A stretch of DNA of 64,000 bases from a bacterium. Its GTDB lineage: Bacteria; Desulfobacterota; JAPLJL01. The position numbers and the translations under genes were made by a program. Location of the stretch: contig JAQTNV010000010.1 of the NCBI GenBank assembly GCA_028713675.1, forward strand, positions 12,369 to 76,368. Reading direction: 5' to 3'. Under the pieces are notes generated by a model. That model made no database searches. It was not told where the DNA came from and saw nothing but the letters and a program-made list of their open reading frames with translations. Shown here piece by piece: positions 1 through 64,000 of this stretch. The number at the start of each line of letters is the position of its first letter. The stretch's first letter is position 1.

Positions 1-51
1 CGGGGGAATCCAGTCTTTCCGCTCTGGATTCCCGCTTTCGCGGGAATGACA
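1..51. repeat. GAAA-loop hairpin repeat (GTCATTCC-YGC-GAAAGC-RGG-GAATCCAG; translates as WIPAFAGMT), extended form
   Basis: The sequence gggggaatccagtctttccgctctggattcccgctttcgcgggaatgac is nearly identical to 34921-34971. Confidence 0.7.
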
Positions 52-75
52 GCTCAAAAAAATCTAAAGCCGTTG

Positions 76-1344
76 CTATTTTCTTCCGGCTTTCTTTTTC
101 CGGACCGGTTTTCGGGAGGCGGCCTTTTTCGCGGCCTTCCCGGTTTTCTTGACCTTGTCCTTAACCTGTTTTCTGGCCTGGACCGGCTTCGGCTTGGCTT
201 CGTCCCGGCCGAGGACATAGACGATATTCGACTGGAGGCAGAAGCCGCTGGTCGCGTGCACCAGCCCCCGGCGGATATCCTTTTTAATCTGGTATTCCCC
301 CGCCTGCCCGGTGAGCTGGCGGGCCGCCTCGACCATCCGGAGCAGGCCGGCCACGAAAATGGGGTTCCCGCAGAGCGCCCCTCCCGAGGCGTTCACGGGA
401 TAAGCTCCGTCCAGGTTCGCGATTCCTTTCTCCACCAGCTTCCGCCCTTCCCCGGCCTCGGCCAGCCCCAGTCCCTCGCAAATCATCAGTTCGGAAAAGG
501 AGAACGGCTCGTAGACCTCGGCGAAATCGGTTTCCTTCCGCGGGTTCCTGATCCCGGCCTGGGCGTAAGCCATCCGGGCCGCCCGGGCCAGCGATTCCGG
601 CCGGGCCAGGTCCCGGTGCCCCAGGTAATAAAGGTCATGGTTGTAGCCGACCCCCTCGATCCAGACCGGATTGGGGGTGATTTTCCGGGCCAGATCGCCG
701 TTGGCCAGGATCAGGGCGCAGGCCGCTTCCGAACGCGGGGAAGCGTCGGCCAGTTTGATCGGGGAAGCCAGTACCGGCGATTTCAAAACCTCCGCTTCGC
801 TGATCGGGATCCGGACCTGGGTGTTGGGGTTTCTCACCCCGTTGGCCCGGTTTTTCACCACCACCTTGGCCGCCGGCCGCTCGTCCAGGTTATACCGGGA
901 AAGGTAACTGTTCGCCTGGAGGGCGAAGGCCGAGACCATCTCCACCCCCAGGGGGCGGAGCAGGAAGGGATCGGTCATCATCCAGGAATAAAACTGGGGA
1001 GGGGTGTCCACGCGTCCGTGAGCCACGATCAGCGCCGTCTTATGGTGGCCGGTGAGGAGCCGGAGGTAGGCGTAAAGGGCGGCATAGGCGCCGTCCTCCT
1101 CCACCTTGGATTCCTCCTTCATGAATCCCCCCATGGACTCGACCACGAAAACGTTGGAGATGCTGGCCCCGTCCATCGTGTCGCAGCTCGCGCTGATGAC
1201 CGTGTCGATGTCCCCGATGGAGAGCCCGCTTTTGTCCAGGGCCGCTTGCACGGTCCGGCCGATCATTTCGGTTTTGTGGATCCGTTCGTCCCGCTCCACG
1301 ATTGGGGATTGGGCCCAGCCGACAATCGCCGCTTTCCGTTCCAC
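76..1344 (-). CDS. Thiolase-like protein of the SCP-x / non-specific lipid-transfer type, with an unusual Lys/Ala/Pro-rich basic C-terminal tail
   Basis: The translation carries thiolase motifs (AAIVGWAQSPI near the N-terminus, NASGGALCGNPIFVAGL near the C-terminus). The likely start is a GTG at 1344, preceded by AGGAGG 6 nt upstream. The ORF track extends to 1530, but that stretch covers intergenic repeats. The C-terminal 40 aa read KPKPVQARKQVKDKVKKTGKAAKKAASRKPVRKKKAGRK. Confidence 0.75.
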   Translation of the reverse strand: MERKAAIVGWAQSPIVERDERIHKTEMIGRTVQAALDKSGLSIGDIDTVISASCDTMDGASISNVFVVESMGGFMKEESKVEEDGAYAALYAYLRLLTGHHKTALIVAHGRVDTPPQFYSWMMTDPFLLRPLGVEMVSAFALQANSYLSRYNLDERPAAKVVVKNRANGVRNPNTQVRIPISEAEVLKSPVLASPIKLADASPRSEAACALILANGDLARKITPNPVWIEGVGYNHDLYYLGHRDLARPESLARAARMAYAQAGIRNPRKETDFAEVYEPFSFSELMICEGLGLAEAGEGRKLVEKGIANLDGAYPVNASGGALCGNPIFVAGLLRMVEAARQLTGQAGEYQIKKDIRRGLVHATSGFCLQSNIVYVLGRDEAKPKPVQARKQVKDKVKKTGKAAKKAASRKPVRKKKAGRK

Positions 1345-1613
1345 CTGCTTCCTCCTTCTGATAAAGCCTTGATATAAATGTTTGGAGTTGGGTGATAGGT
1401 GTTGGGTGCTGGGTAATAAAACTAAAATGCCACCCGAACTTATACCCCGAACTCTAAAAATTTCCTTCTCAGTTCCCTGCTCCGGGCCCTTTGCCTTCGG
1501 CTCCGACTGGGCAGGACGCCTGGATTCCAACCACCCAGCTACCCAACCACCGCGCAGCCAGGCTGCGGCTATCGTTTTGCCCTATGCCCTCTGCCCTATG
1601 CTCTATACTCTTT

Positions 1614-2762
1614 TTAGTACGTGCTGATGATATCCCGGGCGATGATCATGCGCTGGATCTCGCTCGCTCCTTCGCCGATCTCGCCGAGCTTGGCGTCGCG
1701 ATAGAGCCGCTCCACCTTGTATTCCTTCATATAGCCGTAGCCGCCGTGGATCTGGACCGCGTCCGAGGCGATCCGGGTACAGGTCTCGGAGGCGTAAAGC
1801 TTGGCCACCGAGGCCAGGGTGCTGTCGGGCGTGCCCTGGTCAAGCTTCCAGGCCGCCTCGTGAATAACCAGCCGGGCACCGTCCGTGGCCACCTTCATCT
1901 CGGCGATCTTGAAGTGGATCTCCTGGAAACTGGCGAGGGTCTTGCCGAAAGCCTGCCGCTCGGTCGCGTATTTGATCGACTCCTCCAGGCAGGCCTCCGC
2001 TATCCCCAGCGAAAACACCGCCATCCCGATCCGGGCCGGGACCAGGCACTGCATGCACTGGATGAAACCGCCGCCCTCGCTGCCGACCAGGTTGGCGGCC
2101 GGGATCTCGCAGTCCTCGAAAATGAGCTCGGAGGTGGGGCTCCCGCGGACCCCCAGCTTGTCCAGGGGCTTGCCCACGGAAAAGCCCTTGGTCCCCTTCT
2201 CCACCACGAAGCAGGAGATGCCCGAATAGCCCTTGCTGGGATCGGTCTTGGCGTAGATAATCGCGATGTCCGCGATCGGCCCGTTGGTAATGAACATCTT
2301 GGTGCCGTTCAAAACATACTTGTCGCCCTTCCGGATCGCCTTGGTCTTGAGGGACTGGACGTCAGACCCGGCATGGGGCTCAGTCATCGCCATGCACCCG
2401 AACTTGGTTCCCTTGATCAGATCGGGGAGATATTTTTTCTTCTGGGCGTCGGTGCCGAAAATCAGGATCGGGATCCCGGCCAAGCCGACGCTCGCCCCCG
2501 AGGAAAGGTAGGTGGCCGCGCAGGCCTTGGAGAGCTCCTCGCCGGCGACGGAGGTGGTCACGCAGCCCAGGTTGGTCCCGCCGAACTCCTTGGGCATCCC
2601 CATCCCCATGTAGCCGTACTTGCCCAGGGCCTTGATGTTATCGGTGCAGAAGATCATCTCCCGGTCGAGCTTCTCGGCCTTGGGCGCGATCTCCTTTTCG
2701 CAGAAATCCCGAAAACTTCTTTGAATCTCTATCTGTTCCGGAGTGTATGTATAGTCAAACAT
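1614..2762 (-). CDS. Acyl-CoA dehydrogenase
   Basis: 382 aa. ACAD family hallmarks are present: [19 protein letters not shown], a C-terminal QIHGGYGY, and [17 protein letters not shown]. Confidence 0.9.
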
Positions 2763-2789
2763 GTTTCCTCCCTTTTCTTTCCTGCCGTC

Positions 2790-3953
2790 CTAAGAGCCGA
2801 AGCTCATCAGGGTGCGGGCGATGATGGATTTCTGGATCTCGGAGGTTCCGCCGCCGATGGTCGCGATCCGGGAATCCCGGAAGCCCCGCTCCACCGGGTA
2901 CTCCTTGATGTAACCGTAGCCGCCGTGGATCTGGATCGCGAGGTAAGCGGTCTTAATCGCCGCTTCCGAAACGAAGTACTTGCCGATGGCGGCCTGCTGC
3001 ATCGCCTCGAGCTCCCGGCCCTGGTCGATCATCCAGGCCGTCCGGTAGACCAGGTTCTTGCCCACCTCGTAGAATATCTTCAGGTCCACCAGCATGTGCT
3101 GGATGGCCTGGAAATCCGAAATCGGGCGCTTGAACTGGACCCGGGTCTTGGCGTACTTGGTGCACTTGTCCAGGGCCCCTTCCATCCCGCCCACCGCCGG
3201 GGCCAGGAGGCAGGAGCGCTCCCAGGCCAGGATGGTCCGGGCCACGTTCACGAAGCCCATGTCCAGCTCATCCAGAAGGTTCTCCTCCGGGACCTCGCAG
3301 TCCTCAAAGAAAAGCTCCGAGGTGGGGGAGGTCCGCTGGCCGAGCTTGTTCATGTGCTTGCCGGCGGAAAAACCCTTGGAATCGCTTTCCACGATGAAGG
3401 TCGAGACCCCGAACGTCTTTTTCTCCGGGGAAGTGACCGCGATGACAATGAACTGGTGCCCGTAGGGCCCGTTGGTAATAAAGGTCTTGGAGCCGTTCAG
3501 GATGTACTTGTTGCCCTTCTTGACCGCCCGGGTCTGGACATGGGTGGCGTCGCTCCCGGCGTTGGGCTCGGTCATCCCCATCCCGCCGATCCATTCGCCG
3601 GAGCAGATCTTGGGGAGGAATTTTTTCCGCTGTTCCTCGGTCCCGCGGCGCCAGATCGGCACCCCGCAAAGGATGGTGTGGGCTCCCCAGGTCATGGTCG
3701 TCCCCCCGTCCGCCCCGCCGCGGCCCAGGGCCACGCCGGCGACGCAGGTGGTCAGGGCGCCCAGCCCCTGCCCGCCGTACTGGGTCGGGAAGGGCATCCC
3801 CAGGATCCCCATCTGGCCCAGCTTCTTCCAAAGCGCCTGGTCGAACTCCTGCTTCTCGTCCCGCTCCAGAGCGGTCGGGAGCATCTCCTTCTCGGCAAAA
3901 GACCGGAGCTGCTCGTAAATCATTTTTTGTTCATCGGTCAAGGTAAATTCCAT
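2790..3953 (-). CDS. Acyl-CoA dehydrogenase (second paralog, in tandem with the first)
   Basis: 387 aa. ACAD motifs are present: [23 protein letters not shown], and TIGGGTSEIQK. Confidence 0.9.
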   Translation of the reverse strand: MEFTLTDEQKMIYEQLRSFAEKEMLPTALERDEKQEFDQALWKKLGQMGILGMPFPTQYGGQGLGALTTCVAGVALGRGGADGGTTMTWGAHTILCGVPIWRRGTEEQRKKFLPKICSGEWIGGMGMTEPNAGSDATHVQTRAVKKGNKYILNGSKTFITNGPYGHQFIVIAVTSPEKKTFGVSTFIVESDSKGFSAGKHMNKLGQRTSPTSELFFEDCEVPEENLLDELDMGFVNVARTILAWERSCLLAPAVGGMEGALDKCTKYAKTRVQFKRPISDFQAIQHMLVDLKIFYEVGKNLVYRTAWMIDQGRELEAMQQAAIGKYFVSEAAIKTAYLAIQIHGGYGYIKEYPVERGFRDSRIATIGGGTSEIQKSIIARTLMSFGS

Positions 3954-4235
3954 TGGGTCCCTCCCGGGTAAAAGTTAAGCGATTTATTTATCTATATATA
4001 ATGGAGATCTTATATACCGCCGCCTCCGATACTGTCAAGGACAAAAACATAGTATTGGCTATTATCAGTCAAAATCATAATTTATCTGTCGAAGGGCTCA
4101 ATTCAAAACCAAAAAATGACAGGTATTAAATTAATCATCCATTTAAATATCTTTGGCTCTTGTCTTAACCTTTTCTCGCTTTTTAACTTTTCTCGCCATT
4201 TCCTATAATTGACCAAATTCCTCTCGGAATTCATA

Positions 4236-6659
4236 ATGAATCAGATGCCCAAAAAATTACACCGGCTCGCGTTTTTCCTGATTTTCCTCCTGTCCTGTTC
4301 CCGGGACGGGGTCTTGACCTTGACCACTCCCGTCCCCCTGAATGAATCCATCCCCGGGGATGAAATCCGTTTCGGAAAAATCATTTCGGATTCGGAACTG
4401 GTCCCCGGTCCCGGGGCCACCGGCTGGTTCGGTGATTTCAAGCTTTACAATTCCCGGGTCGGTTTCATCCTCCAGGGCAACCTGACCCCCCCCGACCGGC
4501 GCCTGCTTCCCGGAACCATTATCGACGCGGGCTGGGCCGAACCGGGGGCGCTTCCCTCCGGAGATCTTCTCTTCGGCCTTACCCCCTGGCTCGAGGATTC
4601 ACCGGCGCGCGTGGGAAAAATCGAATTCCAGGATGGGGCGGGTCAGGGCCGGGCCACGGTTACCGGAAGGCTGGAACCGCAAAATCTTGATTACCAGGCC
4701 ACTTATGCCCTTTACCCCGGCGATGACCCGCGGGGCCGGGGCCTTCTAATCAAAACCACCATCTCGAACCCCGGCTCTTCCCCCCAGACCGTCAATCCGG
4801 GAGACTGGATTTCGTTCGGGGGAAAACTCGGCCTGCAGGTTCTGGATTTTCCCGGCGGGCACAAACTTCTGGCCGCGATCGGGCCGCGAATATCCTATCT
4901 TTATGTACCTACCGGGCTGGACATCAGCTCCCTGGAAATGACCCCGGGCGGGGCCGGGATCCATTTCCCGGAAACAACCCTGGCCCCCGGGGAATCCTGG
5001 ACCGGCACCCGCTGGCTTCTGATCAGCCGCCATGGGCTTCTGGAAGCGAATCCCATCCTTCCCAACCTCCTCGGTTTCTCCCCGGGAACCCTGCGGGTCC
5101 TGATCCCGAACGTGCAGGCGCAGGAAGATCTTTCCGTGAAAATATTCAGCCCCCCGGATGTTCTGAATGGCATCTGGGCTCCCGACCAGGAGGGAAATCT
5201 TTCGGCCCAGGTTCCGGCCGGTTCCTACCGGGTTAAAATCGAAAGCCCGGGCCTGGAGGATTATTATTTCCCGTCTCCTGTTACCGTCTCCGCCGGCGCC
5301 GAAAAATCGATCACGGTCACGCTCCCGGAGCCTTCCCGGGCGCGGTTCCAGATCTGGGAGGAAAACAACGGCGGCTATGCCACCGGCCCTTCCCCCGCGA
5401 AATTATGTTTCCAGAACCTGCGCCGGCCGGAAATCGTCGTGCGCGCCGTCACCGCGACCGGTTCGGGCGAAACCCTTCTGCCGCCGGGGATTTACGAGGT
5501 TTCCGCGAGCCGGGGGACGGAATACTCCCTGAAGCGGTTCCGATTTGGGCTCCAGCCGGGGGAAACCTTTGCCTTTCACGCTGCCCTCAGGAAGGTTCTG
5601 AATAACGATGGCTACTACTCCTTCGACCCCCGCCAGCGCACCGGCCGCTCCGCCCAGGGCAATCTGGGCCGCGAGGACTGGCTGAAAGACAACCTGGCGG
5701 AGGGCCTTTCCCTCTTGACCCCGGTTGATATCAACGCCGTCACCCAGATCTCTTCCTCCGATTTCCTTCCGGGTTATTCCGCTTCGGCCTCTTCCCTGAC
5801 CGGCCTGGAGATCCTCCCGGAAACCGGGCCTCCGTTTCTGCTCTTCCCCGCCGTTTTCGACCGTCTCTCCGGCTGGGGCGGGGCTCCCCTGGCGGACGAT
5901 CCGGAAACCATCTGGGAGATTTACCCGGCTTACTCCCGGCCCCGTCTCCTGGGGGCCACTCCCGAGTCCCTGGCATACCTGGTTCCTTCCTCCGATCCCG
6001 TCACCGCGCCGGTCCGGTTGGAATTCCCTCTCGATTTCGTCGAGATTTCCGATGCCGCGCCTGACCTCAACCGCTGGTTCGCCCTGCTCAATTCAGGATA
6101 CCTGGTCACCGCCGTCGGCGGATCCGGAGCTGGCAGTGTCGAAGAAGGGATCGGATTCCCCCGGACATTGATCCCCCGGGAAACCGGCTCATCCGATCCG
6201 GAAACCGATCTGGTGAACGCGATCAGGACCCGGAAGGCCCTGGTCTCGGCCGGGCCGCGCCTCCGGATGCGGGCGGATTATTACGGCTTCGATTCCGCCG
6301 CCTTTATTTCCGACACCAGCGGCGATATCGATCTTGAGATCGAGCTGGAAAGCCCGGTCTGGACCCCGGTTTCCGAGCTGATCATCTTCGGCAACGGGCA
6401 GCCCCTGCAAACCATCCCCGTGGATTTTTCCGCCGCTGTCAGCTTGGGAGGCCATCGTTTCTCCCAGCATTACTACCTCAACCTGCCGCTCGCAAAGGAC
6501 ACCTGGTTTGTCGCCCTGGTCCGGGGACAGGATTCGCTCGCGCCCGTTTACCCCGGTCATCCTTTCGCTTTCACCAACCCGATTTGGGTGGACGCTGACG
6601 GGGTGGACCGGGACGGCGACGGGCGTCTTTTCGACGCCCTGAACTCTCCTCTCCCATAG
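4236..6659 (+). CDS. Large hypothetical lipoprotein (about 808 aa) containing carboxypeptidase-regulatory-like beta-sandwich segments
   Basis: Signal peptide with lipobox (MNQMPKKLHRLAFFLIFLLSCS). No recognisable catalytic motif. The ORF track starts at a TTG at 4209. An ATG at 4236 or 4245 is more plausible as the start. Confidence 0.6.
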   Translation: MNQMPKKLHRLAFFLIFLLSCSRDGVLTLTTPVPLNESIPGDEIRFGKIISDSELVPGPGATGWFGDFKLYNSRVGFILQGNLTPPDRRLLPGTIIDAGWAEPGALPSGDLLFGLTPWLEDSPARVGKIEFQDGAGQGRATVTGRLEPQNLDYQATYALYPGDDPRGRGLLIKTTISNPGSSPQTVNPGDWISFGGKLGLQVLDFPGGHKLLAAIGPRISYLYVPTGLDISSLEMTPGGAGIHFPETTLAPGESWTGTRWLLISRHGLLEANPILPNLLGFSPGTLRVLIPNVQAQEDLSVKIFSPPDVLNGIWAPDQEGNLSAQVPAGSYRVKIESPGLEDYYFPSPVTVSAGAEKSITVTLPEPSRARFQIWEENNGGYATGPSPAKLCFQNLRRPEIVVRAVTATGSGETLLPPGIYEVSASRGTEYSLKRFRFGLQPGETFAFHAALRKVLNNDGYYSFDPRQRTGRSAQGNLGREDWLKDNLAEGLSLLTPVDINAVTQISSSDFLPGYSASASSLTGLEILPETGPPFLLFPAVFDRLSGWGGAPLADDPETIWEIYPAYSRPRLLGATPESLAYLVPSSDPVTAPVRLEFPLDFVEISDAAPDLNRWFALLNSGYLVTAVGGSGAGSVEEGIGFPRTLIPRETGSSDPETDLVNAIRTRKALVSAGPRLRMRADYYGFDSAAFISDTSGDIDLEIELESPVWTPVSELIIFGNGQPLQTIPVDFSAAVSLGGHRFSQHYYLNLPLAKDTWFVALVRGQDSLAPVYPGHPFAFTNPIWVDADGVDRDGDGRLFDALNSPLP

Positions 6660-6700
6660 ATCATTCATTCCTCATTTTTGTCATCCCTGTTTCTTTTTTT

Positions 6701-6727
6701 GTCATCCCTGCGAAAGCAGGGATCCAG
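6701..6727. repeat. GAAA-loop hairpin repeat (variant gtcatccctgcgaaagcagggatccag)
   Basis: Preceded by a direct tttgtcatccctg duplication and followed by a G-rich hairpin cluster. Confidence 0.65.
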
Positions 6728-6734
6728 AACAATT

Positions 6735-6865
6735 TTTTCAAGATTCCCGCATCCCTCCCCTCCGGCCTGTAGGCCCTACGGGCTGGAAGCGGGGCAGTAG
6801 GCCCTGCCGGGCCGGAGGCCACATCCTCCCCCTCCCCGCCTTTGACGGAGCAAGCTAAGGGGGAG
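6735..6865. repeat. G/C-rich CCCTCC/GGGAGG nested hairpin cluster; similar clusters lie at 17366-17475, 24345-24455 and 46530-46590
   Basis: The motifs ccctcccctcc ... gggggaggg recur in four intergenic regions. Two of them adjoin GAATGAC-ended elements. Confidence 0.55.
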
Positions 6866-6969
6866 GGAGTAATTAATGCGTTTCTTGCCTCTCTCGCTCT
6901 CTCGCTCTCTCGCTCGTCTCGCCTTTCTATTTGCATCGGTACGATGGACTCTGATATTAGTTGATAATC

Positions 6970-8205
6970 ATGTCCTCATCCGATTACCCCGTTGTGATCG
7001 TCGGGGCCGGCCCGGCCGGCTCGGCCGCCGCCCTCACCCTGGCCCGGAAGGGCCTCCGTCCCCTGCTGGCGGAGCGCTTCACCTTCCCCCGCGAGAAGGT
7101 CTGCGGAGACGGGCTTACATTCCGCTCGCTTTCCATTCTGAAAGAGCTGAATCTTTATGACCGGATTTCCTCCTGTCCCTCCGCCCTTCCGGTTAAAGAA
7201 GCCCGGGCGGTCACGGCAGAGAAAACTGTCTTCGCCGGTCCGATCCCCACTCTCCCGGACGGGTCGGTCGGTTTTATCTCCATCCCCCGGCGCGAGCTCG
7301 ATCAGATTCTCGCCCGGGCCGCGTCCGAGGCCGGAGCGGAGCTTGCGGAAAATTTCTCAGTCTCGGCCGTTCGAAGAAACGGCGGGACCATGGAAGTGAC
7401 CGGAAATCATAAAGGCCGGGAGAAAACCATCAGAACCAACCTGGTCATCGGCGCGGACGGGGCCCAGTCTATCGTCTCCCGGCAGGCCGGGCTTTACCGC
7501 CTTCGGCCCCGTTTCTGCGAGGTGTCCATCAGAGCTTATTTCACCGATCTGGATGAACCGGTCAGATGGCTGGAGCTTTATTACGATAAAAGGGTCATCC
7601 CCGGCTTCGCCTGGCTCTTTCCCCTGGCGGGCGGCATCGCGAACATCGGGATCGGGATCCGGATGGACCATCTGAAAAACCGGTCCCTGAAAAACCTTTA
7701 CCGGGAATTCATCTCCGATTACCCGCCGCTGAAGAAAAGACTGAAAAAAGCAAAAATGCTCGATCATCCCCGGGGGACCCTGATCCCCGGCTACGGACAG
7801 TCGGGAAAAATATTTTCAGACGGCGTCCTGCTCGCGGGTGATGCCGCCTCCCTGTCCGACCCCCTGGTGGGCGAAGGAGTCGGCGAGGCCCTCTTAAGCG
7901 GGGTCGCGGCCGGGGAGACCGCGGCCCGGGCCGTTTCGGCCGGCGATTTTTCCGGGTCTTTCCTCAGGCAGTATCAAAAAGAAATCCGCCGGCGCCTGAA
8001 TCCAGACTTCCGGTTCGCCCCCCTTTTCCAGAACTGGCCCCAGATCCACAAGGCCGCGGCCGCCATGATGCTCCGCGCGGAAAGGGACCCGGATTTCGGC
8101 CGGATCATGATCGGCATGGCTTCCGGGGCCATTTCCAAACGCGAAATCGCCCGGTGGGATTTCCTGGCCCCGACGGTGATGGGATATTGGGGAAGAAAGA
8201 AATAG
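6970..8205 (+). CDS. FAD-dependent oxidoreductase of the geranylgeranyl reductase family
   Basis: N-terminal dinucleotide fold (YPVVIVGAGPAGSAAALTLARKGL), KVCGDGL, and a GDAASLSDPLVGEGVGEA motif typical of GGR / FixC-like flavoproteins. Confidence 0.75.
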   Translation: MSSSDYPVVIVGAGPAGSAAALTLARKGLRPLLAERFTFPREKVCGDGLTFRSLSILKELNLYDRISSCPSALPVKEARAVTAEKTVFAGPIPTLPDGSVGFISIPRRELDQILARAASEAGAELAENFSVSAVRRNGGTMEVTGNHKGREKTIRTNLVIGADGAQSIVSRQAGLYRLRPRFCEVSIRAYFTDLDEPVRWLELYYDKRVIPGFAWLFPLAGGIANIGIGIRMDHLKNRSLKNLYREFISDYPPLKKRLKKAKMLDHPRGTLIPGYGQSGKIFSDGVLLAGDAASLSDPLVGEGVGEALLSGVAAGETAARAVSAGDFSGSFLRQYQKEIRRRLNPDFRFAPLFQNWPQIHKAAAAMMLRAERDPDFGRIMIGMASGAISKREIARWDFLAPTVMGYWGRKK

Positions 8206-8342
8206 TCCGAGATCCTAAGTCGATCTCGTCATTGCGAGTGAGTTTTGCGAGCGAAGCAATCCCGGAAATTTAGATTGCTTCGTCATCCCGTTTTTGACGG
8301 GATTCCTCGCAATGACATTTTGTAACTTCCAATCAAAATTCT

Positions 8343-8379
8343 AAAAACAAAACGGGCCGGTTCCGCCTGGAACCGGCCC
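8343..8379 (-). terminator. Rho-independent terminator (for parA)
   Basis: Hairpin gggccggttcc-gcct-ggaaccggccc, followed on the minus strand by a T-run (gttttgttttt). Confidence 0.6.
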
Positions 8380-8465
8380 GTGATTAATAGAATTATCCTT
8401 CGCTTTTCGTTAGCCCTTTTCCTTTTTTACCCTATCTCCCATCTCCAATCTTCTATCTCCCGGGA

Positions 8466-8490
8466 GCGCAGGCTGAAGCCTGCGGCTACC
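8466..8490 (-). repeat. REP palindrome (GGTAGCCGCAGGCTTCAGCCTGCGC family)
   Basis: The sequence gcgcaggctgaagcctgcggctacc has an 8-bp stem, a 2-nt loop and a terminal CTACC (GTAG on the other strand). Confidence 0.7.
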
Positions 8491-8491
8491 A

Positions 8492-9259
8492 CTATTTCTT
8501 CCGATAGATTTCTTCCGCCAGGCTCCCGATCATCAGCGCGCCCTTGGATGCGGGGTCGAACTCCCAGATCGTCTGGCCGTGGCTCTGGGCCTCATCGATC
8601 TTCACGCTATAGCCGATGACGGTCTTGGCCACCCGCTCCTTGAAATGCTCCTTGAGCTTCCCGTGGATGGCTTCGGCGAGCAGGGTGTTGCGCCAAAAGG
8701 TAGCCACGAACATCGAAATCTGGAGATTGTCAGTAAGCGGGGAGAGGCGCGAGCGCACCAGGTCCACGGTCTCCACGATCTCGGCGCAGCCGTCCAGGGA
8801 AAGGTAGGTCAGCGCCACCGGCACGATCACCTCGTCGCAAGCGACCAGGGCGTTCAGGGTAAAAAGTCCCATGGAGGGAGGTGAATCAATGATCACGTAA
8901 TCGAATCCGCGCAGTTCCTTGAGGCGGTTTCTGAGGAGAAGGTTCCGGTCCGGGAGCGTGGCGGCGGTGATGAAGAAATCCGCGAGGTTCTTGTTGGCGG
9001 CGATGATCTTTAAATTTTCGATCTTGGTCGGGAGGATCGCTTCTTTCAGGGGCAGATCGGGCTTGGTCATGAGCTCGAGAATCGTCACCGGCTGTTCCCG
9101 CACATTTATCCCCAGGGACTTCCCCACCTGTCCTTGCGGGTCCAGGTCAATGAGCAGCACCTGTTTTTTCTTCTTCAGCGCCAGGTAGGAGCCGACATTG
9201 ACGACCAGGGTGGTTTTCCCGGTGCCGCCCTTCTCGTTCACGAAAGCAATCTTGCGCAA
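8492..9259 (-). CDS. ParA/Soj-family ATPase (orphan; no parB in the window)
   Basis: Deviant Walker A motif KIAFVNEKGGTGKTT. Likely TTG start at 9259 with a GGGGG RBS. The ORF track extends to 9304. Confidence 0.8.
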   Translation of the reverse strand: MRKIAFVNEKGGTGKTTLVVNVGSYLALKKKKQVLLIDLDPQGQVGKSLGINVREQPVTILELMTKPDLPLKEAILPTKIENLKIIAANKNLADFFITAATLPDRNLLLRNRLKELRGFDYVIIDSPPSMGLFTLNALVACDEVIVPVALTYLSLDGCAEIVETVDLVRSRLSPLTDNLQISMFVATFWRNTLLAEAIHGKLKEHFKERVAKTVIGYSVKIDEAQSHGQTIWEFDPASKGALMIGSLAEEIYRKK

Positions 9260-9513
9260 CTTAAACAACCCCCTTTTCAGAGTGATGAGACTGATTTTCC
9301 TCAATCTTAAAACAAATCACAAGTATTCAAAAGCTCAAAGGTCAAAGCTGAAAGTTCAAAGGTTAAAGCTCAACGCTCAACGGTTGAAATCTTTATTTCG
9401 GAAGCATAAAGTAAAGATATCCATTCAAGTAAAAAGTAAGAAGTGTTAACCGGAAAAACTAAATAAACCAAAGAAATCAGAAAAACTTATATTCATAAAG
9501 GAAGGAGAAAAAA

Positions 9514-9765
9514 ATGGCGGAGGAAAAAATCGGGGATGTGGAAAAATTCTTCGGCAAGATCTCGGTCGCGATGATCAAGCTCTCGGCCCCTCTCAAGGTG
9601 GGCGACACGATCAAGTTCAAGGGTCACACCACCGATGTCACCCAGACGGTTGACTCGATGCAGATGGCGAACCAAGCCATCCCGGAGGCCAAGGCGGGCG
9701 ACGACGTCGGGCTCAAGACCAAAGACAAGGTCCGGCCCGGGGACACGGTGTATAAAGTAACGTAG
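9514..9765 (+). CDS. Small EF-Tu domain-2-like beta-barrel protein (translation-elongation-factor-like protein, 83 aa)
   Basis: Strong RBS ggaaggag upstream. The GDTIKFKGHTTDVTQTV...GDDVGLK...GDTVY pattern resembles domain 2 of EF-Tu/SelB. Transcribed divergently from parA. Confidence 0.55.
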   Translation: MAEEKIGDVEKFFGKISVAMIKLSAPLKVGDTIKFKGHTTDVTQTVDSMQMANQAIPEAKAGDDVGLKTKDKVRPGDTVYKVT

Positions 9766-9918
9766 ACCGTAGGCGGTAGACGGCATACCGGGGAAAGCCA
9801 GAAGCCCTTTCTCGCGCCTTACGCCTTACCCCTCACGCCTTATGTGTGGTTTCGTTGGGCTTGAGAAAAGAAGCCCCTGCCGATTAAATTTTCTCATATA
9901 ATTCATTCGTTATCATTT

Positions 9919-9983
9919 GTCATTCCTGCGAAAGCAGGAATCCAGGAAAAATATCTGGATCCCGCATCAAGTGCGGGATGACG
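9919..9983. repeat. GAAA-loop hairpin repeat plus an adjacent inverted partner (ctggatcccgcatcaagtgcgggatgacg)
   Basis: The sequence gtcattcctgcgaaagcaggaatccag is followed by a second hairpin that ends in gatgacg. Confidence 0.65.
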
Positions 9984-10002
9984 TAATTGCGGAAAATCGG
10001 TT

Positions 10003-12612
10003 TTGGCTTTAAAGAAAAAATATTTTCTATTTGTCCTCATCCTGGTCTTTTCCGCCTTCTCTTGTGGTGGGGGAAATCAGACCACCGTTGAGCTCGGAAC
10101 CGTCCGGGTGGAAGTCACGAAAAAACCCCCGAAGCTTCGTTTCCTTGATTCCCAGGACCGGCTGATCGCCGAGACCCAGCCGGGAATAATCGAGCTCGCC
10201 CAGGTCGAGGAACAATACAAATGGTTCCAGGGCAATCTCGGCGTAGCCCGAACTACCAAATCCATGATCGACCTTTCGGAAGGATCCCTGAAAATCAAGG
10301 AGGAAGGCGACGTTCTCGAACTAACCCTCTCTGATAATTCCGGACATCAAGTGGCCACCCTTAAACTCCAAAACGGGCCTCGCTATAACACGATCAGTAG
10401 TATCATGCCTTACGGACCAGGGTCACAAGACACACTGAAAATGGAGTTTTCCACCCTGGCCGCGGAAAATCCCTCCACCGATGAAATCAACGAGGTCCAT
10501 TTTCTATTCGTCTGCCAGCCGGGCGAAGGTTTTTACGGTCTTGGGGGTCAGTCCGACAAGTCCGAGCACCGCGGCGAGACTGTCCCCATCCGGTCGACCG
10601 AACAAGGCATCCTGAAGGATGCCGGTCTGCGCGAGGATGATATTTCCCTGGTGGGAAGGGGTCACATTCACGACGCCTACTTCCCCCTGCCTTACGTGGT
10701 GGTGCATAAAACGGACGCGGAACCCCGGACCCATGGCTGGCTCCTGGATACCATTTCCCGAAGCCGTTTCCTGCTTTGCTCAGAGGATCCAGACCGTCTG
10801 GAAATCCAGGCCCGTCTGGCCCGGTTTTTAGGGGAGAGTCTTCTGACGTTATACCCCGCCGCTGATCTCTACCTTCTGCCAGGACCCGATCCCAAGAGTG
10901 TGGTCGGTCAATATACCGCCATCGAGGGACTGCCCCTGCCCCTGCCCCGCTGGGCCTTCGGCCCCTGGGTAGCCATTAAAGGCGAGCCCCTGGACGTGGC
11001 GGCCCAGCTGGAATCTCTACGGACATTCGATATCCCCGCCACCGCCATCTGGGACCAGGACTTCCAGGAATACGATCACCCCGACCTGTCCGTGCTAGTG
11101 GACAGGGCTCACGCTCTCGGCTTCCGACTCCTGACCTATTTCAACACCTTCCTTCATACCGACGTGCCAGCGCACCTGGATGCCATTAATTCCGGCTACT
11201 CGGTCAAAACCGAAGCCGGAGACCCGTACATGTTTCTCCAGGTCTCCCAAGAGAGCTCGCTGGTCGATTTTTCGAACTCAAAAGGGATGGCGTGGATGTT
11301 CGATCACCTGAAGGAAGCCTGGAATCTGGGAATAGACGGCTGGATGGCCGACTACGGGGAATGGGTGGCTCCCGATATGGTCTTTAAAGGTGTAGAAACT
11401 AATTTTCATACCAGCGGGATGGAAAATTATTACTCTTTCTTCTGGGCCGGGATAAACGACGCGGTCCTCCGCGATGCCCATCCGAACGACTCGGGAAATT
11501 ATCTTTTCTTCAGCCGCTCCGGCTACCTGGGCTCCAACCGCTACCTCCGCGTAACCTGGCCTGGAGACCAGGTTACGAGCTTTGACCAGTATGATGGCCT
11601 GCCGAGCGTCATCCCCTATGGGACCAGCCTGGGGCTTTCCGGGGTCAGCGCCTTCGGGCCGGACATCGCCGGCTACACCCCCATCGCCGCCCCGCCTTCC
11701 ACCAAGGAACTATATTTCCGCTGGACCGAGCTAGGCGCCTTCATGCCCGTGATGCGTACCCACCGCGGCTTCGACTACGAGCGTAACTGGAACTGGAACA
11801 AGGACCTCGACACCATCGCCCTTTTCCGGCGCTACGCGCTTTTACACCTGCGGATGGCTCCTTACCTCGAGGCGCTCCACCAGGAGGCAACCGAAACCGG
11901 CATCCCCGCCATCCGCCACCTGATGCTTGAATTCCCCGCCTGGACCGGGGTGGCCGAAAGTCATTATGAATGGATGCTCGGTCCTTCCCTCGTCGTCGCC
12001 CCGGTGATCGAGGCAGGCGCGCTCACCCGGACGCTCCGCCTGCCCCCGGGGACCTGGTATGACCTTTTCACCGGCAAACGCTATGAAGGCGATTCCGAAT
12101 TCACGGTTGACGCCCCGCTGGATTCCATCCCGGTCTTCCTGCGGGCCGGGGGCATCGTGCCCCTCCTCGACGAGCGGGTCCGCGGGGCCGAGCCCGGCCC
12201 GGACGCCCCCGAGCGGATCGCGGCCTCGGATATCGAGGATGAGCGCCTGGAGATCTGGATCGGGAGCTTCAGCGCCTCTGAAGCGATCCCGCCTGAGGCG
12301 GTGAGCGGCTCCGGACAGTTCACGCTTCTGGATGGGACGTCGATCACGCTGGAGGAAGATTCGACCCTTCCCGCCAATTCAGGGATAAATGAGGAAGGGA
12401 CTGTCCTGGCCGTTTGTCCGACCGGGACCGATCCCTGGGATTCGGACTGCTTCCAGGAAACCGACTCGGGTCAAATTTTGGTGGCGGCCCGCACCGGGCC
12501 GGGCGAAATTACCTTCGGCGGGGGATCCACCAATGGAATCGGGGTAAGAATCACCCTTTCGGGCGGCCCCTCTGGAAGGAGATATAAAATCCGGATTTTC
12601 CGGGGAATTTAA
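10003..12612 (+). CDS. Glycoside hydrolase family 31 lipoprotein (alpha-glucosidase / alpha-xylosidase-like)
   Basis: Lipoprotein signal (LVFSAFSCGGG). GH31 catalytic signatures GIDGWMADYGEW and SRSGYLGSNRYLRVTWPGDQVTSFD. Confidence 0.75.
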   Translation: MALKKKYFLFVLILVFSAFSCGGGNQTTVELGTVRVEVTKKPPKLRFLDSQDRLIAETQPGIIELAQVEEQYKWFQGNLGVARTTKSMIDLSEGSLKIKEEGDVLELTLSDNSGHQVATLKLQNGPRYNTISSIMPYGPGSQDTLKMEFSTLAAENPSTDEINEVHFLFVCQPGEGFYGLGGQSDKSEHRGETVPIRSTEQGILKDAGLREDDISLVGRGHIHDAYFPLPYVVVHKTDAEPRTHGWLLDTISRSRFLLCSEDPDRLEIQARLARFLGESLLTLYPAADLYLLPGPDPKSVVGQYTAIEGLPLPLPRWAFGPWVAIKGEPLDVAAQLESLRTFDIPATAIWDQDFQEYDHPDLSVLVDRAHALGFRLLTYFNTFLHTDVPAHLDAINSGYSVKTEAGDPYMFLQVSQESSLVDFSNSKGMAWMFDHLKEAWNLGIDGWMADYGEWVAPDMVFKGVETNFHTSGMENYYSFFWAGINDAVLRDAHPNDSGNYLFFSRSGYLGSNRYLRVTWPGDQVTSFDQYDGLPSVIPYGTSLGLSGVSAFGPDIAGYTPIAAPPSTKELYFRWTELGAFMPVMRTHRGFDYERNWNWNKDLDTIALFRRYALLHLRMAPYLEALHQEATETGIPAIRHLMLEFPAWTGVAESHYEWMLGPSLVVAPVIEAGALTRTLRLPPGTWYDLFTGKRYEGDSEFTVDAPLDSIPVFLRAGGIVPLLDERVRGAEPGPDAPERIAASDIEDERLEIWIGSFSASEAIPPEAVSGSGQFTLLDGTSITLEEDSTLPANSGINEEGTVLAVCPTGTDPWDSDCFQETDSGQILVAARTGPGEITFGGGSTNGIGVRITLSGGPSGRRYKIRIFRGI

Positions 12613-12698
12613 GCCCCGGCGCCACTTCCTTCCAATACCGAATTTATTCACTATTTATTCACTTGCAAACTCTTTCTATTTGTTATATCAAGCCTGTG

Positions 12699-13886
12699 AT
12701 GAATTTGCTGAGGGCCAGTTTTCTGTTCCTGCTCATTTCTCTATCCTTGCTTTCTCCCGCCGTCCTGGCCGAGGAATATAAGAACCCGTTGGATCCGCCC
12801 GCCCGTTCGGATGACCCCGCCTGGGCCGAGGCCCTGTCTTTCTGGGACCAGCGCGCTGATGTCGACAACGCGAAAAAGGCCCTGAATATTTTTATTACCC
12901 TGGCCGCCGGTCATCCCGACCAGGTCGAGCCCGAGCTCTGGCTCTGCCGGGTCTATTACTACCTCGGACTGGAAGAGGGAAGACATAGAAGGCCCGCCCT
13001 CCTGGCCGATTCGGTCGCACACGGGAAAAAGGCCCTGGCCCTCCGGCCGGGAAACTTTTACGCCCTCTACTGGACGGTCGGCGCCTACTACCACTTTGAT
13101 AACCTGAAGGAAATTCCCCCCGAGGTTAAGGAGCTGGCAGCCAAGCTTCCCCGGGGGCAGCGCGAGATTGCCGTCCCCGCCGGCAACCCGGAATGGAAAA
13201 AGGCCCTGGCCCTCTGGGACGCACGCGCAGATCGGGAAAAGGCCTGGCAGGCCGCTGAATTCTTCTGGAAGCTGACCAAAGATAACCCCCAATCCCTGGA
13301 GGCCCGGCTCTGGCTTACCCGCGTCTATTACTGGCTCGGACGGACCGGGAAAACCCCGGAAGAACGCAAAAAGATTTATTACCAGGGTTATAAATACGGC
13401 CTGGAGGCGGTAAAACTGAGCCCCCGGAACCCCGCCGCCAATTACTGGACCATGTGCCACCTGGCCCGTTACGGTGAGCTGGGTTCATTCATGAAGAAAG
13501 CCTCTCTCGCCTTAGACATTATCAACCTCATCCACCTGGTCGACCTGGAAGACCCGATTTATTTTTTCAGCGGCATTCCCAGCGTGCTCATCTGGTCCCT
13601 GGCCGATACCCATGAGCTCACCCGCAAACTCGTCCCCACTATCCTCGGCATCCCGGCCGACATGCGGCAAACGCTGAGAATGGCGTTTATCCTGGAACCG
13701 AATTACTTTGACGTCAGGGTGGGATTCGTGAAATGGTATATCTCGATCAAGGATTACCAAAATGCCCGGGAAGAGATCAATTACATTATTAAAACCCCGG
13801 CCCGCTCCCTCCCCGGCTACGAGGCGGAAAATATTTTAAGCCAGGACATCGCCCGGGACCTGCTCGAGCAGATCAAGGATAAATAA
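12699..13886 (+). CDS. Secreted protein with two internally duplicated TPR-like domains
   Basis: Signal peptide MNLLRASFLFLLISLSLLSPAVLA. Two homologous segments of about 120 aa (WAEALSFWDQRADVDNAKKAL... and WKKALALWDARADREKAWQAA...). Confidence 0.6.
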   Translation: MNLLRASFLFLLISLSLLSPAVLAEEYKNPLDPPARSDDPAWAEALSFWDQRADVDNAKKALNIFITLAAGHPDQVEPELWLCRVYYYLGLEEGRHRRPALLADSVAHGKKALALRPGNFYALYWTVGAYYHFDNLKEIPPEVKELAAKLPRGQREIAVPAGNPEWKKALALWDARADREKAWQAAEFFWKLTKDNPQSLEARLWLTRVYYWLGRTGKTPEERKKIYYQGYKYGLEAVKLSPRNPAANYWTMCHLARYGELGSFMKKASLALDIINLIHLVDLEDPIYFFSGIPSVLIWSLADTHELTRKLVPTILGIPADMRQTLRMAFILEPNYFDVRVGFVKWYISIKDYQNAREEINYIIKTPARSLPGYEAENILSQDIARDLLEQIKDK

Positions 13887-13894
13887 TCATTGAT

Positions 13895-14080
13895 AAGGTG
13901 ATAGGTGTTGGGTCATGGGTCATAGGTAAAATCAAAACCTAAAACCCAACACCCAAAACCTAATACCTAAAAATAAAAAACCCGAGGTTCCCCGGGTTTT
14001 AAGCTTCTTAACTTTTGGTTTTTCGCCTCTTGCTTCTTGCCTTTTGCCTATAACCTATGACCTATCACCTATGACCTATG
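13895..14080. repeat. Inverted pair of TAGGT-unit heptamer repeats (gtgataggtgttgggtcatgggtcataggt ... acctatgacctatcacctatgacctatgacc) flanking a terminator
   Basis: A related motif (gggtgataggtgttgggtgctgggt) occurs at 1392-1418. Confidence 0.6.
13971..14003. terminator. Bidirectional intrinsic terminator between the convergent 12699..13886 gene and mutS2
   Basis: Hairpin aaaaaacccgaggttccccgggtttt, with an A-run and a T-run on either side. Confidence 0.6.
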
Positions 14081-14082
14081 AC

Positions 14083-16467
14083 CTATTTTAGCCTGACCAC
14101 CGTCACCCCCTGCCCGCCTTCCTTGTCTTCGCCCGGGCGGGAAGAATGAACGTAGACAGAGCCCTTCAGGTAAGCGCGGATCCCTTCCCGTAACCGTCCC
14201 GTCCCCGATCCGTGGATGATAAAGACAAAGCCCAGGTTCCGCAGGTAAGCCTGGTCCAGGAAAGCCTCGAGCCGGGCAATCCCGTCCTCCACGATTTCCC
14301 CGCGGATGTCGAGCGTGTTTTCCTCGGTCCGGATATCGGCGGAGCCGTCCCCCCCGTCCGGGAAAGAAACCTTCCGGGCCGGCTTCTCTTCGGCCGGGGC
14401 CCCGGTCATCCCGGCCAGGTACCGCCGATCCACCCGGATCTTTAAAACCCCGACCCGGACCATCGCGCTTTCCGGATCCAGGGAGACAATCGTTCCCGGC
14501 TTTTTCAGGGTTTTTACCCAGACCGAAGCCCCGGCTTTCATTACTGCCGGCGGCCTCTCTTCCTCGGCTTCCCCTCCCAGGTCCAGCTCCCGCTCCAGCT
14601 TCTCCTTGACCTTCCGGAGTTCCTGCCGGACCGGTTCCGCCTCTTTGCGGGTTTTTATCTCCCGTAATTTCAGGATGATCTGGGCGGCCTCCCGGTCAAT
14701 CCGGTTGATCAGGGCCTGCCCTTCCCGTTTCAGCTCCTCCCGGGCCCGGGACTTTTTCTGGGCCGTCTGCCTGAGCTCCTCCTCGAGGCGTTCCCGCATC
14801 AGGCCCTGCCTTTCCTGCTCGGCGTCCAGCTCGGCTTTCTGCTCCCGGCGCTGGTTTTCGAGCTCATGCAGCCGGGAGAGGATCTCCTCGATGTTGTTAT
14901 GGGAATCCGTGACCCCGGAAACGGCCGCGGTTACGATTTCCTCCCTGATCCCCAGGCGCCGGGCGATTTCCAGGCCGTAGCTCCGGCCCGGGAACCCCCG
15001 CTCCACCCGGTAGGTGGGCGACATGGCCTTCAGGTCGAAGGCCACCGCCGCCGCCTCGAACCGCGCGTCCTCGAGCGGCAACAGCTTGAGCTCGGGAAGA
15101 TGGGTGGTGGCCAGGACCACCGCCCCCCGCTCGACCAGGGCCTGCAGAACCGCCCGCCCCAGCAGGGCCCCCTCGTGGGGATCCGTCCCCACGAACAGGT
15201 CGTCGAGCAGAACCAGGGAGCCCGGGATCACCTCATCCCAGACCTCGCGCACCCGCACCACGTAGGCGGAAAAAGCGGAAAGACCCCGCTCCAGCGATTG
15301 CTCCTCGCCGATTACCGCCAGGATCCGGCGGAAGACCGGCAGGCGCGAGCCGTCGGAGAGGGCGGGGATGATTCCCGACTGGAAAAGCGCCGCGGAGAGC
15401 CCGACCATTTTCATGGTCACGGTCTTCCCCCCGGTGTTGGGCCCGGAGATGACGATCCCCCGACGCTCCCCTTCCAGGGAAAGATCGTTGGGCACCACCT
15501 CGGTTTTATGGAGGATGAGCAGGGGGTGCCGTCCGCCGCGGAGCTCAAAACCGGGGAATTCCCCCAGGGTCACCTCCCCTCCCCCCAGGAGCCGGGAAAA
15601 CCTCCCCTTGGCCAGGAGCAGATCGAACTCCCCGATCCGGACGAAGATTTCCTCGATTTCCTCCGCCTGTTCCCCGACCAGGAGGGAAAGGTCTTTCAGG
15701 ATCCGGCCTTCCTCGCGCCGGACCTCACCCTCGGCCACCCGAAGGTTGTTGTTCAGTTCCACCACGAATTCCGGCTCGATGAAAACCGTGGCCCCGCTCG
15801 AGGAAAAATCGTGGACGATACCTTTGAAGTCGGCCCGCCGCTCGGCCTTGACCGGGAGCACGTACCGGCCCAGGCGGAGGGTGTAATATTTTTCCTGCAG
15901 GATGTCTTCCCACTCCGGGGAAACAATCATTTCCTGGAGCCGCTCCTTGATTTCGTTTTCCAGGAAATCCCGCTTTTTTCGGAGGCGCGCCAGATCGGGG
16001 CTGGCCTCGTCCCGGATCCTCCCGGAGGGATCGATCGCCTCCCGGAGTTTTTCCTGCACCCGGGGAATGCCCGCCAGCCGCCCGAAATGCTCCCGGACCC
16101 GGGGAAGTCTTCCGGGCCGGGTTTTCAGAAACCGCCGCACCGTTTCCGCGCCCTCCAGGACCCAGCCGACCCGGAGGAGTTCCTCCGGTTCCAGGACCGC
16201 GTCCTTCCGGACCCGGGCCAGGATCGGGGTGATTTCTTCAATCGCGGCCAGCTGGGGGAGGGACTCGCCCAGCTCCAGTTCGGCGCGGATTTCCCCGGTT
16301 TCCTCGAGCGCGCGCTGGACCTCCCCGGCCCGGGCTGAAGGTTTCAGCTCCGCGACCAGGCCCCGGCCCGCCGGGGTCTGGCAGAACTCCTCCAGCTTCT
16401 TCCGGATTTCCGGGAACTCCAGCTCGCTTTCGGAGCGGGCGGAGAGGCAGTCGATTTCCGGTTCCAT
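14083..16467 (-). CDS. mutS2: Endonuclease MutS2 (MutS domain plus C-terminal Smr domain)
   Basis: 794 aa. Walker A motif ISGPNTGGKTVTMK. C-terminal Smr domain (LDIRGEIVEDGIARLEAFLDQAYLRNLGFVFIIHGSGTGRLR). Confidence 0.9.
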   Translation of the reverse strand: MEPEIDCLSARSESELEFPEIRKKLEEFCQTPAGRGLVAELKPSARAGEVQRALEETGEIRAELELGESLPQLAAIEEITPILARVRKDAVLEPEELLRVGWVLEGAETVRRFLKTRPGRLPRVREHFGRLAGIPRVQEKLREAIDPSGRIRDEASPDLARLRKKRDFLENEIKERLQEMIVSPEWEDILQEKYYTLRLGRYVLPVKAERRADFKGIVHDFSSSGATVFIEPEFVVELNNNLRVAEGEVRREEGRILKDLSLLVGEQAEEIEEIFVRIGEFDLLLAKGRFSRLLGGGEVTLGEFPGFELRGGRHPLLILHKTEVVPNDLSLEGERRGIVISGPNTGGKTVTMKMVGLSAALFQSGIIPALSDGSRLPVFRRILAVIGEEQSLERGLSAFSAYVVRVREVWDEVIPGSLVLLDDLFVGTDPHEGALLGRAVLQALVERGAVVLATTHLPELKLLPLEDARFEAAAVAFDLKAMSPTYRVERGFPGRSYGLEIARRLGIREEIVTAAVSGVTDSHNNIEEILSRLHELENQRREQKAELDAEQERQGLMRERLEEELRQTAQKKSRAREELKREGQALINRIDREAAQIILKLREIKTRKEAEPVRQELRKVKEKLERELDLGGEAEEERPPAVMKAGASVWVKTLKKPGTIVSLDPESAMVRVGVLKIRVDRRYLAGMTGAPAEEKPARKVSFPDGGDGSADIRTEENTLDIRGEIVEDGIARLEAFLDQAYLRNLGFVFIIHGSGTGRLREGIRAYLKGSVYVHSSRPGEDKEGGQGVTVVRLK

Positions 16468-16539
16468 CCTGATAATTTCCCCTTGGTTTAACCCGAACTT
16501 ATATTAATATAAAAGAGTCCTTATAATAAGCGCACGCAA

Positions 16540-17274
16540 ATGGAAACCCTGATCGTAATCCCGGCCCGCTTCGCCTCTTCCCGGCTCCCGGGCAAGCCCC
16601 TGCGAAAAATCGCCGGCCGGCCCATGATCCAGCATGTTTACCAGCGGGCGCTGGAAGCCCGGGTCGCCCCCCGGGTGGTGGTGGCCACGGAGAGCGAGGA
16701 GATCCGCTCGGCGGTCCTGGCTTTCGGGGGCGAATGCCTCCTCACCCGCGCCGACCACCCCACCGGCTCGGACCGGGTGGCCGAAGTGGCGGGGAAAATC
16801 CGGGCGGATATCTACCTGAACCTCCAGGGTGACGAGCCCCTGATGGACCCGCTGATGCTCTCGGAGGTGCTCGCCCCCTTCGCGGACCCGGACACCCCGG
16901 TCGCCACTTTGAAAAGCCGGTTTCCGCCGGAAGAAAAAATCGGAAATCCCAACCTGGTCAAGGTGGTGGTCGACCGGCAGGACTGGGCCCTGCTCTTTTC
17001 CCGCGCCCCCATCCCCCATTACCGGAACCCCGAGCCCGATCCCATCCATTATCTTCATCACGGGATCTACGCTTACCGCCGCGAGCCCCTGCTCGCCTTC
17101 GGGAAATCCGCCCCCACCCCGCTCGAAAGGGCGGAAAGCCTGGAACAGCTCCGCTTCCTGGAGCTCGGATTCCGGATCAAGGCCCCGACCACCTCCCGCC
17201 GCTCAATCGGGGTGGACACGGAGGAAGACCTCGCCCGGGTGGAAAAGATCATCTCCAAAAACCCGGATTTATGA
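16540..17274 (+). CDS. kdsB: 3-deoxy-manno-octulosonate cytidylyltransferase (CMP-KDO synthetase)
   Basis: Motifs IVIPARFASSRLPGKPL and LQGDEPL. Sits in the KDO/LPS neighbourhood. Confidence 0.9.
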   Translation: METLIVIPARFASSRLPGKPLRKIAGRPMIQHVYQRALEARVAPRVVVATESEEIRSAVLAFGGECLLTRADHPTGSDRVAEVAGKIRADIYLNLQGDEPLMDPLMLSEVLAPFADPDTPVATLKSRFPPEEKIGNPNLVKVVVDRQDWALLFSRAPIPHYRNPEPDPIHYLHHGIYAYRREPLLAFGKSAPTPLERAESLEQLRFLELGFRIKAPTTSRRSIGVDTEEDLARVEKIISKNPDL

Positions 17275-17507
17275 GTTAATATGAGGAAATATAAGTAGTT
17301 AGAACCTATCGGATAACTTGCGGGAAAAGACAAATTGGGACTTGAACAGGAAAACCTCCGGAATGACCCCCTCTCCCCCACCCTCCCCCTTCCCGCCTCT
17401 GGCGGGACAAGCCGAGGGGGGCCTGCCCGAGCCGGCCGCTCGGGTCGGCCAGGGAGGGAAAGGGTGAGGGTGAAAATAATTATCTGAACAGTTATGATTA
17501 AAACGCC

Positions 17508-18347
17508 ATGAAGGAATTTTCCCTGGGTAAAATCCGGCTGGGGGCGCAAAGCCCCCTGGCCCTGATCGCCGGACCCTGCGTAATCGAGGATCTGCAATTG
17601 ACCCTCGAGATCGCCGCCGAGCTGAAGCGGATTTCCGCCCGGCTCCGCCTGCCCGTAATCTTTAAAGCCTCTTACGACAAGGCCAACCGGAGTTCGCTCA
17701 AGGCTTACCGGGGGGTGGGTCTGAAAAAGGGTCTGGAGATCCTGGCCCGGGTCCGGGAAAAAACCGGGCTCCCGGTGATCTCCGACATCCATTGCCGGGA
17801 GGAGGTGGAACCGGCTTCCCGGGTCCTGGACGCCCTGCAGATCCCGGCGTTTCTCTGTCGCCAAACCGACCTCCTCCTCGCCGCCGGGAAAACCGGCCTG
17901 CCGGTCAACGTGAAAAAGGGGCAGTTTCTCGCCCCCGAGGACATGCAGGAGGTCGCCCGGAAAATCGCCTCCACCGGGAATGAAAAGATCCTGCTCTCCG
18001 AGCGCGGGACTTTCTTCGGCTACCACAACCTGGTCGTGGATTTCCGCTCCCTGGTGGTCATGGGCCGCCTGGGCTACCCGGTCTTCTTTGATGCCACCCA
18101 TTCAGTCCAGACCCCCGGGGAACATGGAAGCTGCTCCGGCGGGCACCGGGAATTCATCCCCGGCCTGGCCCGGGCCGCGGCCGCGGTCGGGGTGGATGGA
18201 CTCTACATGGAGGTCCACCCGAAACCGGAGAAATCCCCTTGTGACGGATCGAATATCTTTCCCCTGGGAAAACTCGCCCAGCTGCTCTCCGAGATCATCG
18301 CGATCGACCGGCTGACCAAAGGCGGCTCTAAAAGGATGAAAAAATGA
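17508..18347 (+). CDS. kdsA: 2-dehydro-3-deoxyphosphooctonate aldolase (KDO8P synthase)
   Basis: 279 aa. Conserved along its length (AGPCVIE, VIFKASYDKANRSS, DATHSVQ). Confidence 0.9.
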   Translation: MKEFSLGKIRLGAQSPLALIAGPCVIEDLQLTLEIAAELKRISARLRLPVIFKASYDKANRSSLKAYRGVGLKKGLEILARVREKTGLPVISDIHCREEVEPASRVLDALQIPAFLCRQTDLLLAAGKTGLPVNVKKGQFLAPEDMQEVARKIASTGNEKILLSERGTFFGYHNLVVDFRSLVVMGRLGYPVFFDATHSVQTPGEHGSCSGGHREFIPGLARAAAAVGVDGLYMEVHPKPEKSPCDGSNIFPLGKLAQLLSEIIAIDRLTKGGSKRMKK

Positions 18348-19396
18348 AAACCATTCCCGCCAATCCCTGGCCCAAAACGGGAAAAGCCCCCAAGGCCGAA
18401 TCGGATACCGTCCGCAACATTACCCGTTTCGACCCGGTCATCAGCGCGCGGAAGGTCCTGAAAACCGAGGCCGAGGCGATTTTGAACCTGATTGATCGCC
18501 TGGACGACAGTTTCCGGAACGCCGTCAACCTGATCCTCGCCTGCGAGGGCAAGGTGGTGGTCACCGGGCTTGGGAAATCCGGGATCATCGCCCACAAGTT
18601 CGCCTCCACCCTCTCCTCCACCGGAACCCCCTCGGTCTTCCTCCATCCCACCGATGCCAGCCACGGCGGCCTGGGCATTCTCTCGGGGCGGGACATGCTC
18701 GTCGCCCTGTCCAACTCCGGGGAAACCGAGGAAATGGTCGATATTCTCCCCGTCATCAAGCGCCTGGGCCTGAAACTCATCGCCATCACCGGGAACCCTC
18801 ATTCCACCCTCTCCCAAGCAGCCGATATCTGCCTAGACGCGAGCGTCCCGAAAGAGGCCTGCCCCTTCGGGCTTTCTCCCACCGCCAGCACCACCGCGAC
18901 CCTGGCCCTCTCCGATGCCCTCGCCATCGCCCTGATGGAAAGGCGGGGGATCAGCCAGGAGGACCTGGCGCTGATTCACCCGGGCGGAATCATCGGCCGC
19001 CGCCTCCTCCTCCGGGTTGAGGACGTGATGCACACCGGCGAGGAAATCCCCCTGGCCGCGGCCGGGTTAAAAATGCGGGATATTCTCCTGGTCATCACCG
19101 GAAAACGTCTGGGGGTGGCCGGGATCACCAATCCCCGCGGGGAACTGATCGGGGTTATTACCGACGGCGACCTCCGCCGGGCCCTGGAGCGCTACCCTGA
19201 TCTCCTGGAGCGCCACGTCGAGGAAATCATGAACCGCGATCCCAAGAATATTGAACGCCAGGCCCTGGCCGCCCAGGCCCTGCACATCATGGAGCAAAAC
19301 TCGATCACCTCCCTGTTTGTCTACGACCAGGAGAGGGTCGACGTGCCGGTCGGGGTTGTCCACATGCACGATCTGATCCGGGCCGGGATTCTCTGA
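18344..19396 (+). CDS. kdsD: Arabinose-5-phosphate isomerase (SIS domain plus two CBS domains)
   Basis: SIS motif VVVTGLGKSGIIAHKFASTLSSTGTPS, followed by a CBS pair. Overlaps kdsA by 4 bp (ATGA). Confidence 0.85.
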   Translation: MKTIPANPWPKTGKAPKAESDTVRNITRFDPVISARKVLKTEAEAILNLIDRLDDSFRNAVNLILACEGKVVVTGLGKSGIIAHKFASTLSSTGTPSVFLHPTDASHGGLGILSGRDMLVALSNSGETEEMVDILPVIKRLGLKLIAITGNPHSTLSQAADICLDASVPKEACPFGLSPTASTTATLALSDALAIALMERRGISQEDLALIHPGGIIGRRLLLRVEDVMHTGEEIPLAAAGLKMRDILLVITGKRLGVAGITNPRGELIGVITDGDLRRALERYPDLLERHVEEIMNRDPKNIERQALAAQALHIMEQNSITSLFVYDQERVDVPVGVVHMHDLIRAGIL

Positions 19397-19530
19397 GAAA
19401 TCCGTCCGCATTCAAGCAATCCTGATTCCGTAATTAATTTTCAAAATACTCTTCCCGGCTGTTCTGTCTTTCCCGCTTCAAATGAATAATAAAATTTGCC
19501 TGATCATTTTTCGGGATTAAAATTGAGGTT

Positions 19531-20187
19531 GTGACCAGAAGCCAAGACATGCCGGGGAAATTACCCCTCCGGACCTATATCCTGATTATCGTCCTCCTGG
19601 GCACCGGGATTTTCTTTTACTTCCATACCGGGAAGAATCTGATCGGGACAAAGGTTCCTCCCCGGGACCAGGCCGGCTTCCAAAGCAGCGTAAGGATTGC
19701 GGACGTTTTCTATGCCCGGAACGAGGGGGAAAGACTCGCCCTGAAAGTCCGCGCCGACTCGGCGGAATACCGGGAAAATCCCCGGATCGCCACCCTGGAG
19801 AAAATCCGGGCCCGGGTCTACCCCAAATCAGGCGGCGAGATCAGTATCTTCAGCGACTTGGGGCAGTATGATCTCGACCGGGAAATCCTCTCCCTCCCCG
19901 GGGGCGTCACCGCGGTCACCCAGGACGGGCTCAAAATCGGTGCCGGGAAGGGGTCTTTTAACAACAAATTGAAAGAGCTGGTTTTCGAAACCTTCCTGAC
20001 CGTGACCGGGCCCAACCTTTACGCCCGGGGCGAACGGCTCAGGATCGACACCCATTCCGGCAAGCTTACGATCGAAAACGGCATCGAGGCCGACCTCACC
20101 CCGTCCCGGATCCGCACGCTCCTCAAGGTTCAGAATCCGGACGGAAATCCCGGCGCGGTTCAACCGGCCCAATCGGGTGGAGGGTAA
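19531..20187 (+). CDS. lptC: LptC-like LPS export protein (N-terminal membrane anchor plus OstA-like beta-jellyroll)
   Basis: Single N-terminal TM helix (YILIIVLLGTGIFFYF) followed by a beta-rich domain. Position after kdsD matches the kdsD-lptC convention. Start uncertain: GTG at 19531 or ATG at 19549. Confidence 0.55.
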   Translation: MTRSQDMPGKLPLRTYILIIVLLGTGIFFYFHTGKNLIGTKVPPRDQAGFQSSVRIADVFYARNEGERLALKVRADSAEYRENPRIATLEKIRARVYPKSGGEISIFSDLGQYDLDREILSLPGGVTAVTQDGLKIGAGKGSFNNKLKELVFETFLTVTGPNLYARGERLRIDTHSGKLTIENGIEADLTPSRIRTLLKVQNPDGNPGAVQPAQSGGG

Positions 20188-20251
20188 GGCCGGGCTGGCA
20201 ACCATTACGAATGCGTTTTTCCCCGCCTGACCGGGAAACCAACCACGCTCA

Positions 20252-23134
20252 ATGAAAACCCTGCTTTTTTCCCTGCTCCTGTCCCTGCTCGCCGTCCCGC
20301 CCGGCCAGAAATTCTTCCGCCTGGAAACCGAGCATTTCGTGGTCAACTTCCCCGCCGGGGAGGAAAGCCTGGCGGCCGAAATTTCCGGGATGGCCGAGGA
20401 CGTCCATCGGCGCCTTTCCCCCCTGCTGGATTACACCCCGTTGGAAAAAACCCAGATCGTCCTCACCAGCCATACCGACATCGCCAACGGCCTGGCCACC
20501 CCCTTTCCCCTGAACACGATCGAGATCTATCCCGCTCCCCCGCCGGTGGAATCCTTCCTCGCTTACCGGGACTGGATCTACACCCTGGTCCTGCACGAAT
20601 ACACCCACATCCTCCACCTGGACCAGGCCCGCGGGTTGACCGCGGTCTTCCGGAAAATCCTCGGGCGGGTGATCTTTCCCAATATGGTCGAACCCACCTG
20701 GCTCATTGAGGGGATTGCCGCTCACACCGAGACCGAGCTGGGCGGCAAGGGCCGGGGCCGGAGTCCCTTCTCGGACCTCGTGCTCCAAACCGCGGCGCGG
20801 GAAAAACGCTTTCCCCCGATTGACCGGGGCAGCGGGACCCTGGCCAGCTGGCCGGGCGGCAAATACCCCTACATCTTCGGATCGGGGTTCTACCGCTACC
20901 TGATCGAGACCTACGGCGCGGAAACCCCTTACCGACTTGAGATCTCCCACTCCCGGAGGATTTTTCCTTTCCTGATCAGTCTGAACTCAAGGAAAATCCT
21001 GGGTAAAAGCTACCCGACCCTCTGGCGGGAATGGGGGCAGTCCCTCCGGGATAAATCCCTGTCCCCGGAGGTTTCCCCGGCCGGAAACCCGGAACCCCGG
21101 CCGCTCACCGCTTCTCACGAATTCACTTACGGGGCGAGGTACTCCCCTTCGGGCCGGGAGATCGTCTATACCCAGGAAAATCCCCGGGAGTATCCGGGGC
21201 TTTTCCTGATCCCGGGCGACCGGCCCGACTCCCCGCGAAAACTCGTCTTCCGCAACTCGGGGTCCACCCTGACCTTCGGCCCGGAAGGAAAATCCCTGAT
21301 CTTCGACCAGGAGGAAATCAACTGGAAAACCGAGATCGTTTCGGACCTCTACCGGTTCGACCTGGAGGAGAAACACCTGGTCCGCCTCACCCGCGGACGG
21401 CATTTGACCTATCCCGATTATTCCCCGGCCCGGGACGCGCTCGCGGCCACGCGCCTGAAACCCGGGCGGAGCGAGATTGTCCTGCTCGACGGGCAAGGCC
21501 ACAACCCGGAAACCGTCTGGTCCGGAACCGCGGCGCTCCCTCTCGCCTTCGAGCCCCGTTTTTCCCCCGACGGGCAAAACCTCGTCTTCTCCGCGGCCGA
21601 CGCCTCCGGGAACCTGGACCTTTACCTCCTGGATCTTTCGACCCGGAATCTCGAACGCCTGACCTCCGATCCCGGGGATGACATCTCCCCAACCTGGTCC
21701 CCGGACGGGAAAGAGATCTTTTTCTCCTCCAGCCGGAACGGGAAATACAACCTTTACGCTTATTCCCCGTCCGGGAAAAATCTCCGCCAGGTCACCGATC
21801 TTGAAACCGGGGCCTTCGCCCCCGCCGTCTCCCCGGACGGAAAGGAAATCCTTTTTTCGGGCTACCGGGCTTCGGGATTCGATCTTTTTACTATTCCCTG
21901 CGAACCGGAGAAATGGCACTCACTTCCTCCCGAATACCCCGAGCCAGTTTCAGCAACCAATTCTCAACCTCTCCAACTCACGGATCCTTCTGCTTTCCAA
22001 CTCACCAACTCACTAACTCACCAACCTGCCAACTCTTCAACGCTCCGACTCTCTAACTCACCCTCTTCATATTCCCCCTGGGCGGGGCTGATTCCCCGTT
22101 TCTGGCTCCCGTTCCTGTACTCCGAACAGGTCAATAACGACCTGAAAGGGGTCGCTGCCGGCATAATCACCTACGGCCGGGATGTCCTGGGCCGGCATCT
22201 TTACATCCTGAATCCCTTCTATCACACGGGGGCGAAGCGGGCGGGCGGATACGTCTATTATGAGGAGAATTCCTTTTATCCCCGGCTTTCCCTTTCCGCC
22301 TCCCTGGACTACCTTCCCAAGGAATGGGGGCAGGGTGAATCCCGGCGATTTTTCTGGCTGCATTCCCAGGAAAGCCGGGCGGCGGTCACTCTCCCTTTCC
22401 CTTCTTATCAAAAATCAGCGGCGTTCGTGCTCGCTTTTAATCAAAACTATAAAAAACCCCTTTCCGTCTTCCTGCCCTCCGGGGATAAACCCCAGCCGAT
22501 CTGGCTCCTGGGACCGGAGGTGGCCTTCATCTACGACTCCGCCCGGGCCTTTCCCCTTTCCCCGGGAACCATCCAGGGGCAATGGGCGATGCTGGGGGCG
22601 GAAAAGACGTTCAGCATCCGGGATGGCGAAGTGGAGGATATCACCCGTTTCCGGGCGGACGAAATCCTCTTTTTTCCCCTCCCCGCCCGGGCCGCGGCTT
22701 CCGTCCGGACCGGTCTCAGCTACCGGCCCGACAGTTCCTACCAGCTTACCCCGCGGGGGTACCCTGACCCCGACATCTTCCCCAAATATGCCGCGCTGGT
22801 CGGCCTCAACCTGAAAACCATGCCCTGGGTCATCGAGCGCGGCCTTTTCACGCTCCCGGTCTACCTCAACCTGATATACGCTTCGGTCTTTTCGGATCTC
22901 GGGCTTTCCGGGGCCGATCTTTATGAATTGCATTCCTTCCGGACCGGGGTGGGAGGCTCCCTCAATCTGAAAACCACCCTGGGCTACTCGATCCCGGTGG
23001 TTTTCAGTTTTACCTTGGCCCGGGGATTGAACCAGGATGGTGAAACCCAACTTTATGCTACAATGAATTACGATCTTTTTGGGTTAAACAATGAATATAG
23101 AAGAAATCCGGAAATATTTCCCCGTCGTAGATGA
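20252..23134 (+). CDS. Large secreted multidomain protein: HExxH zinc-peptidase-like domain, PD40/TolB-like beta-propeller repeats and a C-terminal outer-membrane beta-barrel-like region
   Basis: Signal peptide MKTLLFSLLLSLLAVPPG. HEYTH with a downstream Glu (EGIAAHTE). Three or more SPDG(K/Q)E(I/L)xFS PD40 repeats. The C-terminal roughly 350 aa are aromatic-rich and end in an aromatic residue (...YATMNYDLF), typical of OM barrels. Confidence 0.55.
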   Translation: MKTLLFSLLLSLLAVPPGQKFFRLETEHFVVNFPAGEESLAAEISGMAEDVHRRLSPLLDYTPLEKTQIVLTSHTDIANGLATPFPLNTIEIYPAPPPVESFLAYRDWIYTLVLHEYTHILHLDQARGLTAVFRKILGRVIFPNMVEPTWLIEGIAAHTETELGGKGRGRSPFSDLVLQTAAREKRFPPIDRGSGTLASWPGGKYPYIFGSGFYRYLIETYGAETPYRLEISHSRRIFPFLISLNSRKILGKSYPTLWREWGQSLRDKSLSPEVSPAGNPEPRPLTASHEFTYGARYSPSGREIVYTQENPREYPGLFLIPGDRPDSPRKLVFRNSGSTLTFGPEGKSLIFDQEEINWKTEIVSDLYRFDLEEKHLVRLTRGRHLTYPDYSPARDALAATRLKPGRSEIVLLDGQGHNPETVWSGTAALPLAFEPRFSPDGQNLVFSAADASGNLDLYLLDLSTRNLERLTSDPGDDISPTWSPDGKEIFFSSSRNGKYNLYAYSPSGKNLRQVTDLETGAFAPAVSPDGKEILFSGYRASGFDLFTIPCEPEKWHSLPPEYPEPVSATNSQPLQLTDPSAFQLTNSLTHQPANSSTLRLSNSPSSYSPWAGLIPRFWLPFLYSEQVNNDLKGVAAGIITYGRDVLGRHLYILNPFYHTGAKRAGGYVYYEENSFYPRLSLSASLDYLPKEWGQGESRRFFWLHSQESRAAVTLPFPSYQKSAAFVLAFNQNYKKPLSVFLPSGDKPQPIWLLGPEVAFIYDSARAFPLSPGTIQGQWAMLGAEKTFSIRDGEVEDITRFRADEILFFPLPARAAASVRTGLSYRPDSSYQLTPRGYPDPDIFPKYAALVGLNLKTMPWVIERGLFTLPVYLNLIYASVFSDLGLSGADLYELHSFRTGVGGSLNLKTTLGYSIPVVFSFTLARGLNQDGETQLYATMNYDLFGLNNEYRRNPEIFPRRR

Positions 23135-24227
23135 GCTGATCTACCTTGACCACGCCGGGGTGTCCCCCCTTTCCACCCGGGTGGTGGGAGCGGTGGAGGG
23201 ATTTCTCCAGCGGGCCTGCGAAGGCGCGGGCATCTTCACCCAGGAATTCGACCAGGAGGTGGAAAGGGTCCGCGACCAGGCCGCTTCCATACTTGGGGCC
23301 CACCCGGACGAAATCGCTTTTGCCAAGAACACCTCGGAGGCCCTTTCCTGGGTGGCCGCGGGCATCAATTGGTTCCCGGAAGACAAGGTCATCATCAACG
23401 ACCTGGAGTTTCCCTCCAATGTTTATCCCTGGATGAATCTGAAGGAAATCGGCGTGGAGCTGAAAACCATCTCCGCCGCCGACGGCCGGATTACCCCGGA
23501 GATGATCGAATCCCAACTCGATCCCCGCACCCGCCTGGTCGCCCTTTCCTCGGTCCAGTACCAGAACGGCTTCCGGGCCAACCTGGCGCAGATCGGGAAG
23601 ATCTGCCGGGAACGGGGCATTCTCTTCTGCGTGGACGGAATCCAGAGCGTGGGGGCGATCCCCCTGGATGTCCATGACGAGAAAATTGACTTCCTCGCCG
23701 CCGACGGCCACAAGTGGATGCTGGCCCCGGAGGGGGTGGCGATTTTCTACTGCCGCCGGGAGAACCTGGAGCTGCTCAAACCCCTCTCGGTCGGGTGGAA
23801 AAGTGTGGTCAAGCCCCGGGAGTTCGACCGGATTGATTTTACCCTCCGCTCGGACGCCGCCCGCTTCGAAGGCGGAAGCCTGAACATCATGGGCATCTTC
23901 GCCCTCGGTTCCGCCCTCGACCTTCTGATTGAAATCGGGATCGAGTCGATCTACGAGCGGATCCTCACCCTGACCAACTACATTTACAAGGAAGCCAAGG
24001 AACGCGAGGTTCCGGTGCTTTCTCCCTGGGGGAAGGGCGAACGTTCGGGGATCGTGAGTCTCAAGGTGCAGGATCCCAAGTTCATCCACCGCAAGCTTCT
24101 CACCGAAAAGATCGTGACCGCGGTCCGGGGCAACGCCCTGCGGCTCTCCCCGCATTTCTACAACACCGAAGCCGAAATCCAGCAATTTTTTGAAACCCTG
24201 GAAAGACTGACCGCCAAGAAGCAATAA
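23091..24227 (+). CDS. Class V aminotransferase / cysteine-desulfurase-like PLP enzyme
   Basis: Motif ELIYLDHAGVSPL and the PLP-lysine motif DFLAADGHKWMLAPEG. Overlaps the upstream gene by 44 nt. Confidence 0.85.
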   Translation: MNIEEIRKYFPVVDELIYLDHAGVSPLSTRVVGAVEGFLQRACEGAGIFTQEFDQEVERVRDQAASILGAHPDEIAFAKNTSEALSWVAAGINWFPEDKVIINDLEFPSNVYPWMNLKEIGVELKTISAADGRITPEMIESQLDPRTRLVALSSVQYQNGFRANLAQIGKICRERGILFCVDGIQSVGAIPLDVHDEKIDFLAADGHKWMLAPEGVAIFYCRRENLELLKPLSVGWKSVVKPREFDRIDFTLRSDAARFEGGSLNIMGIFALGSALDLLIEIGIESIYERILTLTNYIYKEAKEREVPVLSPWGKGERSGIVSLKVQDPKFIHRKLLTEKIVTAVRGNALRLSPHFYNTEAEIQQFFETLERLTAKKQ

Positions 24228-24309
24228 TCCCAGTCGGTGTCAGTGTCGGTGACGGGGATAAGAGTATAGGGCATAGGGCAAAGATCAAAAAGCAAAGAAT
24301 ATAAATGAT

Positions 24310-24340
24310 AAAAAAGGCGGCCTTGCGGCCGCCTTTTTTT
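24310..24340 (+). terminator. Rho-independent terminator downstream of the aminotransferase gene
   Basis: Hairpin aaaaaaggcggcc-ttgc-ggccgccttttttt. Confidence 0.7.
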
Positions 24341-24574
24341 ATCATAAATAATCCTCCCCTCCCTGGAGGGGAGGGGACTGAGGGGAGGGTGAACGATGCG
24401 TTTTCTCACCCTCTCCTTCATCCTCCCCCCTCAAGGGGGAGGAAAAATTTACAAATAAAAATACGACAAAGGACGGACAAGACGAGAAAAAAAGGCGGGG
24501 ATAAACCCCGCCCCTACAAAAACAATTTATTTAATAACGTAGGGGAGCCCCTGGTGGGCTCCCTCAATTTAATA

Positions 24575-24631
24575 CGCAGGCTTCCCTCGGCCATAATGCC
24601 TCGGGATCTGATCGAAAAGCCTGCGTCTACC
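24575..24631 (-). repeat. Long-loop REP variant (57 nt), copy 1 of 3
   Basis: The reverse complement matches the copies at 49887-49943 and 53719-53775 (GGTAGMCGCAGGCTTTTCGATCAGATCCCGAGGYATTRTGRYCGAGGGAAGCCTGCG). Outer stem GCAGGCTT/AAGCCTGC and inner stem TCGATCA/TGATCGA. Confidence 0.75.
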
Positions 24632-24697
24632 GCTTTTAACCTTGAACCGTGAACACTGAACCTCTTAACCTCTGATTTCCACCTTTCTCGCTACTAT

Positions 24698-27295
24698 TTA
24701 TTCGCACTTGGAGAATCCGCAGGCCCGGCAGAAGAAGCAGCCGCTGGCGGATTCCATCTGCCCGCCGCATTCCGGGCAGGCGCGGATATCCGTCTTCCCG
24801 GAAGCCGGGGCGTGCTCCCGGGCGGTTTCCGGGGCGGCCAGATGCGGTTCCTCCACCGGGACCGGGTCGGGGGCCGGCGCGGTCTCCGCCGTTCCCGCCC
24901 CGGGGGCGGTGGCGATCATCTCCGGCGGCTCTTTTTCCTTATCCTTCAGGTAACGCGCGGTGGCCTTGGCGATCGCGTCCGCGCAGGAAAGAATCATGCC
25001 GCCGCCCTTTTCCCAGGCCGGCGACGGGCAGCGCACGCTCTGGAGCTGGCGGATGATGGACTCGGTATCCACCCCGGCCCGGAGCGAAAGGGAAATCAGG
25101 CGGCTGATCGCTTCCGCCTGGGAAGCGGCGCAGCCCCCGGCCTTTCCCATGGTGGTGAAAACCTCGAAGAGGCCGTGCTCGTCCTCGTTGATGGTGATGT
25201 AGAGATTTCCGCAGCCGGTGGTCATCCTCCGGGTGTTCCCGTTGATCACTTCCGGGCGCGGGCGGGGGGTCAGCCCCCGGGCGGCGACCTCGCCGGCCGA
25301 CAGGGGCTTCGTTTCCTGTTCCTTCGTTTCCGGGCCCGGGGCCGCCTGGCCCAGTCCCGAGGTTAGCACCTGGTTCTCCCGGCTGCCGTCCCGGTAGACC
25401 GTCACCCCTTTGCACCCCAGCTCGAAAGCCTGGAGGTAAACCCGGGCCACGTCTTCCCGCGAGGCCGAGCGGGGAAAGTTCACGGTTTTGCTGACCGCGT
25501 TTTCGGTATGCCGCTGAAAGGCCGCCTGCATCTTCATGTGCCAGTCGGGAGTAATATCATGGGCGCAGACAAAAACCCTCCGCCAAGCGGACGGGATCTT
25601 GGACACTTTCTGCGCGTTCCCCTCCCGGGCCACTTCCTGGATCAGATCGTCGGAATAAAAGCCCTCTTCCCGGGCGATCTGCTGGAAAACCGGATTGATA
25701 TCGGGAAGCTTGTCGTTATCCATCACGTTCCGGGTGTAAACCAGGGCATAAAAAGGCTCGATCCCGGAGGAACAACCGGCGATGATGCTGATTGTCCCGG
25801 TGGGGGCGATGGTGGTGACAGTGGCGTTCCGGCGGGGGGGAAGGCCGAGTTTCGCCCAGCGGCTCCCGGGGAAATTCGGGAACGGCCCCCGGGCGGCGGC
25901 GAGCTCCTCGGACATCTTCACCGCCTCGGAATTGACGAAGCCCATGACTTCCTCGGCTGCCTGCAGGCCGGGTTCGGAATCGTAGGGAATCCCGAGCAGG
26001 GCGAGCAGGTCGGCGAAGCCCATGACCCCGAGCCCGACCTTGCGGTTGGCCCGGGTCATCTGCGCGATCTCGGGAAGCGGATAGCGGTTCACCTCGATCA
26101 CGTTGTCCAGAAAACGGACCGCGGTCCGGACCGTCCGGCGGAGGTGGGCATAGTCCACCCGGTAGCGCCGGGAAGCAAAACTCTTGGCGGTGGAGTAATC
26201 CCGGACTTCCTCGGGGATCCCCACCCCGTTGCTGGTGACCATCCGGGCCAGGTTGATCGAGCCCAGGTTGCAGGATTCATAGGGAAGCAGGGGCTGCTCG
26301 CCGCAGGGATTGGTGCTTTCGATCTCCCCGATTTCCGGGGTCGGGTTTTCCTGGTTGATCCGGTCGATATAGATCACCCCCGGTTCGCCGTTGAGCCAGG
26401 CTTTTTCCATGATCCGGCGGTAAACCTCCGGGGCCGAAAGCCGTCCCGCCGCCTTGCCGGTCCGGGGATTTAACAGGTTGTATTCCTCCCCCCGGGCCAG
26501 GGCCTCCATGAACTTATCGGTCACGGCTACCGAGATATTGAAATTATTCAGGCGGTCGGATTTGGTTTTGGCCTCGATAAAATCGAGGATGTCCGGGTGA
26601 TCCACCCGCAGGATCCCCATGTTGGCCCCGCGGCGGGTCCCTCCCTGCTTGATCGTTTCGGTGGCGGCGTCAAAAACCGTCATGAAGGAAACCGGCCCCG
26701 AGGAAACCCCCTTGGTGGAAAGCACGGTATCGTTCTTGGGCCGGACCCGGGAGAAGGAAAAACCAGTACCGCCCCCGCTCTTGTGAATCAGGGCGGTATG
26801 CTTGATGGCGTCGAAAATGCTTTCCATCGAGTCGCCCACCGGCAGGACAAAACAGGCCGAAAGCTGTCCGAGTTCCTTCCCCGCGTTCATCAGGGTTGGG
26901 GAATTGGGAACGAAATCCAGGGTGGCCAGGGCCTCATAAAATTCCTGGGCGACTTCCCCGGGTTCCCGGCCTCCGGTCACCTTTTCCTCCGCGGCGGCAA
27001 TCGCCCGGGCGACCCGGACGTACATCTCCCGGGGGTTTTCGATCACCTGGCCGTCTTCGTCCTTTTTCAGGTATCTCCGTTCGAGCACCCGGCGGGCGTT
27101 CTCGGAAACTGAAACCGGGGGGCTGGAAAAAGGCTGCGATCCCCGGGGAGCCAGCGGTCCCGGATGCGGATCGGAAAGATTGACCGGTATCTTGAAGGTT
27201 TTTTCCTCAACCGCGAGCGGCCGGGAATTGGCTTCCTGGTTTTCCGCGGACTTTGACCTCTCGGAATGAAATTCCTGTCCCGTTCGTGAACTCAT
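24698..27295 (-). CDS. nrdJ: Adenosylcobalamin-dependent (class II) ribonucleotide reductase with a C-terminal Zn-ribbon
   Basis: 865 aa. Class II RNR motifs are present (FVPNSPTLMNAGK, LSACFVLPVGDSMESIF, NPCGEQPLLPYESCNLGSINL). C-terminal CPECGG...CFFCRACG. The N-terminal roughly 70 aa are low-complexity, so the start may be downstream. Confidence 0.9.
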   Translation of the reverse strand: MSSRTGQEFHSERSKSAENQEANSRPLAVEEKTFKIPVNLSDPHPGPLAPRGSQPFSSPPVSVSENARRVLERRYLKKDEDGQVIENPREMYVRVARAIAAAEEKVTGGREPGEVAQEFYEALATLDFVPNSPTLMNAGKELGQLSACFVLPVGDSMESIFDAIKHTALIHKSGGGTGFSFSRVRPKNDTVLSTKGVSSGPVSFMTVFDAATETIKQGGTRRGANMGILRVDHPDILDFIEAKTKSDRLNNFNISVAVTDKFMEALARGEEYNLLNPRTGKAAGRLSAPEVYRRIMEKAWLNGEPGVIYIDRINQENPTPEIGEIESTNPCGEQPLLPYESCNLGSINLARMVTSNGVGIPEEVRDYSTAKSFASRRYRVDYAHLRRTVRTAVRFLDNVIEVNRYPLPEIAQMTRANRKVGLGVMGFADLLALLGIPYDSEPGLQAAEEVMGFVNSEAVKMSEELAAARGPFPNFPGSRWAKLGLPPRRNATVTTIAPTGTISIIAGCSSGIEPFYALVYTRNVMDNDKLPDINPVFQQIAREEGFYSDDLIQEVAREGNAQKVSKIPSAWRRVFVCAHDITPDWHMKMQAAFQRHTENAVSKTVNFPRSASREDVARVYLQAFELGCKGVTVYRDGSRENQVLTSGLGQAAPGPETKEQETKPLSAGEVAARGLTPRPRPEVINGNTRRMTTGCGNLYITINEDEHGLFEVFTTMGKAGGCAASQAEAISRLISLSLRAGVDTESIIRQLQSVRCPSPAWEKGGGMILSCADAIAKATARYLKDKEKEPPEMIATAPGAGTAETAPAPDPVPVEEPHLAAPETAREHAPASGKTDIRACPECGGQMESASGCFFCRACGFSKCE

Positions 27296-27321
27296 TTCCC
27301 TCTCCTGAATTGAATGAATTT

Positions 27322-27370
27322 TACCCAGATATTGTTATCCTTCGACCTGATCATACTACATATTGTATTT
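27322..27370. promoter_or_regulatory. Candidate tandem NrdR boxes upstream of nrdJ
   Basis: Two ATATTGT-containing 16-mers with centres 31 bp apart. The distal one (27353-27368, atactacatattgtat) matches 13 of 16 positions of the acaCwAtATaTwGtgt consensus as recalled. The proximal one is weaker (9 of 16). Confidence 0.3.
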
Positions 27371-27559
27371 TTTCTTGTCAAGACTTTTCTGGCCAGCAAC
27401 GGAAAAACAACCCCCTGCCGGGATCATTTTCGGCCTGCCCTTGGCGGGAGACATCTATTCTTCCTTTATTGTCATCCCCGTCCCGCATATGAGTGCGGGA
27501 CAAACTTCAGCGGGGGTCCCAAAAATAATGCAAATTAAATTTTTCCTTATTATTAATTT

Positions 27560-27587
27560 CTGGATTCCTGCTTCCGCAGGAATGACG
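27560..27587. repeat. GAAA-loop hairpin repeat family (ctggattcctgcttccgcaggaatgacg)
   Basis: Located in the nrdJ-gcvH intergenic region. Generates the spurious peptide FWIPASAGMT in shadow ORF 27363..27623. Confidence 0.65.
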
Positions 27588-27605
27588 TCTATAAAAAGGA
27601 ATCCT

Positions 27606-27646
27606 TCAAAAATAAAAAAATGAGGCCCGCTGATCAGCGGGCCCGG
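27606..27646 (-). terminator. Rho-independent terminator for gcvH
   Basis: Perfect 20-bp palindrome ggcccgctgatcagcgggcc, followed on the minus strand by tcatttttttatttttg. Confidence 0.65.
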
Positions 27647-27677
27647 GTAAAGCCACGGAAACCGAATCGAAATTAAT

Positions 27678-28067
27678 TTATTCTTCCTCTTCGGTAATCT
27701 CTTCCTGGTATTCGCCGTAATCCAAAAGGGACTGGAGTTCGTTGGCGTCGGTCGGGGAAATCAGGACCAGCCAGCCTTCCTGGTAAGGGTCATCGCTGAT
27801 CAGGCCGGGTTCATCCTCGAGATTCGGGTTCACCTCCAGCACCGCCCCCGAGATGGGCGCGATCAGGTCGAAGGCTTTTTCAAAAGCCTCGATTTCTCCG
27901 AAGGGGGCGTCCTTTTCCAGTTCATCCCCTTTGACGGGAAGGTCCACCGCGGTGATCCCCGGGAATCCCTTCTTGATGAAATTGGAGACCCCGATCCGGG
28001 CGTTCTTTCCTTCGAGCCGGACCCAGATATGATCCTCACTGAAAAGCAAATCATCCAAATCAACCAT
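27678..28067 (-). CDS. gcvH: Glycine cleavage system H protein (lipoyl carrier)
   Basis: Lipoyl-attachment region EIEAFEKAFDLIAPISGAVLEVN. The likely start is the second Met at 28067. The ORF track extends to 28094. Confidence 0.8.
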   Translation of the reverse strand: MVDLDDLLFSEDHIWVRLEGKNARIGVSNFIKKGFPGITAVDLPVKGDELEKDAPFGEIEAFEKAFDLIAPISGAVLEVNPNLEDEPGLISDDPYQEGWLVLISPTDANELQSLLDYGEYQEEITEEEE

Positions 28068-28265
28068 ACCAAAACCTCCCCCAAGCCGATCCATTCCGGG
28101 CCTAACCCGGGTTTTCCGAAAAAAAGATTCCGGAGATTATTTACCGGTTAACAAACCCCCTTGTCAAGACCCCTCCCCGCCCGTCGAATATTTTTCCGCT
28201 CCCCGGGAGGATTTGATTGACTATCTTCGCGCACCTGTGGCATATTTGCGGAGAGGAAAAGCGAT

Positions 28266-29024
28266 TTGATCCAAGATTATCTCACCCTGATTTCCCTGAC
28301 TATCATCTCTGCGAATCCCGGGATTTCCCAGTCCGGCGGCGTCGGCGAGCTGGTGGCCCGGGCCGGGCCGGTGGTGAAATTTGTTCTCCTCCTCCTCTTT
28401 CTACTCTCGGTGGCCACCTGGGCGATCATCTTTTTCAAATACCTGCAGCTCCGGCTGGCGCGCACCCGCTCCCAGGCCTTCCTGAACATTTTCTGGGAAA
28501 AGAAGCGGCTGGAAGTGATCATGGAGGAGACCCAGAAACTTTCCGGCTGCCCCCTGCGCGCCCTCTTCCAATCCGGTTTCTCGGAGCTGACCAAGGTCCA
28601 GAAAATCAAGAGCCGCCACCCCGAGGCCGAGTCCGAAACCGGTTTGACTCCCCCGGAAGGGGGGGGGATCGAAAATGTCGAGCGGTCCCTGCGCCGGGCT
28701 TTTACCTCGGAAACCTCCCGGCTGGAATCCTACCTGACCTTTCTGGCCACCACCGCTTCCGCCGCCCCCTTCATCGGGCTTTTCGGAACCGTCTGGGGCA
28801 TTATGGACACTTTCCAGGGAATCGGCCGATCCGGGTCAGCCTCCCTGGCCGTAGTCGCCCCCGGAATTTCCGAGGCCCTGATCGCCACCGCCTTCGGCCT
28901 CGCCGCCGCGATCCCGGCGGTCCTGGCCTACAATTATTTTGTCAACATGGTGCGCAACCTCTCGAACCAGATGGAAGGGTTTACCCAGGACTTCCTGAAT
29001 ATCTGCCAGAGGCACTTCATATAA
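28266..29024 (+). CDS. tolQ: TolQ (MotA/TolQ/ExbB proton-channel family)
   Basis: Three TM segments, with a C-terminal ALIATAFGLAAAIPAVLAYNYF motif. First gene of a tolQRAB-pal-cpoB series. Confidence 0.85.
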   Translation: MIQDYLTLISLTIISANPGISQSGGVGELVARAGPVVKFVLLLLFLLSVATWAIIFFKYLQLRLARTRSQAFLNIFWEKKRLEVIMEETQKLSGCPLRALFQSGFSELTKVQKIKSRHPEAESETGLTPPEGGGIENVERSLRRAFTSETSRLESYLTFLATTASAAPFIGLFGTVWGIMDTFQGIGRSGSASLAVVAPGISEALIATAFGLAAAIPAVLAYNYFVNMVRNLSNQMEGFTQDFLNICQRHFI

Positions 29025-29058
29025 AGTTTCGAGTTTCTAGTTTAGGGTTTCGGGTTTG
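29025..29058 (+). repeat. Stop-codon-adjacent GTTTCGA-heptamer element (sense orientation, 3' of tolQ)
   Basis: The sequence agtttcgagtttctagtttagggtttcgggtttg starts the nucleotide after the tolQ TAA. Confidence 0.65.
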
Positions 29059-29111
29059 TTAATTGAGATTTGTTTGATAATTGGAGCTTGACAATTGGTG
29101 ATTGATTAAAA

Positions 29112-29519
29112 ATGAAGATTTCCGGAAAAGAATATAAAAGCCTGGCCGAGATCAATGTCACCCCCATGGTGGACGTAATGCTGGTCCTCCTGATCATTTT
29201 CATCGTCGCCGCCCCGCTCCTGGAACAGGGGATGGGGGTCTCCCTGCCCCAGGCCGAGGCCCCGGCGGTGGAAATCAAAAACGAGGACCTGATCATCAGC
29301 ATCGGTAAGAACCGGGTGGTCATGATCGGAAACGCGGCGGTACCCCTCGCGGAACTGGGAAAAAAACTCAAGCTGATCGGGGAGCAGACCGGCAAGAAAC
29401 AGATCTTCCTGCGCGCCGACCGGGACGTTCCTTACGGCCTGGTCGTTAAGGTCATGTCCGATATCAAGGGAGCCGGTTTTCCCGACCTGGGGATCGTGAC
29501 CGAACCGCCGGAGAAATAA
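29112..29519 (+). CDS. tolR: TolR (ExbD/TolR family)
   Basis: Motif NVTPMVDVMLVLLIIFIV, with the typical size and position for TolR. Confidence 0.85.
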   Translation: MKISGKEYKSLAEINVTPMVDVMLVLLIIFIVAAPLLEQGMGVSLPQAEAPAVEIKNEDLIISIGKNRVVMIGNAAVPLAELGKKLKLIGEQTGKKQIFLRADRDVPYGLVVKVMSDIKGAGFPDLGIVTEPPEK

Positions 29520-29689
29520 AACATCAAACTGAAGTTGGTAGGTTCACCGTTCCCATTCGCAGGGCTCAGGGCAAGCAAGGTTCAAAGGTTGAATACGGAA
29601 AAATCCAAAGGCAAAGTCCGGAAACACCTTAACCTTGAACTCTGGACTTTGAACCCTGAACCTGGATACCTACAAAGTAGAAGTAAGAA

Positions 29690-30502
29690 ATGACGTATTT
29701 ACAAGCGGAAGCCTTTTCCCTGAAAAAAGCCCTGACCATTTCCCTCCTGATTCATTTCCTGGTCATTTTATACATCGTGTTCGAGCCCCGGCTTTTTCCT
29801 TCCCCCGCCATCCCCCTGATCCCGGTCTACCGGGTCAACCTGGTTTCCCTCCCGGCCCCTCCCGCGCCCGAGGTGGTCACGCCGTCGCCGACGGTTGAGG
29901 CTCCCGCGCCTGTTCCCCCGGCCCCGCCCGTCCAGGCGGCACCCCCGGTCAAGGCCGCCCCGCCCGTCCAGGCCGCACCCCCGGTCAAGGCCAGTCCCAA
30001 ACTTCATTCCCAGGCCGTGAAAAAATCCCCGGCCTCAACCCGGCCGGCGAAAAAAACCGCGGCCGCTAAAACCGCGGCCGCCAAAGCCAAAGATTCCTTC
30101 GCAAAATCCCTGGACCACAGCCGGGAGCTGGGCCAGGCGATCGCCTCGATCAAGAAAAACCTGATCGAAAAGATCGAGTCCCAGACGGAATCGGACCTGG
30201 TGGTTCTGAATCCCAGCGCCGGATCGGAAAATTCCGACCCGGAGTTTCAGCGCTATCTCGAGGGGGTCTCCCGGAAAATCAAATCCGCCTGGGCCTATCC
30301 AGCGGCCAAGCCCCGGCAGCAGCTGATCGTGAGCATCAAGATCCGCGCGGATGGTCAGGTCACGGACGCCAAGATTGAAAAAAGCTCCCTGGACCAGGCC
30401 TACGACGCCTCGGCCCTCCGGGCCCTGCAGAAGGCCAATCCGCTGCCGCCCCTGCCCTCGCTTCGCTATGGACGAATCCTGGAAATCGGGTTACGTTTTT
30501 GA
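29690..30502 (+). CDS. tolA: TolA (membrane anchor, Pro/Ala-rich repeat linker, TonB/TolA C-terminal domain)
   Basis: N-terminal TM helix. Tandem PVQAAPPVKAAPPVQAAPPVKA repeats. C-terminal domain ending ...ALRALQKANPLPPLP. Confidence 0.75.
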   Translation: MTYLQAEAFSLKKALTISLLIHFLVILYIVFEPRLFPSPAIPLIPVYRVNLVSLPAPPAPEVVTPSPTVEAPAPVPPAPPVQAAPPVKAAPPVQAAPPVKASPKLHSQAVKKSPASTRPAKKTAAAKTAAAKAKDSFAKSLDHSRELGQAIASIKKNLIEKIESQTESDLVVLNPSAGSENSDPEFQRYLEGVSRKIKSAWAYPAAKPRQQLIVSIKIRADGQVTDAKIEKSSLDQAYDASALRALQKANPLPPLPSLRYGRILEIGLRF

Positions 30503-30757
30503 AAGAAGGTGTTACATGCAGCAATTTAAGCCTTCGATATTACAGGAAAAAATGAAAAGCTCTAACATCATCAAACCCTTTGGAGTACATTAGCTTGCTG
30601 ATGCGATGCGTCCCGCCAGTGGCGGGAGGCACTCTAAAAATACTATTATGGATTGCAATAGTTTTCTGATACTCTGCAAAAGCAAGCTTTTGCGCTCCAT
30701 AAAGATATATCTGATAAGAATATTTGTAACACCCTCTAAAAACCAAAGGAGGAGATA

Positions 30758-32107
30758 ATGGAAAACCGATCAAATTCTCTCCCGACGAACCCCAAACGGA
30801 ATCTCCGGAAACTTCCCGGGTTATTCCTTTTGGCTGCTCTGTTTATCCTCGGGCCACTGATTCTGGCCTCCGTGGCGGAAAAGGTCTACATCGATATCGG
30901 AAGCCCGGGAGCCAAAAAGTTCCCGATCGCCATTCCCGCCCCGGCTCCGACCGCCGGCGCCCCCGCGGCCCTGGCGGGGAAGATCGCCTCGACCCTGAAA
31001 TTCGATCTCGAGCTTTCCGGCCTCTTCAAGATTCTTCCTCCCGAGTCCTACCTGAAACCGGGGCTCCCCTCGGGGGCCGAGGATTTCGCCTCCTGGCGCA
31101 CAATCGGGGCGGAGGGCCTGGTCCGGGTTAAATATGCCCAGAAGGACCAGAAGCTCTCCATTACCGCCGAGATCTACGATCCGGTCCAGGGCATTTCCCT
31201 CTCCGGAAAGGTTTTTACCGGCAGCCCCGAGAGCTGCGCGGCCCTCACCCACCAGCTCGCCAACGAGGTGGTGCGGGCCTTTACCGGCACCCCCGGCCTC
31301 TTCGGCAGCCGGATCGCCTATGAATCCAACCGGAGCGGGCGCAAGGAAATCTTCATTTCCGATCTCGATCAGACCCACGAGCTGCAGATCACCAGCAATC
31401 GCCGGCTGAATTTGAGCCCGGCCTGGTCCCCGGACGGCTCGCAGATCCTTTACACCTCCTATCTCAAACGCAACCCCGACCTGTACCGCTACGACCTCCG
31501 GTCCGGCAAATCGGAAAGCGTCGCCCACTTCCCGGGCCTGAACCTGGGGCCGGTCTTCTCCCCGTCGGGAAAAGAGCTCGCCCTGACCCTTTCCCGGGAT
31601 AACGACGCGGAAATCTACGTGCAGAACCTGGCCAGCAAGGAAATGACCCGCCTGACCAACAACCAGGTGATCGACGTGCAGCCCTCCTATTCCCCCGACG
31701 GGAAGAAAATCGCCTTTACCAGCTCCCGGGCGGGCTCGCCCCAGATTTACGTCATGGATTCCGACGGGAAAAACGCCGTCCGGCTGACCTTCCAGGGCTC
31801 CTACAACTGCTCCCCGGCCTGGTCCCCGCGGGGCGACCGGATCGCCTACACCCGCCAGGAAAATAACCGCTTCTCGCTCTTTACCATCAAACCCGACGGC
31901 ACGGAGGACACCCTCCTGGTGGGGGACGCGGGCAGCAACGAAGACCCGGCTTGGTCCCCGGATGGGCGCCTGATCGCTTTCTCCACGAACCGCACCGGCG
32001 ACTATGACATCTGGGTGGTGAATTTCGACGGCAGCACCCCCCGGGCGCTGATCACCCGGAAGGGATCGAACGAAACCGCGCCGGCGTGGTCCGCGGTCGC
32101 TCCCTGA
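30758..32107 (+). CDS. tolB: TolB periplasmic beta-propeller protein
   Basis: Signal peptide. Repeated PAWSPDG, PSYSPDGKKIAFTSSR and PAWSPRGDRIAYT blades. Confidence 0.9.
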   Translation: MENRSNSLPTNPKRNLRKLPGLFLLAALFILGPLILASVAEKVYIDIGSPGAKKFPIAIPAPAPTAGAPAALAGKIASTLKFDLELSGLFKILPPESYLKPGLPSGAEDFASWRTIGAEGLVRVKYAQKDQKLSITAEIYDPVQGISLSGKVFTGSPESCAALTHQLANEVVRAFTGTPGLFGSRIAYESNRSGRKEIFISDLDQTHELQITSNRRLNLSPAWSPDGSQILYTSYLKRNPDLYRYDLRSGKSESVAHFPGLNLGPVFSPSGKELALTLSRDNDAEIYVQNLASKEMTRLTNNQVIDVQPSYSPDGKKIAFTSSRAGSPQIYVMDSDGKNAVRLTFQGSYNCSPAWSPRGDRIAYTRQENNRFSLFTIKPDGTEDTLLVGDAGSNEDPAWSPDGRLIAFSTNRTGDYDIWVVNFDGSTPRALITRKGSNETAPAWSAVAP

Positions 32108-32206
32108 ACGGGTCCCGAAAATGATTGTCAATATATGTTAAGATGAAAAAGAGGAAGCATTATGACTGAAGAAAACCAGAAAGATAAAGTAAAAAAGGAG
32201 GGTGGG

Positions 32207-33109
32207 ATGAATTTGTTCCAAAAGAGAATGTTTGGATCTCTTTTAGTTACCCTGGGAGTCGCGGCGCTGGTAATCCTCTCCGCCTGCGCCAAGCCCCCGA
32301 TCAAGGAAATCGCCACCGCCGAAGCGGCCCTGGAAAAGGCGCGCACGGCCGAGGCCCCCACCTACGCCCCGGAAACTTTCAAGAGCGCCGAGGACATCCT
32401 CGCCCAGGCCAAGACCGAGATGCAGAAAAAGAAATACAAACCGGCCAAGAAAGACGCCATCAACGCCCGGCTCCTGGCCGAGCGGGCCCTGGATGAGGCC
32501 GTCAAGAACAAGGCCGCCCAGGAGGCCGTACAGCCCAAAGCCCCCGGTCTGACCGAGGAGGAAAAAGCCGCCGGCCCCACTGTCCAGCCGCAGGAAATCT
32601 CGGTGGCCGAGCTCCAGAAACAGCAGACCGGGACCGGCTCCCTGGATGAAGGAATGAAGATTTCGTCCCTGGAAGCTGTCCATTTCAATTTCGACGATTT
32701 CAGCCTCTCTGAAGAAGCCCGCCAGACCCTGGCCAAGAACGCGGAATGGTTGAAAAAATACAATGTCGTGATCCAGATCGAAGGCCACTGCGACGAGCGC
32801 GGCGCCAACGAATACAACCTCGCCCTGGGCGAGAAAAGGGCCAAGACCGCCCGCGATTACCTGGTGGCTCTCGGCATTGACGCTTCCCGGCTGACGATCA
32901 TCAGTTACGGGGAAGAAATCCCGGTCGACCCCGGCAGCAGCGAAGCCGCCTGGGCCAAGAACCGGCGGGCCGAATTCATTGTCACAAAAATGAACGACAA
33001 GCAGCCGGAGACCGGTGTCAAACAGCCGGAAACCGGCATCAAGCAGCCGGAGGCCGGGATTACACAGCCGGAAACCGGCATTAAGCAGCCGGAAACCGGC
33101 AGCAAGTAG
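32207..33109 (+). CDS. pal: Peptidoglycan-associated lipoprotein Pal (OmpA-like domain) with five C-terminal KQPETGI heptapeptide repeats
   Basis: Lipobox LVILSAC. OmpA-like core (NVVIQIEGHCDERGANEYNLALGEKRAKTARDYL). RBS aaggaggg before the ATG at 32207. Tandem 21-bp repeat at 32995-33100. Confidence 0.85.
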   Translation: MNLFQKRMFGSLLVTLGVAALVILSACAKPPIKEIATAEAALEKARTAEAPTYAPETFKSAEDILAQAKTEMQKKKYKPAKKDAINARLLAERALDEAVKNKAAQEAVQPKAPGLTEEEKAAGPTVQPQEISVAELQKQQTGTGSLDEGMKISSLEAVHFNFDDFSLSEEARQTLAKNAEWLKKYNVVIQIEGHCDERGANEYNLALGEKRAKTARDYLVALGIDASRLTIISYGEEIPVDPGSSEAAWAKNRRAEFIVTKMNDKQPETGVKQPETGIKQPEAGITQPETGIKQPETGSK

Positions 33110-33115
33110 AAAGAA

Positions 33116-33152
33116 ACCAGTTTCTAGTTTCGAGTTTCGGGTTTCGAGTTTG
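33116..33152 (+). repeat. Stop-codon-adjacent GTTTCGA-heptamer element (3' of pal)
   Basis: The sequence ccagtttctagtttcgagtttcgggtttcgagtttg begins 7 nt after the pal TAG. Confidence 0.65.
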
Positions 33153-33271
33153 AAATTCTCGGAATTTTTTACGGAATGTCATTTCTGCGAACATGTCCGA
33201 CGACCTGTCCTCCGAAGCCTTGGCGTAGGAGGGAGCCTTGGCGAAGTCGGAAGCAGGAATCCAGGGGTTTT

Positions 33272-34126
33272 ATGAAGATTTCTTTTCGCTTTCTTCTTTT
33301 CACTCTTTGCTCCCTGCTCCCTGCCCTTTGTCTATTCCCCGGCTGTCTGCTCCTGACCAGTAACGACGGCATCGTCATCTCCGCCCGGCTGGATACCCTC
33401 GAGTCCAAGGTCAACCGGCTGGACCAGGACCTGCCCCGGCTCAAGGCCCAGAGCGAAGCCAACCAGAAGGAGCTCGAGCGGCTCACCCGCCAGCAGGCCG
33501 ACCTGCTGAACCAGATCGAGCAGATCAAGCAGACCATCCTCTCCCTCGGGGGAAAATTCGAGGAAGGGGAATCCCTGTTTGCCCGGCTGAAAACCCTGGA
33601 AGGGGAAGTCCAGGAACAGGCCGCCCAGGTCAAGCTGCATGCCGACCGGGCCCGGGAGCAGAACGACCGCCTGGCCAAGTTGGAAGGGATCATTTCCCCG
33701 GGCGGGCAGGTAGACGCCCAGAAACTGACCCCGAAATGGGCCAACGAGGAAGCCGGCTACCGGGAAGCCTACTCGAATTATCAGGGGAAAAAATACGATC
33801 TGGCCCGGGCCAAGTTTGAAAAGCTCATCGAGCTTTACCCCGGAGGCCAGTTCTCCGAAAGCGCCCGTTATTGGATCGGGGAATGTTACTTCAACCTCAA
33901 GGATTACGAGCGGGCTCTACTGAGTTTCAACGAAGTGATCGAGAAGTATCCGAAAAGCGACAAGGTCCCCGGCGCTTATCTGAAACTGGGGCTTTCCTTC
34001 CTCGAGCTTGGCCAGCAGAAGGAAGCCCAGATGGCCTTCGAAACCCTGCTTTCCAAGTTTCCCAAATCCGACGCCGCCAAAACCGCCAAGGAAAAGCTGA
34101 AAAAAATGAGGAAGAAGGGAAAGTGA
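33272..34126 (+). CDS. cpoB: Tol-Pal system protein CpoB/YbgF (coiled coil plus TPR)
   Basis: Signal peptide MKISFRFLLFTLCSLLPALC, a long coiled-coil region, and a C-terminal TPR (YWIGECYFNLKDYERALLSFNEVIEKYPKSDKVPGAYLKLG). Confidence 0.8.
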   Translation: MKISFRFLLFTLCSLLPALCLFPGCLLLTSNDGIVISARLDTLESKVNRLDQDLPRLKAQSEANQKELERLTRQQADLLNQIEQIKQTILSLGGKFEEGESLFARLKTLEGEVQEQAAQVKLHADRAREQNDRLAKLEGIISPGGQVDAQKLTPKWANEEAGYREAYSNYQGKKYDLARAKFEKLIELYPGGQFSESARYWIGECYFNLKDYERALLSFNEVIEKYPKSDKVPGAYLKLGLSFLELGQQKEAQMAFETLLSKFPKSDAAKTAKEKLKKMRKKGK

Positions 34127-34138
34127 TCAACTGTTTAA

Positions 34139-34309
34139 GGTAGGTGGTAGGTAGCAGGTGGTAGGTGGTAGGTGGTAGGTGGTAGGTGGTAGGTGGTAGG
34201 TGATAGGTGGTAGGTAGTAGGTAGTAGGTAGTAGGTAGTAGGTAGTAGGTAGTAGGTAGTAGGTAGTAGGTAGTAGGTAGTAGGTAGTAGGTAGTAGGTA
34301 GTAGGTAGT
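34139..34309. repeat. Long tandem heptanucleotide array (GGTAGGT / AGTAGGT, about 24 units)
   Basis: About 170 bp of perfect 7-nt periodicity immediately after cpoB, bordering the AT-rich islet. Confidence 0.9.
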
Positions 34310-34356
34310 AGACCCCCGGAAACCGATTTAACTCTTTTTTAAAATTCCATTTAAAT

Positions 34357-34842
34357 TTAATGACCCAGTGAAAATCCTAATATTTTGCCATTAGTACGAT
34401 CTATAAATACAAAACCATTAAACGCACCTGGAATAGGAGGAAATACTTTTAATTGAAAATAAATTGCCCAATAATTCTTCCCTCCTAAATGCATTTCTTG
34501 AATATTTGGTGAAAGCCAAATCCTTGGATTTCTATATACTTCGTCGTTCCATCTAGTATTATTGTCATCTGCTTTTATTCCAACTGTTTCTTTACCCCAA
34601 GATGGATCGTTTGTCTTTTTTATCAAACCAGCTCTAGCAATTTTTATCGCTTCCGACAAAGTGATGTTCGTTGTTTTCCCGGAAGGATAAGAAAATTCTA
34701 TCGATTTTATAGGAGAAGGATTCTTCTCCGCCTTTGAAGCTTCAGGAGTATGACTGGGAGAGCAATTCAAACATACCAGGAAGGTACAAACAACCCATAG
34801 TGAACAAACAACTCGCATAGAGGTATTATAAATCATTTTCAA
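34357..34842 (-). CDS. Hypothetical small secreted protein encoded in an AT-rich islet
   Basis: The ORF lies entirely in a roughly 530-bp segment of markedly lower GC (visually about 35-40%) than its surroundings. N-terminal hydrophobic Cys-rich signal (VVCSLWVVCTFLVCLNCS). Confidence 0.5.
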   Translation of the reverse strand: MKMIYNTSMRVVCSLWVVCTFLVCLNCSPSHTPEASKAEKNPSPIKSIEFSYPSGKTTNITLSEAIKIARAGLIKKTNDPSWGKETVGIKADDNNTRWNDEVYRNPRIWLSPNIQEMHLGGKNYWAIYFQLKVFPPIPGAFNGFVFIDRTNGKILGFSLGH

Positions 34843-34920
34843 CTTGATAATTCCTCGCGGCTGCGGGGTTGCCTTATTCCGTCATTCCGGGCTTGACTAA
34901 GCCTGCCCCGGACCTGATCC

Positions 34921-34971
34921 GGGGGAATCCAGTATTTTTTCCGCCTGGATTCCTGCTTCCGCAGGAATGAC
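34921..34971. repeat. GAAA-loop hairpin repeat, extended form
   Basis: The sequence gggggaatccagtattttttccgcctggattcctgcttccgcaggaatgac flanks the AT-rich islet. Confidence 0.7.
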
Positions 34972-35043
34972 AACAGACAAAATAAAGGTTTAATAAATTA
35001 GATACCCCGCGGCTTTCCACGGGAAGATTAATTCGGATGTGGA

Positions 35044-36489
35044 CTATTTTCCCAGGCGGGATTTGAGGAGCTCGCCCACCCGCTTGGGGTTGGCCTTGCC
35101 TTTGCTTTTCTTCATTACCTGACCGGTTAGAAACTGAAGAAGTTTCTCCTCACCGGATTTGAAGCGTTCCACTTCCTTGGGGCTATCCTTGATTACTTCG
35201 TCAATGATTCCGATCAGGGCCGACTCGTCCGAAACCTGGGACAGGCCCTGCTCCTGAACGATTTTCTCCGGGTCCTGGCCGTTCTTATACGACTCCTCGA
35301 GCACCTTTTTTCCGACCAGCCCGGAAATTTTCCCCTCATCCACCATCTTGATGATCCGCGCCAGGTTTTGCGGGGTCATCTTGACCGGGCCTCCGCCCTC
35401 CGCCCAGTAAATTCTTAAAAATTCTCCGGTCACCCAGTTGCTCACCTTCTTGGGCTCCGGATGGATTTTGACGGTTTCGTCAAAAAAATCGGAGACGGGC
35501 TTGGCGGCCACCAGGACCTCGGCGTCATATCGGGTCAGGCCCAGGTCCCGGACGAAGCGGTCCGCTTTTTCCTGGGGAAGCTCAGGTATTTTCTTTTTCA
35601 GCTCTTCCACCCAGGAATTTTCCAGAACCAGGGGCAGAAGGTCGGGCTCGGGAAAATAGCGGTAGTCATGGGCCTCTTCCTTGCCCCGCATCGGCAGGGT
35701 GACCTCATTATCGGGATCCCAGAGCAGGGTTTCCTGAACCACCTTTTTCCCCTCCGAGACGAGCGCGATCTGCCTTTGGATCTCCTTGGCCAGGGCTTTC
35801 TCCACGTTTTTGAAGGAGTTCATGTTCTTGAGCTCGGTCTTGACCCCCAGGGCGGTTTCGCCGCGGCGGCGGACGGAAACGTTAGCGTCGCAGCGAAGGG
35901 ACCCCTCCTCCATTTTCCCGTCGCAAACCCCCAGGTAAACCAGGATCGCGGCCAGGCGGCGGAGATAATCCCCGGCCTCCTCCGGAGTCCGGAGATCCGG
36001 TTCCGAAACGATCTCCATCAGAGGCACCCCGGCACGGTTCAGGTCCACGAAGCTCGATCCGGAATCCGCGCCTTCCCCGTGCACGAGCTTCCCGGCATCC
36101 TCCTCCAGATGGACCCGGGTGATCCCGATCTTCCGGAGCCCGTTCCCGCCCGCGGGGATCTCGAGCGAGCCCCGGAGCGCCAGGGGTGACTCATACTGGG
36201 AGATCTGGTAGCCCTTGGGCAGGTCCGGGTAGAAATAATTCTTCCGGGCGAAGACCGAGCGGGGAGGGATTTCCTCGCAATGCAGGGCCAGGGAGGTCAT
36301 GATCGCGAATTCCACCACCTTCCGGTTGATTACCGGCAGGACCCCGGGCATCCCCAGGCAGACCGGGCAGGTATGGCTGTTCGGCTGGTCCCCGAACCGG
36401 GTCGAGCAGCCGCAGAAGATCTTGGACTGGGTCTGGAGCTGGGCGTGGACCTCGAGGCCGATTACTGATTCAAAAGCTTTATCATTCAT
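35044..36489 (-). CDS. gatB: Asp-tRNA(Asn)/Glu-tRNA(Gln) amidotransferase subunit B
   Basis: Motif [19 protein letters not shown]...[13 protein letters not shown]-terminal YqeY-like tail. Confidence 0.9.
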
Positions 36490-36645
36490 AGTTCAAAGTC
36501 CAAAGGTCAAAGGTCAAAGTTCGAAGGAAAGATATAAAACAGCATCAGCAAGCTGATGCGCTCCAAAAAAGAAAACCCTGAATTCCGGCTTCCTCCTGCG
36601 CCGAGGCTTCGGAGGACAAGTCCGCCGGAATGACGATATTTATTT

Positions 36646-36680
36646 TTTACTGCTTACTGCCTACTCCTTACTGTTTACTG
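36646..36680. repeat. Tandem heptamer array (TTACTGC / CTACTCC units)
   Basis: Sequence ttactgcttactgcctactccttactgtttactgg. Confidence 0.7.
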
Positions 36681-36716
36681 GGAGCGAAGCTCCCTGCTGC
36701 CTACTTCTTACTGACA

Positions 36717-36741
36717 GCGCAGCCTAAAGGCTGCGGCTACC
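36717..36741 (-). repeat. REP palindrome with compensatory stem changes
   Basis: The sequence gcgcagcctaaaggctgcggctacc has the same architecture and CTACC end as the other copies. The stem is GCAGCCT/AGGCTGC rather than CAGGCT/AGCCTG. Confidence 0.6.
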
Positions 36742-36763
36742 TTAGAATGACAAATAAATATAT

Positions 36764-36806
36764 TTCAATCGTCAATCGTAAATCGTCAATCGTCAATCGT
36801 CAATTT
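36764..36806. repeat. Tandem heptamer array (AATCGTC units); a second copy lies at 36891-36922
   Basis: The sequence caatcgtcaatcgtaaatcgtcaatcgtcaatcgtcaatt is repeated about 85 bp downstream. Confidence 0.7.
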
Positions 36807-36920
36807 GCGCCTTGCGCTCTGCTTTTCGCAAGGCTAAAGCCTTGCCCTACATTTGCCCTATGCCCTTTGCGATCACAAATCAGGTTTTCACTCGTCAATC
36901 GTAAATCGTCAATCGTCAAT

Positions 36921-37856
36921 TTATTTTATGACTCCTTTGAGGATGGGGGCGAGTGTCTTTTTCAGCCGAGCAGGGATGGCTTTCGGGTCGGTGACAATGG
37001 CGTCCTTCAAGGCCTGGCTGCAGACGCAATTCCTCGCTTCCGGCAAATGGGGGATCGCGCCCGCGATCATTTCCTTGGCCTTGCCGATGGTGGCCTTCAT
37101 TACCTTGATCACATCCTCGATCTCGACCTCGCCTTCCCGCTCGTTCCAGCAGTCGTAGTCGGTGACCATCGCCACCGTGGCGTAGCAGATCTCGGCCTCG
37201 CGGGCGAGGCGGGCTTCCGGGAGGTTGGTCATCCCGATCACCGAAACCCCCCACTGGCGGTAGATGTCGGACTCCGCCCGGGTGGAAAACTGCGGCCCCT
37301 CGATGCAGATGTAGGTCCCCTGCCGGTGCAGCCGGAAGCCCTTTTCCTCGCCGACCCGGGCCAGGATCCCGGCCATGACCGGGCAGACCGGGTGGGCCAG
37401 GGCCACGTGCGCGACGATCTCTCGGGAGAAAAAGGTGCGGGGCCGGGCGGCGGTCCGGTCGAAGAACTGGTCGGGCAGAACGATATCGCCGGGATGGATC
37501 TCCTCGCGCATGCTCCCCACCGCGCTGACCGAGAAGATGCGCTCGGTGCCGAGCAGCTTGAAGCCGAAGATGTTGGCGCGGAAATTGATATCCCCGGGCG
37601 GGATCCGGTGGCCGCGGCCGTGGCGGGCCAGGAAGGCCAGGCGCCGGCCGCCCATCCGGCCGATCACGAACGGGTCGGAGGGTTCCCCGAAGGGGGTCTT
37701 GACCCTGACCTCCCGGATGTCGGTAAGTCCGGGCATCTCGTAAAGCCCCACCCCCCCGATCACCCCGATGGTCCCGGCCTCAAAAATTTTATTGCTTTTT
37801 TTACCAACCGAAATGTGGGGTTTCTTTTTCTTGCGTTTCATTCGTTTCCCCTTCAT
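36921..37856 (-). CDS. mtnP: S-methyl-5'-thioadenosine phosphorylase (purine nucleoside phosphorylase family)
   Basis: TIGVIGGVGLYE near the N-terminus, plus PNP-family motifs. The basic N-terminal extension of the ORF (MKGKRMKRKKKK...) is probably not translated, so the start is uncertain. Confidence 0.8.
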   Translation of the reverse strand: MKGKRMKRKKKKPHISVGKKSNKIFEAGTIGVIGGVGLYEMPGLTDIREVRVKTPFGEPSDPFVIGRMGGRRLAFLARHGRGHRIPPGDINFRANIFGFKLLGTERIFSVSAVGSMREEIHPGDIVLPDQFFDRTAARPRTFFSREIVAHVALAHPVCPVMAGILARVGEEKGFRLHRQGTYICIEGPQFSTRAESDIYRQWGVSVIGMTNLPEARLAREAEICYATVAMVTDYDCWNEREGEVEIEDVIKVMKATIGKAKEMIAGAIPHLPEARNCVCSQALKDAIVTDPKAIPARLKKTLAPILKGVIK

Positions 37857-37909
37857 TTAATCGAGATTGCTTCGTCGCTTGCGCTTCTCGCAATGACAAT
37901 TCTTCCAGA

Positions 37910-37980
37910 CTGGATTCCCGCTTTCGCGGGAATGACGGAATTAGCATGGATACTCCCGCCTTGGGCGGTACGGGAATGAC
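37910..37980. repeat. GAAA-loop hairpin repeat (ctggattcccgctttcgcgggaatgacgg) followed by a second gggaatgac end
   Basis: Lies between mtnP and ndk. Generates the spurious peptide WIPAFAGMT at the C-terminus of shadow ORF 36630..37979. Confidence 0.65.
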
Positions 37981-37987
37981 TTTCGAG

Positions 37988-38024
37988 AAAACAACCCGAA
38001 ACCAGAAACCCGAAACTCGGAACT
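37988..38024 (-). repeat. Stop-codon-adjacent GTTTCGA-heptamer element (3' of ndk, sense on the minus strand)
   Basis: The reverse complement reads agttccgagtttcgggtttctggtttcgggttgttt. Lies 15 nt 3' of the ndk stop. Confidence 0.65.
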
Positions 38025-38038
38025 GATTTATGCTTGAA

Positions 38039-38467
38039 TTACCCGGCCTGGATCCCGATGATCTCCAGCCGGTTGAAGAAGTTGGGAATCTCGTAGTCCG
38101 CCGAGGCTTTCGAATCGGAGCCGTGGATGATGTTGTACCGGATGGAATCCGCGAATTCATTCCGGATGGTGCCCTTCTCGGCCTTCTTGGGATCGGTGGT
38201 GCCCATGATCTGCCGCACCCGGGTAATCGCCCTTTCCCCTTCCAGCACGCAGGCGATGATGGGGCCGGAGGTCATGAACTGGACCAGTTCCTCGAAAAAG
38301 GGCTGTTCCTTGTGAACCTGGTAAAAGCCCTCCGCCTGGGACCGGTTGATCCGGACCAGCTTGATGGCCCGGATATCCAGGCCGTTGCTCTCGAAACGCT
38401 TGAGGATCTCACCGACCAGATGCTTCTTGACTCCATCCGGCTTGATCAAAATCAGGGTCTGCTCCAT
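38039..38467 (-). CDS. ndk: Nucleoside diphosphate kinase
   Basis: Motifs ILIKPDGV and NIIHGSD (active-site His). Confidence 0.9.
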   Translation of the reverse strand: MEQTLILIKPDGVKKHLVGEILKRFESNGLDIRAIKLVRINRSQAEGFYQVHKEQPFFEELVQFMTSGPIIACVLEGERAITRVRQIMGTTDPKKAEKGTIRNEFADSIRYNIIHGSDSKASADYEIPNFFNRLEIIGIQAG

Positions 38468-38567
38468 TTTTCCTTTCCTTCTTGGATCTGCTGAAAAAAT
38501 CCGGTCTGAATTTAGACTTTATCGCGGGCGATTCCTTGGTTTCGGCGGGTTTTGGGGTATTTCCAAT

Positions 38568-39164
38568 CTATTTGATCCGGGAAAGCATTTTCTTCCCGTA
38601 TTTGTATCCCTGCTCAAAGGCCTTGAAGTTCAATTCCTCGGTCCCCTTGGGCACCAGGTCCTGGATTGCCTTCTTGGCCGACTCCGGCTTCAGGTATTCG
38701 GTCACGGCGGAGAAAAAACCCACCATCACGATATTGACCACCAGACGCTTGCCCAACTCCTCGGCCAGCCGGGTGGCCGGGATGCCCAGGGCCCGGTTAC
38801 CCCAGGAAGCGACTTCATCCTTGTTGACCCGGACAATATCCTCCTCGTAAAGGAGCAGGGCATGGGGCCCCAGGTAGCCGCCGTACTTGCGGTAGGCCTC
38901 GTCGGACATGCAGACCTGGATCCGGGGCTGGGCCACGTAGGGGTAGTCGATCCGGTTATCGGAGATGATCACCTGGACACTGCAGGAGCCGCCCCGGGCC
39001 TCCGGCCCGAAGCTCTGGGTCAGAACCGTCTGCTTCCCTTCGTAGAGCGCCGCGGCCCGGCCGATGATAAACCCGGACATAATCACGCCCTGGCCCCCGA
39101 ACCCGCTGATCCGGATCTCGATCTGCGGGTTTTCCAGCTTTACCTTTTTTAATAACTTGGGCAT
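38568..39164 (-). CDS. korC: 2-oxoacid:ferredoxin oxidoreductase, gamma subunit
   Basis: Gamma-subunit motif GFGGQGV, typical of POR/KOR. The kor gene symbol is inferred from the adjacent sucCD/sdh/fum/mdh genes. Confidence 0.75.
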   Translation of the reverse strand: MPKLLKKVKLENPQIEIRISGFGGQGVIMSGFIIGRAAALYEGKQTVLTQSFGPEARGGSCSVQVIISDNRIDYPYVAQPRIQVCMSDEAYRKYGGYLGPHALLLYEEDIVRVNKDEVASWGNRALGIPATRLAEELGKRLVVNIVMVGFFSAVTEYLKPESAKKAIQDLVPKGTEELNFKAFEQGYKYGKKMLSRIK

Positions 39165-39183
39165 TCCCTCTCCGGATGAATTC

Positions 39184-40083
39184 CTACTTTTCCCAGAACG
39201 AAGGCCGCTGGTAGCGGGCCCCCATCGCCTTCCCGAGATGCTCGTCCATGGCCTGGATATATCCGGGCCGTTCCCGGTCCACGAATTTCCCGACGATGAT
39301 TTCCTGGCGTTTCTGCTCGATCGCCACCGACCGGGTTTCGGCGCCGTTCTGGATCCGCGAGTTTTCCTTCAGGTAAACCATTTCCTGCAAGGCGTCCCCC
39401 AGCCGGTTCCGGCGCAGGTAAAGCTCCGGGCAGGGGCTGATCACCTCGATGAAGCTCAAACCGTCCTTGTTCATGGCTTCGACCATCGCCCGGGTCAGCT
39501 GGCGGACATGGTAAACGGTCCAGCGGGCCACGTAGTTGGCCCCGCAGACATCCATCAGGTAAGGCAGGTTCAACGGGTATTCGTAGTTGCCGTAGGGGGC
39601 AGTGGTCCCGAAAGCCTCGTGCGGGGTGGTCGGGCCGAACTGTCCGCCGGTCATCCCGTAATTCAGGTTATTGACGAGGATCACGGTGAGGTCCACATTC
39701 CTCCGGGCCGCGTGAATCAGGTGGTTGCCGCCGATCGAGGTCAGGTCCCCGTCGCCCGAGTAAACCACCACCTTGAGCTTGGGATTGGCGAGTTTGAGGC
39801 CGGTGGCGAAGGGAATGGCCCGGCCATGGGTGGTATGGAACGAATCCAGGCGGAGATACCCGGCGACCCGGCCGGTGCAGCCGATCCCGGAAACCACTGA
39901 GAGCAAATTCTGGTCGATGCCGCTCTCCAGCACCGCCCGGGCAAAAGCCCCCATCGAGATCCCGATCCCGCAGCCCGGGCACCACATGTGGGGCAGGCGC
40001 TCCATCCGGATCAGGCTCTCAATCGGGTTTTGCGGCCGCGGCTCGATACTGAGCGGCGTTTCCTTTTTCGTCTGCTTCTTCAC
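39184..40083 (-). CDS. korB: 2-oxoacid:ferredoxin oxidoreductase, beta subunit (TPP-binding)
   Basis: TPP motif YSGDGDLTSIGGNHLIHAARRN. Motif WCPGCGIG near the N-terminus. Confidence 0.8.
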   Translation of the reverse strand: MKKQTKKETPLSIEPRPQNPIESLIRMERLPHMWCPGCGIGISMGAFARAVLESGIDQNLLSVVSGIGCTGRVAGYLRLDSFHTTHGRAIPFATGLKLANPKLKVVVYSGDGDLTSIGGNHLIHAARRNVDLTVILVNNLNYGMTGGQFGPTTPHEAFGTTAPYGNYEYPLNLPYLMDVCGANYVARWTVYHVRQLTRAMVEAMNKDGLSFIEVISPCPELYLRRNRLGDALQEMVYLKENSRIQNGAETRSVAIEQKRQEIIVGKFVDRERPGYIQAMDEHLGKAMGARYQRPSFWEK

Positions 40084-40162
40084 TATTATTCTTTAGGTTT
40101 ATTTATTTTATTTTTTTCTCTTCGCTTTCAGCTCTATGCGCTTTGCTCTCTGCTCGATGCCA

Positions 40163-41362
40163 CTACAGCCTGACTATCTCCCGGATCGCCCGGAGAATGT
40201 CCTCCGGCTGGTGCACCGTGCCTCCGCCGTGGGGAACGAGGGTAACCGGCACCTTGCCGGCCACCAGCCGCTCCACTTCCAGGGAAATCTGGCCGTAATT
40301 CAGCTCGGGCACGACGAATCCTCCCGCCATCCCCGCCAGCTGGCGGATCCGCTTCTCGGGAAACGGCCAGACCACGATCGGGCGGAAACGGCCGACCTTG
40401 ATCCCCTGCTTGCGGGCCATTTCCACCGCCCGGCTCGCCACCCGCGAGGTGATCCCGTAGGAAAGCACGATCACCTCCGCGCCCTCGCAGTCCTCTTCCT
40501 CGAAGCGCACGATCTGTTCCGCGTTGGTCCGGATCTTTTCGACCAGGCGGTGGACCAGCTTGCCCTGGGCCTCGGCGTTCATGGTCGGGTAACCGCGCTC
40601 GTCGTGCGTCAGCCCGGTGATGTGGAACCTCCGGCCGGTCCCGGCCTTGACGAACCAGGGCACCAGGTCCTTGCCGGTCCGGTAGGGAAGGTATTCCTCG
40701 ATCGGCAGGGTGGTATAACGGCGGTTGAAAACCTTGATTTTTTCCGCCGGCGGGATCACCACCCGCTCGGCCATGTGCCCGACGCATTCGTCCATCATCA
40801 CGAAGGTCGGGACCCGGAACTCCTCGGAGAGGTTGAAGGCCTGGATGGTCAGGTCAAAACATTCCTGGGGCGAATTCGGCACCAGGGCGATGACTTCGTA
40901 ATCCCCGTGGGAGCCCCAGCGCACCTGCATCATGTCCGCCTGGCCGGGGAGCGTGGGGAGACCGGTGGAGGGCCCGGCCCGCTGGACATCGATGATCACG
41001 CAGGGGGTTTCCAGCATCGCGGCCAGCCCGATGTGTTCCATCATCAGGGTAAACCCGGGCCCCGAGCTGACGGTCATGGTCTTCAGCCCGGCCCAGGCCG
41101 CGCCCTGGATGGCGATCGAACTGGCGAGTTCATCCTCCATCTGGATGAAGACCCCGCCGACCGTGGGGATCCGGGAGGCAAAGCGCTCCACGATCTCGGT
41201 GGAGGGAGTGATCGGATAACCCGCCACGAACCGGCAGCCCGCGGCCAGGGCACCCTCGCAGGCGGACTGGTCGCCATTCATGAAATGGACGCCGGTCAGC
41301 ACCCCCTTGGGATCGGCGGTGGCGTGATTCAGATCCTTAGCTTTCGGATTCGTCTTTTTCAC
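40163..41362 (-). CDS. korA: 2-oxoacid:ferredoxin oxidoreductase, alpha subunit
   Basis: Motifs GYPITPSTEI and SSGPGFTLMMEHIGLAAMLETP. Confidence 0.8.
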   Translation of the reverse strand: MKKTNPKAKDLNHATADPKGVLTGVHFMNGDQSACEGALAAGCRFVAGYPITPSTEIVERFASRIPTVGGVFIQMEDELASSIAIQGAAWAGLKTMTVSSGPGFTLMMEHIGLAAMLETPCVIIDVQRAGPSTGLPTLPGQADMMQVRWGSHGDYEVIALVPNSPQECFDLTIQAFNLSEEFRVPTFVMMDECVGHMAERVVIPPAEKIKVFNRRYTTLPIEEYLPYRTGKDLVPWFVKAGTGRRFHITGLTHDERGYPTMNAEAQGKLVHRLVEKIRTNAEQIVRFEEEDCEGAEVIVLSYGITSRVASRAVEMARKQGIKVGRFRPIVVWPFPEKRIRQLAGMAGGFVVPELNYGQISLEVERLVAGKVPVTLVPHGGGTVHQPEDILRAIREIVRL

Positions 41363-41588
41363 TGATCAACTTCTCCGACCAGATGGCGAAATCAGGGCAG
41401 ACCATCCCGCACATGTTGCAGCCGCTGCACTTATCCGGGGTGACGATCTCGGGGAAGTGAAAACCTCCCCGGTTCATGGTCCCGGAGGCCCGGAGGGCTT
41501 TCAGCGGACAGAATTCGATGCAGAAACCGCAGCCCTTGCAGCGGTCCGCCACCGTATGTACTTTGCCTCTCGGTCCCTTGGCTGGCAT
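41337..41588 (-). CDS. korD: 2-oxoacid:ferredoxin oxidoreductase, delta subunit (2x[4Fe-4S] ferredoxin)
   Basis: Two CxxCxxCxxxCP motifs (CKGCGFCIEFCP and CSGCNMCGMVCP). Overlaps the korA start. Confidence 0.8.
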   Translation of the reverse strand: MPAKGPRGKVHTVADRCKGCGFCIEFCPLKALRASGTMNRGGFHFPEIVTPDKCSGCNMCGMVCPDFAIWSEKLISEKDESES

Positions 41589-41769
41589 ATTATTATTCTT
41601 CTAAAAATTCAATTTGAGATATTAAACATTTAGGCCGCCGATGTCCAGAGGCATTCCTTCGACCTCCGGGCTGAGATAAGCCATCCGTTATCCTATTGAA
41701 AAAGGGAGCCCACAGAGGGGTTCATCCTGAAAGGATTCACCCTGAAGGGCTCCCTTGAATTTATTCAAT

Positions 41770-41805
41770 CAAACTATAAACTCGAAACCAGAAACTCGAA
41801 ACTTT
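41770..41805 (-). repeat. Stop-codon-adjacent GTTTCGA-heptamer element (3' of sucD, sense on the minus strand)
   Basis: The reverse complement reads aaagtttcgagtttctggtttcgagtttatagtttg. Ends 1 nt from the sucD stop. Confidence 0.65.
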
Positions 41806-41806
41806 C

Positions 41807-42691
41807 TTATTTAATCTTCAGCATCTTGGCGACCGTGGAACCGATCTCGGCCGGGCTCTGGGCCACTGCCACCCCGCATTCCTTAAAGGTGTTGATCTTC
41901 TCGGTCGCGGTACCCTTGCCGCCGCTGATGATCGCTCCGGCATGCCCCATCCGGCGCCCCGGAGGCGCGGTCATCCCGGCCACGAAAGCGGCCACCGGTT
42001 TCTTCATCTTGGCCTTGACCAGGCGGGCGGCGTCCTCCTCGGCGTTGCCCCCGATCTCGCCGATCACCATCACCCCGTCGGTCTCCGGGTCGGCCTCAAA
42101 CAGGGGAAGCAGGTCGGTGAAAATCGAACCCACGATCGGATCGCCGCCGATCCCGATCGCCGTGCTCTGGGCGATCCCGAGTTCGGAAAGCTGCTTGACC
42201 GCCTCGTAGGTCAGGGTCCCGCTCCGGGAGATCACACCCACCTTCTTTTTCCCTTTGGCGAGGAAAATATCGCCGGGCATGATCCCGATCTTGCACTTCC
42301 CCGGGCTGATGATCCCCGGGCAGTTGGGCCCGATCAGGCGGGCCTTCTTCTCCGCGACATACCGGGAGGCCTTGACCATATCCAGGGGGGGTATCCCCTC
42401 GGTAATGCAGATGATGACGGCAATCCCGGCGTCGGCCGATTCCAGGATCGCGTCGGTGGCAAAGGACGCGGGCACGAAGATGATCGAGGCGTTGGCCCCT
42501 TCCTTCTTGACCGCTTCCGCCACCCCGTTGAAAACCGGGGTGCCTTCATGTTGGGTTCCGCCTTTGCCCGGCGTAACCCCGGCCACCACTTTGGTTCCGT
42601 AGGCCTTCATCTGGGCGGCGTGGAAGCTGCCCTCCCCGCCGGTAATCCCCTGGACCACAACCCGAGTATTCTGATCGACGATTATGCTCAT
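41807..42691 (-). CDS. sucD: Succinyl-CoA synthetase alpha subunit
   Basis: Motifs [14 protein letters not shown] and the GHAGAII phospho-histidine loop. Confidence 0.9.
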
Positions 42692-42703
42692 GGTTTTTCT
42701 TCC

Positions 42704-43870
42704 TTATTTTTTGATGAAACTGACGACTTTTTCCGCCGCCGCTTTTAATCCCTTGGCCTCAACGATATTCAGCTTCGATTCCTTCAGGATCTGCCCGGCC
42801 TCTTTAGCGTTGGTCCCTTCGAGCCTGACCACCAGGGGCACCTGCAGGCCGCCCGGAAGGCTCTGGGCCGCCTGTACGATCCCGGTCGCGACCCGGTCGC
42901 AGCGGACGATCCCGCCGAAAATATTGACCAGGATCGCTTTCACCTTGGGATCGCCGAGGATGATCCGGAAACCGTTCCCGATGGTTTCCGCGCTGGCCCC
43001 GCCCCCGACATCCAGGAAGTTGGCCGGCTCGCCGCCGGAATACTTGATGATATCCATGGTGGCCATGGCCAGGCCCGCACCGTTGACCATGCAGCCCACG
43101 TTCCCGTCCAAGTGAATATAGTTCAGATTGAACTTGCTGGCCTCGACCTCGAGGGGATCCTCCTCCGCCAGGTCCCGGAGCTTGACCTGATCGGGATGGC
43201 GGAAGAGCCCGTTGTCATCCAGGTTCAGCTTGGCGTCCAGGGCCATGATGTCGCCTTCGGGGGTGACGATCAGGGGGTTGATCTCGGCCAGGGTGCAGTC
43301 CTCCTTCTGGAAACAGTTCACCAGTCCCTGGATCACCGCGGCGAACGCCTTGGTTTGCTCCTTGGTGATCCCGAGGGCCGCGGTCAGCCGGCGGAGCTGG
43401 AAAGAGAGAAGGCCGGTGATGGGGCTGATCCCCTCGCGCAGGATCTTTTCCGGGTTCTTCTTCGCCACTTCCTCGATCTCCATCCCGCCTTCCGCGCTGG
43501 CGATCAAGACCGGCTGGGCGGTATTGCGATCCACCACCACGCCGATGTAAAGCTCGCGGGCCACGTTCGAGGCCTCTTCCACCAGGACCGATTTGACCTT
43601 CCGGCCTTCCGGCCCGGTCTGATGGGTGACCAGGGTCATCCCGATGATCTGGCCCGCGACCTTCTCGGCTTCCGCGGGGTTATCGGCGGTTTTGATTCCG
43701 CCGCCCTTGCCCCGGCCGCCGGCGTGGATCTGGGCCTTGACCACCACTTTCTTGCCGATGGTCTCCGCCACCTTCCGGGCTTCCTGCGGATTGAAAGCCA
43801 CCTGGCCCTTGGGGATCTTGACCCCATAGCGGGCGATGATTTCCTTCGCCTGATATTCATGGATCTTCAT
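42704..43870 (-). CDS. sucC: Succinyl-CoA synthetase beta subunit (ATP-grasp)
   Basis: Motifs MKIHEYQAKEII and VVVKAQIHAGGRGKGGG. Confidence 0.9.
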   Translation of the reverse strand: MKIHEYQAKEIIARYGVKIPKGQVAFNPQEARKVAETIGKKVVVKAQIHAGGRGKGGGIKTADNPAEAEKVAGQIIGMTLVTHQTGPEGRKVKSVLVEEASNVARELYIGVVVDRNTAQPVLIASAEGGMEIEEVAKKNPEKILREGISPITGLLSFQLRRLTAALGITKEQTKAFAAVIQGLVNCFQKEDCTLAEINPLIVTPEGDIMALDAKLNLDDNGLFRHPDQVKLRDLAEEDPLEVEASKFNLNYIHLDGNVGCMVNGAGLAMATMDIIKYSGGEPANFLDVGGGASAETIGNGFRIILGDPKVKAILVNIFGGIVRCDRVATGIVQAAQSLPGGLQVPLVVRLEGTNAKEAGQILKESKLNIVEAKGLKAAAEKVVSFIKK

Positions 43871-43959
43871 GTTTTCCTCAAATTGGGTTGCACCGGCTGT
43901 CCGTTCGGATCCTGGTCCAAAAGTCTCCCAGGATTTGAAGGCCAGCCGGCGATTGCCAT

Positions 43960-44661
43960 TTAGAATTTATTCGACAAAATCTTCCGGGAAAGCGCGGTGA
44001 TCGCCTCGGTGGGATTGATCTTCTTCGGGCATGCCTCCACGCAGTTGAAGATCTTCCGGCAGCGGAATACCCCGCTCGGATCGTTGACAATCGCCAGCCG
44101 CTCCTCCTCCGCCTCGTCCCGGGAATCGACCACGAAGCGGTAGGCCTTCAGGATGGCCGCCGGTCCCAGGTAATTCTCGTCGTGCCAGTAGCGCGGACAG
44201 CTGGCGCTGCAGGAACCGCAAAGGATGCAGGTTATTGCCTCGGACAGCAGGCGGTGTTCTTCCTGGCTCTGGGGCACCTCGCGATCGGAGGTCGGGGTCT
44301 TGTGCACCATATAAGGCATGACCGCCTTGAGCTTGGCGAAAAACGGCTCCATGTCCACCACCAGGTCGCGGATGACCTGGTAACCCCGGAGCGGCTCCAG
44401 GGTGATGACCTTGGAACGCAGTTCCTGGATCTGGGTATAACAGGCCAGGCCCGCCATCCGGTTGATCATCATGGAGCAGGACCCGCAGATCGCGCTCCGG
44501 CAGCTCCGGCGGAAGGCCAGGGTCCCGTCCAGCTCGCCCCGGACCTGGATGAGACCATCCAGGATCGTGGTGCCCTCCTGCACGTCGATCTCGTAATCCT
44601 GGTTGTACGCTTTCCGGTCTTTCTCCGGATCAAACCTTTTGATTCTTAAGATTGCTTTCAT
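43960..44661 (-). CDS. sdhB: Succinate dehydrogenase / fumarate reductase iron-sulfur subunit
   Basis: 2Fe-2S motif CRSAICGSC, 4Fe-4S motif CILCGSCSASCP, and 3Fe-4S motif CRKIFNCVEACP. Confidence 0.9.
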   Translation of the reverse strand: MKAILRIKRFDPEKDRKAYNQDYEIDVQEGTTILDGLIQVRGELDGTLAFRRSCRSAICGSCSMMINRMAGLACYTQIQELRSKVITLEPLRGYQVIRDLVVDMEPFFAKLKAVMPYMVHKTPTSDREVPQSQEEHRLLSEAITCILCGSCSASCPRYWHDENYLGPAAILKAYRFVVDSRDEAEEERLAIVNDPSGVFRCRKIFNCVEACPKKINPTEAITALSRKILSNKF

Positions 44662-44734
44662 ATTTCTCCCTGCTCTGTTTTCCCGCTCTTTATTCTCTAA
44701 CCACCAAGCTACCTAGCCACCTTGTTTTTCTTTT

Positions 44735-44766
44735 AACCGGTTACCGGTTACTTGCTACCGGCAACT
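44735..44766 (-). repeat. Intercistronic ACCGGTT-unit element (3' of the sdhA stop)
   Basis: The sequence aaccggttaccggttacttgctaccggcaac contains AACCGGTT palindromes. Confidence 0.6.
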
Positions 44767-44769
44767 TGT

Positions 44770-46482
44770 TTAGTATTTCCTCTCCTGCGGCTGATACCGG
44801 GTGATCCGGACCGGCTTGTAATCGAACCGGAGCGTGTCCCCGTCCCGGTAGACCAGGGTGTGTTTCAGCCAGTTCACGTCGTCGCGCTTGGGGAAATCCT
44901 TCCGGAAGTGGGCGCCCCGGCTTTCCTTCCGGTTGAGCGCCCCGGCGACAATCATCTCGGCGAAACCGAGAACGTTACCCAGCTCGATGGCCTCGATCAG
45001 GTCCAGGTTGAAAATCGAATTCCGGTCGATCGCCCGGATCTTCCGGTAACGCTCTTTCAGGGTCTGGATCTTCTCCTGCACCTGCCGCAATCCCTCTTCC
45101 TGGCGGAAGACCCCGCAGCCCGTGGTCATGGACGCCTGGAGCTCCCTCTGGATGGCCGCCGGCATTTCCGAGCCGTTCTTGGACCAGATCTCGTCGATCC
45201 GTTTCTGGGAATCATCCGGGGAATCTTCGGGCAGGGAAGACAAAACCTCGTCGCGCAGGAACCTGACGGCCGAGCGCCCGGCCCGCCGTCCGTAAAGCGT
45301 GGCCTCCAAAAGGGAATTGGTCCCGAGCCGGTTGCCTCCGTGCACCGAAACGCAGGCGCATTCCCCGGCGGCATAAAGTCCGATTACCTTCTTGTCCTTC
45401 CCGTCCAACAGCACCTCGGCGTCATTGTTGGTGGGAATCCCCCCCATGGAGTAATGGGCGGTGGGCTGGATCGGAACCGGGGCGGTCACGCAATCGACTC
45501 CCAGATATTTCTGGGCCAGGTCCTTGATTTGGGGGATGCGCTCCAGGATCTTCTGCTCGCCCAGGTGCCGGATGTCCAGGTAGACATAATCCTGCCCGTT
45601 GATCCCGCGGCCCTCGTCCACCTCGGTCTGGATCGAGCGGGAGATCACGTCGCGGGGGGCTAGTTCCATCTTGCCGGGGGCGTATTTTTCCATGAACCTC
45701 TGGCCTAAGTTGTTGGTCAGGTAAGCCCCTTCCCCGCGGGCGCCTTCCGAAAGAAGAATCCCCTGTTTATAAAGACCGGTGGGATGGAACTGGACGAATT
45801 CGATATCCTCAATCGGGATCCCGGCCCGCGACGCGAGGGCCAAGCCGTCTCCGGTGTTGGCGAGCGCGTTGGTGGTAATCTTGTAGGCCCGTCCGTAACC
45901 GCCGGTGCCCAGGATCACGGCCTTGGCGTGGAAGACATGGAGCCCGCCTTTCTGCGTGTCCCAGGCCACCACCCCGCGGCAGACCCCGTCGCGGATGATC
46001 AGGCTCATGGTGTAGAACTCGGAGAAAAACTTGACATCCTGCTTGATGCACTGTTCGTACAGGGTGTGGAGGAGAACATGGCCGGTGTAATCCATGCAGT
46101 ATACCGCCCGGGGCCGGGAATGCCCGCCGAAGGGGCGCTGGGCCAATCGTCCGTCGGCCATGCGGTCAAAGGGAACCCCGAAGTGCTCGTACTCATAAAT
46201 GATTTCGGGGGCTTCCGAGATCAGGATCTCGATCGCGTCCTGATCCCCCAGGTAGTCGCTCCCCTTCACCGTGTCGAAGATATGCTCTTCGAGGGAATCG
46301 GGGGAGGCGTTGCCCAGGGCCGCCGCGATCCCGCCCTGCGCCGCCCCGGAATGGGAACGGGAGGGATAGACCTTGGTCAGGACACAGGCTTTGGAAACCG
46401 GGGCGACTTCGAGAGCAGCCCGGAGGCCGGCCAATCCGGCACCCACTACTAAGACGTCATACTGATGTTTTGTCGCTTTCAT
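44770..46482 (-). CDS. sdhA: Succinate dehydrogenase / fumarate reductase flavoprotein subunit
   Basis: Motifs [26 protein letters not shown] (His for covalent FAD) and HYSMGGI. Confidence 0.9.
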
Positions 46483-46598
46483 TCAACCCCCAAATTTCTA
46501 TTTTCGAATTTCGAAATCCTATACCCTACCCCCTCTCCCTTCCTTCCCCCTCGACAGGGGAGGGCTTGGGTGGGGGTGAATTCGTTTATTTGTTTTCC

Positions 46599-46988
46599 CT
46601 ACATCTTGAACGGGATGACCGTCAAAAGCCCCAGGGTGAGGATAACCCCGCCCAGGCAGAGCAGCGCGGAAACCACCGTCACCTTGAGCCAGTCCTTTTT
46701 AATGTAGTCCGAAGCGATCATCCAGACCCCGTTCAGGCCGTGAAATGTCCCCATGACCAGGAAGAGGGAATCAATAATCTTCCATAAGGGGGTGGCCACT
46801 CTCTTCGCCACCAGCTCATAGGAAAGTTCATGCCCGCCCAGAGTGAAGTGCTCCACCAGCATGTGGACCAGCAGAAGCGCAAGCAGAAGGAAGCCGGTGA
46901 GCCTTTGCAGGAACCAGACATAAACGCCGCCGTTTTTGTAACTGTATTTGTGCATGTTCCTGACCTTCTTTTCGGTTAAGGTAACCAA
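46599..46988 (-). CDS. sdhD: Succinate dehydrogenase hydrophobic membrane-anchor subunit
   Basis: 129 aa with three TM helices. Sits between sdhC and sdhA. Confidence 0.6.
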   Translation of the reverse strand: MVTLTEKKVRNMHKYSYKNGGVYVWFLQRLTGFLLLALLLVHMLVEHFTLGGHELSYELVAKRVATPLWKIIDSLFLVMGTFHGLNGVWMIASDYIKKDWLKVTVVSALLCLGGVILTLGLLTVIPFKM

Positions 46989-47389
46989 CTAGGGATAAGA
47001 CCTTTAAAAATCTCGTTATCAAAAAGCTGCCACGGGAAGAGCTCGATCCCTCCAAGCACACACAGGACGAAACTGAGCCCGATCACCCACCAGAACATCT
47101 GCTCCTGGTGCCGTGCCCCGATCCCCAGATCCACCAGCAGGATCCGCACCCCGTTCAAAGAATGATAAACAATGGCCGCCAGGAGGCCGATCTCCCCGAT
47201 CCGGAAGGCGGGATGCATGAGGAGCTTCATCATCTGGTCAAACGCCTCCGGGCTTTTCCCCAGATGATGGGTAACCCAGACGTGGATCGTCAGGTAGAAG
47301 ATCAGGGCTCCCCCCGTGATCCGGTGCAGGAGCCAGGCAATCGTCCCCGAGTGCCAGGCGTACTTCGTGAATGGAATGTCCAGTCTCAT
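46976..47389 (-). CDS. sdhC: Succinate dehydrogenase cytochrome b subunit
   Basis: 137 aa with TM helices and conserved His residues (LHRITG, HHLGKS, YHSLNG). Confidence 0.65.
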   Translation of the reverse strand: MRLDIPFTKYAWHSGTIAWLLHRITGGALIFYLTIHVWVTHHLGKSPEAFDQMMKLLMHPAFRIGEIGLLAAIVYHSLNGVRILLVDLGIGARHQEQMFWWVIGLSFVLCVLGGIELFPWQLFDNEIFKGLIPSWLP

Positions 47390-47411
47390 AGTCTTACCTC
47401 TCTTCGTATTA

Positions 47412-47446
47412 TTGATAGCCGGTTATCGGTAACCGGCGACCGGTTA
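47412..47446 (-). repeat. Intercistronic ACCGGTT-unit element (abutting the fumB stop, before sdhC)
   Basis: Sequence agccggttatcggtaaccggcgaccggttac. Confidence 0.6.
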
Positions 47447-48001
47447 CTTCTGGTATTTTTTTACCCCTTCCTCGTAAAGGTCCGCCCCGGTGACATCGTT
47501 GATCACCACCAGGGGGAAATCCTCCACCTCCAGCATGTTGACGGCTTCCGGGCCCAGTTCCGGGTAGGCAATGACCTGGCCTTTTTTCACCACCCGGGCG
47601 ATCAGGGCGGCCGCGCCGCCGGTGGCCCCGAAATAGACCGCCTTGTGCTTTTTCATCGCCTCGATCACTTCCTTGCCCCGCGAGCCCTTACCGATCATTC
47701 CCTTCAGGCCCTTCTCGATCAGGCGGGGGGCGTAGGAATCCATCCGGTAGCTGGTGGTCGGCCCCACCGAGCCGATCGGATTTCCCGGGCGGGTCGGGGA
47801 AGGCCCGGCGTAGTAGATCACCGTGCCGGCGATCTCCATCGGGGTTTTTTCGCCCTTGTCCATGGCATCGACGATCCGCTTGTGCGCCGCGTCACGGGAG
47901 GTATAAATCACCCCGGAGAGCAGAACCCGGTCCCCGATTTTCAACTTGGAAACCTGTTCGCTCGTGAGCGGAGTTTTGAGTTTGATCGCTTTTTCTTTCA
48001 T
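47444..48001 (-). CDS. fumB: Class I (Fe-S) fumarate hydratase, beta subunit (C-terminal domain)
   Basis: Motif GTVIYYAGPSPTRPGNPIGSVGPTTSYRMD, typical of Fe-S hydro-lyase beta subunits. Confidence 0.85.
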   Translation of the reverse strand: MKEKAIKLKTPLTSEQVSKLKIGDRVLLSGVIYTSRDAAHKRIVDAMDKGEKTPMEIAGTVIYYAGPSPTRPGNPIGSVGPTTSYRMDSYAPRLIEKGLKGMIGKGSRGKEVIEAMKKHKAVYFGATGGAAALIARVVKKGQVIAYPELGPEAVNMLEVEDFPLVVINDVTGADLYEEGVKKYQK

Positions 48002-48040
48002 TTTTCTTCCGTTTTAAAGTCTTCTGGCCTTCGAGCTTCT

Positions 48041-48892
48041 TTAAATGACCGCCTCTTTATGCCGGTGCGAATGGCAATTGATGTTGATCGCCACCGGGAG
48101 GCTCGCGATGTGGCAATTCGTCATTTCGATATGCACCGCCAGGGCGGTGGTCCGTCCTCCCAGCCCGGCCGGCCCGATCCCCAGGCGGTTCACCTTTTCC
48201 AGGATCTCCTGTTCCAGGTTGGCCAGCTCGAGACTCGGGTTGGGGTTGCCGAGCGGCCGCAGGAGCGACCGCTTGGCCAGGATGGCCGACTGTTCCAGGT
48301 TGCCGCCGATCCCGACCCCGACGACAATCGGGGGACATGGATTGGAGCCGGATTCCCGGACCCGGTCCACCACCAGTTTCTTCACGCCTTCCACCCCGGC
48401 CGCCGGGGGCAGGAGCTGCACCCGGCTCATGTTCTCGCTGCCTCCCCCCTTGGGGGCGCAGACGATATGGATCTTTTCTCCCGGAACGATCCGGACATGC
48501 AGGATGCAAGGGGTATTATCCCCGGTATTCTTCCGGGTGAAGCAATCGCAGACCGACTTGCGGAGAAAGCCCTCCTTGTAAGCCTGCCGCACGCCCTCGT
48601 TGACCGCCTCTTCCAAACTTCCCCCCACCAGGTGCACGTCCTGGCCCAGGTCGATGAAAACGACCGCGAGGCCGCAATCCTGGCATAGCGGGTAGACTCC
48701 CTCCCGGGCAATCTTGGCGTTCTCGATGATTTCATCCAGGATCGCCACCCCGATGGGGGACTCTTCCGCTTTCCGGGCCCGGTCCAGGGCCTCGATCACA
48801 TCCTCGCCCAGGTTGTAGCAGGCCGATTGGAAAAGCTCCCGGAGCTTCGCAGTTATTTCTTTTACTTGGATTTCTCTCATTTTGTTCGTCAC
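48041..48892 (-). CDS. fumA: Class I (Fe-S) fumarate hydratase, alpha subunit (N-terminal domain)
   Basis: Fe-S hydro-lyase alpha motifs (CQDCGLAVVF, ...CHSHRH). GTG start at 48892. Confidence 0.85.
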   Translation of the reverse strand: MTNKMREIQVKEITAKLRELFQSACYNLGEDVIEALDRARKAEESPIGVAILDEIIENAKIAREGVYPLCQDCGLAVVFIDLGQDVHLVGGSLEEAVNEGVRQAYKEGFLRKSVCDCFTRKNTGDNTPCILHVRIVPGEKIHIVCAPKGGGSENMSRVQLLPPAAGVEGVKKLVVDRVRESGSNPCPPIVVGVGIGGNLEQSAILAKRSLLRPLGNPNPSLELANLEQEILEKVNRLGIGPAGLGGRTTALAVHIEMTNCHIASLPVAININCHSHRHKEAVI

Positions 48893-48919
48893 CGGTTTCC
48901 GGTTACCGGCTACCGGTTA
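48893..48919 (-). repeat. Intercistronic ACCGGTT-unit element that fills the entire mdh-stop to fumA-start spacer
   Basis: Sequence cggtttccggttaccggctaccggtta. Confidence 0.6.
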
Positions 48920-49858
48920 CTAGAATCCTTTGCCTTTCATCTCCTGGACGGTTTTCTTGACCGAATCCAGCGACTTCTGGAAGGCCGCCTTTTCCTCTGC
49001 GTTGAGGTCGATCTCCACCACCTTCTGCACGCCCGTGGCGCCGAGAACGGCGGGAACGCCCATGAAATAACCGCCGACGCCGTATTCCTTCTCGCACCAG
49101 ACCGAGCAGGGCATGACGCGCCGCTGGTCATTGAGGATGGCCTCGGCCATCGTCACCGTGGCGCTCCCGGGGGAGAAGTAGGCGCTCCCGGTTTTGAGCA
49201 AAGCCACGATCTCGCCCCCGGCCTTCCGGGTCCGGTCAACCATGGCCGCAAGCCGGTCCTTCGGGATCAGGTTTTCCACCGGCACTCCGTTCACCTGGGT
49301 CCGCCGGACGAGCGGGACCATGTCGTCGCCGTGACCGCCGAGCACCAGGGTCTGCACGTCGCGCGGGCTGACCTTGAGCTCCATCGCGATGAAACAGGCG
49401 AAGCGAGCCGAGTCGAGCACCCCGGCCGAGCCGATCACGCGGTTCTTGGGGAAGCCGGTGACCGAGGCGGTCAGGTAAACCATCGAATCCAGCGGGTTCG
49501 AAACCACCAGGACAATCGAATTGGGGGCGAATTTCTTGATCGCCTCCGCGACCGGTTTCACGATCTTGATGTTGGCGTCGAGCAGGTCCTCCCGGGTCAT
49601 CCCCGGCTTCCGGGCCATCCCGGCGGTGACGATGACCAGGTCGGACCCGGCGATATCGTCATACTTGGTCGTGCCCATGATATCCACATCGATCCCCGAG
49701 AACGAGCGGCATTCCATCAGGTCGAGGGCCTTGCCCTGCGGCATCCCCTCCACGATATCGGTGATGACCACATCACCCAGGTTCTTGACCGCCGCCACAT
49801 GGGCGCAGGTCTGCCCCACGTTCCCGCCGCCGATTACCGCAATTTTCTTTCTAGCCAT
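48920..49858 (-). CDS. mdh: Malate dehydrogenase (LDH-like MDH)
   Basis: Motifs KIAVIGGGNVGQT, VSNPLD and GGHGDDMVP. Confidence 0.9.
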   Translation of the reverse strand: MARKKIAVIGGGNVGQTCAHVAAVKNLGDVVITDIVEGMPQGKALDLMECRSFSGIDVDIMGTTKYDDIAGSDLVIVTAGMARKPGMTREDLLDANIKIVKPVAEAIKKFAPNSIVLVVSNPLDSMVYLTASVTGFPKNRVIGSAGVLDSARFACFIAMELKVSPRDVQTLVLGGHGDDMVPLVRRTQVNGVPVENLIPKDRLAAMVDRTRKAGGEIVALLKTGSAYFSPGSATVTMAEAILNDQRRVMPCSVWCEKEYGVGGYFMGVPAVLGATGVQKVVEIDLNAEEKAAFQKSLDSVKKTVQEMKGKGF

Positions 49859-49886
49859 GTTTACCTCGCTTTTTTTAACCGTTATG

Positions 49887-49943
49887 GGTAGCCGCAGGCT
49901 TTTCGATCAGATCCCGAGGCATTGTGATCGAGGGAAGCCTGCG
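49887..49943 (+). repeat. Long-loop REP variant, copy 2 of 3 (between the porin-like gene and mdh)
   Basis: Near-identical to 53719-53775. Confidence 0.75.
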
Positions 49944-49966
49944 TTTCTCCGCATCTCCATCCGAAT

Positions 49967-51121
49967 TTAGAACGCCACCTGGGCCTGGGTATAGAGCGTA
50001 AAAAGGTTCTCCGGGTCCTTCAGGTCTTCAACGGCATTGAGGGAAAGCATGGCGTTCGTGCCGATAATGTAATAATTAACCCCTCCGGTCAGCCGGATGA
50101 TTTCGTCATTATCCCCATCCAGGTTCGGCTCATAGTACTCGACGCGCACCATGGGTTCAACCTTCGGCACCACCTTGTAACCCGCTTGCCCATAGACAGC
50201 AATGCCGTTGATGTTATCAGGATCGTTCTCATCCATCGCGTAGAGGATCTCGGCCAGGGCGGTCAGATTGCTGACCGTTGCCCGGAGGAAAGCCCCGGCC
50301 CGGAAACCCGTAAGATAATCGCTGGTTCCGGTCACGCCCGTCCTCCCGATAGTCGCATATACCGCCGTTTCGATCTTGTCATTAGGTTTAACATTGAGCC
50401 GGACGAGGAAATCCTTCCAGTTATCCGCGTCCTTCCAGGTGTTCTGGCAATTTTGGGAAACGCTATTGTAAATCCCGACGTTCAGGCTGGAAATCCCGAG
50501 CTTGGTGGTGCTCTGAATTCCGACCTGGCGCCACATCGCATACTTGGAGGTCAACAGCGGATAACTGACAAAATCAAGCTTGGAAACCAGCTGGGGCTGG
50601 TAGTAAGTGAAATTCGGGAGGAACCGCCCGACCTGGATTTCGGTTTGGGGAAGAGCATTGACGAAAATTAACCGGGCATCCAGAAGCCAGGGGACCACGG
50701 TACCACTACCCCCCTGAACTGCATCACCCTGGAATACATATTTGACCTTGTCGGGCAGAATGCTCCCCATCAGGAATATCCGGGCCCGGCTCATATTGAA
50801 CGAATTATTCAGCTCGGTATCGTAACCAACCGTATCATCTCCAACCTGGGTTTGGGCAAGAGTGAAATATGCCTGCAGAATAGCGGAGATCTTCATGTCC
50901 CCGATCCCTACCATCACTCCGCTTCCTTTCGGCGGTTCCGGGGCGGGAGCCGGCTGGACAACGGGAGCGGGTTCCGGTGCAGGAGCGGGTTCCGGTGCCG
51001 GCTGGACTGCGGGAGCGGGTTCCGGTGCCGTCTTTCCTTTTCCCGCCGCGCCGGCCGATAACGGCAATGAAATAACCAAAGCCAATGTCAGCAGACTGAC
51101 AATTCCGAATAACCTTTTCAT
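49967..51121 (-). CDS. Putative outer-membrane beta-barrel porin with a Pro/Ala-rich (PEPAPA) linker
   Basis: GGAGGA RBS and ATG at 51121. Signal peptide MKRLFGIVSLLTLALVISLPLSAGAA. Repeats PEPAPAVQPAPEPAPAPEPAP. Alternating beta pattern ending ...TQAQVAF with a terminal Phe. Confidence 0.55.
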   Translation of the reverse strand: MKRLFGIVSLLTLALVISLPLSAGAAGKGKTAPEPAPAVQPAPEPAPAPEPAPVVQPAPAPEPPKGSGVMVGIGDMKISAILQAYFTLAQTQVGDDTVGYDTELNNSFNMSRARIFLMGSILPDKVKYVFQGDAVQGGSGTVVPWLLDARLIFVNALPQTEIQVGRFLPNFTYYQPQLVSKLDFVSYPLLTSKYAMWRQVGIQSTTKLGISSLNVGIYNSVSQNCQNTWKDADNWKDFLVRLNVKPNDKIETAVYATIGRTGVTGTSDYLTGFRAGAFLRATVSNLTALAEILYAMDENDPDNINGIAVYGQAGYKVVPKVEPMVRVEYYEPNLDGDNDEIIRLTGGVNYYIIGTNAMLSLNAVEDLKDPENLFTLYTQAQVAF

Positions 51122-51278
51122 CGTCTCCTCCCTTTCTCTGTTTCCGATAAAATTTAACATTTATTACTTGTCCAATCGCTTTTCACCCGCCAGCTTCACT
51201 GCTAGGGATGACCAGCCGGGATTATCTTTATTAGATTTAAAATGGGATGTCAAGAGATGTATACAACAAGCGGTCGTT

Positions 51279-52292
51279 TTAGCAGATTCGGGGGAATTGT
51301 TCGCCGCTCAGCGGTTCCAGAATCCGGTGACCCCCGATCCGGGTCTGGAGAAGAACCCGGCCCGGGTTTTCCCCGGATACCTGGCCGATTATTACCGCAT
51401 CTTTCCCCAGGGGATGAGATCTCATCCGTAAAACCAGCCTGTCCGCCGCCCCTTCCGGGCAGATCGCGATCAATTTGCCTTCATTGGCCAGAAAATAAGG
51501 ATCGAAGCCCAGGAGTTCGCAAACCCCCCTGACCTCGCTTTTGACCGGGATGAGCTCTTCCCGCGCCACCATCCCCACCCCCGAAGCGTTGGCAATCTCC
51601 CAGAGGACCGTGGCCATTCCTCCCCGGGTGGGATCACGCAGGGAATGGAGCTCCGGGACCGTTTCGAGCATCATCTCCACCAGCCCGTTCAGGGGGGCGC
51701 AGTCGCTTTTTACCTCACCCTTGATGGAAAACTCCCCCCGGGCGATCAAAACCGCCACCTCGTGTTCGCCGATAAAGCCGCTGAGAATGATCCGGTCCCC
51801 CGGCCGGGCTTTCCGGCTCTGGATCTCCACCCCTTCCGGGACTATCCCCACCCCGGCGGTGGTAATGAACAATCCCTCCGCCGCCCCTTTCTCCACCACC
51901 TTGGTATCACCGGTCACGATCTTGACCTGCGCCTCCCGGGCGGCTTCCTGCATGGATTGAAGAATCTTTTCCAGGGTTTCCTCCGGAAAACCTTCCTCGA
52001 TAATAAAAGCGGCCGAAAGGCCGAGCGGCTTCGCCCCCGCCATGGCCAGGTCGTTGACCGTGCCGCAGATCGCCAGGCGGCCGATATCCCCGCCCGGAAA
52101 AAACAGGGGTTTGACCACGAAGGAATCGGTGGTGAAAGCCAGACGGCCGGCCTTTTCGCTGGAAAAAACCGCGCTGTCGTCCATCTGGCGGAGAAGATCA
52201 TTATCAAAGTAAGGGAGAAAAAGCCGGTGAACCAAATCGTGGGAGAGTTTTCCCCCCGCCCCGTGGGCTAAAAGTATTTTTTTTGTTTTCAT
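51279..52292 (-). CDS. hypE: [NiFe]-hydrogenase maturation protein HypE
   Basis: AIR-synthase-like fold motifs, with a C-terminal ...PRIC typical of HypE. Confidence 0.85.
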   Translation of the reverse strand: MKTKKILLAHGAGGKLSHDLVHRLFLPYFDNDLLRQMDDSAVFSSEKAGRLAFTTDSFVVKPLFFPGGDIGRLAICGTVNDLAMAGAKPLGLSAAFIIEEGFPEETLEKILQSMQEAAREAQVKIVTGDTKVVEKGAAEGLFITTAGVGIVPEGVEIQSRKARPGDRIILSGFIGEHEVAVLIARGEFSIKGEVKSDCAPLNGLVEMMLETVPELHSLRDPTRGGMATVLWEIANASGVGMVAREELIPVKSEVRGVCELLGFDPYFLANEGKLIAICPEGAADRLVLRMRSHPLGKDAVIIGQVSGENPGRVLLQTRIGGHRILEPLSGEQFPRIC

Positions 52293-52295
52293 ATA

Positions 52296-52372
52296 TGAGA
52301 TTCAGGGTTTAAGGCTCAAGACTCAAAGTTCAAAGAGAGTCATTTTACCTTTGAGCTTTGACCTTTCACCTG
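52296..52372. repeat. CAAAGGTCAAAG / CTTTGACCTTTG imperfect inverted repeat; other copies lie at 9330-9395, 29570-29665 and 36485-36530
   Basis: AAGGTCA-type heptamer units in direct and inverted arrangement, lying in 5' regions of hypE, parA/9514, tolA and gatB. Confidence 0.55.
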
Positions 52373-53458
52373 CTTTGCCATTAGCTCCCTTCCATATTTA
52401 TAATAAGCGGCGCAGGTCCCTTCGGAGGAAACCATGCAGGGTCCCACCGGCAGGTCAGGGGTGCAGGCCCGGGAAAAAAGCGCGCATTCGGGGGGGCGGA
52501 TCAGGCCCTGGAGAACTTCCCCGCACCGGCATCCGGGCGGTTCTCCCGGGTCGGGCAGTTCAAGCGGAAACACCCGGGCCGCGTCCCGCCCGGAGAGCTC
52601 TTCCCGGAGAAAAAGGCCGCTGTCCGGGATTTCTCCCAGGCCCCTCCAGAGAGCCGGGGCGGGCCGGAACATCTCCTCCATCACCTTGAGAGCCAGGACA
52701 TTCCCTTCCGGTTTTACCACCCGCCGATACTGGATCTCGATGGCCGCCCGTTTTTCCCGGACCTGCCGGGCCAGCATTTCAATCCCTTCCAGGATATCGA
52801 GGGGATCGAACCCGGTGATGACCCCGGGGATGCCGTATTCCCGGGCGATGAACTCATAGGGATGGCTGCCGATGATCACGCTCACATGCCCGGGAAGGAT
52901 GAACCCGTCGATTCTGGTTTTCTTCCCGGAAAGAAGCGCCCGGATCGCCGGGGGAACCAGGCGCTGGGATGAATAGATGAAAAAGTTTTTCAGTTCCAGG
53001 CGCCCGGCTTCCCGGACCGCGAAAGCGGTAGCCGGAGAGGTGGTCTCGAAACCGACCGCGAAAAAAATCACCCGCTTTCCGGGATTATCCTGGGCGAGCC
53101 TGACTGCATCCAGGGGAGAAAGCACCACCCGGATGTCGCCGCCTTCCGATTTTTCCTCGTAAAGGGAGGAGTCCGAACCGGGAACCCGGAGCAGGTCCCC
53201 GAAAGTCGCCAGGATGGTGTTTTCCATCCGGCTGTAGACAATGGCGCGGTCAATCTCCTTCTGCGGGGTGATGCAGACCGGGCAGCCCGGCCCGGAAATC
53301 AGCTCAATTTTCGCGGGGAGAAGCGATTTTATCCCGGTGCGGAAGATGGCGATGGTGTGGGTCCCGCAAACCTCCATGAGCCGCAGGGGCCGGTCCGACA
53401 GAAGAGCGATCTTCTCCAGCCGGCTCCGGGCTTCTCCGGCTTCATCCAGCTTTTTCAT
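52340..53458 (-). CDS. hypD: [NiFe]-hydrogenase maturation protein HypD
   Basis: Motifs MEVCGTHT, GPGCPVC and FETT, plus the C-terminal CPVGPCMVSSEGTCAAYY Fe-S motif. Confidence 0.9.
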   Translation of the reverse strand: MKKLDEAGEARSRLEKIALLSDRPLRLMEVCGTHTIAIFRTGIKSLLPAKIELISGPGCPVCITPQKEIDRAIVYSRMENTILATFGDLLRVPGSDSSLYEEKSEGGDIRVVLSPLDAVRLAQDNPGKRVIFFAVGFETTSPATAFAVREAGRLELKNFFIYSSQRLVPPAIRALLSGKKTRIDGFILPGHVSVIIGSHPYEFIAREYGIPGVITGFDPLDILEGIEMLARQVREKRAAIEIQYRRVVKPEGNVLALKVMEEMFRPAPALWRGLGEIPDSGLFLREELSGRDAARVFPLELPDPGEPPGCRCGEVLQGLIRPPECALFSRACTPDLPVGPCMVSSEGTCAAYYKYGRELMAKQVKGQSSKVK

Positions 53459-53675
53459 CGGGTCCGAGAACCAGTTTCAGAACTTCCCGGGTTTCCAGGG
53501 CGTCTTTCTCGTCCATTTTCTGGATGGCGAAGCCCACGTGGACGAGCACATAATCACCCACCCGGGCGTCCGGGCAGAGGGCAAGGCTGACTTTTTTATT
53601 CACCCCGCCGAAATCAATCTCGGCGACCTGGTCTTCCTCGATCGAGATTATTTTTCCCGGAATTCCAAGACACAT
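53442..53675 (-). CDS. hypC: [NiFe]-hydrogenase maturation chaperone HypC/HupF
   Basis: N-terminal MCLGIPGKII signature. 77 aa. Overlaps hypD. Confidence 0.85.
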   Translation of the reverse strand: MCLGIPGKIISIEEDQVAEIDFGGVNKKVSLALCPDARVGDYVLVHVGFAIQKMDEKDALETREVLKLVLGPDEKAG

Positions 53676-53718
53676 TTTAAATCAACTCCAGTTATTCATA
53701 ATATATTTCCTTACCACT

Positions 53719-53775
53719 GGTAGCCGCAGGCTTTTCGATCAGATCCCGAGGTATTGTGGCCGAGGGAAGCCTGCG
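53719..53775 (+). repeat. Long-loop REP variant, copy 3 of 3 (3' flank of the RAYT)
   Basis: Sequence ggtagccgcaggcttttcgatcagatcccgaggtattgtggccgagggaagcctgcg. Confidence 0.75.
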
Positions 53776-53782
53776 TACATTT

Positions 53783-54253
53783 TCACCATTCTTCCAAATT
53801 ATAAACGGTCGATCCCTTAAAAGGATACCCCTTACTATCCGCCGCCAAACCCTTTCGAACAGGATTATTTAAGATGTATTTTACCTGCTTGAGAATATCT
53901 TCATCTTTTCTTAGGACATGATCATAAAAATCTTTTTGCCATTTAATGCCGGGATGATTTCGCCCCAACCAGTAACCGGTTTTTTGCTTGAAGTTTTTGA
54001 TAAATTTTAATAGATCAGATTCATCGGACTTACCCTCCACTAAAACATGAAAATGATCCGGCATAAAAAGAAAAACATGGGCTTCGCATTCTTCTTTCTT
54101 TAAAATATTGATTAACAGGTCAGAGAAAATCCGAGTAATATTTTCCTGAGCAAATAGAGGATACCTCTCTGCAATACAAACCGTAAAAGTAATTATTATT
54201 TTTCCTCGATATAACTTCGTTGATAAACGGTGTCTGCGTTCTCGGATTTCCAT
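53783..54253 (-). CDS. REP-associated tyrosine transposase (RAYT; IS200/IS605-like Y1 HuH transposase)
   Basis: 156 aa. HuH motif FMPDHFHVLV. Catalytic Tyr / NP motif KYILNNPVRKGL. N-terminal YRGKIIITFTV. Flanked on both sides by GTAG-type REP palindromes. Confidence 0.8.
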   Translation of the reverse strand: MEIRERRHRLSTKLYRGKIIITFTVCIAERYPLFAQENITRIFSDLLINILKKEECEAHVFLFMPDHFHVLVEGKSDESDLLKFIKNFKQKTGYWLGRNHPGIKWQKDFYDHVLRKDEDILKQVKYILNNPVRKGLAADSKGYPFKGSTVYNLEEW

Positions 54254-54261
54254 TCAAAACC

Positions 54262-54512
54262 CGCAACCTGCCTGTCCTGAGCTTGTCGAAGGGAAGGTTG
54301 CGCCTACCAAACATTCAAAATCTTATTCTTGTATCGGTAGCCACAGGCTTCAGCCTGCGCAATTCCGCAACCTAAAGGTTGCGCCTACCAAACATTCAAA
54401 ATCTTATTCTTGTATCGGTAGCCGCATGCTTCAGCCTGCGCTATTCCGCAACCTAAAGGTTGCGCCTACCAGAATGTAATTATTTTTACGCAGGCTAAAG
54501 CCTGCAGCTACC
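54262..54512. repeat. BIME-like cluster of six REPs in alternating orientation, including an approximately 84-bp direct duplication
   Basis: REPs at 54262-54308 (-, long loop), 54336-54360 (+), 54365-54389 (-, stem GCAACCT/AGGTTGC), 54417-54441 (+), 54446-54470 (-) and 54488-54512 (-). Each has a GGTAG or CTACC terminus. Confidence 0.75.
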
Positions 54513-54535
54513 TTTTGATGACTTAGGACTTCGGA

Positions 54536-56797
54536 CTATTGATGCATTGCATAATACGCCTGCCCCAGCGAGATCCCCCCATCGTTGGCCGGGACCAGGC
54601 GGTTGATGTAAATCGAAAAACCCGATCCTTCCAGAAGCTCGAAAACCCGGCCCAACAGGAAGTGGTTCTGGAACACCCCCCCGCTCAAAATCAGACTTGA
54701 GTGCCCGGTCCGATCCCGCATCCAGCCCGCCACCCGGGCAATCACCCGGGCCACCGAATTATGAAAGCGGGCGGAGATCACGGATTTATCCGTTCCTTTC
54801 CGGATTTCCTCCACCACCGCCTGGATGACGGGATCCGGATCAATGTTCAAAATCCCTTTGATCTCATCTAAACCGAAAAGATATTCCCCGGGTTCACCCC
54901 GCCGGGCCGCCTGCTCGAGTTCGATGGCCGCCTGGCCTTCATACCTCGCCGCGCCCCGCACCCCGAGCAGGGCGCTGACCGCGTCAAAAAGCCGGCCCGC
55001 GCTCGAGCAGGGCGGGGAATTGATTCCCCGCCTGACCGCCGCCTTCAGGACCGACCATTTCTCCAGATCGAGTTCCCGGACGAAGGGAATATCCAGCCCG
55101 GCCAGCTTTTCCCCGGCTATCCGGTCCAGGTACACGGCCGCCATCCGCCATGGCTCCCTGATCCCCTGCTCCCCTCCCGGCAGCGGGATATAACGGATGT
55201 GCGCGAGCCGCCGGTAGCCCTGCAGAGACACCTCCAGGAACTCTCCGCCCCAGATCGTGCCGTCGTCCCCGTAACCGGTCCCGTCCATCGTCACCGCCAG
55301 CGCCGGACCGGCCAGCCCGTGCTCGGCCATCACGGAGAGCGCGTGGGCATAATGATGCTGGACGCCGACACGGGGTAAAGGGATTTCCCGGGCGTGCCGG
55401 GTGGAGAGATAATCCGGATGCAGGTCGTAGGCGACCAGCCCGGGCTCGATCTCGAAAAAGCGCCGGAAATGCGCGATCCCCTCCTGGAATGATTTCAGGG
55501 TCTCAAAATTCTCCAGGTCCCCGATGTGATGGCTGACGAAGGCCGAACTCCCCTTGGTCAGGCAGAAGGTGTTTTTCAGCTCGGCCCCTAGGGCCAGGAC
55601 GCTTTTTCCGCCCCGCGCGAGGGGAATCGGGGCGGGAACGTAACCCCTCGCCCTTCGTAGGAAAACGGTCCCCCCCCGGAAGGGCTTGATCACGGAATCG
55701 TCGCAGCGGGTGTGGATCTCGCGGTTATGAAAGAGGAAATAATCGGCGATCTCCGCGAGCCGTTTCCGGGCTTCCTCGTCCCGGTAGGCGATCGGCTCAT
55801 CGCTCATGTTCCCGCTGGTCATCACCAGGCAGTCGAGTTCCCCGTCGAAAAGCAGGCGGTGAAGCGGGGTATACGGCAGCATCATCCCCAGGGTGTTTTG
55901 AAAAGGGGCAACAGAAGAGGCGACCCGGGCCCCGGTTTTCATGGGCAGAACCACGATCGGGGCTTCCCGGGATTCCAGCAGTTTCTCCGCCTCCCCGTCC
56001 GCCTCGCAGAGTTCCCGGATGACCCCCAGGTCGCGGGCCATCAGGGCAAAGGGCTTGTCCTCCCGGTATTTCCGGCTCCGGAGCCGGCTGACGGCTTCCT
56101 CGTTCCGGGCCGAAACCGCGAGGTGAAACCCTCCCATCCCCTTGACCGCCACGACCACCCCATTTTTCAAAAGCTTCCGTGTCTCCCCGGCCGGGTCCGG
56201 CCCGGCGATTTCCCGTCCGGCCGGGTCCAGAAGCCGGAGGCCGGGGCCGCAATCCGGGCAGGCATTGGGCTCGGCATGGAAACGGCGGTTTCCCGGGTCG
56301 CGGTATTCCTTTTCGCAGGCCGAGCACATTTTAAAAATCGCCATCGTGGTTTTTTCCCGATCGTAGGGTACGTCCCGGATGATCGTGAAACGCGGCCCGC
56401 AGTTGGTGCAGTTGATAAAAGGATAATGAACGCGGCGGTCCTTCTGATCAGAAAACTCCCGGAGGCAATCCCCGCAAATTGCGATGTCGGGCGGGACGAG
56501 AGCTGATCTCTCCCCGCCCCGTTCGCTTTCCCGGATTTCAAAGCTTTTATCACCAACCGGGGGCAGGTCATGGGTGAGGATATTTTCAATTCGGGCCTGG
56601 GGCGGGCTCGCTTTGAGACTGGAAAGAAAACCCTGGATAATGTCCTTCTCCCCCTCAACCTCAATCTGTACACCCTTCTCATCATTTAAAACCCATCCGG
56701 AGAGGCCGTGTTTTCGGGCGAGGTTATAAACAAAGGGGCGGAATCCCACCCCCTGGACTATTCCCTCGACCAGAATATGAACACGGGATTTAGTCAT
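54536..56797 (-). CDS. hypF: Carbamoyltransferase HypF (acylphosphatase, Zn-fingers, YrdC and Kae1-like domains)
   Basis: 753 aa. Acylphosphatase N-terminus (VHILVEGIVQGVGFRPFVY). Two CxxC...CxxC Zn-finger pairs. YrdC/Kae1 segments. Confidence 0.9.
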   Translation of the reverse strand: MTKSRVHILVEGIVQGVGFRPFVYNLARKHGLSGWVLNDEKGVQIEVEGEKDIIQGFLSSLKASPPQARIENILTHDLPPVGDKSFEIRESERGGERSALVPPDIAICGDCLREFSDQKDRRVHYPFINCTNCGPRFTIIRDVPYDREKTTMAIFKMCSACEKEYRDPGNRRFHAEPNACPDCGPGLRLLDPAGREIAGPDPAGETRKLLKNGVVVAVKGMGGFHLAVSARNEEAVSRLRSRKYREDKPFALMARDLGVIRELCEADGEAEKLLESREAPIVVLPMKTGARVASSVAPFQNTLGMMLPYTPLHRLLFDGELDCLVMTSGNMSDEPIAYRDEEARKRLAEIADYFLFHNREIHTRCDDSVIKPFRGGTVFLRRARGYVPAPIPLARGGKSVLALGAELKNTFCLTKGSSAFVSHHIGDLENFETLKSFQEGIAHFRRFFEIEPGLVAYDLHPDYLSTRHAREIPLPRVGVQHHYAHALSVMAEHGLAGPALAVTMDGTGYGDDGTIWGGEFLEVSLQGYRRLAHIRYIPLPGGEQGIREPWRMAAVYLDRIAGEKLAGLDIPFVRELDLEKWSVLKAAVRRGINSPPCSSAGRLFDAVSALLGVRGAARYEGQAAIELEQAARRGEPGEYLFGLDEIKGILNIDPDPVIQAVVEEIRKGTDKSVISARFHNSVARVIARVAGWMRDRTGHSSLILSGGVFQNHFLLGRVFELLEGSGFSIYINRLVPANDGGISLGQAYYAMHQ

Positions 56798-56818
56798 GAT
56801 CCTCGGTGAATCTGCCGG

Positions 56819-57280
56819 TTACCTGCTCTTGAATTCGTTGAGAACGGTTTCGGTAATCTTCGGAAGCTGGGCTTTTACCTCCGGCGTAAGTTCCATTCCC
56901 ATTTCCATCTCTTTGGGCTCGACGCCGATGATGATCACCTCGGCGTGGAAATCCCCCGCCTGTTTAGCCAGCTGGATCACCTGGAGCGGCCCCATGGCGT
57001 GGAGCGAAAGCGCGGCGTCCACCGGCAGGCTCTCCGGGGTCAGACGGTAAATCGTTCCCGGGGGCGCCCCGGTTCGCAGGGCGTCAATGATTACGATTTT
57101 TTCCGCGGCCTGGATCTGGGGCAGGTAGTCGAGGATCGAGGTTTCCGCCTCTATCACCAGGACCCCCGGGGGGAGCTTTTCCCGCTCGAGGGCATGGACC
57201 GCGTGCATCCCCACTCCCTCATCCTGGAAGATGGTATTACCCACGCCGATGATTAAAGTCTTAGGTGTTTCCATAACCAT
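56819..57280 (-). CDS. Hydrogenase maturation endopeptidase (HyaD/HybD family)
   Basis: Motifs LIIGVGNTIFQDEGVG and IIDAL. 153 aa. Confidence 0.85.
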   Translation of the reverse strand: MVMETPKTLIIGVGNTIFQDEGVGMHAVHALEREKLPPGVLVIEAETSILDYLPQIQAAEKIVIIDALRTGAPPGTIYRLTPESLPVDAALSLHAMGPLQVIQLAKQAGDFHAEVIIIGVEPKEMEMGMELTPEVKAQLPKITETVLNEFKSR

Positions 57281-57344
57281 TTTATCTGATTATAACCGAT
57301 CCGACTTCCCGGATTCCCTATTGATTCATGCCTTTGGATGTAAT

Positions 57345-57374
57345 TGACAATAATAGACCGATCAGTCTATTATT
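57345..57374 (+). promoter_or_regulatory. Putative sigma-70 promoter of tetR with an overlapping TetR operator (TAATAGAC-N6-GTCTATTA)
   Basis: TTGACA at 57345-57350, a 17-bp spacer and a TATTAT-like -10. A perfect 8-bp-arm palindrome at 57351-57372 fills the spacer. Confidence 0.55.
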
Positions 57375-57396
57375 TATTTCCAGGAGAAATTCGGAT

Positions 57397-58023
57397 TTGA
57401 AAACTGCGAAGAAGCTGACGGCCAAGGGGCAGTCAAGAAAGAAAGAATTCCTCGAAAAAGCGTTGGACCTTTTCGGCGAGAAAGGCTATCACGCTACCAC
57501 CATTGACGATATTGTCAGGGCCGGGGCTACCGGCAAAGGCACTTTCTATTGGTATTGGCAAAGCAAGGACGAGATTTTCCTGGAATTGCTCTCAAATAAG
57601 TTCGAGAGTTACATCTCCGCCTTGGAAAATATTCAGCAAATGAAGCTGCCTACCGCCGACAAGCTCATCATGCTGTTCACCGAAATCGGGAATATGCTCG
57701 TGAAATACCGTAAATTATGCAAACTTATTTATCTGTTGATTTCTACCAATGCCGATGAATTCAACTCCGACGTCCTGAAAGTGACCAATGACTATTATTC
57801 CCGTTTTCGCAAGATTCTTGTTCAGTTTATCCAGGACGGTCAGAAGGAAGGCAGCATATCCCGTGATGTTGATGCGCAGCATCTGGCCACCATTTTAATT
57901 TCGATCGTCGACGGCCTTCTGCTTCAAGAAAAAGTAATGAATACCAATTATTTGCATCCGAAAATGGGGGAATCGTTAATTCGAGTGCTGAGAAGTGGAA
58001 TTATGGTTAAATCCGCGGGGTGA
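57397..58023 (+). CDS. TetR/AcrR-family transcriptional regulator
   Basis: HTH region KKEFLEKALDLFGEKGYHATTIDDIVRAGATGKGTFYWYWQSKDEIF. Probable TTG start at 57397 after an AGGAGA RBS. The ORF track begins at 57328, but that stretch covers the operator palindrome. Confidence 0.7.
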   Translation: MKTAKKLTAKGQSRKKEFLEKALDLFGEKGYHATTIDDIVRAGATGKGTFYWYWQSKDEIFLELLSNKFESYISALENIQQMKLPTADKLIMLFTEIGNMLVKYRKLCKLIYLLISTNADEFNSDVLKVTNDYYSRFRKILVQFIQDGQKEGSISRDVDAQHLATILISIVDGLLLQEKVMNTNYLHPKMGESLIRVLRSGIMVKSAG

Positions 58024-58042
58024 TATTTTTTTCAAGCATAAC

Positions 58043-58059
58043 TAGACCGGCTAGTCTAT
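58043..58059 (+). promoter_or_regulatory. Second TAGAC-N6-GTCTA operator-like palindrome, about 30 bp upstream of the aldehyde dehydrogenase start
   Basis: The sequence tagaccggctagtcta shares half-sites with the site at 57351-57372. Confidence 0.5.
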
Positions 58060-58089
58060 TGTCAGTCCAGAACCGGAAAGGAGAAAAAG

Positions 58090-59640
58090 ATGAGCAATCC
58101 GACTCACAAAGAGAATAAATCGCCGAATGAAGCCCAGTCGAAAATCCGGGTCAATAGTCCTCTGGACGGGTCTTTGGTCGGCGAAGTTCCCGCCTTCAGT
58201 ATCGAAGAAGCCAGGCAGAAGCTCGCCGAAGTCCGCCGGGCCCAGCTCGCGTGGGCCCGGACTTCGTTCCCCCAAAGACGCCGGATCATGCATGAATTTC
58301 TAAAACATCTGGTGCGAAGGTCCGACGAGCTGGCTGAACTCATCTCCCGGGAGACCGGAAAAACCCTTTACGAAGCTAATGTTTTCGAAATCATGCCTCT
58401 GATCCGCCTGACCTCCTACTTCGCCAACCGGGCCGGAAAGATCCTGCGAAAAAGAAGGATTTCGATTTCTATCTTCAAGAACCGTTCCAGCTACCTGCAT
58501 TATCGCCCGCGCGGCGTGGTCCTGATCATCGCGCCCTGGAATTTTCCGTTGAACATCCCGGGGGGCGAGGCAATCATGTCATTAATGGCCGGGAACGGGG
58601 TCCTGCTTAAACCCGCTTCCCTCACGCCCCTCATCGCTTACAAGCTCCGAGAGATATTCGACGAAGCCGGATTGGATAAAAATCTTTTTCAAATTGTTTC
58701 CGGTCCGGGAGTGATCGCCTCGGAGCTGATCGAGAGCGGAGTGGATTACGTTAATTTCACCGGCTCAACCGCGGTCGGCAAAAAAGTCTCCGAGTTATGC
58801 GGCCGCAAGCTGACGCCCTGCTCAATGGAACTGGGAGGAAAGGCGCCGGCGATCATCTGTGAAGACGCCGACCTTGAATATACTTCGAAATCAATCGTCT
58901 GGGGGGCATTCGCCAATTCCGGTCAGATTTGCGCTTCGGTGGAACGGGTTTACGTGCCTGAAAATATTTACGATTCCTTCCTGAAAAAGGCTTTGAGCCA
59001 CGCCCGAACCATCCGGCAGGGAAACCCCTTGAAGGGCGAGATGGACATGGGGGCCATGACCGACCCCCGGCAGCTGGAAATCCTGGAGGGAATGATTACC
59101 GAAGCCAGGGAGAAAGGGGCGAAAATACTTCTCGGCGGCCGCCGGTCGCCCCAGGGCAAGATGTTCTTCGAGCCCACCGTGATCGCCGATGCCGACGAAA
59201 GCATGCGGGTCGGCTGCGAGGAATCCTTCGGACCGCTCCTGACCATAATGAAGGTAAAAAATGAAGAGGAAGCCATCCGACGGGCAAACGACAGCAGTTA
59301 CGGCTTGATCGCTTACGTTTACTCCGCCAATTGCTCCCAGGCTAGGAAGATCGCCGAGCGGCTCGAAGCCGGCACGGTCATGATCAACGAAGTCCTGATG
59401 AGCCACGCCTTCCCGGAAGCGCCCTGGCAAGGGGTAAAGGAAAGCGGGGTCGGCCGGGTCCACTCCGATGACGGCCTCCGAGACCTCACCTACCCCTACC
59501 ATGTCAATTACGAACTTATCCCCCTGAGGGTCCCCGTAGGTTATCCCTATAGCAATAACAAAGCGAAACTGCTGGTAAAAACCATGGCCAGGATCAATCG
59601 GGGTGGTTTGGGGAAAATCGTCGACATTCTGCTGAAATAG
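58090..59640 (+). CDS. NAD(P)-dependent aldehyde dehydrogenase
   Basis: ALDH motifs: catalytic Glu (ELGGKAP) and catalytic Cys region (GQICASVERVYV). 516 aa. Confidence 0.85.
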   Translation: MSNPTHKENKSPNEAQSKIRVNSPLDGSLVGEVPAFSIEEARQKLAEVRRAQLAWARTSFPQRRRIMHEFLKHLVRRSDELAELISRETGKTLYEANVFEIMPLIRLTSYFANRAGKILRKRRISISIFKNRSSYLHYRPRGVVLIIAPWNFPLNIPGGEAIMSLMAGNGVLLKPASLTPLIAYKLREIFDEAGLDKNLFQIVSGPGVIASELIESGVDYVNFTGSTAVGKKVSELCGRKLTPCSMELGGKAPAIICEDADLEYTSKSIVWGAFANSGQICASVERVYVPENIYDSFLKKALSHARTIRQGNPLKGEMDMGAMTDPRQLEILEGMITEAREKGAKILLGGRRSPQGKMFFEPTVIADADESMRVGCEESFGPLLTIMKVKNEEEAIRRANDSSYGLIAYVYSANCSQARKIAERLEAGTVMINEVLMSHAFPEAPWQGVKESGVGRVHSDDGLRDLTYPYHVNYELIPLRVPVGYPYSNNKAKLLVKTMARINRGGLGKIVDILLK

Positions 59641-59654
59641 TTTATTCAGCGATT

Positions 59655-59695
59655 AAAAAGCCTGCCTTCCCCAGATCGGGAAAGACAGGCTTTTT
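59655..59695. terminator. Bidirectional intrinsic terminator between the convergent aldehyde dehydrogenase and hydrogenase large-subunit genes
   Basis: Near-perfect 41-bp palindrome aaaaagcctgccttccccagatcgggaaagacaggcttttt. Confidence 0.7.
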
Positions 59696-59724
59696 ATAAC
59701 GCTTTAATATTCAGTATTCCGGAC

Positions 59725-61284
59725 TTATTCCACGATGAACTTGCGGACCTCGTTGGTCTGCGGATCGATCAGGTGGATCGCGCAGGCCGAGCAGGGGTCG
59801 AAGGAGCGGATGATCCGGACCAGGTTGATCGGGTTCTTCGGGTCCTTCACCGGGGCCCCGATCAGGGCCTCTTCGAACTGTCCCCGCACGCCGCTCTCGT
59901 CCCGGGGCGAGCTGTTCCAGGTGGTCGGGACCACGGCCGAGTAGTTCGCGATCTTCTTGTCCTTGATCGAGATCCAGTGCCCGAGGGCTCCCCGCGGCGC
60001 CTCGTAGAACCCGGCGCCCATCCCGTCGGTGGGTTCCCAGTGGTCGGTGTCGTGGATTCTGAAACCGGGCTTGGCCATCTGGGACTGGAGCTGGTCGATC
60101 CATTTGTAGCAGGCGTCGAGGACCAGTTTGGTCTCGAGCGCCCGGGCCGCGTGCCGGGCCACCACCCCGGGCTTGGCTCCCTTGGCAACCAGGTCGAGAA
60201 GATCGGGGTTTTTGGCCACCAGCAGGCGGGCCATCGGCCCCACTTCCATCGGCTTCCCGTCATACCGGGGGGCCTTGGAGAAGGAATAGGCTTCCTTCTT
60301 GTCCAGGTTGAAAACCTGCCGGCCATCCTTCGGATGGCCGGGCTGGGCGTCCTGGTACCAGCCGTACTTGACCGACTCGGTGATCTTGGCCGGGTCGCAA
60401 GGATCAACCTTAATGCTGGCCGGGTTGAGCCCGAGAATCACTCCGCCGGGGAAGAGCTGGGTCTTGCCTTCCGGATCCATTTCGAAACCGCCGTAGGCCA
60501 GGTAATTCAGATGCCCGGCGCCGAGCCCCGCCTTGGCCAGAGGGAAGAGCGGACCGGTCCCGACCGCCAGCACATCCTTCAGGTAAACGTTTTCGATAAA
60601 ATTCTTCTGTTCGTCCAGCATTGTCCGGAACTTTTTAACCTGTTCCGCATCCGGCTGCTGGGTGAAACCGCCCGCCACGATGCTCTGGTAATGCGGGGTG
60701 CGCCCGCCGAAGATGGCCCCCATGTTCCTGGCCTTGGCGTGCATGATCAGGGCGTCGAGGTAATGCTTGACCAGGGTGGTCACCACCTCGGGGTCCTTCA
60801 CGCAGTATTCGTCCGGCTCGTACCGGGGGGTAAGCGGGAAGGTGTCCTTGGCGTTGACCAGGCCGACAATCTTGTCCTTTACCCCGAGCAGGGCCTTGTC
60901 ACTGCCCTTGTAATTCGCCACCGCCATGATGTCCAGGTAATCCAGGGCGGAGAGCTGGTAGAAATGCAGGGGATGGTCATAAAGGTACTGCGCCCCCATC
61001 ACCAGGTTCCGGAGCAGGATCCCGCCGTAAGGGACCTTGGCCCCGACCGCGGATTCGATCGCTCGGGCCGAACAGATCTGGTGCACCGAGTAGCAGACCC
61101 CGCAGAAGCGGCTGGTCACGTAGGGGGCGTCCCGGGGGTCCTTGTCCTTGAGCAGGGCTTCAATCCCGCGGGCCATCGTGCCGCTGACCCAGGCGTTCTT
61201 GACCTGATCCTTTTCCAGCTCAACCTCGATTTTATAATGTCCCTCCAGCCTGGTTACTGGATCGATTACGATTCTCTTGGTCAT
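59725..61284 (-). CDS. [NiFe]-hydrogenase large subunit
   Basis: N-terminal RLEGH and RFCGVC motifs. C-terminal DPCSACAIH Ni-binding motif, followed by a 15-aa cleavable extension. Cys rather than Sec at that position indicates a NiFe type, not NiFeSe. Confidence 0.9.
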   Translation of the reverse strand: MTKRIVIDPVTRLEGHYKIEVELEKDQVKNAWVSGTMARGIEALLKDKDPRDAPYVTSRFCGVCYSVHQICSARAIESAVGAKVPYGGILLRNLVMGAQYLYDHPLHFYQLSALDYLDIMAVANYKGSDKALLGVKDKIVGLVNAKDTFPLTPRYEPDEYCVKDPEVVTTLVKHYLDALIMHAKARNMGAIFGGRTPHYQSIVAGGFTQQPDAEQVKKFRTMLDEQKNFIENVYLKDVLAVGTGPLFPLAKAGLGAGHLNYLAYGGFEMDPEGKTQLFPGGVILGLNPASIKVDPCDPAKITESVKYGWYQDAQPGHPKDGRQVFNLDKKEAYSFSKAPRYDGKPMEVGPMARLLVAKNPDLLDLVAKGAKPGVVARHAARALETKLVLDACYKWIDQLQSQMAKPGFRIHDTDHWEPTDGMGAGFYEAPRGALGHWISIKDKKIANYSAVVPTTWNSSPRDESGVRGQFEEALIGAPVKDPKNPINLVRIIRSFDPCSACAIHLIDPQTNEVRKFIVE

Positions 61285-61321
61285 TTCCTTTTCTCCTTTC
61301 TAAAGGATTGGAATCCGGCCC

Positions 61322-62317
61322 TTAACCCTTGACCGAGATCAATCCGGCCTGCTTCTTCGCCAAAATCTTTTTCGAGACCTCTCCCTCCGATGTGAAGAGG
61401 GGGGTCATCTGGCCGTAGAAAGTCGGCTCGGCACACCCCTGGCACCCCGCTCCGCAGTCGATGCAGAAGTTGGTCTTGTCATTCCAAAGGCGGACAGGGC
61501 AATCGGAATTGGTATTCGGCCCCTTGCAGCCTTTTTCGAAAAGGCAGTAATCCTTCTGGGCCGGATCGTTCCAGTCCTTTAAAAACTTCGAGTCGTCGAA
61601 ATTTTGTCTCCGCTTGCAGTTTTCGTGGACCACCGGGCCGAAGAAAATCTTGGGCCGGCCGTTGTCGTCGAGTTCGGGGGCCTTGCCGGTAGTCAGGATC
61701 TGGACAATGGTTCCGACCAGGTGCTCGGGATGCACCGGGCAGGTGGAAAGGTTGATCACGGTCTTTTCCGGAAGGAGCTTCTTGACCCCCATCCCCCTGC
61801 TCGGGGAGGCCGCGGGGATCCCGCCGAAGGAGGCGCAGGCCCCCACCGCCAGGATCATGCTGGCCTTGCCCGCCGCCTCTTGTACGATCTTCTTGAAGGG
61901 GCGCCCGCCGATCATGCAGAAACGATCGTCCGCCTCGGGGATCGAGCCTTCCACCACCAGGAGATAACCGCCCTTCTTGAGGGCGTCCTGGTAGGCGCTT
62001 TCCGCGACCTCACCGGACGCCGCCATGATGGTCTCGTGATACCGGATCGAGAGCTTGTCCAGGATCAGGGAAGCCACCGGCGGGTTCAGGGAGCCGGTCA
62101 GCGAGATGGTGCAGCCCGTGCAGTCCTGGCCGTTGAGCCAGACCACCGGGAGTTTCCCGCTTCCGCCTTTTTCCGCGGCCTGCGCGAGGCTCTTGAGAAT
62201 GGCCGACTCGGAAAGGCCGGTCATGGCCCCCAGGATCCCTATATACTTGAGGAAATCCCGGCGCGAGACACCCCTTAACTCGAGATCCTTCTCCATAATT
62301 TTTTCATAATCGTCCAT
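61322..62317 (-). CDS. [NiFe]-hydrogenase small subunit with a Tat signal (periplasmic)
   Basis: Twin-arginine motif SRRDFLKYIG. Fe-S Cys clusters (CTGCT..., CPVHPEH, CIDCGAGCQGCAEP). Confidence 0.9.
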   Translation of the reverse strand: MDDYEKIMEKDLELRGVSRRDFLKYIGILGAMTGLSESAILKSLAQAAEKGGSGKLPVVWLNGQDCTGCTISLTGSLNPPVASLILDKLSIRYHETIMAASGEVAESAYQDALKKGGYLLVVEGSIPEADDRFCMIGGRPFKKIVQEAAGKASMILAVGACASFGGIPAASPSRGMGVKKLLPEKTVINLSTCPVHPEHLVGTIVQILTTGKAPELDDNGRPKIFFGPVVHENCKRRQNFDDSKFLKDWNDPAQKDYCLFEKGCKGPNTNSDCPVRLWNDKTNFCIDCGAGCQGCAEPTFYGQMTPLFTSEGEVSKKILAKKQAGLISVKG

Positions 62318-62463
62318 TTTCCCTCCTCGGTTTGGACAAATATTATTCTCGACAATATAGAGGTATTTTGTTCCGACTCAGTTAGTATTGCTTAACCTTT
62401 CCGAAAAATGATTTTTATAATTAAATAAATTAGGTTTTACCGCCCACGCTGGAGGTAAATTCC

Positions 62464-62490
62464 TGACATATGTCAAGATTGACATATAAG
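62464..62490. promoter_or_regulatory. Perfect 12-bp palindrome TGACATATGTCA plus a direct TGACATAT repeat in the modE-like / hydrogenase small-subunit intergenic region
   Basis: The sequence tgacatatgtcaagattgacatataag lies about 150 bp upstream of the hynA start. It is a candidate operator for the hydrogenase operon. Confidence 0.35.
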
Positions 62491-62596
62491 TTAAAAATAA
62501 CAACCCCCCTGCAACCTGGTTTTTCCGAACAACCAGAATGTATGAATTTAACCGGGCCGGGAGGCGGAACCCGGGAAACCCGCCGCGATCGCCGTC

Positions 62597-63004
62597 TTAT
62601 TCCTTCTTGCGGGACACTCCCTTTTTAACGGAAGGCTTTTCTTCTGAGGCGTACTTGTTTATGTGTGCTTGAAAAATATTTTTTGCTTCTTTCAAAGCGA
62701 CGGCTTCCACGGTATCAAACCATTTCAGGAACCTGTCTCTCATTTCTTTTCCTTCCTGGGTCAGCTGGTATCCTTCGCGCTTTTCTCCCCGGCGCTTGAG
62801 CAGTTTAACCCCCGTGGCTTTTTGGGTGGCTTTGATCTTTCCCCAGGCGGCCCGGTACGACATCCCCAGTTTGTCCGCGGCTTTCCGCAGAGACCCGAGT
62901 TCTTCGATGGCGTTAAGCAATTGGACGCGCCCGATGCCGAAATAAATGCCCTGGTTATCTTCCAGCCAGAGGTGCAGCCGCAAAGTGAGGTTTTTCCGAT
63001 CCAT
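62597..63004 (-). CDS. ModE-like winged-HTH transcriptional regulator (N-terminal-domain-only type)
   Basis: HTH motif GSLRKAADKLGMSYRAAWGKI, typical of the ModE N-terminal domain. 135 aa. Lies upstream of the hydrogenase structural genes. Confidence 0.55.
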   Translation of the reverse strand: MDRKNLTLRLHLWLEDNQGIYFGIGRVQLLNAIEELGSLRKAADKLGMSYRAAWGKIKATQKATGVKLLKRRGEKREGYQLTQEGKEMRDRFLKWFDTVEAVALKEAKNIFQAHINKYASEEKPSVKKGVSRKKE

Positions 63005-63220
63005 CTTTGCTCCTTCTATATTTTTTGCCCGATAATTTTCCGCCGGTTCAAGTAAAGAAGCATCCAGATTATATGTTAGGAATAATATGCAAGCAAAGAA
63101 ACGACCACGATCAACTTTGCTTTAATGACAGGTCGGGAGAAGATTCGCTACCGAAAATTAAAGGGGCGGCCCCAACGAGCCGCCCCTTGTATATATTCGC
63201 GATCGGGTAAAAACCGATTC

Positions 63221-64000
63221 TTATTTATGGCAGGCCAGGCAGACCCCGGCTTTGTTCTGGCTCAGGTTGCTCTCCCATCCTTTGGGATGTGGGCTCACCC
63301 CGCCCGCGACGCCGCCGATCTGATGGCACTGGATGCAGTTGGAACTCATGCCCTGGTCGTGACAGGCCGCGCACTTGAGGATATCCCTCCGGGCGTCCCG
63401 GCCATGATCGTTCTGCCATCCCGCCGGATGAGGATTGGCGGGTGAATTGGAATAACCCCGGGCCACTCCCTCGCGCGCGTGACACGCGTTACAGCTGGAT
63501 AACCCGTGGCATTGCAGGCAGAGGCTCTGGTCCGTCCGGGCATCGATGGAATGCTGGGTCCGATAATCTCCCCGGTGGATGAATTGTCTTTCGAGCGCTT
63601 CGGGGTATTTTACGCTCGGTTTTAAAACCTCCTTCTTCGAATGGCAGTCCGAGCAGAAGGCCTGGTCGTGGCACTGCCCGCAGACCTCCACCCCGACTCC
63701 CTTCAAAGCCGATTCCCGGTGTTCCTTCAGGTAATTGCCCTTATGGGAAAACTTGGTGATCGGTTTGAGCTTCATCTGCTGCAGGTCCGGGTGGCATTTG
63801 GAACACTGGAGGTCGGTGAACATCTGGGCGTGGCAGGCCTGGCACTCTTGATGGCCCGGAAGCGTGAAGCTGTCCCGGGTCTTGCTGATGTCTTTGCGCT
63901 GATGACAGGCCTGGCACTCCGCTTTGGACGCTTCCGTATGCAGTTTGTGGGAGAAATTCATTTCCAGTTTGTCGATTTTCACCTGAAGCGGTTTCTGGGG
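63221..64000 (-). CDS. Multiheme cytochrome c (10 or more CxxCH motifs); 5' end runs off the window
   Basis: Ten CxxCH motifs in 253 aa. No stop codon between 63982 and the window edge and no signal peptide is seen, so the N-terminus lies outside the window. Confidence 0.8.
   Translation of the reverse strand, partial: PQKPLQVKIDKLEMNFSHKLHTEASKAECQACHQRKDISKTRDSFTLPGHQECQACHAQMFTDLQCSKCHPDLQQMKLKPITKFSHKGNYLKEHRESALKGVGVEVCGQCHDQAFCSDCHSKKEVLKPSVKYPEALERQFIHRGDYRTQHSIDARTDQSLCLQCHGLSSCNACHAREGVARGYSNSPANPHPAGWQNDHGRDARRDILKCAACHDQGMSSNCIQCHQIGGVAGGVSPHPKGWESNLSQNKAGVCLACHK

Follow-up and report, generated by a model that had tools for sequence, protein, structure and literature searches.

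In enterobacteria, mRNA upstream of REP/BIME palindromes is stabilised, malE-malF being an example. Each REP is one imperfect palindrome that RAYT transposases mobilise, and a REP no more than some 15 nt from a stop codon reportedly lowers translation of the upstream gene. Repeats of another, tandem kind are the STRR of cyanobacteria, with the units CCCCAGT, TTGGTCA and CAACAGT. Among long simple sequence repeats, the heptanucleotide class ranks first in abundance in many bacteria (Mrazek 2007, as summarised in PMC4679880). Geobacter metallireducens carries 49 elements of four tandem heptanucleotides with the consensus GGACCGG (PMC2700814). Hairpins situated after stop codons control re-initiation at spacers of at least 25 nt (Chemla et al. 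2020, PMC7518266).

The window analysed here, a 64-kb stretch of DNA from an uncultured host whose nearest named relatives are Deltaproteobacteria/Thermodesulfobacteriota MAGs (about 60-67% protein identity), contains three arrays of the self-complementary unit ACCGGTT within a TCA operon, together with many period-7 arrays of other units. Like the cyanobacterial STRR (Mazel 1990) and the heptanucleotide long simple sequence repeats (Mrazek 2007; both as summarised in PMC4679880 and PMC4692102), these arrays consist of head-to-tail 7-nt units located mostly between genes; a small number of unit families turn up repeatedly in the same genome, at many loci, and it is period 7 alone that is over-represented. 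Here, however, the host is uncultured, the ACCGGTT unit is self-complementary and the arrays lie against stop codons, oriented with the sense strand, a placement that goes unmentioned in the heptamer-repeat papers cited here; the units of the window are unrelated in sequence to those of STRR. In the elements of G. metallireducens the number of tandem heptamers is likewise exactly four and their core is CCGG; these elements occur at multiple loci, some within genes, and were proposed to be regulatory RNA elements; however, adjacency to stop codons is not described for them, and their three non-CCGG positions are GGA rather than the TAA found here, as compared by consensus only (PMC2700814). The TAACTGA repeats of marine Beggiatoaceae, Cyanobacteria and Bacteroidetes are similar in forming heptamer arrays of 2-6 copies in transcribed spacers of ordinary operons, in having one unit common to distant lineages, in the rarity of canonical SD sequences beside the arrays and in the post-transcriptional role proposed for them, but they lie just upstream of start codons, whereas the ACCGGTT arrays lie just after stops, and one unit dominates in Beggiatoaceae whereas many occur here (PMC4679880). 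Some GGGAATC/GGGGAYT heptamers of Xanthomonas and Nostoc likewise form inverted pairs able to fold into stem-loops; these are G-rich and form G-quadruplexes (PMC4692102), whereas the units of the window are not G4-prone. With ribosome termination structures (RTS) the ACCGGTT spacers share a stable (here predicted) mRNA structure right after the stop codon and an intercistronic distance of at least 25 nt, and their dLFE, calculated over 40 nt, runs from -8.6 to -11.8 kcal/mol, far beyond the E. coli mean of -4; RTS are defined by structure and experiment, whereas here the structure is predicted and supplied by a repeat array (PMC7518266). As in REP/BIME, repeated hairpin-forming elements occur in intercistronic and 3' regions, near stops, and vary between relatives, but unlike REPs the ACCGGTT elements are tandem heptamers. 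A separate REP-like family (GGTAGCCGCAGGCTTCAGCCTGCG) adjoins a Y1-transposase ORF in the window and is unrelated to ACCGGTT.

The operon lies on the minus strand, and Pfam bears out the identities of its genes: mdh, malate dehydrogenase (48920..49858; Ldh_1_N and Ldh_1_C), fumA, the class I fumarate hydratase alpha subunit (48041..48880; Fumerase), fumB, the fumarate hydratase beta subunit (47444..48001; Fumerase_C), sdhC (46976-47389; Sdh_cyt), sdhD, probably at 46599-46955 (Sdh_cyt; ATG start with an AAGAAGG SD, backed by a 118-aa ATG-started orthologue in L081), the flavoprotein sdhA (44770..46482; FAD_binding_2 and Succ_DH_flav_C) and the iron-sulfur subunit sdhB (43960..44661; Fer2_3 and Fer4 families). 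A GTG (48892) had been assigned as the start of fumA, and the mdh-fumA spacer had been described as 27 nt made up wholly of the element. Every one of the 160 homologues found matches the ATG-started protein (MREIQVKE...) from its first residue onwards, and in the sister species the ORF opens at the equivalent ATG; by these alignments the start is almost certainly the ATG at 48880, and the spacer is therefore 39 nt long, 31 of them belonging to array 1.

The element, initially taken for a single unit of roughly 27 nt, is better described as four tandem 7-nt copies with the sense consensus CCGGTAA. Array 1 (48889..48919, minus strand) reads TAA plus CCGGTAG CCGGTAA CCGGAAA CCGGTGA right after the mdh stop (TAG, 48922-48920) and is separated from the fumA ATG by the 8 nt CGAACAAA. 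Array 2 (47416..47443, minus strand; CCGGTCG CCGGTTA CCGATAA CCGGCTA) begins with the first base past the fumB stop (TAA, 47446-47444) and is followed by 26 nt with an SD (GAGAGG) and then sdhC. Array 3 (44734..44761, minus strand; CCGGTAG CAAGTAA CCGGTAA CCGGTTA) is found 8 nt (acaagttg) past the sdhA stop (TAA, 44772-44770) and shares the sdhA-sdhB spacer with a period-8 array (44697..44721, minus strand; GGTGGCTA GGTAGCTT GGTGGTTA G). Arrays 2 and 3 contain one degenerate unit apiece. The location of all three 3' of stop codons in one orientation (at 0, 0 and 8 nt from mdh, fumB and sdhA, respectively) stands as first described, the intercistronic distances being 39 (mdh-fumA), 54 (fumB-sdhC) and 108 nt (sdhA-sdhB). 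Neither a sense-strand terminator nor a promoter was found at the arrays, which are therefore intercistronic, as had been claimed. The elements are in excess of chance: CCGGNNNCCGGNNNCCGG with at most one mismatch gives 10 matches against 2.15 expected, a number equalled in 0 of 100 shuffles, and TAACCGGT gives 9 against 0.98. The three copies fall in 5 consecutive spacers of 45 (P about 0.018), consistent with local spread.

The ACCGGTT unit is self-complementary: it contains the palindrome ACCGGU, which allows pairing between any two units, and on transcription the arrays are thus expected to fold into hairpins. The proposed stem-loops were borne out by RNA fold prediction, with -18 kcal/mol (z -3.5) for array 1, -14.5 (z -3.0) for array 2 and -16.2 (z -3.6) for array 3; the whole sdhA-sdhB spacer gives -25.2 kcal/mol (z -2.65), and its period-8 array is able to pair with array 3 via G-U pairs. 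In 40-nt post-stop windows of about 50 window genes, the three arrays provide the top three predicted structures (dLFE -11.8 for array 1, the strongest, and -8.6 for array 2; the next best in the window is -5.9), and the sense strand out-folds the antisense strand in all three spacers. No folding was predicted for the other post-stop arrays of the window. What sets the ACCGGTT family apart is, by prediction, only its palindromic ACCGGU-bearing unit, and the hairpins begin 0-10 nt past the stop. The mdh-fumA spacer has a single SD-like motif, GGUGA; this motif is supplied by the final repeat unit, within the 3' arm of the predicted hairpin, a placement that fits the translational-coupling structure suggested for this junction.

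Period-7 arrays of at least four copies number 17 in the whole window against 0.05 expected, other periods being near background. The non-coding DNA contains 28 period-7 arrays (0.34 expected) that occupy 998 of 8552 nt (about 12%), and 17 of the 45 spacers have at least one. At least ten unit families are represented, among them AGTTTCG, TAGGGCA, CTTTGAA, ATTGACG, GTCATAG and GGTAGGT x25. In co-directional spacers, 13 of 20 arrays begin at most 13 nt from the upstream stop against 3.8 expected, and none of 200,000 simulated random placements gave 13; arrays occur in 4 of 5 convergent spacers versus 1 of 5 divergent ones. Whichever DNA strand carries them, AGTTTCG and TAGGGCA arrays read in the sense direction, with a GC skew that is uniform throughout, and CTTTGAA is the only family in the window placed just upstream of start codons. 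A related CCGG-heptamer repeat (32998..33108, plus strand; CAAGCAG CCGGAAA CCGGCAT, a 21-nt super-unit in about 5 copies, detected by TRF) encodes in frame the 39-aa (KQPETGx)5 C-terminal tail of Pal; the orthologues in species B, C and D lack this tail. Arrays are absorbed into ORF ends at Pal and HypD. As for the search in other operons that was recommended at the outset, within 64 kb the ACCGGTT family is confined to the mdh-fumA, fumB-sdhC and sdhA-sdhB junctions, but period-7 arrays of other, mostly non-folding units abut stops widely. The ACCGGTT elements are thus members of a population, found throughout the lineage, of short arrays with period 7 (occasionally 8) and many different units, located 3' of stops.

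Coding DNA of the sister species, species B (L081, L161-163), is 83-90% identical to this genome. Array 1 is missing there, with an unrelated array in its place; array 2 is replaced at fumB-sdhC by (ATGACCA/AGTTCCA)n plus an inverted array; and the sdhA-sdhB copy is kept, with 71 of 78 positions identical (91%) against 74.7% at four-fold sites (P = 2e-4). Array 3 bears 3 substitutions in species B, where the predicted hairpin re-forms in another register (-9.2 kcal/mol, z -3.1), and no compensatory changes supporting a specific helix were found in this comparison. The period-8 array of the same spacer is also conserved, and its unit recurs in the fumA-fumB spacer of species B. Different sequences again give structured mdh-fumA, fumB-sdhC and sdhA-sdhB junctions in species B (z -3.2, -4.3 and -3.9), but in its replacement spacers no hairpin is predicted locally after the stop; the pairing there is long-range only, joining an array to its inverted copy. 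The spacers of species D (L165) are compact and without arrays. Array 3 and, upstream of gatB, the CTTTGAA array persist in 2-3 species. As judged from these genomes, arrays turn over quickly between species. Four species B strains (99.5% identity) show few non-coding SNPs and no indel in 18.3 kb; therefore, the arrays are not slipping rapidly.

Selection of the ACCGGTT stem-loops as operon-specific processing or stability determinants that fix the relative expression of mdh, fumAB and sdh is quite unlikely, even though the predicted hairpins are stable and outrank every other post-stop structure in the window, and the family is limited to these junctions within the 64 kb. The sister species has kept only one of the three copies, compensatory substitutions are absent and the elements form part of a generic array population, so the proposal of a TCA-specific device could not be sustained. 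The finding that all three junctions are structured in species B as well has P about 0.1, because 7 of 14 spacers are structured there anyway, and the replacement spacers do so without a local post-stop hairpin. The above-neutral conservation of the sdhA-sdhB copy hints at a specific constraint on that copy. The opposite extreme, in which the arrays are neutral simple-sequence DNA, slippage by-products tolerated 3' of genes with hairpins of no meaningful effect, is unlikely too. It would agree with the diversity of units and their wholesale replacement between species, with a more distant relative devoid of arrays, with the preference for convergent and co-directional 3' regions shown by other tolerated intergenic insertions, and with arrays being absorbed even into ORF ends; but stop adjacency is far above uniform placement, the sense orientation is held on both strands, array 3 and the gatB-associated CTTTGAA array persist across species, and non-coding SNPs are depleted among species B strains (P = 0.0013). 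Moreover, predicted hairpins of -14 to -18 kcal/mol located 0-10 nt past the stop are in the range that experimentally affects re-initiation (PMC7518266). The lack of rapid slipping in the species B sequences is awkward for a pure slippage origin, and slippage alone leaves unexplained the units common to separate loci, the sense orientation and the stop adjacency.

HutP, which binds UAG-N4 repeats, and TRAP, which binds GAG repeats, are models for the reading of multivalent sites, and the arrays could be such mRNA sites, recognised in a 7-nt register by an RNA-binding protein that is oligomeric, ACCGGUU being one site class. The strict period with variable unit sequence, the conserved sense orientation, the 4-6 units typical of an array and the presence of UAG, UAA or UGA in sense units of 7 of 10 post-stop families (28.5% expected) point in this direction. 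The idea is nevertheless highly improbable: at least ten unrelated units would demand many proteins or one without sequence specificity, the stop-triplet enrichment is not seen in other lineages (about 6 of 16 among the stop-adjacent arrays listed), the ACCGGUU arrays are predicted to be double-stranded rather than accessible single strands, and no candidate protein was found. Scarcely credible is a role of the ACCGGT palindromes as DNA operators for a transcription factor controlling the TCA operon. ACCGGT is perfectly palindromic over its 6 bp and occurs 2-4 times at each site, and regulators can bind heptad direct repeats, as reported for ToxR and the TTTTGAT repeats upstream of ctxAB (bioRxiv 10.1101/2021.05.14.444153); however, the sites are located inside the operon right after stops and not at promoters, with no promoter-like sites nearby, two of the three are missing in a sister species with the same operon, the 7-bp spacing would put successive sites on different helix faces, and isolated ACCGGT sites are nothing out of the ordinary in the rest of the window.

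The explanation we favour, and regard as reasonably probable, is that the ACCGGTT arrays are labile heptanucleotide repeats of the lineage-wide population whose hairpins act generically on mRNA, and not a TCA-dedicated regulator. Such arrays would arise and spread as DNA by slipped-strand or template-switch copying with a preference for a 7-nt step and for neighbouring spacers, and would survive where selection allows, that is, on the 3' side of genes. By analogy with RTS or REP elements, the predicted hairpins probably have a generic action on the polycistronic mRNA: they may insulate or limit re-initiation, and the upstream cistron may decay more slowly in the 3'-to-5' direction. In the mdh-fumA spacer the stem would hide the weak SD, GGUGA, until it is opened by a ribosome that terminates on mdh. 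The ACCGGTT spacers are a local case of a known kind of bacterial repeat and not a dedicated TCA-cycle switch, because they represent one family among dozens of 7-base arrays that lie just behind genes throughout this genome and are quickly replaced between sister species.

Three copies of a short repeat lie within the minus-strand operon whose order, by Pfam, is mdh, fumA (alpha), fumB (beta), sdhC, sdhD, sdhA, sdhB, sucC and sucD, with korDABG, ndk, pnp and gatB following downstream of sucD. Read on the minus strand, each of these ACCGGTT elements consists of four in-register tandem 7-nt units with the sense consensus CCGGTAA. Array 1 (48889..48919) occupies the mdh-fumA spacer, which reads TAG TAA CCGGTAG CCGGTAA CCGGAAA CCGGTGA cgaacaaa ATG(fumA); array 2 (47416..47443) occupies the fumB-sdhC spacer, which reads TAA CCGGTCG CCGGTTA CCGATAA CCGGCTA tcaataatacgaagagaggtaagact ATG(sdhC); and array 3 (44734..44761) opens the sdhA-sdhB spacer, which begins TAA acaagttg CCGGTAG CAAGTAA CCGGTAA CCGGTTA aaag. 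The initial annotation had placed the copies 3' of the mdh, fumB and sdhA stop codons in the same orientation, and they were indeed found 0, 0 and 8 nt from these stops, all oriented alike. Its view of a non-random element was upheld by the counts in the window, where CCGGN3CCGGN3CCGG with at most one mismatch occurs 10 times against 2.15 expected and TAACCGGT 9 times against 0.98; the definition of the unit was corrected to a heptamer repeated four times in tandem.

The start of fumA was also revised. The alignments of FumA homologues from 80 genome-contig and 80 metagenome-contig loci all begin at the first residue of the protein read from the ATG, and the fumA ORF of a closely related species (species B, described below) starts at the equivalent ATG; the start is therefore ATG 48880 and the mdh-fumA spacer measures 39 nt, in place of the GTG start and 27-nt spacer proposed initially. 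GTG 48892 is part of the last repeat unit of array 1. The other two intercistronic distances are 54 nt (fumB-sdhC) and 108 nt (sdhA-sdhB). The sole SD-like element between mdh and fumA, GGUGA (-6 kcal/mol), coincides with the final repeat unit and sits in the 3' arm of the predicted hairpin, a geometry that would fit classical translational coupling via unmasking of the ribosome-binding site.

Further period-7 arrays with different units were found across the window by Tandem Repeats Finder, and 7 is the sole over-represented tandem period. At a cut-off of at least four copies and at least 80% self-match the window holds 17 such arrays, compared with 0.05 in shuffles, the remaining periods within 4-15 being at background. 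The non-coding DNA (8,552 nt in 45 spacers) contains 28 period-7 arrays over 998 nt, with 0.34 expected, beside two arrays of period 6 and one of period 8; 28 of the 33 period-7 arrays fall within this non-coding 14% of the window. Units recur between loci. ACCGGTT forms three arrays and a coding variant, AGTTTCG occurs four times (after tolQ, pal, ndk and sucD), and TAGGGCA/CATAGGG four times (behind an acyl-CoA dehydrogenase gene and an aminotransferase gene, between pnp and gatB, and between korA and korB). CTTTGAA occurs at least four times, including immediately upstream of gatB, hypE and parA, ATTGACG makes up two arrays, and GTCATAG an inverted pair in the spacer between a TPR gene and mutS2. 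The nearly perfect microsatellite (GGTAGGT)x25 (34138-34314) begins 11 nt past the ybgF stop.

A position close to a stop codon is common to the arrays in general. In co-directional spacers, 13 of 20 begin no more than 13 nt past the upstream stop codon, whereas 3.8 are expected from uniform placement, and none of 200,000 simulated random placements reached 13; the downstream start lies within 13 nt for only four of the 20 (3.8 expected). The AGTTTCG and TAGGGCA families are in sense orientation whichever DNA strand carries them, and the GC skew is uniformly negative along the window; array orientation tracks transcription, not replication. The 431-nt pnp-gatB spacer (36490-36920) contains REP-like palindromes and five heptamer arrays, which represent four families (ATTGACG twice, TAGGGCA, CAGTAAG and CTTTGAA); its CTTTGAA array adjoins the ATG of gatB, a gene without an SD.

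Any two units of the ACCGGTT family can pair because the unit contains the palindrome ACCGGU. The folding of each spacer was computed, and all three are predicted to form RNA hairpins, with energies of -18, -14.5 and -16.2 kcal/mol for arrays 1, 2 and 3 (z -3.5, -3.0 and -3.6); in each case the predicted folding is stronger for the sense than for the antisense strand. When the 40 nt downstream of every stop codon in the window were scored as MFE minus the shuffle mean (dLFE), the predicted values after mdh, fumB and sdhA (-11.8, -8.6 and -9.0 kcal/mol) ranked first, third and second, the next best being -5.9. The ACCGGTT arrays are thus the strongest post-stop hairpins predicted in the window. 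Most other post-stop arrays have a dLFE of about 0 and no predicted fold, and the link between array presence and folding is weak, the mean spacer z being -2.9 with arrays and -1.5 without, a difference driven by few spacers. No promoter consensus was found on the sense strand at the ACCGGTT arrays. The covariance models of Rfam 15 gave no match in the whole window at the gathering score, and the sole match at E <=1 over 44400-49100 was a chance one.

The nearest FumA in GTDB species genomes is 67% identical. GatB identity to named Deltaproteobacteria and Nitrospirae goes down to about 60%, and the lineage is therefore poorly sampled. Three relatives at graded distances were compared: species B (L081 and L161-163, from four samples), with FumA 94% and GatB 87% identical to the window, species C (L164; GatB 93%) and species D (L165; GatB 73%). 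Between the window and species B coding DNA is 83-90% identical, and 74.7% of 1,436 four-fold degenerate sites match; BLAST alignments are interrupted at nearly every spacer. In the sdhA-sdhB spacer, array 3 and the period-8 GGTGGCTA array that follows it are kept in species B (identity at 71 of 78 positions, P = 2e-4 relative to four-fold sites), and array 3 may be under some constraint. In place of the other two ACCGGTT arrays, species B carries period-8 arrays (GGGAAGCT, AGCGTCCA) between mdh and fumA and (ATGACCA/AGTTCCA)n with an inverted copy between fumB and sdhC, both beginning directly at stop codons that are conserved between the window and species B. It also uses the unit GGTGGYTA in two spacers of the mdh-fum-sdh operon.

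The same turnover is seen beyond this operon. Junctions of the tol-pal cluster that measure 0 nt in species B are array-filled spacers of 87-170 nt in the window and hold different arrays in species C; in species D the spacers are compact and free of arrays. The convergent ybgF spacer that holds (GGTAGGT)x25 is 39 nt long in species C and of unrelated sequence in species B. Species B and C both retain the CTTTGAA array at gatB, the remainder of the pnp-gatB spacer not being alignable, and the AGTTTCG array after pal has five units in the window and four in species C. Within species B, the four strains are 99.5% identical and show no indel across 18.3 kb. Their roughly 100 SNPs per 18 kb comprise 96 coding and four non-coding ones (13.7 expected, P = 0.0013), so that intergenic DNA, arrays included, carries fewer polymorphisms than coding DNA, a deficit that may be an artefact of consensus assembly from metagenomes. 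As far as the four species B strains show, the arrays are stable within a species, and they are swapped wholesale between species.

How far structure follows these exchanges was assessed at the same junctions. The species B version of array 3 has three substitutions, which break two pairs of the helix predicted for the window, and a hairpin is predicted between other units (-9.2 kcal/mol, z -3.1). Covariation was accordingly rejected for the sdhA-sdhB hairpin: pairs are broken, none is compensated and the fold re-forms in another register, a sign that the units are redundant. In species B the replacement spacers fold solely through long-range pairing of array and inverted copy. The three junctions are all structured there, and so are half of all species B spacers, so conservation of structure here is not significant (P ~0.1). 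The stem-loops proposed initially are hence borne out as predictions and are neither specific to the operon nor conserved. Separately, a terminator-like hairpin with a U-run (GGTCGAGCTTGCTCGAC TTTTT) lies between fumA and fumB in species B (L081, ~8270-8300); these genes encode two subunits of one enzyme, and their junction in the window has no structure.

Arrays also extend into the ends of ORFs. Pal (32162-33109) has a 39-aa C-terminal tail, (KQPETGx)5, encoded at 32998-33108 by a 21-nt repeat of three CCGG-type heptamers (CAAGCAG CCGGAAA CCGGCAT), and the orthologous proteins of species B, C and D terminate in ...EFIVKK; the tail has the appearance of a heptamer array that wrote over the stop codon and became part of the coding sequence. 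At 52306-52372, (TCAAAGN)4 codes for the last ~16 residues of HypD, past the Pfam domain, and (CTTTGAN)4 follows the stop, the two being inverted copies with a predicted hairpin of -22.6 kcal/mol and the stop codon in its loop. For annotation, the lesson is that arrays can capture start calls, as with the false GTG of fumA, and extend ORFs, as in the Pal and HypD tails. Other repeats share the spacers. An 81-nt tandem repeat (54294-54512) with the palindromes GGTAGCCGCAGGCTTCAGCCTGCG and CGCAACCTAAAGGTTGCG lies beside an IS200-like Y1 transposase ORF between hypF and hypC (53783-54253, minus strand; RAYT-like, Pfam Y1_Tnp). GGTAGCCGCAGGCTTCAGCCTGCG is found again behind the stop codons of parA and hypF and between orf397 and mdh; these repeats are a separate REP-like family. 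The tolA-tolB spacer (30503-30757, 255 nt) has terminal inverted repeats AGAGGGTGT...ACACCCTCT and looks like a MITE insertion; species B shares it (265 nt), and the spacer of species C measures 18 nt. Purine/pyrimidine-rich CCCTCCCCTGTCGAGGGGGAAGG-like palindromes at 46483-46598, at 24355-24443 and in species B (L161, ~9850-9950) form another intergenic repeat family. The 397-aa ORF upstream of mdh (49967-51160, minus strand), without a Pfam match, shares only 49% identity with its orthologue in species B, compared with 84-97% for neighbouring genes, and on sequence comparison appears to be fast-evolving.

Tandem repeats of heptanucleotides were already known from bacteria in 1990 and are the most over-represented class of long simple sequence repeats. 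The arrays of the window have the features of this class of long simple sequence repeats (STRR-like): a head-to-tail period of 7 nt, lengths beyond chance, a predominantly intergenic location and units shared by several loci. No consensus unit among the families of the window equals a unit of the cyanobacterial STRRs proper (CCCCAGT, TTGGTCA and CAACAGT). As a class, heptamer arrays are already known, and the ACCGGTT arrays are one more case. Heptanucleotides are given as the most abundant class of long simple sequence repeats in many bacteria (Mrazek 2007, via PMC4679880 and PMC4692102), with cyanobacterial STRRs, the Beggiatoaceae TAACTGA and the Xanthomonas/Nostoc GGGAATC repeats as described examples (PMC4679880, PMC4692102). 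In G. metallireducens, 49 elements each comprise exactly four tandem heptanucleotides built on a CCGG core (PMC2700814). The four-heptamer arrangement is shared with the ACCGGTT arrays; the consensus is GGACCGG there and TAACCGG here, with only the CCGG core in common. Quantitative stop adjacency, sense orientation and the pattern of turnover are not mentioned in the heptamer-repeat literature cited here, which includes Mrazek (2007) only as relayed by later papers.

Period-7 arrays also occur in further loci, from Deltaproteobacteria, Planctomycetota and other metagenome-assembled genomes, and identical units across unrelated metagenome-assembled genomes show a modest excess (9 pairs, 2.5 expected). 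In a scan of viral contigs, CCGGTWR arrays were about twice as frequent as chance, itself only a rough estimate. Individual viral cases include (CCGGTAG)n with more than 35 copies (L235); (GCCGGTT)n at six or more loci of the 39-kb contig IMGVR_UViG_3300032053_000201 (L180, L208, L231, L236), at least one of them intercistronic between a stop codon and an SD; inverted (TTACCGG)3...(CCGGTAA)3 pairs repeated along one contig (L167, L210, L212); and (CCGGTAG)4 beside (CATTGAG)4 on a viral contig (L191) from the same sample as species B locus L163. REP/BIME-RAYT systems do not match, as the ACCGGTT elements are tandem repeats and the Y1_Tnp ORF at 53783-54253 borders a different palindrome family. 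In ribosome termination structures (RTS), a stable hairpin behind the stop codon curbs re-initiation across spacers of 25 nt or more (Chemla et al., 2020; PMC7518266). All three ACCGGTT junctions combine a negative predicted dLFE over ~40 nt after the stop with spacers beyond this length (39, 54 and 108 nt).

Several roles were weighed against these data. An intrinsic terminator or attenuator was rejected: the ACCGGTT arrays have no terminator-like match on the sense strand and no U-tract, their tails being GACGAACAAA, CUAUCAAUAA and UUAAAAGAAA. That arrays substitute for SD sequences is suggested at gatB, hypE, parA and fumA, and many genes devoid of arrays also lack an SD. Stop triplets occur in the sense units of 7 of 10 window families (P = 0.008), as would suit a trap closing all three frames, an idea left unsupported by other lineages, where about 6 of 16 stop-adjacent arrays behave so. 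Avoidance of ACCGGT/CCGG linked to restriction-modification was dismissed, ACCGGT not being depleted (26 sites, 13.4 expected). Judged by the four species B strains, which no indel separates, the arrays are not hypervariable contingency loci. Since two of the three copies are missing from the sister species, the elements are unlikely to be a dedicated, conserved regulator of the TCA genes, and they belong to an array population running through the whole window.

What the counts in the 64-kb window and the comparison with relatives establish is that the ACCGGTT elements are heptanucleotide arrays belonging to a transcription-oriented, stop-adjacent and quickly replaced population. The three copies lie inside five consecutive spacers of 45 (P ~0.018), and this clustering, together with the re-use of GGTGGYTA in species B, points to local copying. 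The arrays probably arise and spread by copying at the DNA level in 7-nt steps, with a preference for nearby spacers, and the ACCGGTT hairpins would act generically on mRNA. For such an effect RTS would be the closest experimentally grounded analogue, and enterobacterial REP elements a second one.

A bolder reading, which we consider improbable, is that the arrays are modular post-stop mRNA elements, actively copied in sense orientation between neighbouring junctions, and not passive microsatellites; self-complementary, ACCGGUU-like units would then supply ready-made RTS or decay-barrier hairpins, gained or swapped in one step. Stop adjacency, orientation following transcription, the lack of indels among strains of one species and the exchange of arrays from one species to the next are the handles for telling mutational debris from mRNA elements. 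The locus is a compact testable case, with one operon, three junctions, a self-complementary unit, strong predicted post-stop hairpins and a sister species in which unrelated arrays stand in for two of the three. If true, this modular reading would explain stop adjacency, sense orientation, unit sharing within the operon, the constancy of arrays inside a species and their wholesale exchange between species, and could give a function to the unexplained excess of heptanucleotide repeats in bacteria.

What the first reader, a model, noticed from the sequence alone, without database searches (positions are those of the whole stretch)
53719..54512. REPtron inserted into the hyp operon: a RAYT transposase flanked by its cognate GTAG-type REP palindromes
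ORF 53783..54253 has the diagnostic features of REP-associated tyrosine transposases. It carries the HuH motif (PDHFHVLV), a Tyr/NP motif (YILNNPVRKGL) and the N-terminal GKIIITFTV block, and it is small (156 aa). On its 3' side lies a 57-nt palindrome that begins GGTAG. On its 5' side lies a 250-bp BIME-like cluster of six 25-nt palindromes that all end in GGTAG or CTACC, including an 84-bp direct duplication. The canonical REP signature of a conserved GTAG tetranucleotide next to an imperfect palindrome is therefore present. The element sits precisely between hypF and hypCDE, which are normally contiguous. This is a strong candidate for an active or recently active REP-generating system in an apparently uncharacterised lineage.
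Basis: partly seen in the sequence, partly recalled or inferred. Interest (0 to 1): 0.7.

Follow-up and report, generated by a model that had tools for sequence, protein, structure and literature searches.

The report
RAYT transposase with REP hairpins
A small, intact REP-associated tyrosine transposase gene with its own GTAG-tagged hairpin repeats sits between hypF and hypC in an uncultured bacterium; it is a genuine but fairly ordinary example of a known system, and related genomes show the site empty, occupied and later eroded.

Summary
The observation and the interpretation both hold.

**The gene.** ORF 53783-54253 (minus strand, 156 aa) passes NCBI's curated REP-associated tyrosine transposase model (90.8 bits, cut-off 80). 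It fails the IS200 model. Its predicted fold best matches E. coli TnpA_REP (4ER8, TM 0.72).

**The repeats.** Seven GTAG-footed hairpins flank the gene: six upstream, including an 81-bp (not 84-bp) tandem duplication, and one 57-nt form downstream. Six more lie in five other intergenic regions of the window.

**The insertion.**
- HypF relatives at 65-67% identity have hypF and hypC 2 bp apart, with no REPs.
- A relative whose RAYT is 89% identical has the gene in the same place (dN/dS 0.09).
- A relative whose HypF is 87% identical keeps only half a REP fused to the last ~50 nt of the gene. That is a RAYT deletion.
- So the insertion is real but not recent.

**Origin.** The gene is 36% G+C against about 60% for the hyp genes, which suggests a foreign origin.

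**Beyond this lineage.** The same 23-nt hairpin occurs next to RAYT homologues in MAGs titled as at least 15 phylum-level groups. Two stem positions change in a compensatory way.

**Verdict.** New member of a known kind, moderate interest. The genome-wide REP count could not be obtained.

The parts
53783..54253 (-). RAYT / TnpA_REP gene, 156 aa, intact. HuH at H67/H69 and catalytic Tyr at Y126. The WQKDFYDHVLR motif aligns to the stretch of E. coli TnpA_REP that holds its GTAG-contacting residues.
   Evidence: NCBIfam REP_Tyr_transpos 90.8 bits against cut-off 80. Pfam Y1_Tnp E=8.7e-11. PDB sequence hit 4ER8, E=2.7e-6. AF2 model pLDDT 93.7, best fold match 4ER8_A at TM 0.72. Invariant residues in 29 homologues. 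dN/dS 0.086 against the L001 orthologue.
53719..53775 (+). Long (57-nt) form of REP-A, immediately 3' of the RAYT gene: GGTAG-C-CGCAGGCTT, a 33-nt insert, then AAGCCTGCG. Read on the RAYT coding strand, its CTACC foot points away from the gene.
   Evidence: DNA fold -11.5 kcal/mol. Two more copies in the window and 15 loci in metagenome contigs.
54262..54308 (-). Long (47-nt) form of REP-B, immediately 5' of the RAYT start codon: GGTAG-G-CGCAACCTT, a 23-nt insert, then AGGTTGCG.
   Evidence: An identical 48-nt copy is paired with a long REP-A in relatives L133 and L138, at the site orthologous to window 49887.
54336..54360 (+). Short REP-A (GGTAGCCACAGGCTTCAGCCTGCGC).
   Evidence: Covariance model R1, 30.9 bits, E=5e-7.
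54365..54389 (-). Short REP-B (GGTAGGCGCAACCTTTAGGTTGCGG). With 54336-54360 it forms an inverted heterodimer in which the tails face each other.
   Evidence: R1 39.5 bits.
54417..54441 (+). Short REP-A (GGTAGCCGCATGCTTCAGCCTGCGC).
   Evidence: R1 36.3 bits.
54446..54470 (-). Short REP-B. With 54417-54441 it forms a REPIN-like doublet.
   Evidence: R1 39.5 bits. The doublet folds at -17.5 kcal/mol, z=-4.85.
54488..54512 (-). Short REP-A (GGTAGCTGCAGGCTTTAGCCTGCGT), the REP closest to the hypF stop codon.
   Evidence: R1 37.7 bits.
54294..54471 (.). 81-bp tandem duplication (2.2 copies, 96% identical) that amplified one REP-B plus REP-A doublet together with its linker.
8466..8490 (-). Dispersed short REP-A, starting 1-2 nt after the stop codon of the gene 8492-9304(-).
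   Evidence: R1 41 bits.
24575..24631 (-). Dispersed long REP-A, intergenic, 3' of the gene 24698-27295(-).
36717..36741 (-). Dispersed short REP whose stem carries a compensatory change (GCAGCCT/AGGCTGC).
   Evidence: R1 41.8 bits.
36826..36850 (-). Dispersed short REP variant (TGTAGGGCAAGGCTTTAGCCTTGCG).
   Evidence: R1 25.9 bits, E=1.6e-5.
49887..49943 (+). Dispersed long REP-A in the spacer between mdh and a porin-like gene. Its orthologous site in relatives L133 and L138 also carries it.
1551..1574 (-). Degenerate REP (GATAGCCGCAGCCTGGCTGCGC).
   Evidence: R1 16.9 bits, E=0.008.
54536..56797 (-). hypF, the upstream neighbour (context for the insertion).
   Evidence: 100% identical to an NCBI entry named 'carbamoyltransferase HypF'.
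53442..53675 (-). hypC, the downstream neighbour (context). Outgroups have it 2 bp after hypF.

Best explanation
This is a REPtron: a single RAYT (TnpA_REP, a Y1 HUH single-strand DNA nuclease) bracketed by its cognate REP hairpins.

**The hairpins.** Each REP is a GTAG foot, one unpaired base, a 7-bp stem and a 4-nt loop. Two sequence types occur: A (stem CGCAGGC) and B (stem CGCAACC). They alternate in inverted orientation like the Y/Z REPs of E. coli BIMEs.

**Mechanism, by analogy with E. coli TnpA_REP (inferred).** The enzyme binds the folded REP on single-stranded DNA and reads the GTAG foot. It then cuts and rejoins the strand through Tyr126 and the His67/His69 metal site. This copies REPs, or REP doublets, into other intergenic sites and amplifies local clusters, while the gene itself stays single-copy.

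**History, shown by comparison.**
- The unit entered the 2-bp hypF-hypC junction in an ancestor of this lineage.
- It was inherited vertically under purifying selection in the window and in the L001/L002 lineage.
- It was largely deleted in the L125/L126 lineage.

**Other inferences.** The 36% G+C of the gene in a roughly 60% G+C operon suggests horizontal acquisition. No promoter or terminator consensus was found on its strand, so it is probably read through from hypF into hypCDE.
For: **Protein identity.**
- Curated HMM above its cut-off; Pfam Y1_Tnp.
- Best solved relative by sequence and by fold is TnpA_REP 4ER8, from a model with pLDDT 93.7.
- HuH, Tyr126 and the W105-Q106..D111-H112..R115 motif are invariant in 29 homologues.

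**REPs.**
- Seven flank the gene and six are dispersed, all extragenic.
- Single-stranded DNA hairpins of -7.5 to -8.4 kcal/mol, z -2.5 to -4.1.
- Among 227 REP copies from many genomes, the two free stem positions are Watson-Crick complementary in 219, using 8 different pair combinations. On 30 distinct sequences, 33 cells changed on both sides, and 0 of 500 shuffles reached that.
- RAYT homologues of 39-56% identity in other taxa are flanked by the same REPs.

**History of the site.**
- Empty site in outgroups. No REP found in 20.6 kb of the two outgroup loci searched.
- Same position in the relative with 89% RAYT identity.
- Deletion remnant in L125/L126.
- dN/dS 0.086.
- REP number differs between close relatives.
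Against: - No biochemical evidence that this protein cuts or moves these hairpins.
- The dispersed REPs in the window are singlets, not the doublets (REPINs) thought to be the mobile unit.
- The genome-wide copy number is unknown.
- A clean insertion of gene plus hairpins into an operon junction, with foreign G+C, is more transposon-like than the 'immobile domesticated RAYT' model predicts.
- One closely related lineage lost the gene, so it is dispensable.
Confidence: 0.82

Rival explanations
1. An autonomous IS200/IS605-like insertion sequence: the gene plus its bracketing hairpins transposes as one unit. The dispersed REPs would then be solo ends or MITE-like derivatives rather than the products of a domesticated enzyme.
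For: - Clean 860-bp insertion into a 2-bp intergenic junction.
- Gene G+C 0.36 against 0.61 for hypF.
- In the window and in L001 the gene lies between a forward REP-B and a reversed REP-A, with the GTAG feet pointing outward, like the left and right ends of an IS.
- Homologues of about 50% identity are scattered over many phyla, and there is an 86%-identical pair labelled WOR-3 bacterium and Pacearchaeota archaeon.
Against: - NCBIfam transpos_IS200 scores 26.9 bits against a cut-off of 55, while the RAYT model passes.
- The fold is closer to TnpA_REP (TM 0.72) than to the IS608 or ISDra2 transposases (TM about 0.55).
- Only one copy in 64 kb.
- Same position in a relative with dS about 0.86, so there has been no detectable movement since.
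- REP orientation immediately next to the gene is not conserved in L003 and L004.
- No close homologues on plasmids or phages.
Confidence: 0.1
2. A relic system: the RAYT is kept for some other host function, or is on its way out. The REPs would be fossil or regulatory hairpins (mRNA 3'-end stabilisers or attenuators) that no longer move.
For: - One sister lineage deleted the gene.
- Dispersed REPs are singlets, and some are degenerate (1551-1574).
- The 49887 REP is retained at the orthologous site in a relative of about 83% nucleotide identity, which indicates slow turnover.
- Several REPs sit just 3' of stop codons.
Against: - dN/dS 0.086, with every catalytic and GTAG-reading residue intact.
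- 81-bp tandem duplication at 96% identity.
- The two RAYT-bearing relatives differ in REP content on both sides of the gene.
- The hairpins lack T-runs, and no terminator consensus was found on that strand.
Confidence: 0.07
3. Chance or an annotation artefact: a spurious ORF next to unrelated palindromes.
For: None beyond the small size of the ORF.
Against: - 380 homologues, the best at E=1e-102.
- Curated HMM passes.
- REP motif found 14 times against 1.8 expected.
Confidence: 0.01

Closest known systems
E. coli K-12 REPtron: TnpA_REP (RAYT, PDB 4ER8) with Y/Z2 REPs and BIMEs. Quentin et al. 2018 subclass 2.2; Bertels group 2.
   Same: - Best sequence and fold match.
- HuH plus Tyr catalytic core, with WQ..F.(E/D)H..R aligned to the E. 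coli residues that contact GTAG.
- Single gene flanked by GTAG-footed hairpins of two sequence types that alternate in inverted orientation.
- The same hairpins are dispersed extragenically.
   Different: - Only 23-30% identical.
- DHFH and YILNNP here, against DHLH and YIHYNP (PMC6006769, Table 1).
- Asp replaces Glu100.
- Short perfect 7-bp stems with the foot 1 nt off the stem, rather than long bulged stems.
- Host is an uncultured bacterium related to Deltaproteobacteria, not a gammaproteobacterium.
Pseudomonas/Xanthomonas RAYT-REPIN systems. Subclass 2.5, Bertels group 3; GTAG-1 type REPs of Di Nocera et al. 2013.
   Same: - Length about 151-156 aa.
- DH[LF]H HuH motif, WQ motif, and Asp at the E100 position.
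- Short REPs with unpaired base(s) between GTAG and the stem.
- Foot plus spacer plus stem is 12 nt, within the published 10-13 nt range.
- TY-type loops, inverted doublets and tandemly amplified clusters.
- Published features are from PMC6006769 and PMC3733652; features of this element are.
   Different: - The Tyr motif is YILNNP, which fits subclass 2.7 or 2.4, not YI[VI]ANP.
- The one Pseudomonas homologue found, on a plasmid, is 30% identical.
- This clade is spread over many phyla rather than confined to xanthomonads and pseudomonads.
- The dispersed copies seen here are singlets.
IS200/IS605 family TnpA (IS608, ISDra2)
   Same: - Same Y1 HUH fold (TM about 0.55).
- Hairpin-recognising single-strand chemistry.
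- Gene bracketed by hairpins.
   Different: - Fails the curated IS200 model.
- Has the RAYT-specific C-terminal region and GTAG-reading motif.
- One copy.
- The hairpins occur without the gene.

Membership tests
RAYT / TnpA_REP (REP-associated tyrosine transposase) | Scores above the curated family HMM threshold | tested here: met
   NF047646 REP_Tyr_transpos 90.8 bits against cut-off 80. Pfam PF01797 42.4 bits against 23.
RAYT / TnpA_REP (REP-associated tyrosine transposase) | HuH motif and a single catalytic Tyr about 58-67 residues downstream, in a Yxx.NP context | tested here: met
   H67-F-H69 and Y126 (YILNNP), spacing 59 aa. All are invariant in 29 homologues. The spacing range is from PMC6006769.
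RAYT / TnpA_REP (REP-associated tyrosine transposase) | Residues equivalent to the E. coli GTAG-contacting residues W94, Q95, E100, H101 and R104 | tested here: met
   W105 Q106 ... D111 H112 ... R115 align to WQPRFWEHAIR of 4ER8 and are invariant. The E-to-D change is as in subclasses 2.5 and 2.7 (PMC6006769).
RAYT / TnpA_REP (REP-associated tyrosine transposase) | TnpA_REP-type fold | tested here: met
   AF2 model pLDDT 93.7. The top PDB hit is 4ER8_A, E=6.6e-10, TM 0.72/0.68, rmsd 2.8 A.
RAYT / TnpA_REP (REP-associated tyrosine transposase) | Gene flanked within +/-1 kb by hairpins with a 5' GT[AG]G foot (REPtron) | tested here: met
   Six upstream and one downstream, all within 260 nt.
RAYT / TnpA_REP (REP-associated tyrosine transposase) | The same hairpins dispersed in many extragenic copies in the genome | tested here: inconclusive
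   Six dispersed copies at five intergenic sites in 64 kb, and at least 11 contexts in related metagenome contigs. The rest of the source genome could not be reached, so no genome-wide count.
RAYT / TnpA_REP (REP-associated tyrosine transposase) | Single copy, vertically inherited at a syntenic position | tested here: inconclusive
   One copy in the window. Same position in the relative with 89% RAYT identity, with dS similar to the flanking genes. Against this, the G+C is foreign and the outgroups have an empty site. Copy number in the whole genome is unknown.
RAYT / TnpA_REP (REP-associated tyrosine transposase) | Cleaves and rejoins REP single-stranded DNA | not testable with these tools
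   Needs purified protein and oligonucleotide assays.
IS200/IS605 TnpA | Scores above the curated IS200 family threshold | tested here: not met
   NF033573 transpos_IS200 26.9 bits against cut-off 55.
IS200/IS605 TnpA | Whole element (gene plus ends) present in several copies | tested here: inconclusive
   Only one gene copy in 64 kb. The rest of the genome was not available.
Quentin et al. 2018 subclass 2.5 (Bertels group 3) | Diagnostic motifs DH[LF]H, WQ and YI[VI]ANP, with length about 151 aa | tested here: not met
   DHFH, WQ and 156 aa fit. The Tyr motif is YILNNP, with Y[IVL]L.NP across the clade, which matches 2.7 (YI[LR][NQ]NP) or 2.4 (YIxNNP) instead. Motifs are from PMC6006769 Table 1. 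No reference sequences were available for a tree.
Quentin et al. 2018 subclass 2.5 (Bertels group 3) | Short REPs, GTAG 1-2 nt off the stem, foot plus stem 10-13 nt | tested here: met
   GTAG, 1 unpaired nt and a 7-bp stem give 12 nt. The long variants are insertions into the loop.
REPIN (REP doublet forming a hairpin) | Two inverted REPs a few nt apart that can fold as one long hairpin and occur as the dispersed unit | tested here: inconclusive
   Doublets exist in the REPtron (54365-54441 overlap region and 54417-54470). One folds at -17.5 kcal/mol, z=-4.85. A long-A/long-B doublet occurs in relatives L133 and L138. All dispersed copies in the window are singlets.

The most novel reading that the evidence does not exclude
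This RAYT clade may not be a domesticated, strictly vertical gene. It may be a REPtron that still moves between genomes, and into new sites, as a unit of gene plus bracketing hairpins.

The evidence does not exclude this reading:
- a clean insertion into a 2-bp operon junction;
- 36% G+C in a 60% G+C operon;
- an essentially invariant 23-nt REP hairpin, free only at two compensating stem positions, next to RAYTs of 39-56% identity in MAGs titled as at least 15 phylum-level groups;
- an 86%-identical pair labelled as a bacterium and an archaeon.

If this is right, the hairpin sequence is frozen by protein recognition across much of the bacterial domain, and the hyp locus series (empty, occupied, eroded) is a natural record of REPtron gain and loss.
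Probability: 0.25. Interest if true: 0.55.

Novelty: new member of a known kind. Interest (0 to 1): 0.33.

Why it matters
RAYT/REP systems have been studied almost entirely in enterobacteria, pseudomonads, xanthomonads and cyanobacteria.

This locus adds a well-resolved example from an uncultured lineage. It comes with an unusually complete natural series at one site: an empty 2-bp junction, two occupied variants with different REP content, and a RAYT-deleted remnant whose breakpoint lies in a REP loop.

That series bears on two open questions: how RAYT genes arrive in genomes (horizontally or vertically), and what happens to REP populations after RAYT loss.

The near-identical hairpin across many phyla, with compensatory changes confined to two stem positions, also gives a ready-made map of which REP positions the enzyme probably reads.

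It does not change the picture of what RAYTs are.

Tried and rejected
1. **Genome-wide REP count.** The exact RAYT protein is not on record in the contig index. No count was obtained.
2. **Link between REPs and heptanucleotide tandem arrays.** The window has 22 period-7 arrays, and most dispersed REPs here sit beside one. Period 7 also dominates in REP-bearing loci from other phyla. However, across 196 REPs in 119 loci the distance to the nearest array equals that of random non-coding positions: 4.6% against 4.6% within 30 nt, and 10.2% against 10.3% within 200 nt. Excess heptamer repeats are already described for bacteria in general (PMC4692102, PMC4679880). I rejected this as part of the finding.
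3. **Known RNA families.** Rfam gave nothing at gathering thresholds for the whole window.
4. **Literature.** An exact search for the REP sequence found no paper.
5. **Plasmid or phage carriage.** Only plasmid hits of 32% identity or less, and no phage hits.
6. **Own promoter or terminator for the RAYT.** None on the minus strand by simple consensus. This is weak evidence, because the scan covers sigma-70 patterns only.
7. **Conserved 'gene inside a split REP doublet' architecture.** It holds in the window and in L001 but not in L003 or L004, so it is not general.
8. **Assignment to a published RAYT subclass.** The motifs are a mosaic of 2.5 and 2.7/2.4, and no reference sequences were available for a tree.
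Full report
**1. What is in the sequence**

On the minus strand the order is:
- hycI (56819-57280);
- hypF (54536-56797);
- a 282-bp spacer;
- a 156-aa ORF (53783-54253);
- a 107-bp spacer;
- hypC (53442-53675), hypD and hypE.

Read on the coding strand, the upstream spacer holds six hairpins with a GTAG foot:
- A forward (54512-54488);
- B forward (54470-54446);
- A reversed (54441-54417);
- B forward (54389-54365);
- A reversed (54360-54336);
- a 47-nt long form of B forward (54308-54262).

The downstream spacer holds one 57-nt long form of A, reversed (53775-53719).

Type A is GGTAG-C-CGCAGGC-TTYA-GCCTGCG. Type B is GGTAG-G-CGCAACC-TTTA-GGTTGCG.

One B+A doublet with its linker is tandemly duplicated with a period of 81 bp (2.2 copies, 96% identical), not 84 bp. 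The motif is far above chance: 14 matches against 1.8 +/- 1.3 in shuffles.

**2. The protein is a RAYT**

- It passes NCBI's curated REP-associated tyrosine transposase model (90.8 bits, cut-off 80). It fails the IS200 model (26.9 bits, cut-off 55). Pfam Y1_Tnp gives E=8.7e-11.
- The only significant solved relative by sequence is E. coli TnpA_REP, 4ER8 (E=2.7e-6). The alignment matches PDHFH to PEHMH, WQKDFYDHVLR to WQPRFWEHAIR, and YILNNPV to YIYINPV.
- An AlphaFold model built on 29 homologues has pLDDT 93.7. Its best PDB match is 4ER8_A (TM 0.72, rmsd 2.8 A), ahead of the IS608 and ISDra2 transposases (TM about 0.55).
- In the 29-sequence alignment these residues are invariant: H67, H69, W105, Q106, K107, Y110, D111, H112, R115, Y126, N130, P131 and R133.
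- The exact protein is already in NCBI as 'MAG: transposase [bacterium]' on a 76,789-bp contig. Several homologues are named 'REP element-mobilizing transposase RayT' by JGI.

**3. The hairpins are REPs, not local oddities**

A covariance model built from 30 distinct short REPs finds nine short copies in the window at E<0.01. With the four long forms that makes 13: seven in the REPtron and six at five other intergenic sites:
- 1551-1574;
- 8466-8490;
- 24575-24631;
- 36717-36741;
- 36826-36850;
- 49887-49943.

As single-stranded DNA each short REP folds into a 7-bp stem with a 4-nt loop, and GTAG lies one base from the stem. Energies are -7.5 to -8.4 kcal/mol, with z from -2.5 to -4.1. A B+A doublet folds as one long imperfect hairpin (-17.5 kcal/mol, z=-4.85).

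The 57-nt long form occurs three times in the window. An exact-match scan of metagenome contigs found 15 more loci with at least 11 different flanks. Two of them are orthologous to the window's 49887 site. There it is paired with a long B that is 100% identical over 48 nt to the copy next to the RAYT.

**4. History of the locus**

- Three relatives whose HypF is 65-67% identical have hycI-hypA-hypB-hypF-hypC-hypD-hypE, with hypF and hypC 2 bp apart (…TAA AG ATG…). No REP was found in 20.6 kb of the two loci searched with the model. The 860 bp between hypF and hypC in the window is therefore an insertion.
- Two JGI contigs (L001, L002) carry a RAYT 89% identical at exactly the same place. Their REP content differs: four REPs upstream and three downstream.
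- Between the window and L001 the RAYT has dN/dS 0.086 (dS 0.86). That is comparable to hypC (0.14) and the hypF C-terminus (0.11). The gene has therefore been inherited with its neighbours under purifying selection.
- Two other contigs (L125, L126; HypF 87% identical) have a 152-bp spacer instead. It consists of the 5' half of a REP-B (GGTAGGCGCAACCTTTAG) joined directly to the last ~50 nt of the RAYT reading frame (…KGYPFKGSTVYNLKEL*), followed by one reversed REP-A. This is a deletion of the RAYT with one breakpoint in a REP loop.
- The site thus exists in empty, occupied (two variants) and eroded states.
- The RAYT gene is 36% G+C (GC3 0.34), against 59-61% (GC3 0.71-0.74) for hypF, hypD and hypE. 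Homologues in L003 and L004 are also about 38% G+C. I infer a foreign origin for the gene.

**5. Beyond this lineage**

Homologues of 46-60% identity come from MAGs labelled Deltaproteobacteria, Ignavibacteria, Nitrospirae, WOR-3, Uhrbacteria, Calditrichaeota, Roseilinea and Pacearchaeota.

At 50% clustering, 6,364 representatives match at E<=0.001, but only 28 at E<=1e-30.

The homologues in L003 (56% identity) and L004 (53%) are flanked by almost the same hairpins.

I scanned one genome per species with GTAGNNNCAGGCTNNAGCCTGCG.
- My estimate of the chance expectation for 18 fixed bases is about 17.
- By record title the loci come from at least 15 phylum-level groups.
- The five free positions are nearly always CCG/TCG/GCG and TT/TC.
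- RAYT homologues of 36-48% identity lie beside the hits in eight loci, with REPs on both sides in the four examined.

Relaxing the two central stem positions gives 227 copies. Of these, 219 are Watson-Crick complementary, in eight combinations: GG/CC 153, AC/GT 38, GA/TC 7, AG/CT 6, GC/GC 6, AT/AT 5, AA/TT 2 and CC/GG 2. On 30 distinct sequences these two pairs carry 33 double changes, and no shuffle of 500 reached that. The other stem positions were fixed by my search pattern, so they say nothing.

MAG labels can be wrong through mis-binning, so the phylum count is an upper-end reading.

**6. Mechanism**

*Shown:*
- homology, fold and the catalytic and GTAG-reading residues;
- the cognate hairpins, both flanking and dispersed;
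- selection for hairpin pairing;
- purifying selection on the gene;
- gain, local amplification and loss at one locus.

*Inferred from E. coli TnpA_REP (PMC3333891, PMC3479197, PMC8266576):*
- the enzyme binds the folded REP on single-stranded DNA and reads GTAG;
- it cuts and rejoins through Tyr126 and the HuH metal site;
- this spreads REPs or doublets and amplifies clusters.

*Also inferred:* no sigma-70 promoter or intrinsic terminator consensus lies on the minus strand between hypF and hypC. The RAYT is therefore probably transcribed with the hyp operon, and hypC uses a new ribosome-binding site in the inserted DNA (GGAG 8 nt before the ATG).

**7. Comparison with what is known**

The arrangement is a REPtron in the sense of Ton-Hoang et al. 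2012. Two REP types alternate in orientation, as in E. coli BIMEs.

Against the diagnostic table of Quentin et al. 2018:
- The protein fits subclass 2.5 (Bertels group 3) in its DH[LF]H motif, its length, Asp at the E100 position, and its short REPs with an off-stem foot.
- Its YILNNP motif fits subclass 2.7 or 2.4 instead.
- That study sampled complete genomes only, so this mainly MAG-borne clade was probably not represented. I could not build a tree because I had no reference sequences.

Di Nocera et al. 2013 already reported that some GTAG REP families occur in evolutionarily distant organisms, and that GTAG-1/2 types carry extra unpaired bases after GTAG. The cross-phylum hairpin is therefore an extension of a known pattern, not a new one.

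**8. Verdict**

It is a new member of a known kind. Interest is moderate. The added value lies in two things:
- the gain, retention and loss series at the hyp locus;
- the strikingly conserved hairpin with covariation confined to two stem positions.

The main gaps are the genome-wide REP count and any direct evidence of activity.

Noticed in passing
window, e.g. 34140-34311 (GTAGGTA x24.6), 9330-9380, 13934-13972, 14047-14086, 21997-22062, 36765-36804, 36888-36920: Intergenic DNA of this genome is full of heptanucleotide tandem arrays of many different unit sequences: 22 period-7 arrays of at least 3 copies in 64 kb. Period 7 is also the dominant tandem-repeat period in REP-bearing loci from other phyla (120 arrays in 837 kb). 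REPs are not closer to the arrays than random non-coding positions, so the two features look independent. Similar heptamer excess is described for cyanobacteria (STRR), Xanthomonas and Beggiatoaceae, with no known mechanism.
   Followed up: partly
window 52340-52400 (hypD 3' end and hypD-hypE spacer): HypD ends ...YYKYGRELMAKQVKGQSSKVK* here, against ...YYKYGR* in relative L125. The stop codon is lost, and the ORF reads 12 extra residues into a heptamer array (GGTCAAA-type). That array is followed by its inverted complement, forming a long potential hairpin. L125 has the same paired arrays after its stop codon.
   Followed up: partly
window 56797-57280, compared with L127-L129: In this lineage hycI is followed directly by hypF. 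Relatives with 65-67% identical HypF have hycI-hypA-hypB-hypF, so hypA and hypB must lie elsewhere or be absent here.
   Followed up: no
L125 3040-3100 and L126 3040-3100: The junction of the RAYT deletion lies in the loop of a REP-B hairpin (…CAACCTTTAG|AAGGGGTATCC…), with a possible TAG microhomology to the RAYT 3' region. This could reflect hairpin-promoted slippage or RAYT-mediated cleavage.
   Followed up: partly
proteins P0065 and P0105 (homologues of the window ORF): RAYTs labelled 'candidate division WOR-3 bacterium' and 'Candidatus Pacearchaeota archaeon' are 86% identical over their full length. This is either inter-domain transfer or mis-binning.
   Followed up: partly
L003 14118-19428: A Cas12a (Cpf1)-Cas4-Cas1 locus lies about 4 kb downstream of the RAYT homologue in Deltaproteobacteria MAG GCA_016234925.1.
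   Followed up: no
L004 13222-13698 and L005 8550-9026: A second, distantly related Y1_Tnp gene (32% identical to the window RAYT) lies 3 kb downstream of the RAYT homologue on the same strand.
   Followed up: no
L063 and L072 (record titled MAG: Klebsiella pneumoniae isolate HRSG-E1-bin-52): A RAYT 39% identical to the window's, flanked by CGTAGTCGCAGGCTTCAGCCTGCGC hairpins, is found in a bin titled Klebsiella pneumoniae. The label was not verified.
   Followed up: no
window 24575-24631, 49887-49943, 53719-53775 and 54262-54308: The long REP forms carry conserved 33-nt (type A) or 23-nt (type B) inserts in the hairpin loop. The A insert can extend the stem only imperfectly (TCGATCA/TGATCGA is perfect in one copy only). 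It was found only in this lineage and its close relatives. Its origin is unexplained.
   Followed up: partly

What the first reader, a model, noticed from the sequence alone, without database searches (positions are those of the whole stretch)
57328..59700. Lower-GC tetR-aldehyde dehydrogenase module wedged into the [NiFe]-hydrogenase locus, with paired TAGAC-N6-GTCTA operators
The hydrogenase structural genes (61322..62317 and 59725..61284, minus strand) and the maturation protease plus hypF (minus strand, 54536..57280) are separated by a plus-strand tetR (57397..58023) and ALDH (58090..59640) pair. Its codon and GC make-up look AT-richer than the flanks. The module ends in a strong bidirectional terminator (59655-59695). 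Two palindromes share the same half-sites. TAATAGAC-CGATCA-GTCTATTA lies in the spacer of a TTGACA/TATTAT promoter in front of tetR. TAGAC-CGGCTA-GTCTA lies in front of the ALDH gene. This looks like a self-contained, autoregulated aldehyde-detoxification cassette that was inserted between hydrogenase genes.
Basis: partly seen in the sequence, partly recalled or inferred. Interest (0 to 1): 0.55.

Follow-up and report, generated by a model that had tools for sequence, protein, structure and literature searches.

The report
Inserted TetR–aldehyde dehydrogenase cassette in hydrogenase locus
A compact two-gene unit, a TetR-type repressor with its own two DNA binding sites plus an aldehyde dehydrogenase, was dropped into the spacer between the hydrogenase structural genes and their maturation genes; it is a well-documented but ordinary case of gene insertion.

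Summary
tetR (57397..58023) and an ALDH (58090..59640) lie on the + strand between minus-strand hydSL and the protease-hypF genes. The only two TAGAC-N6-GTCTA palindromes in 64 kb sit in front of these two genes.

Synteny shows an insertion. The sister MAG (L001, HydL 90%) has hydL, terminator and protease with no cassette. So do 41 of 45 more distant loci. Three closer relatives (window, L002, L085) carry the cassette and form a clade (92% bootstrap). The insert is about 2.33 kb (about 57322..59650). It landed between the native hydL terminator and a conserved TATAAT in front of the protease gene, so no operon was cut.

The same tetR-ALDH pair recurs in three unrelated contexts (TetR 42-51% identical). 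Each copy has the same two operators, and the motif occurs nowhere else in those loci.

- The terminator belongs to hydL, not to the cassette.
- Only tetR is a clear composition outlier. ALDH codon usage is unremarkable.
- No mobility genes or terminal repeats were found.

The operator has the half-sites and spacing of the palindrome in the E. coli nemR promoter. The protein is only 15-17% identical to NemR. The ALDH substrate and the TetR effector remain unknown.

This is a new member of a known kind and of modest interest.

The parts
57322..59650 (+). Inserted segment of about 2.33 kb. Boundaries are good to about +/-5 nt on the left and +/-8 nt on the right.
   Evidence: Homology with the empty site of L001 runs up to GGATTCyyTrT (window 57311-57321) on one side. 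It resumes at AAAAAGCCTG (59655) on the other. No target-site duplication or terminal inverted repeat was found.
57344..57373 (+). tetR promoter: TTGACA, 18 nt, TATTAT
   Evidence: Only sigma-70-like site in 56700-60000, 11 of 12 matches. The same hexamers and spacing occur in L002 and L085.
57354..57369 (.). Operator O1, TAGACCGATCAGTCTA (extended palindrome 57349-57374). It lies in the promoter spacer and overlaps the -10 element.
   Evidence: A site is conserved in front of tetR in L002, L085, L081, L082 and L087.
57397..58023 (+). tetR: 208-aa TetR/AcrR-family regulator with a TTG start. AGGAGA lies at 57382-57387. It has a single Cys, at position 108.
   Evidence: Pfam TetR_N 1.7e-16 and TetR_C_6. 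Best solved relative is MbdR 4uds, 3e-19. Cys108 is conserved in all homologues of 41-95% identity. dN/dS is 0.08.
58043..58058 (.). Operator O2, TAGACCGGCTAGTCTA, 32 nt before the ALDH start codon
   Evidence: A second site at the same relative position occurs in every other copy of the cassette.
58090..59640 (+). 516-aa aldehyde dehydrogenase. AAGGAG lies at 58078-58083.
   Evidence: Pfam Aldedh 3.7e-140. The nearest curated family is PRK09407 succinic semialdehyde dehydrogenase, 448.8 bits, below its cut-off of 521. Asn151, Glu247, Cys281 and the GSTAVG motif are present. dN/dS is 0.10-0.13.
59654..59696 (.). Hairpin with an A-run on one side and a T-run on the other. It is the native hydL terminator and now also closes the convergent ALDH gene.
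   Evidence: Fold z-scores are -6.3 and -6.8. A homologous hairpin followed by TTTTT lies after hydL in cassette-free L001.
57289..57294 (-). Conserved TATAAT within GATCGGTTATAATCA. It is the probable -10 element of the protease-hypF transcription unit and is host DNA just outside the insert.
   Evidence: The 15-mer is identical in the window, L002, L085 and L001, while the surrounding spacer varies. Its promoter function is inferred; the scan did not call a full promoter here.
56819..57280 (-). Hydrogenase maturation protease (flank). The likely true start is the ATG at 57274.
   Evidence: Pfam HycI 8.9e-27. The L001 fragment begins METPKTLIIGVGN.
59725..61284 (-). [NiFe]-hydrogenase large subunit (flank)
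   Evidence: Pfam NiFeSe_Hases 2.7e-145. NCBIfam NF033181, 721.9 bits, above its cut-off of 600.

Best explanation
A minimal, portable regulatory cassette was acquired horizontally and inserted into the roughly 125-nt spacer between the hydL terminator and the start of the protease gene. This happened on the branch leading to the window organism and its two closest known relatives. The cassette consists of the promoter with operator O1, tetR, operator O2 and ALDH.

**Effect on the host locus.** The insert landed between a terminator and the putative -10 element of the next unit. It interrupts neither hydSL nor protease-hypF. The convergent ALDH gene now ends on the pre-existing hydL terminator.

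**Inferred mechanism.**
- A TetR dimer binds the 16-bp palindrome TAGACY-N4-RGTCTA at O1, inside the spacer and -10 element of its own promoter. This shuts off tetR and read-through into ALDH.
- A second TetR dimer binds O2, just upstream of the ALDH ribosome-binding site. It acts as a roadblock or represses a weak internal promoter.
- An aldehyde, or a closely related small molecule, releases the repressor.
- The NAD(P)+-dependent ALDH then oxidises the aldehyde to its acid.

**What is shown and what is inferred.**
- Shown: the insertion and its polarity, the modularity, the conservation of both operators, the catalytic residues and purifying selection.
- Inferred: DNA binding, the identity of the effector and substrate, and a detoxification rather than a catabolic role.
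For: **Insertion.**
- L001 (HydL 90%) has hydS, hydL, terminator, 17 nt and then the protease upstream region, with no tetR or ALDH.
- Among 45 loci with a protease downstream of hydL, 41 have gaps under 700 bp. Only L002, a cassette carrier, has tetR or ALDH.
- The HydL tree places L001 as sister to the three cassette carriers, with 458 of 500 bootstraps.

**Modularity.**
- tetR-ALDH pairs occur in L081 (Myxococcota; TetR 51%, ALDH 62%), L082-84 (43% and 54%) and L087 (42% and 54%).
- Their neighbours are unrelated: radical SAM, glutamate synthase, PD-(D/E)XK nuclease and Hsp20.

**Operators.**
- Six loci total about 113 kb. The motif with at most one mismatch occurs exactly 12 times.
- There are always two per locus, one before tetR and one before or at the start of ALDH.
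- The chance expectation is 0.33 per 64 kb.

**Promoter.** O1 sits in the spacer of an 11-of-12 sigma-70 consensus.

**Function retained.** dN/dS is 0.08-0.13. ALDH Asn151, Glu247 and Cys281 are present.

**Composition.** tetR GC3 is 0.57 against a window median of 0.73. The cassette in L081 has almost the same GC (0.459 and 0.550).

**Precedent.** The E. coli nemR promoter carries TAGACCGACTGGTCTA 14 nt before nemR. NemR autorepresses nemRA-gloA through an inverted repeat in that promoter and is released by glyoxals and other electrophiles (PMC13178969, PMC5297802).
Against: - No integrase, transposase, tRNA gene, target-site duplication or terminal inverted repeat marks the insert. The insertion mechanism is therefore unknown.
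- ALDH codon usage is not distinguishable from the host's.
- No close donor was found. The best relative outside the clade is only 51% (TetR) and 62% (ALDH) identical.
- The nearest curated ALDH family is a catabolic enzyme, succinic semialdehyde dehydrogenase, which argues for caution about 'detoxification'.
- No recognisable promoter precedes ALDH in the window clade, so how O2 acts is uncertain.
- All relatives are metagenome assemblies.
- L001's spacer is itself rearranged further downstream, with a duplicated protease 5' end.
Confidence: 0.8

Rival explanations
1. The cassette is a catabolic unit rather than a stress or detoxification unit. On this view the ALDH is a GabD2-type succinic semialdehyde (or similar) dehydrogenase that feeds a carbon source into central metabolism. 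The TetR would respond to that metabolite or to an acyl-CoA.
For: - The best curated family is PRK09407 succinic semialdehyde dehydrogenase (448.8 bits).
- The best solved relative is a succinate-semialdehyde dehydrogenase, 8of1, 2.8e-82.
- The TetR's best solved relatives are MbdR and Bacillus FadR. From my own knowledge, both respond to acyl-CoA.
Against: - The score is below the family cut-off of 521.
- No transaminase, transporter or other pathway gene travels with the pair in any of four contexts.
- A two-gene unit that moves alone fits a stand-alone protective function better.
Confidence: 0.3
2. The arrangement is ancestral to the whole group, and L001 lost the cassette by a clean deletion.
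For: - Synonymous divergence of hydL between the window and L001 (dS 0.315) is no larger than between the window and L085 (0.311).
- The L001 spacer shows other rearrangements.
Against: - The HydL protein tree puts L001 outside the carrier clade (92% bootstrap).
- All outgroups at 62-74% identity lack the cassette.
- tetR composition is foreign.
- Even under this rival, the cassette was still inserted, only earlier.
Confidence: 0.07
3. The cassette has been recruited into hydrogenase biology. For example, TetR at O1 might also control the divergent protease-hypF unit, or the ALDH might supply or consume reductant linked to H2 metabolism.
For: - O1 lies in the 116-nt divergent region shared with the protease gene.
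- The arrangement has been kept in three diverged relatives.
Against: - The centre of O1 is about 70 nt upstream of the conserved protease TATAAT, outside the usual repression range.
- That TATAAT and the hydL terminator predate the insertion.
- In the other three lineages the cassette has no hydrogenase neighbours.
Confidence: 0.06
4. The palindromes are chance or serve another factor and are not sites for this TetR.
For: With one mismatch allowed, 3 of 100 shuffles of the window gave two or more matches.
Against: - Both are exact matches.
- Both lie in the only two intergenic spacers of the cassette.
- The pair is conserved in position across four lineages whose TetR proteins are only 42-51% identical, with no other match in about 113 kb.
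Confidence: 0.03

Closest known systems
E. coli nemRA-gloA operon (NemR, a TetR-family sensor of electrophiles and glyoxals)
   Same: - The repressor gene comes first and is followed by enzymes that remove reactive carbonyls.
- Autorepression works through an inverted repeat in its own promoter (PMC13178969, PMC5297802).
- The palindrome before nemR, TAGACCGACTGGTCTA, has the same TAGAC/GTCTA half-sites and 6-nt spacing as O1 and O2.
- The recognition-helix stretch is similar: KGTFYWYWQSK here and KGSFYHYFRSK in NemR.
   Different: - Overall identity is only 15-17%, and there is no NemR family hit.
- The enzyme is an ALDH, not an old-yellow-enzyme reductase plus glyoxalase I.
- There are two operators instead of one.
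- The single Cys108 aligns two residues away from NemR Cys106, not in the same column.
- That the E. coli palindrome is the published NemR box rests on my memory of Umezawa et al. 2008. That paper could not be opened.
betIBA-type TetR plus ALDH operons (BetI with betaine aldehyde dehydrogenase BetB)
   Same: A TetR-family repressor is encoded next to, and controls, an aldehyde dehydrogenase. Pfam also matches the BetI-type C-terminal domain TetR_C_6.
   Different: - BetI equivalog models score 26.5 bits against a cut-off of 201.
- BADH models score 327 bits against 668.
- No choline dehydrogenase or transporter is present.
MbdR (PDB 4uds), the TetR regulator of the Azoarcus mbd cluster
   Same: It is the best sequence match among solved structures (3.1e-19, residues 6-203). 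It shows the same full-length TetR architecture.
   Different: From my own knowledge, it controls a large anaerobic 3-methylbenzoate pathway, responds to a CoA thioester and uses a different operator. No such pathway is present here.
GabD2-type succinic semialdehyde dehydrogenase (NCBIfam PRK09407)
   Same: It is the best-scoring curated ALDH family. The match includes the C-terminal extension (residues 11-488 of 516).
   Different: The score of 448.8 is below the curated cut-off of 521, so substrate assignment is not justified.

Membership tests
TetR/AcrR family repressor | N-terminal TetR-type helix-turn-helix domain | tested here: met
   PF00440, 60.2 bits against a cut-off of 24, residues 19-64.
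TetR/AcrR family repressor | All-helical C-terminal ligand and dimerisation domain | tested here: met
   TetR_C_6, 28.9 bits against a cut-off of 27. Full-length alignment to MbdR 4uds, residues 6-203.
TetR/AcrR family repressor | Palindromic operator at its own or the adjacent promoter | tested here: met
   O1 lies in the spacer of the tetR promoter and O2 lies before ALDH. Both are conserved in four lineages.
TetR/AcrR family repressor | Ligand-relieved DNA binding | not testable with these tools
   Needs EMSA or reporter assays.
NemR (electrophile-sensing TetR) | Orthology to NemR by sequence | tested here: not met
   17% identity by BLASTP. hhalign gives 96.7% probability but 15% identity, which means superfamily level only. 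NemR is not among the NCBIfam hits.
NemR (electrophile-sensing TetR) | TAGACC-N4-GGTCTA type operator | tested here: met
   The E. coli K-12 nemR upstream region carries TAGACCGACTGGTCTA. The window carries TAGACCGATCAGTCTA and TAGACCGGCTAGTCTA.
NemR (electrophile-sensing TetR) | Sensing cysteine equivalent to Cys106 (also Cys21 and Cys116) | tested here: not met
   The only Cys (108) aligns with NemR Ser104. NemR Cys106 aligns with Leu110. There is no equivalent of Cys21 or Cys116. A different, subfamily-invariant Cys does exist.
NAD(P)+-dependent aldehyde dehydrogenase superfamily | Catalytic Cys, general-base Glu, oxyanion Asn and a Rossmann GxTxxG motif | tested here: met
   Cys281 (GQIC), Glu247 (ELGGK), Asn151 (WNFP) and G225-STAVG. 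Pfam Aldedh 468 bits.
GabD2-type succinic semialdehyde dehydrogenase (PRK09407) | Score above the curated equivalog cut-off | tested here: not met
   448.8 bits against a cut-off of 521.
Mobile element or genomic island (IS, transposon, integrative element) | Mobility gene, terminal repeats, target-site duplication or a tRNA attachment site | tested here: not met
   No terminal direct or inverted repeats. No tRNA in 50000-64000. No mobility genes next to any copy of the cassette. The RAYT gene at 53783-54253 is 3 kb away and separate.
Intrinsic (factor-independent) terminator | GC-rich hairpin followed by a U-run | tested here: met
   19-bp arms, with TTTTT after the stem on the hydL strand and on the ALDH strand. 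z-scores are -6.3 and -6.8.

The most novel reading that the evidence does not exclude
This rare TetR subfamily comprises six 90%-identity clusters among 5.8 billion proteins at 41% identity or more. It may be an uncharacterised covalent sensor of reactive aldehydes. On this reading it uses its single invariant cysteine (Cys108, in the conserved motif KYRK[LF]CKL) and a NemR-like operator. Together with its ALDH it would form the smallest known self-contained aldehyde-stress module. The module would spread between phyla without any mobility gene.
Probability: 0.2. Interest if true: 0.45.

Novelty: new member of a known kind. Interest (0 to 1): 0.3.

Why it matters
**As biology.** This is a clean, datable example of how a minimal regulator-plus-enzyme cassette enters a conserved operon cluster without damaging it. 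It lands between a terminator and the putative promoter of the next unit, and it reuses the host terminator.

**As a resource.** It defines an uncharacterised TetR subfamily with:
- a confidently predicted operator, TAGACY-N4-RGTCTA;
- a fixed two-operator layout;
- an invariant cysteine.

These features make the subfamily easy to test and possibly useful as an aldehyde-responsive switch.

**Limits.** It does not change how hydrogenase loci or TetR regulators are understood.

Tried and rejected
- **Terminal repeats.** I looked for a target-site duplication or terminal inverted repeats at the insert ends and found none. Weak similarity between TGAATAAA and TGAATCAATA at the two junctions was judged not convincing.
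- **Chimeric ALDH.** I tested whether the window ALDH is a chimera of the two paralogues in L085. It is closer to ALDH2 in every 150-nt window.
- **Composition as proof of foreign origin.** This holds for tetR only. ALDH ranks 24th of 40 genes in codon-usage distance.
- **Cys108 as the counterpart of NemR Cys106.** Both BLASTP and hhalign place it two residues away, so the claim was dropped to a weak lead.
- **RNA features.** Rfam and tRNA scans of the region showed nothing relevant.
- **Metagenome scan.** A scan with the TetR alignment gave only one further true family member, L087. The other 79 loci are unrelated TetRs at 33% identity or less over an extended match (one reaches 38% over 65 residues only), and none has an adjacent ALDH.
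- **Literature.** Two loosely worded searches were wasted. The papers that define the NemR binding site (PMC2519536, PMC3650415) are not held. No paper describing a member of this TetR subfamily was found.
- **QacR.** I recall that the QacR IR1 operator also contains TAGACCGATC half-sites. This was not checked and is only a lead.
- **DNA for P0003.** No DNA was available for the 76%-identical TetR P0003.
Full report
**1. What is there**

- A 208-aa TetR-family protein is encoded at 57397..58023 (+). Pfam gives TetR_N at 1.7e-16 plus a BetI-type C-terminal domain.
- A 516-aa aldehyde dehydrogenase is encoded at 58090..59640 (+). Pfam gives Aldedh at 3.7e-140.
- On one side lie the minus-strand [NiFe]-hydrogenase genes, hydL 59725..61284 and hydS 61322..62317. 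HydS has a Tat signal.
- On the other side lie the minus-strand maturation protease 56819..57280 and hypF 54536..56797.

The real tetR start is the TTG at 57397.
- AGGAGA lies 9 nt upstream.
- Homologues begin at the same place.
- The upstream ATG at 57328 lies before the promoter.

TAGAC-N6-GTCTA occurs exactly twice in the 64-kb window, even with one mismatch allowed, at 57354-57369 and 58043-58058. The expected number is 0.33. The first copy sits in the 18-nt spacer of TTGACA/TATTAT (57344-57373). That is the only sigma-70-like site in the region.

**2. Composition**

| Gene | GC | GC3 |
|---|---|---|
| tetR | 0.448 | 0.57 |
| ALDH | 0.555 | 0.69 |
| hydL | 0.62 | 0.85 |
| protease | 0.58 | 0.75 |
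| hypF | 0.61 | 0.74 |

- Against all genes of the window (median GC3 0.73), tetR is among the lowest. It ranks 5th of 40 in codon-usage distance.
- ALDH ranks 24th of 40 and is not an outlier.
- Composition alone would therefore not establish foreign origin of the pair.

**3. Synteny settles the question**

A scan of one genome per species with HydL returned 80 loci.
- In L002 (HydL 97%) the order is hydL, ALDH, tetR, protease, hypF, as in the window.
- In L001 (HydL 90%, protease 86%, HypF 87%) hydL is followed by the protease gene with no tetR or ALDH.
- Among 45 loci with the protease downstream of hydL, 41 have a gap under 700 bp. The only carrier of tetR or ALDH is L002.
- A third carrier, L085 (HydL 94%), came from looking up the 95%-identical TetR.
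- A HydL tree puts the three carriers in one clade with L001 as sister. Bootstrap support is 458 of 500.

One insertion on the stem of that clade is the simplest reading.

**4. Where exactly it went in**

Reading L001 from the hydL stop codon gives this order:
- a strong hairpin followed by TTTTT (-31.9 kcal/mol);
- 17 nt of spacer;
- GAATCC...GATCGGTTATAATCA;
- the protease start.

The window shares the hairpin (59654-59696) and the GGATTC...TATAAT stretch (57289-57321). Everything between about 57322 and about 59650 is extra.

Three consequences follow.
- The 'bidirectional terminator' is the host's hydL terminator, not part of the cassette.
- The 15-mer containing TATAAT is identical in all four relatives, so it is probably the -10 element of a separate protease-hypF unit.
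- The insert therefore landed between a terminator and a promoter and cut no transcription unit.

In the window and in L085 the hairpin has runs of A and T on both sides. This suits termination of the convergent ALDH gene as well.

No target-site duplication, terminal inverted repeat, tRNA gene or mobility gene marks the insert.

**5. The pair is a portable unit with two fixed operators**

TetR homologues are few: 27 hits, of which six clusters are at 41% identity or more. Wherever DNA was available, the TetR gene is followed directly by an orthologous ALDH.

| Locus | Source | TetR identity | ALDH identity |
|---|---|---|---|
| L081 | Myxococcota MAG | 51% | 62% |
| L082-84 | one locus seen in three samples | 43% | 54% |
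| L087 | metagenome contig | 42% | 54% |

The neighbours differ completely between loci. They include radical SAM, glutamate synthase and an ATPase pair, and a PD-(D/E)XK nuclease with Hsp20.

In the six loci (about 113 kb) the motif with at most one mismatch occurs 12 times. There are two per locus, one in front of tetR and one in front of, or at the very start of, ALDH. It occurs nowhere else. The consensus is TAGACY-N4-RGTC(T/G)A, usually preceded by an A-rich run.
- In the window clade, O1 lies between the -35 and -10 elements.
- In L081 and L087 both sites follow or overlap a TAAAAT/TATTAA-like -10 element.
- In the window clade no convincing promoter precedes O2. ALDH is probably expressed mainly by read-through from the tetR promoter, with O2 as a second block.

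**6. The genes are in use**

Between the window and L002 or L085, dN/dS is 0.08 for tetR and 0.10-0.13 for ALDH. The value for hydL is 0.10. ALDH keeps Asn151, Glu247, Cys281 and the GSTAVG nucleotide-binding motif.

**7. What it resembles**

- *ALDH.* The nearest curated family is GabD2-type succinic semialdehyde dehydrogenase, PRK09407. The score of 448.8 bits is below the cut-off of 521. The best solved relative is also a succinate-semialdehyde dehydrogenase, 8of1. The substrate is therefore open.
- *TetR.* The best solved relative is MbdR, 4uds, at 3e-19. It is followed by FadR-like proteins and QacR.
- *Operator.* The operator matches, in half-sites and spacing, the palindrome TAGACCGACTGGTCTA that lies 14 nt before E. 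coli nemR.
- *NemR biology.* NemR autorepresses nemRA-gloA through an inverted repeat in that promoter. Glyoxals, quinones, NEM and bleach release it through cysteine modification (PMC13178969, PMC5297802, PMC9342713).
- *Distance from NemR.* The window TetR is only 15-17% identical to NemR overall. The recognition-helix stretch is more similar.
- *Cysteine.* Its only cysteine, Cys108, is invariant in all homologues down to 41% identity. It aligns two residues from NemR Cys106, not with it.

The cassette therefore works like nemRA-gloA in layout, but it is not a NemR orthologue. Thiol-based sensing is only a possibility.

**8. Mechanism proposed**

- TetR dimers occupy O1 and O2, occluding the promoter and acting as a roadblock or internal repressor.
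- An aldehyde or a related metabolite releases them.
- tetR and ALDH are then transcribed to the shared hairpin.
- The ALDH oxidises the aldehyde.

My confidence in each step is:
- insertion and its polarity, about 0.9;
- the palindromes as this TetR's operators, about 0.85;
- an aldehyde-responsive protective role rather than a catabolic one, about 0.5;
- covalent sensing through Cys108, about 0.2.

**9. Variation within the clade**

- L085 carries an extra ALDH paralogue between tetR and the orthologue of the window ALDH. It is 75% identical to the window ALDH and has GC 0.485.
- The window ALDH is closer to the distal L085 copy (ALDH2) in every 150-nt window tested.
- The spacer with O2 matches the one before the proximal L085 copy. 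Whether one or two ALDH genes were inserted originally is unresolved.
- TetR is closer to L085 (95%) than to L002 (90%). HydL and ALDH show the reverse. This hints at recombination among relatives.

**10. Verdict**

- This is a new member of a known kind. It is a tidy example with a well-defined predicted operator, and it is not a surprise to a specialist.

Noticed in passing
window 53783-54253 (-) and 54294-54471: A REP-associated tyrosine transposase gene (NCBIfam NF047646, 90.8 bits against a cut-off of 80) with GC 0.36 lies between hypF and hypC/hypD. Directly upstream are 2.2 copies of an 81-nt unit, 96% identical, that contains short hairpins. This is a second, independent low-GC insertion in the same hydrogenase maturation locus.
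   Followed up: partly
window 34357-34842 (-): A 161-aa ORF has GC 0.35 and GC3 0.25. It has no Pfam match and is the strongest codon-usage outlier in the window. Its N-terminus is hydrophobic and signal-like.
   Followed up: no
L001 11685-11845: In the cassette-free relative, the first ~45 nt of the protease gene occur twice. The copies are separated by a ~65-nt G-rich palindromic insert (CCCCTCCCCTGGCGGGAGGGGACCGGAGGGGAGGGGG). This gives the functional gene a new N-terminus. One similar sequence lies in the window at 24356-24376.
   Followed up: partly
L085 875-4029: This relative has two tandem ALDH paralogues after tetR. ALDH1 is 75% identical to the window ALDH (GC 0.485) and ALDH2 is 85% identical. 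A degenerate remnant of the O2-bearing spacer lies before ALDH2.
   Followed up: partly
window tetR, ALDH and hydL compared with L002 and L085: The relationships are discordant. TetR is 95% identical to L085 and 90% to L002. HydL is 94% and 97%, and ALDH is 85% and 91%. Synonymous divergence of the cassette genes exceeds that of the flanks in some comparisons. Recombination inside the cassette among relatives is possible.
   Followed up: no
window 62597-63004 (-) and 63221-63982 (-): A short ORF with a LysR-type HTH and a multihaem cytochrome c gene lie upstream of hydS on the same strand. A low-GC spacer (62101-62800, GC about 0.41) lies between hydS and the multihaem cytochrome c gene and overlaps the start of the LysR-type ORF.
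   Followed up: no
L082 5980-7886: An AAA_15/AAA_21 ATPase gene and an overlapping 204-aa ORF with no family match lie directly upstream of the tetR-ALDH pair in that lineage. The pair looks like a small defence-type gene pair.
   Followed up: no
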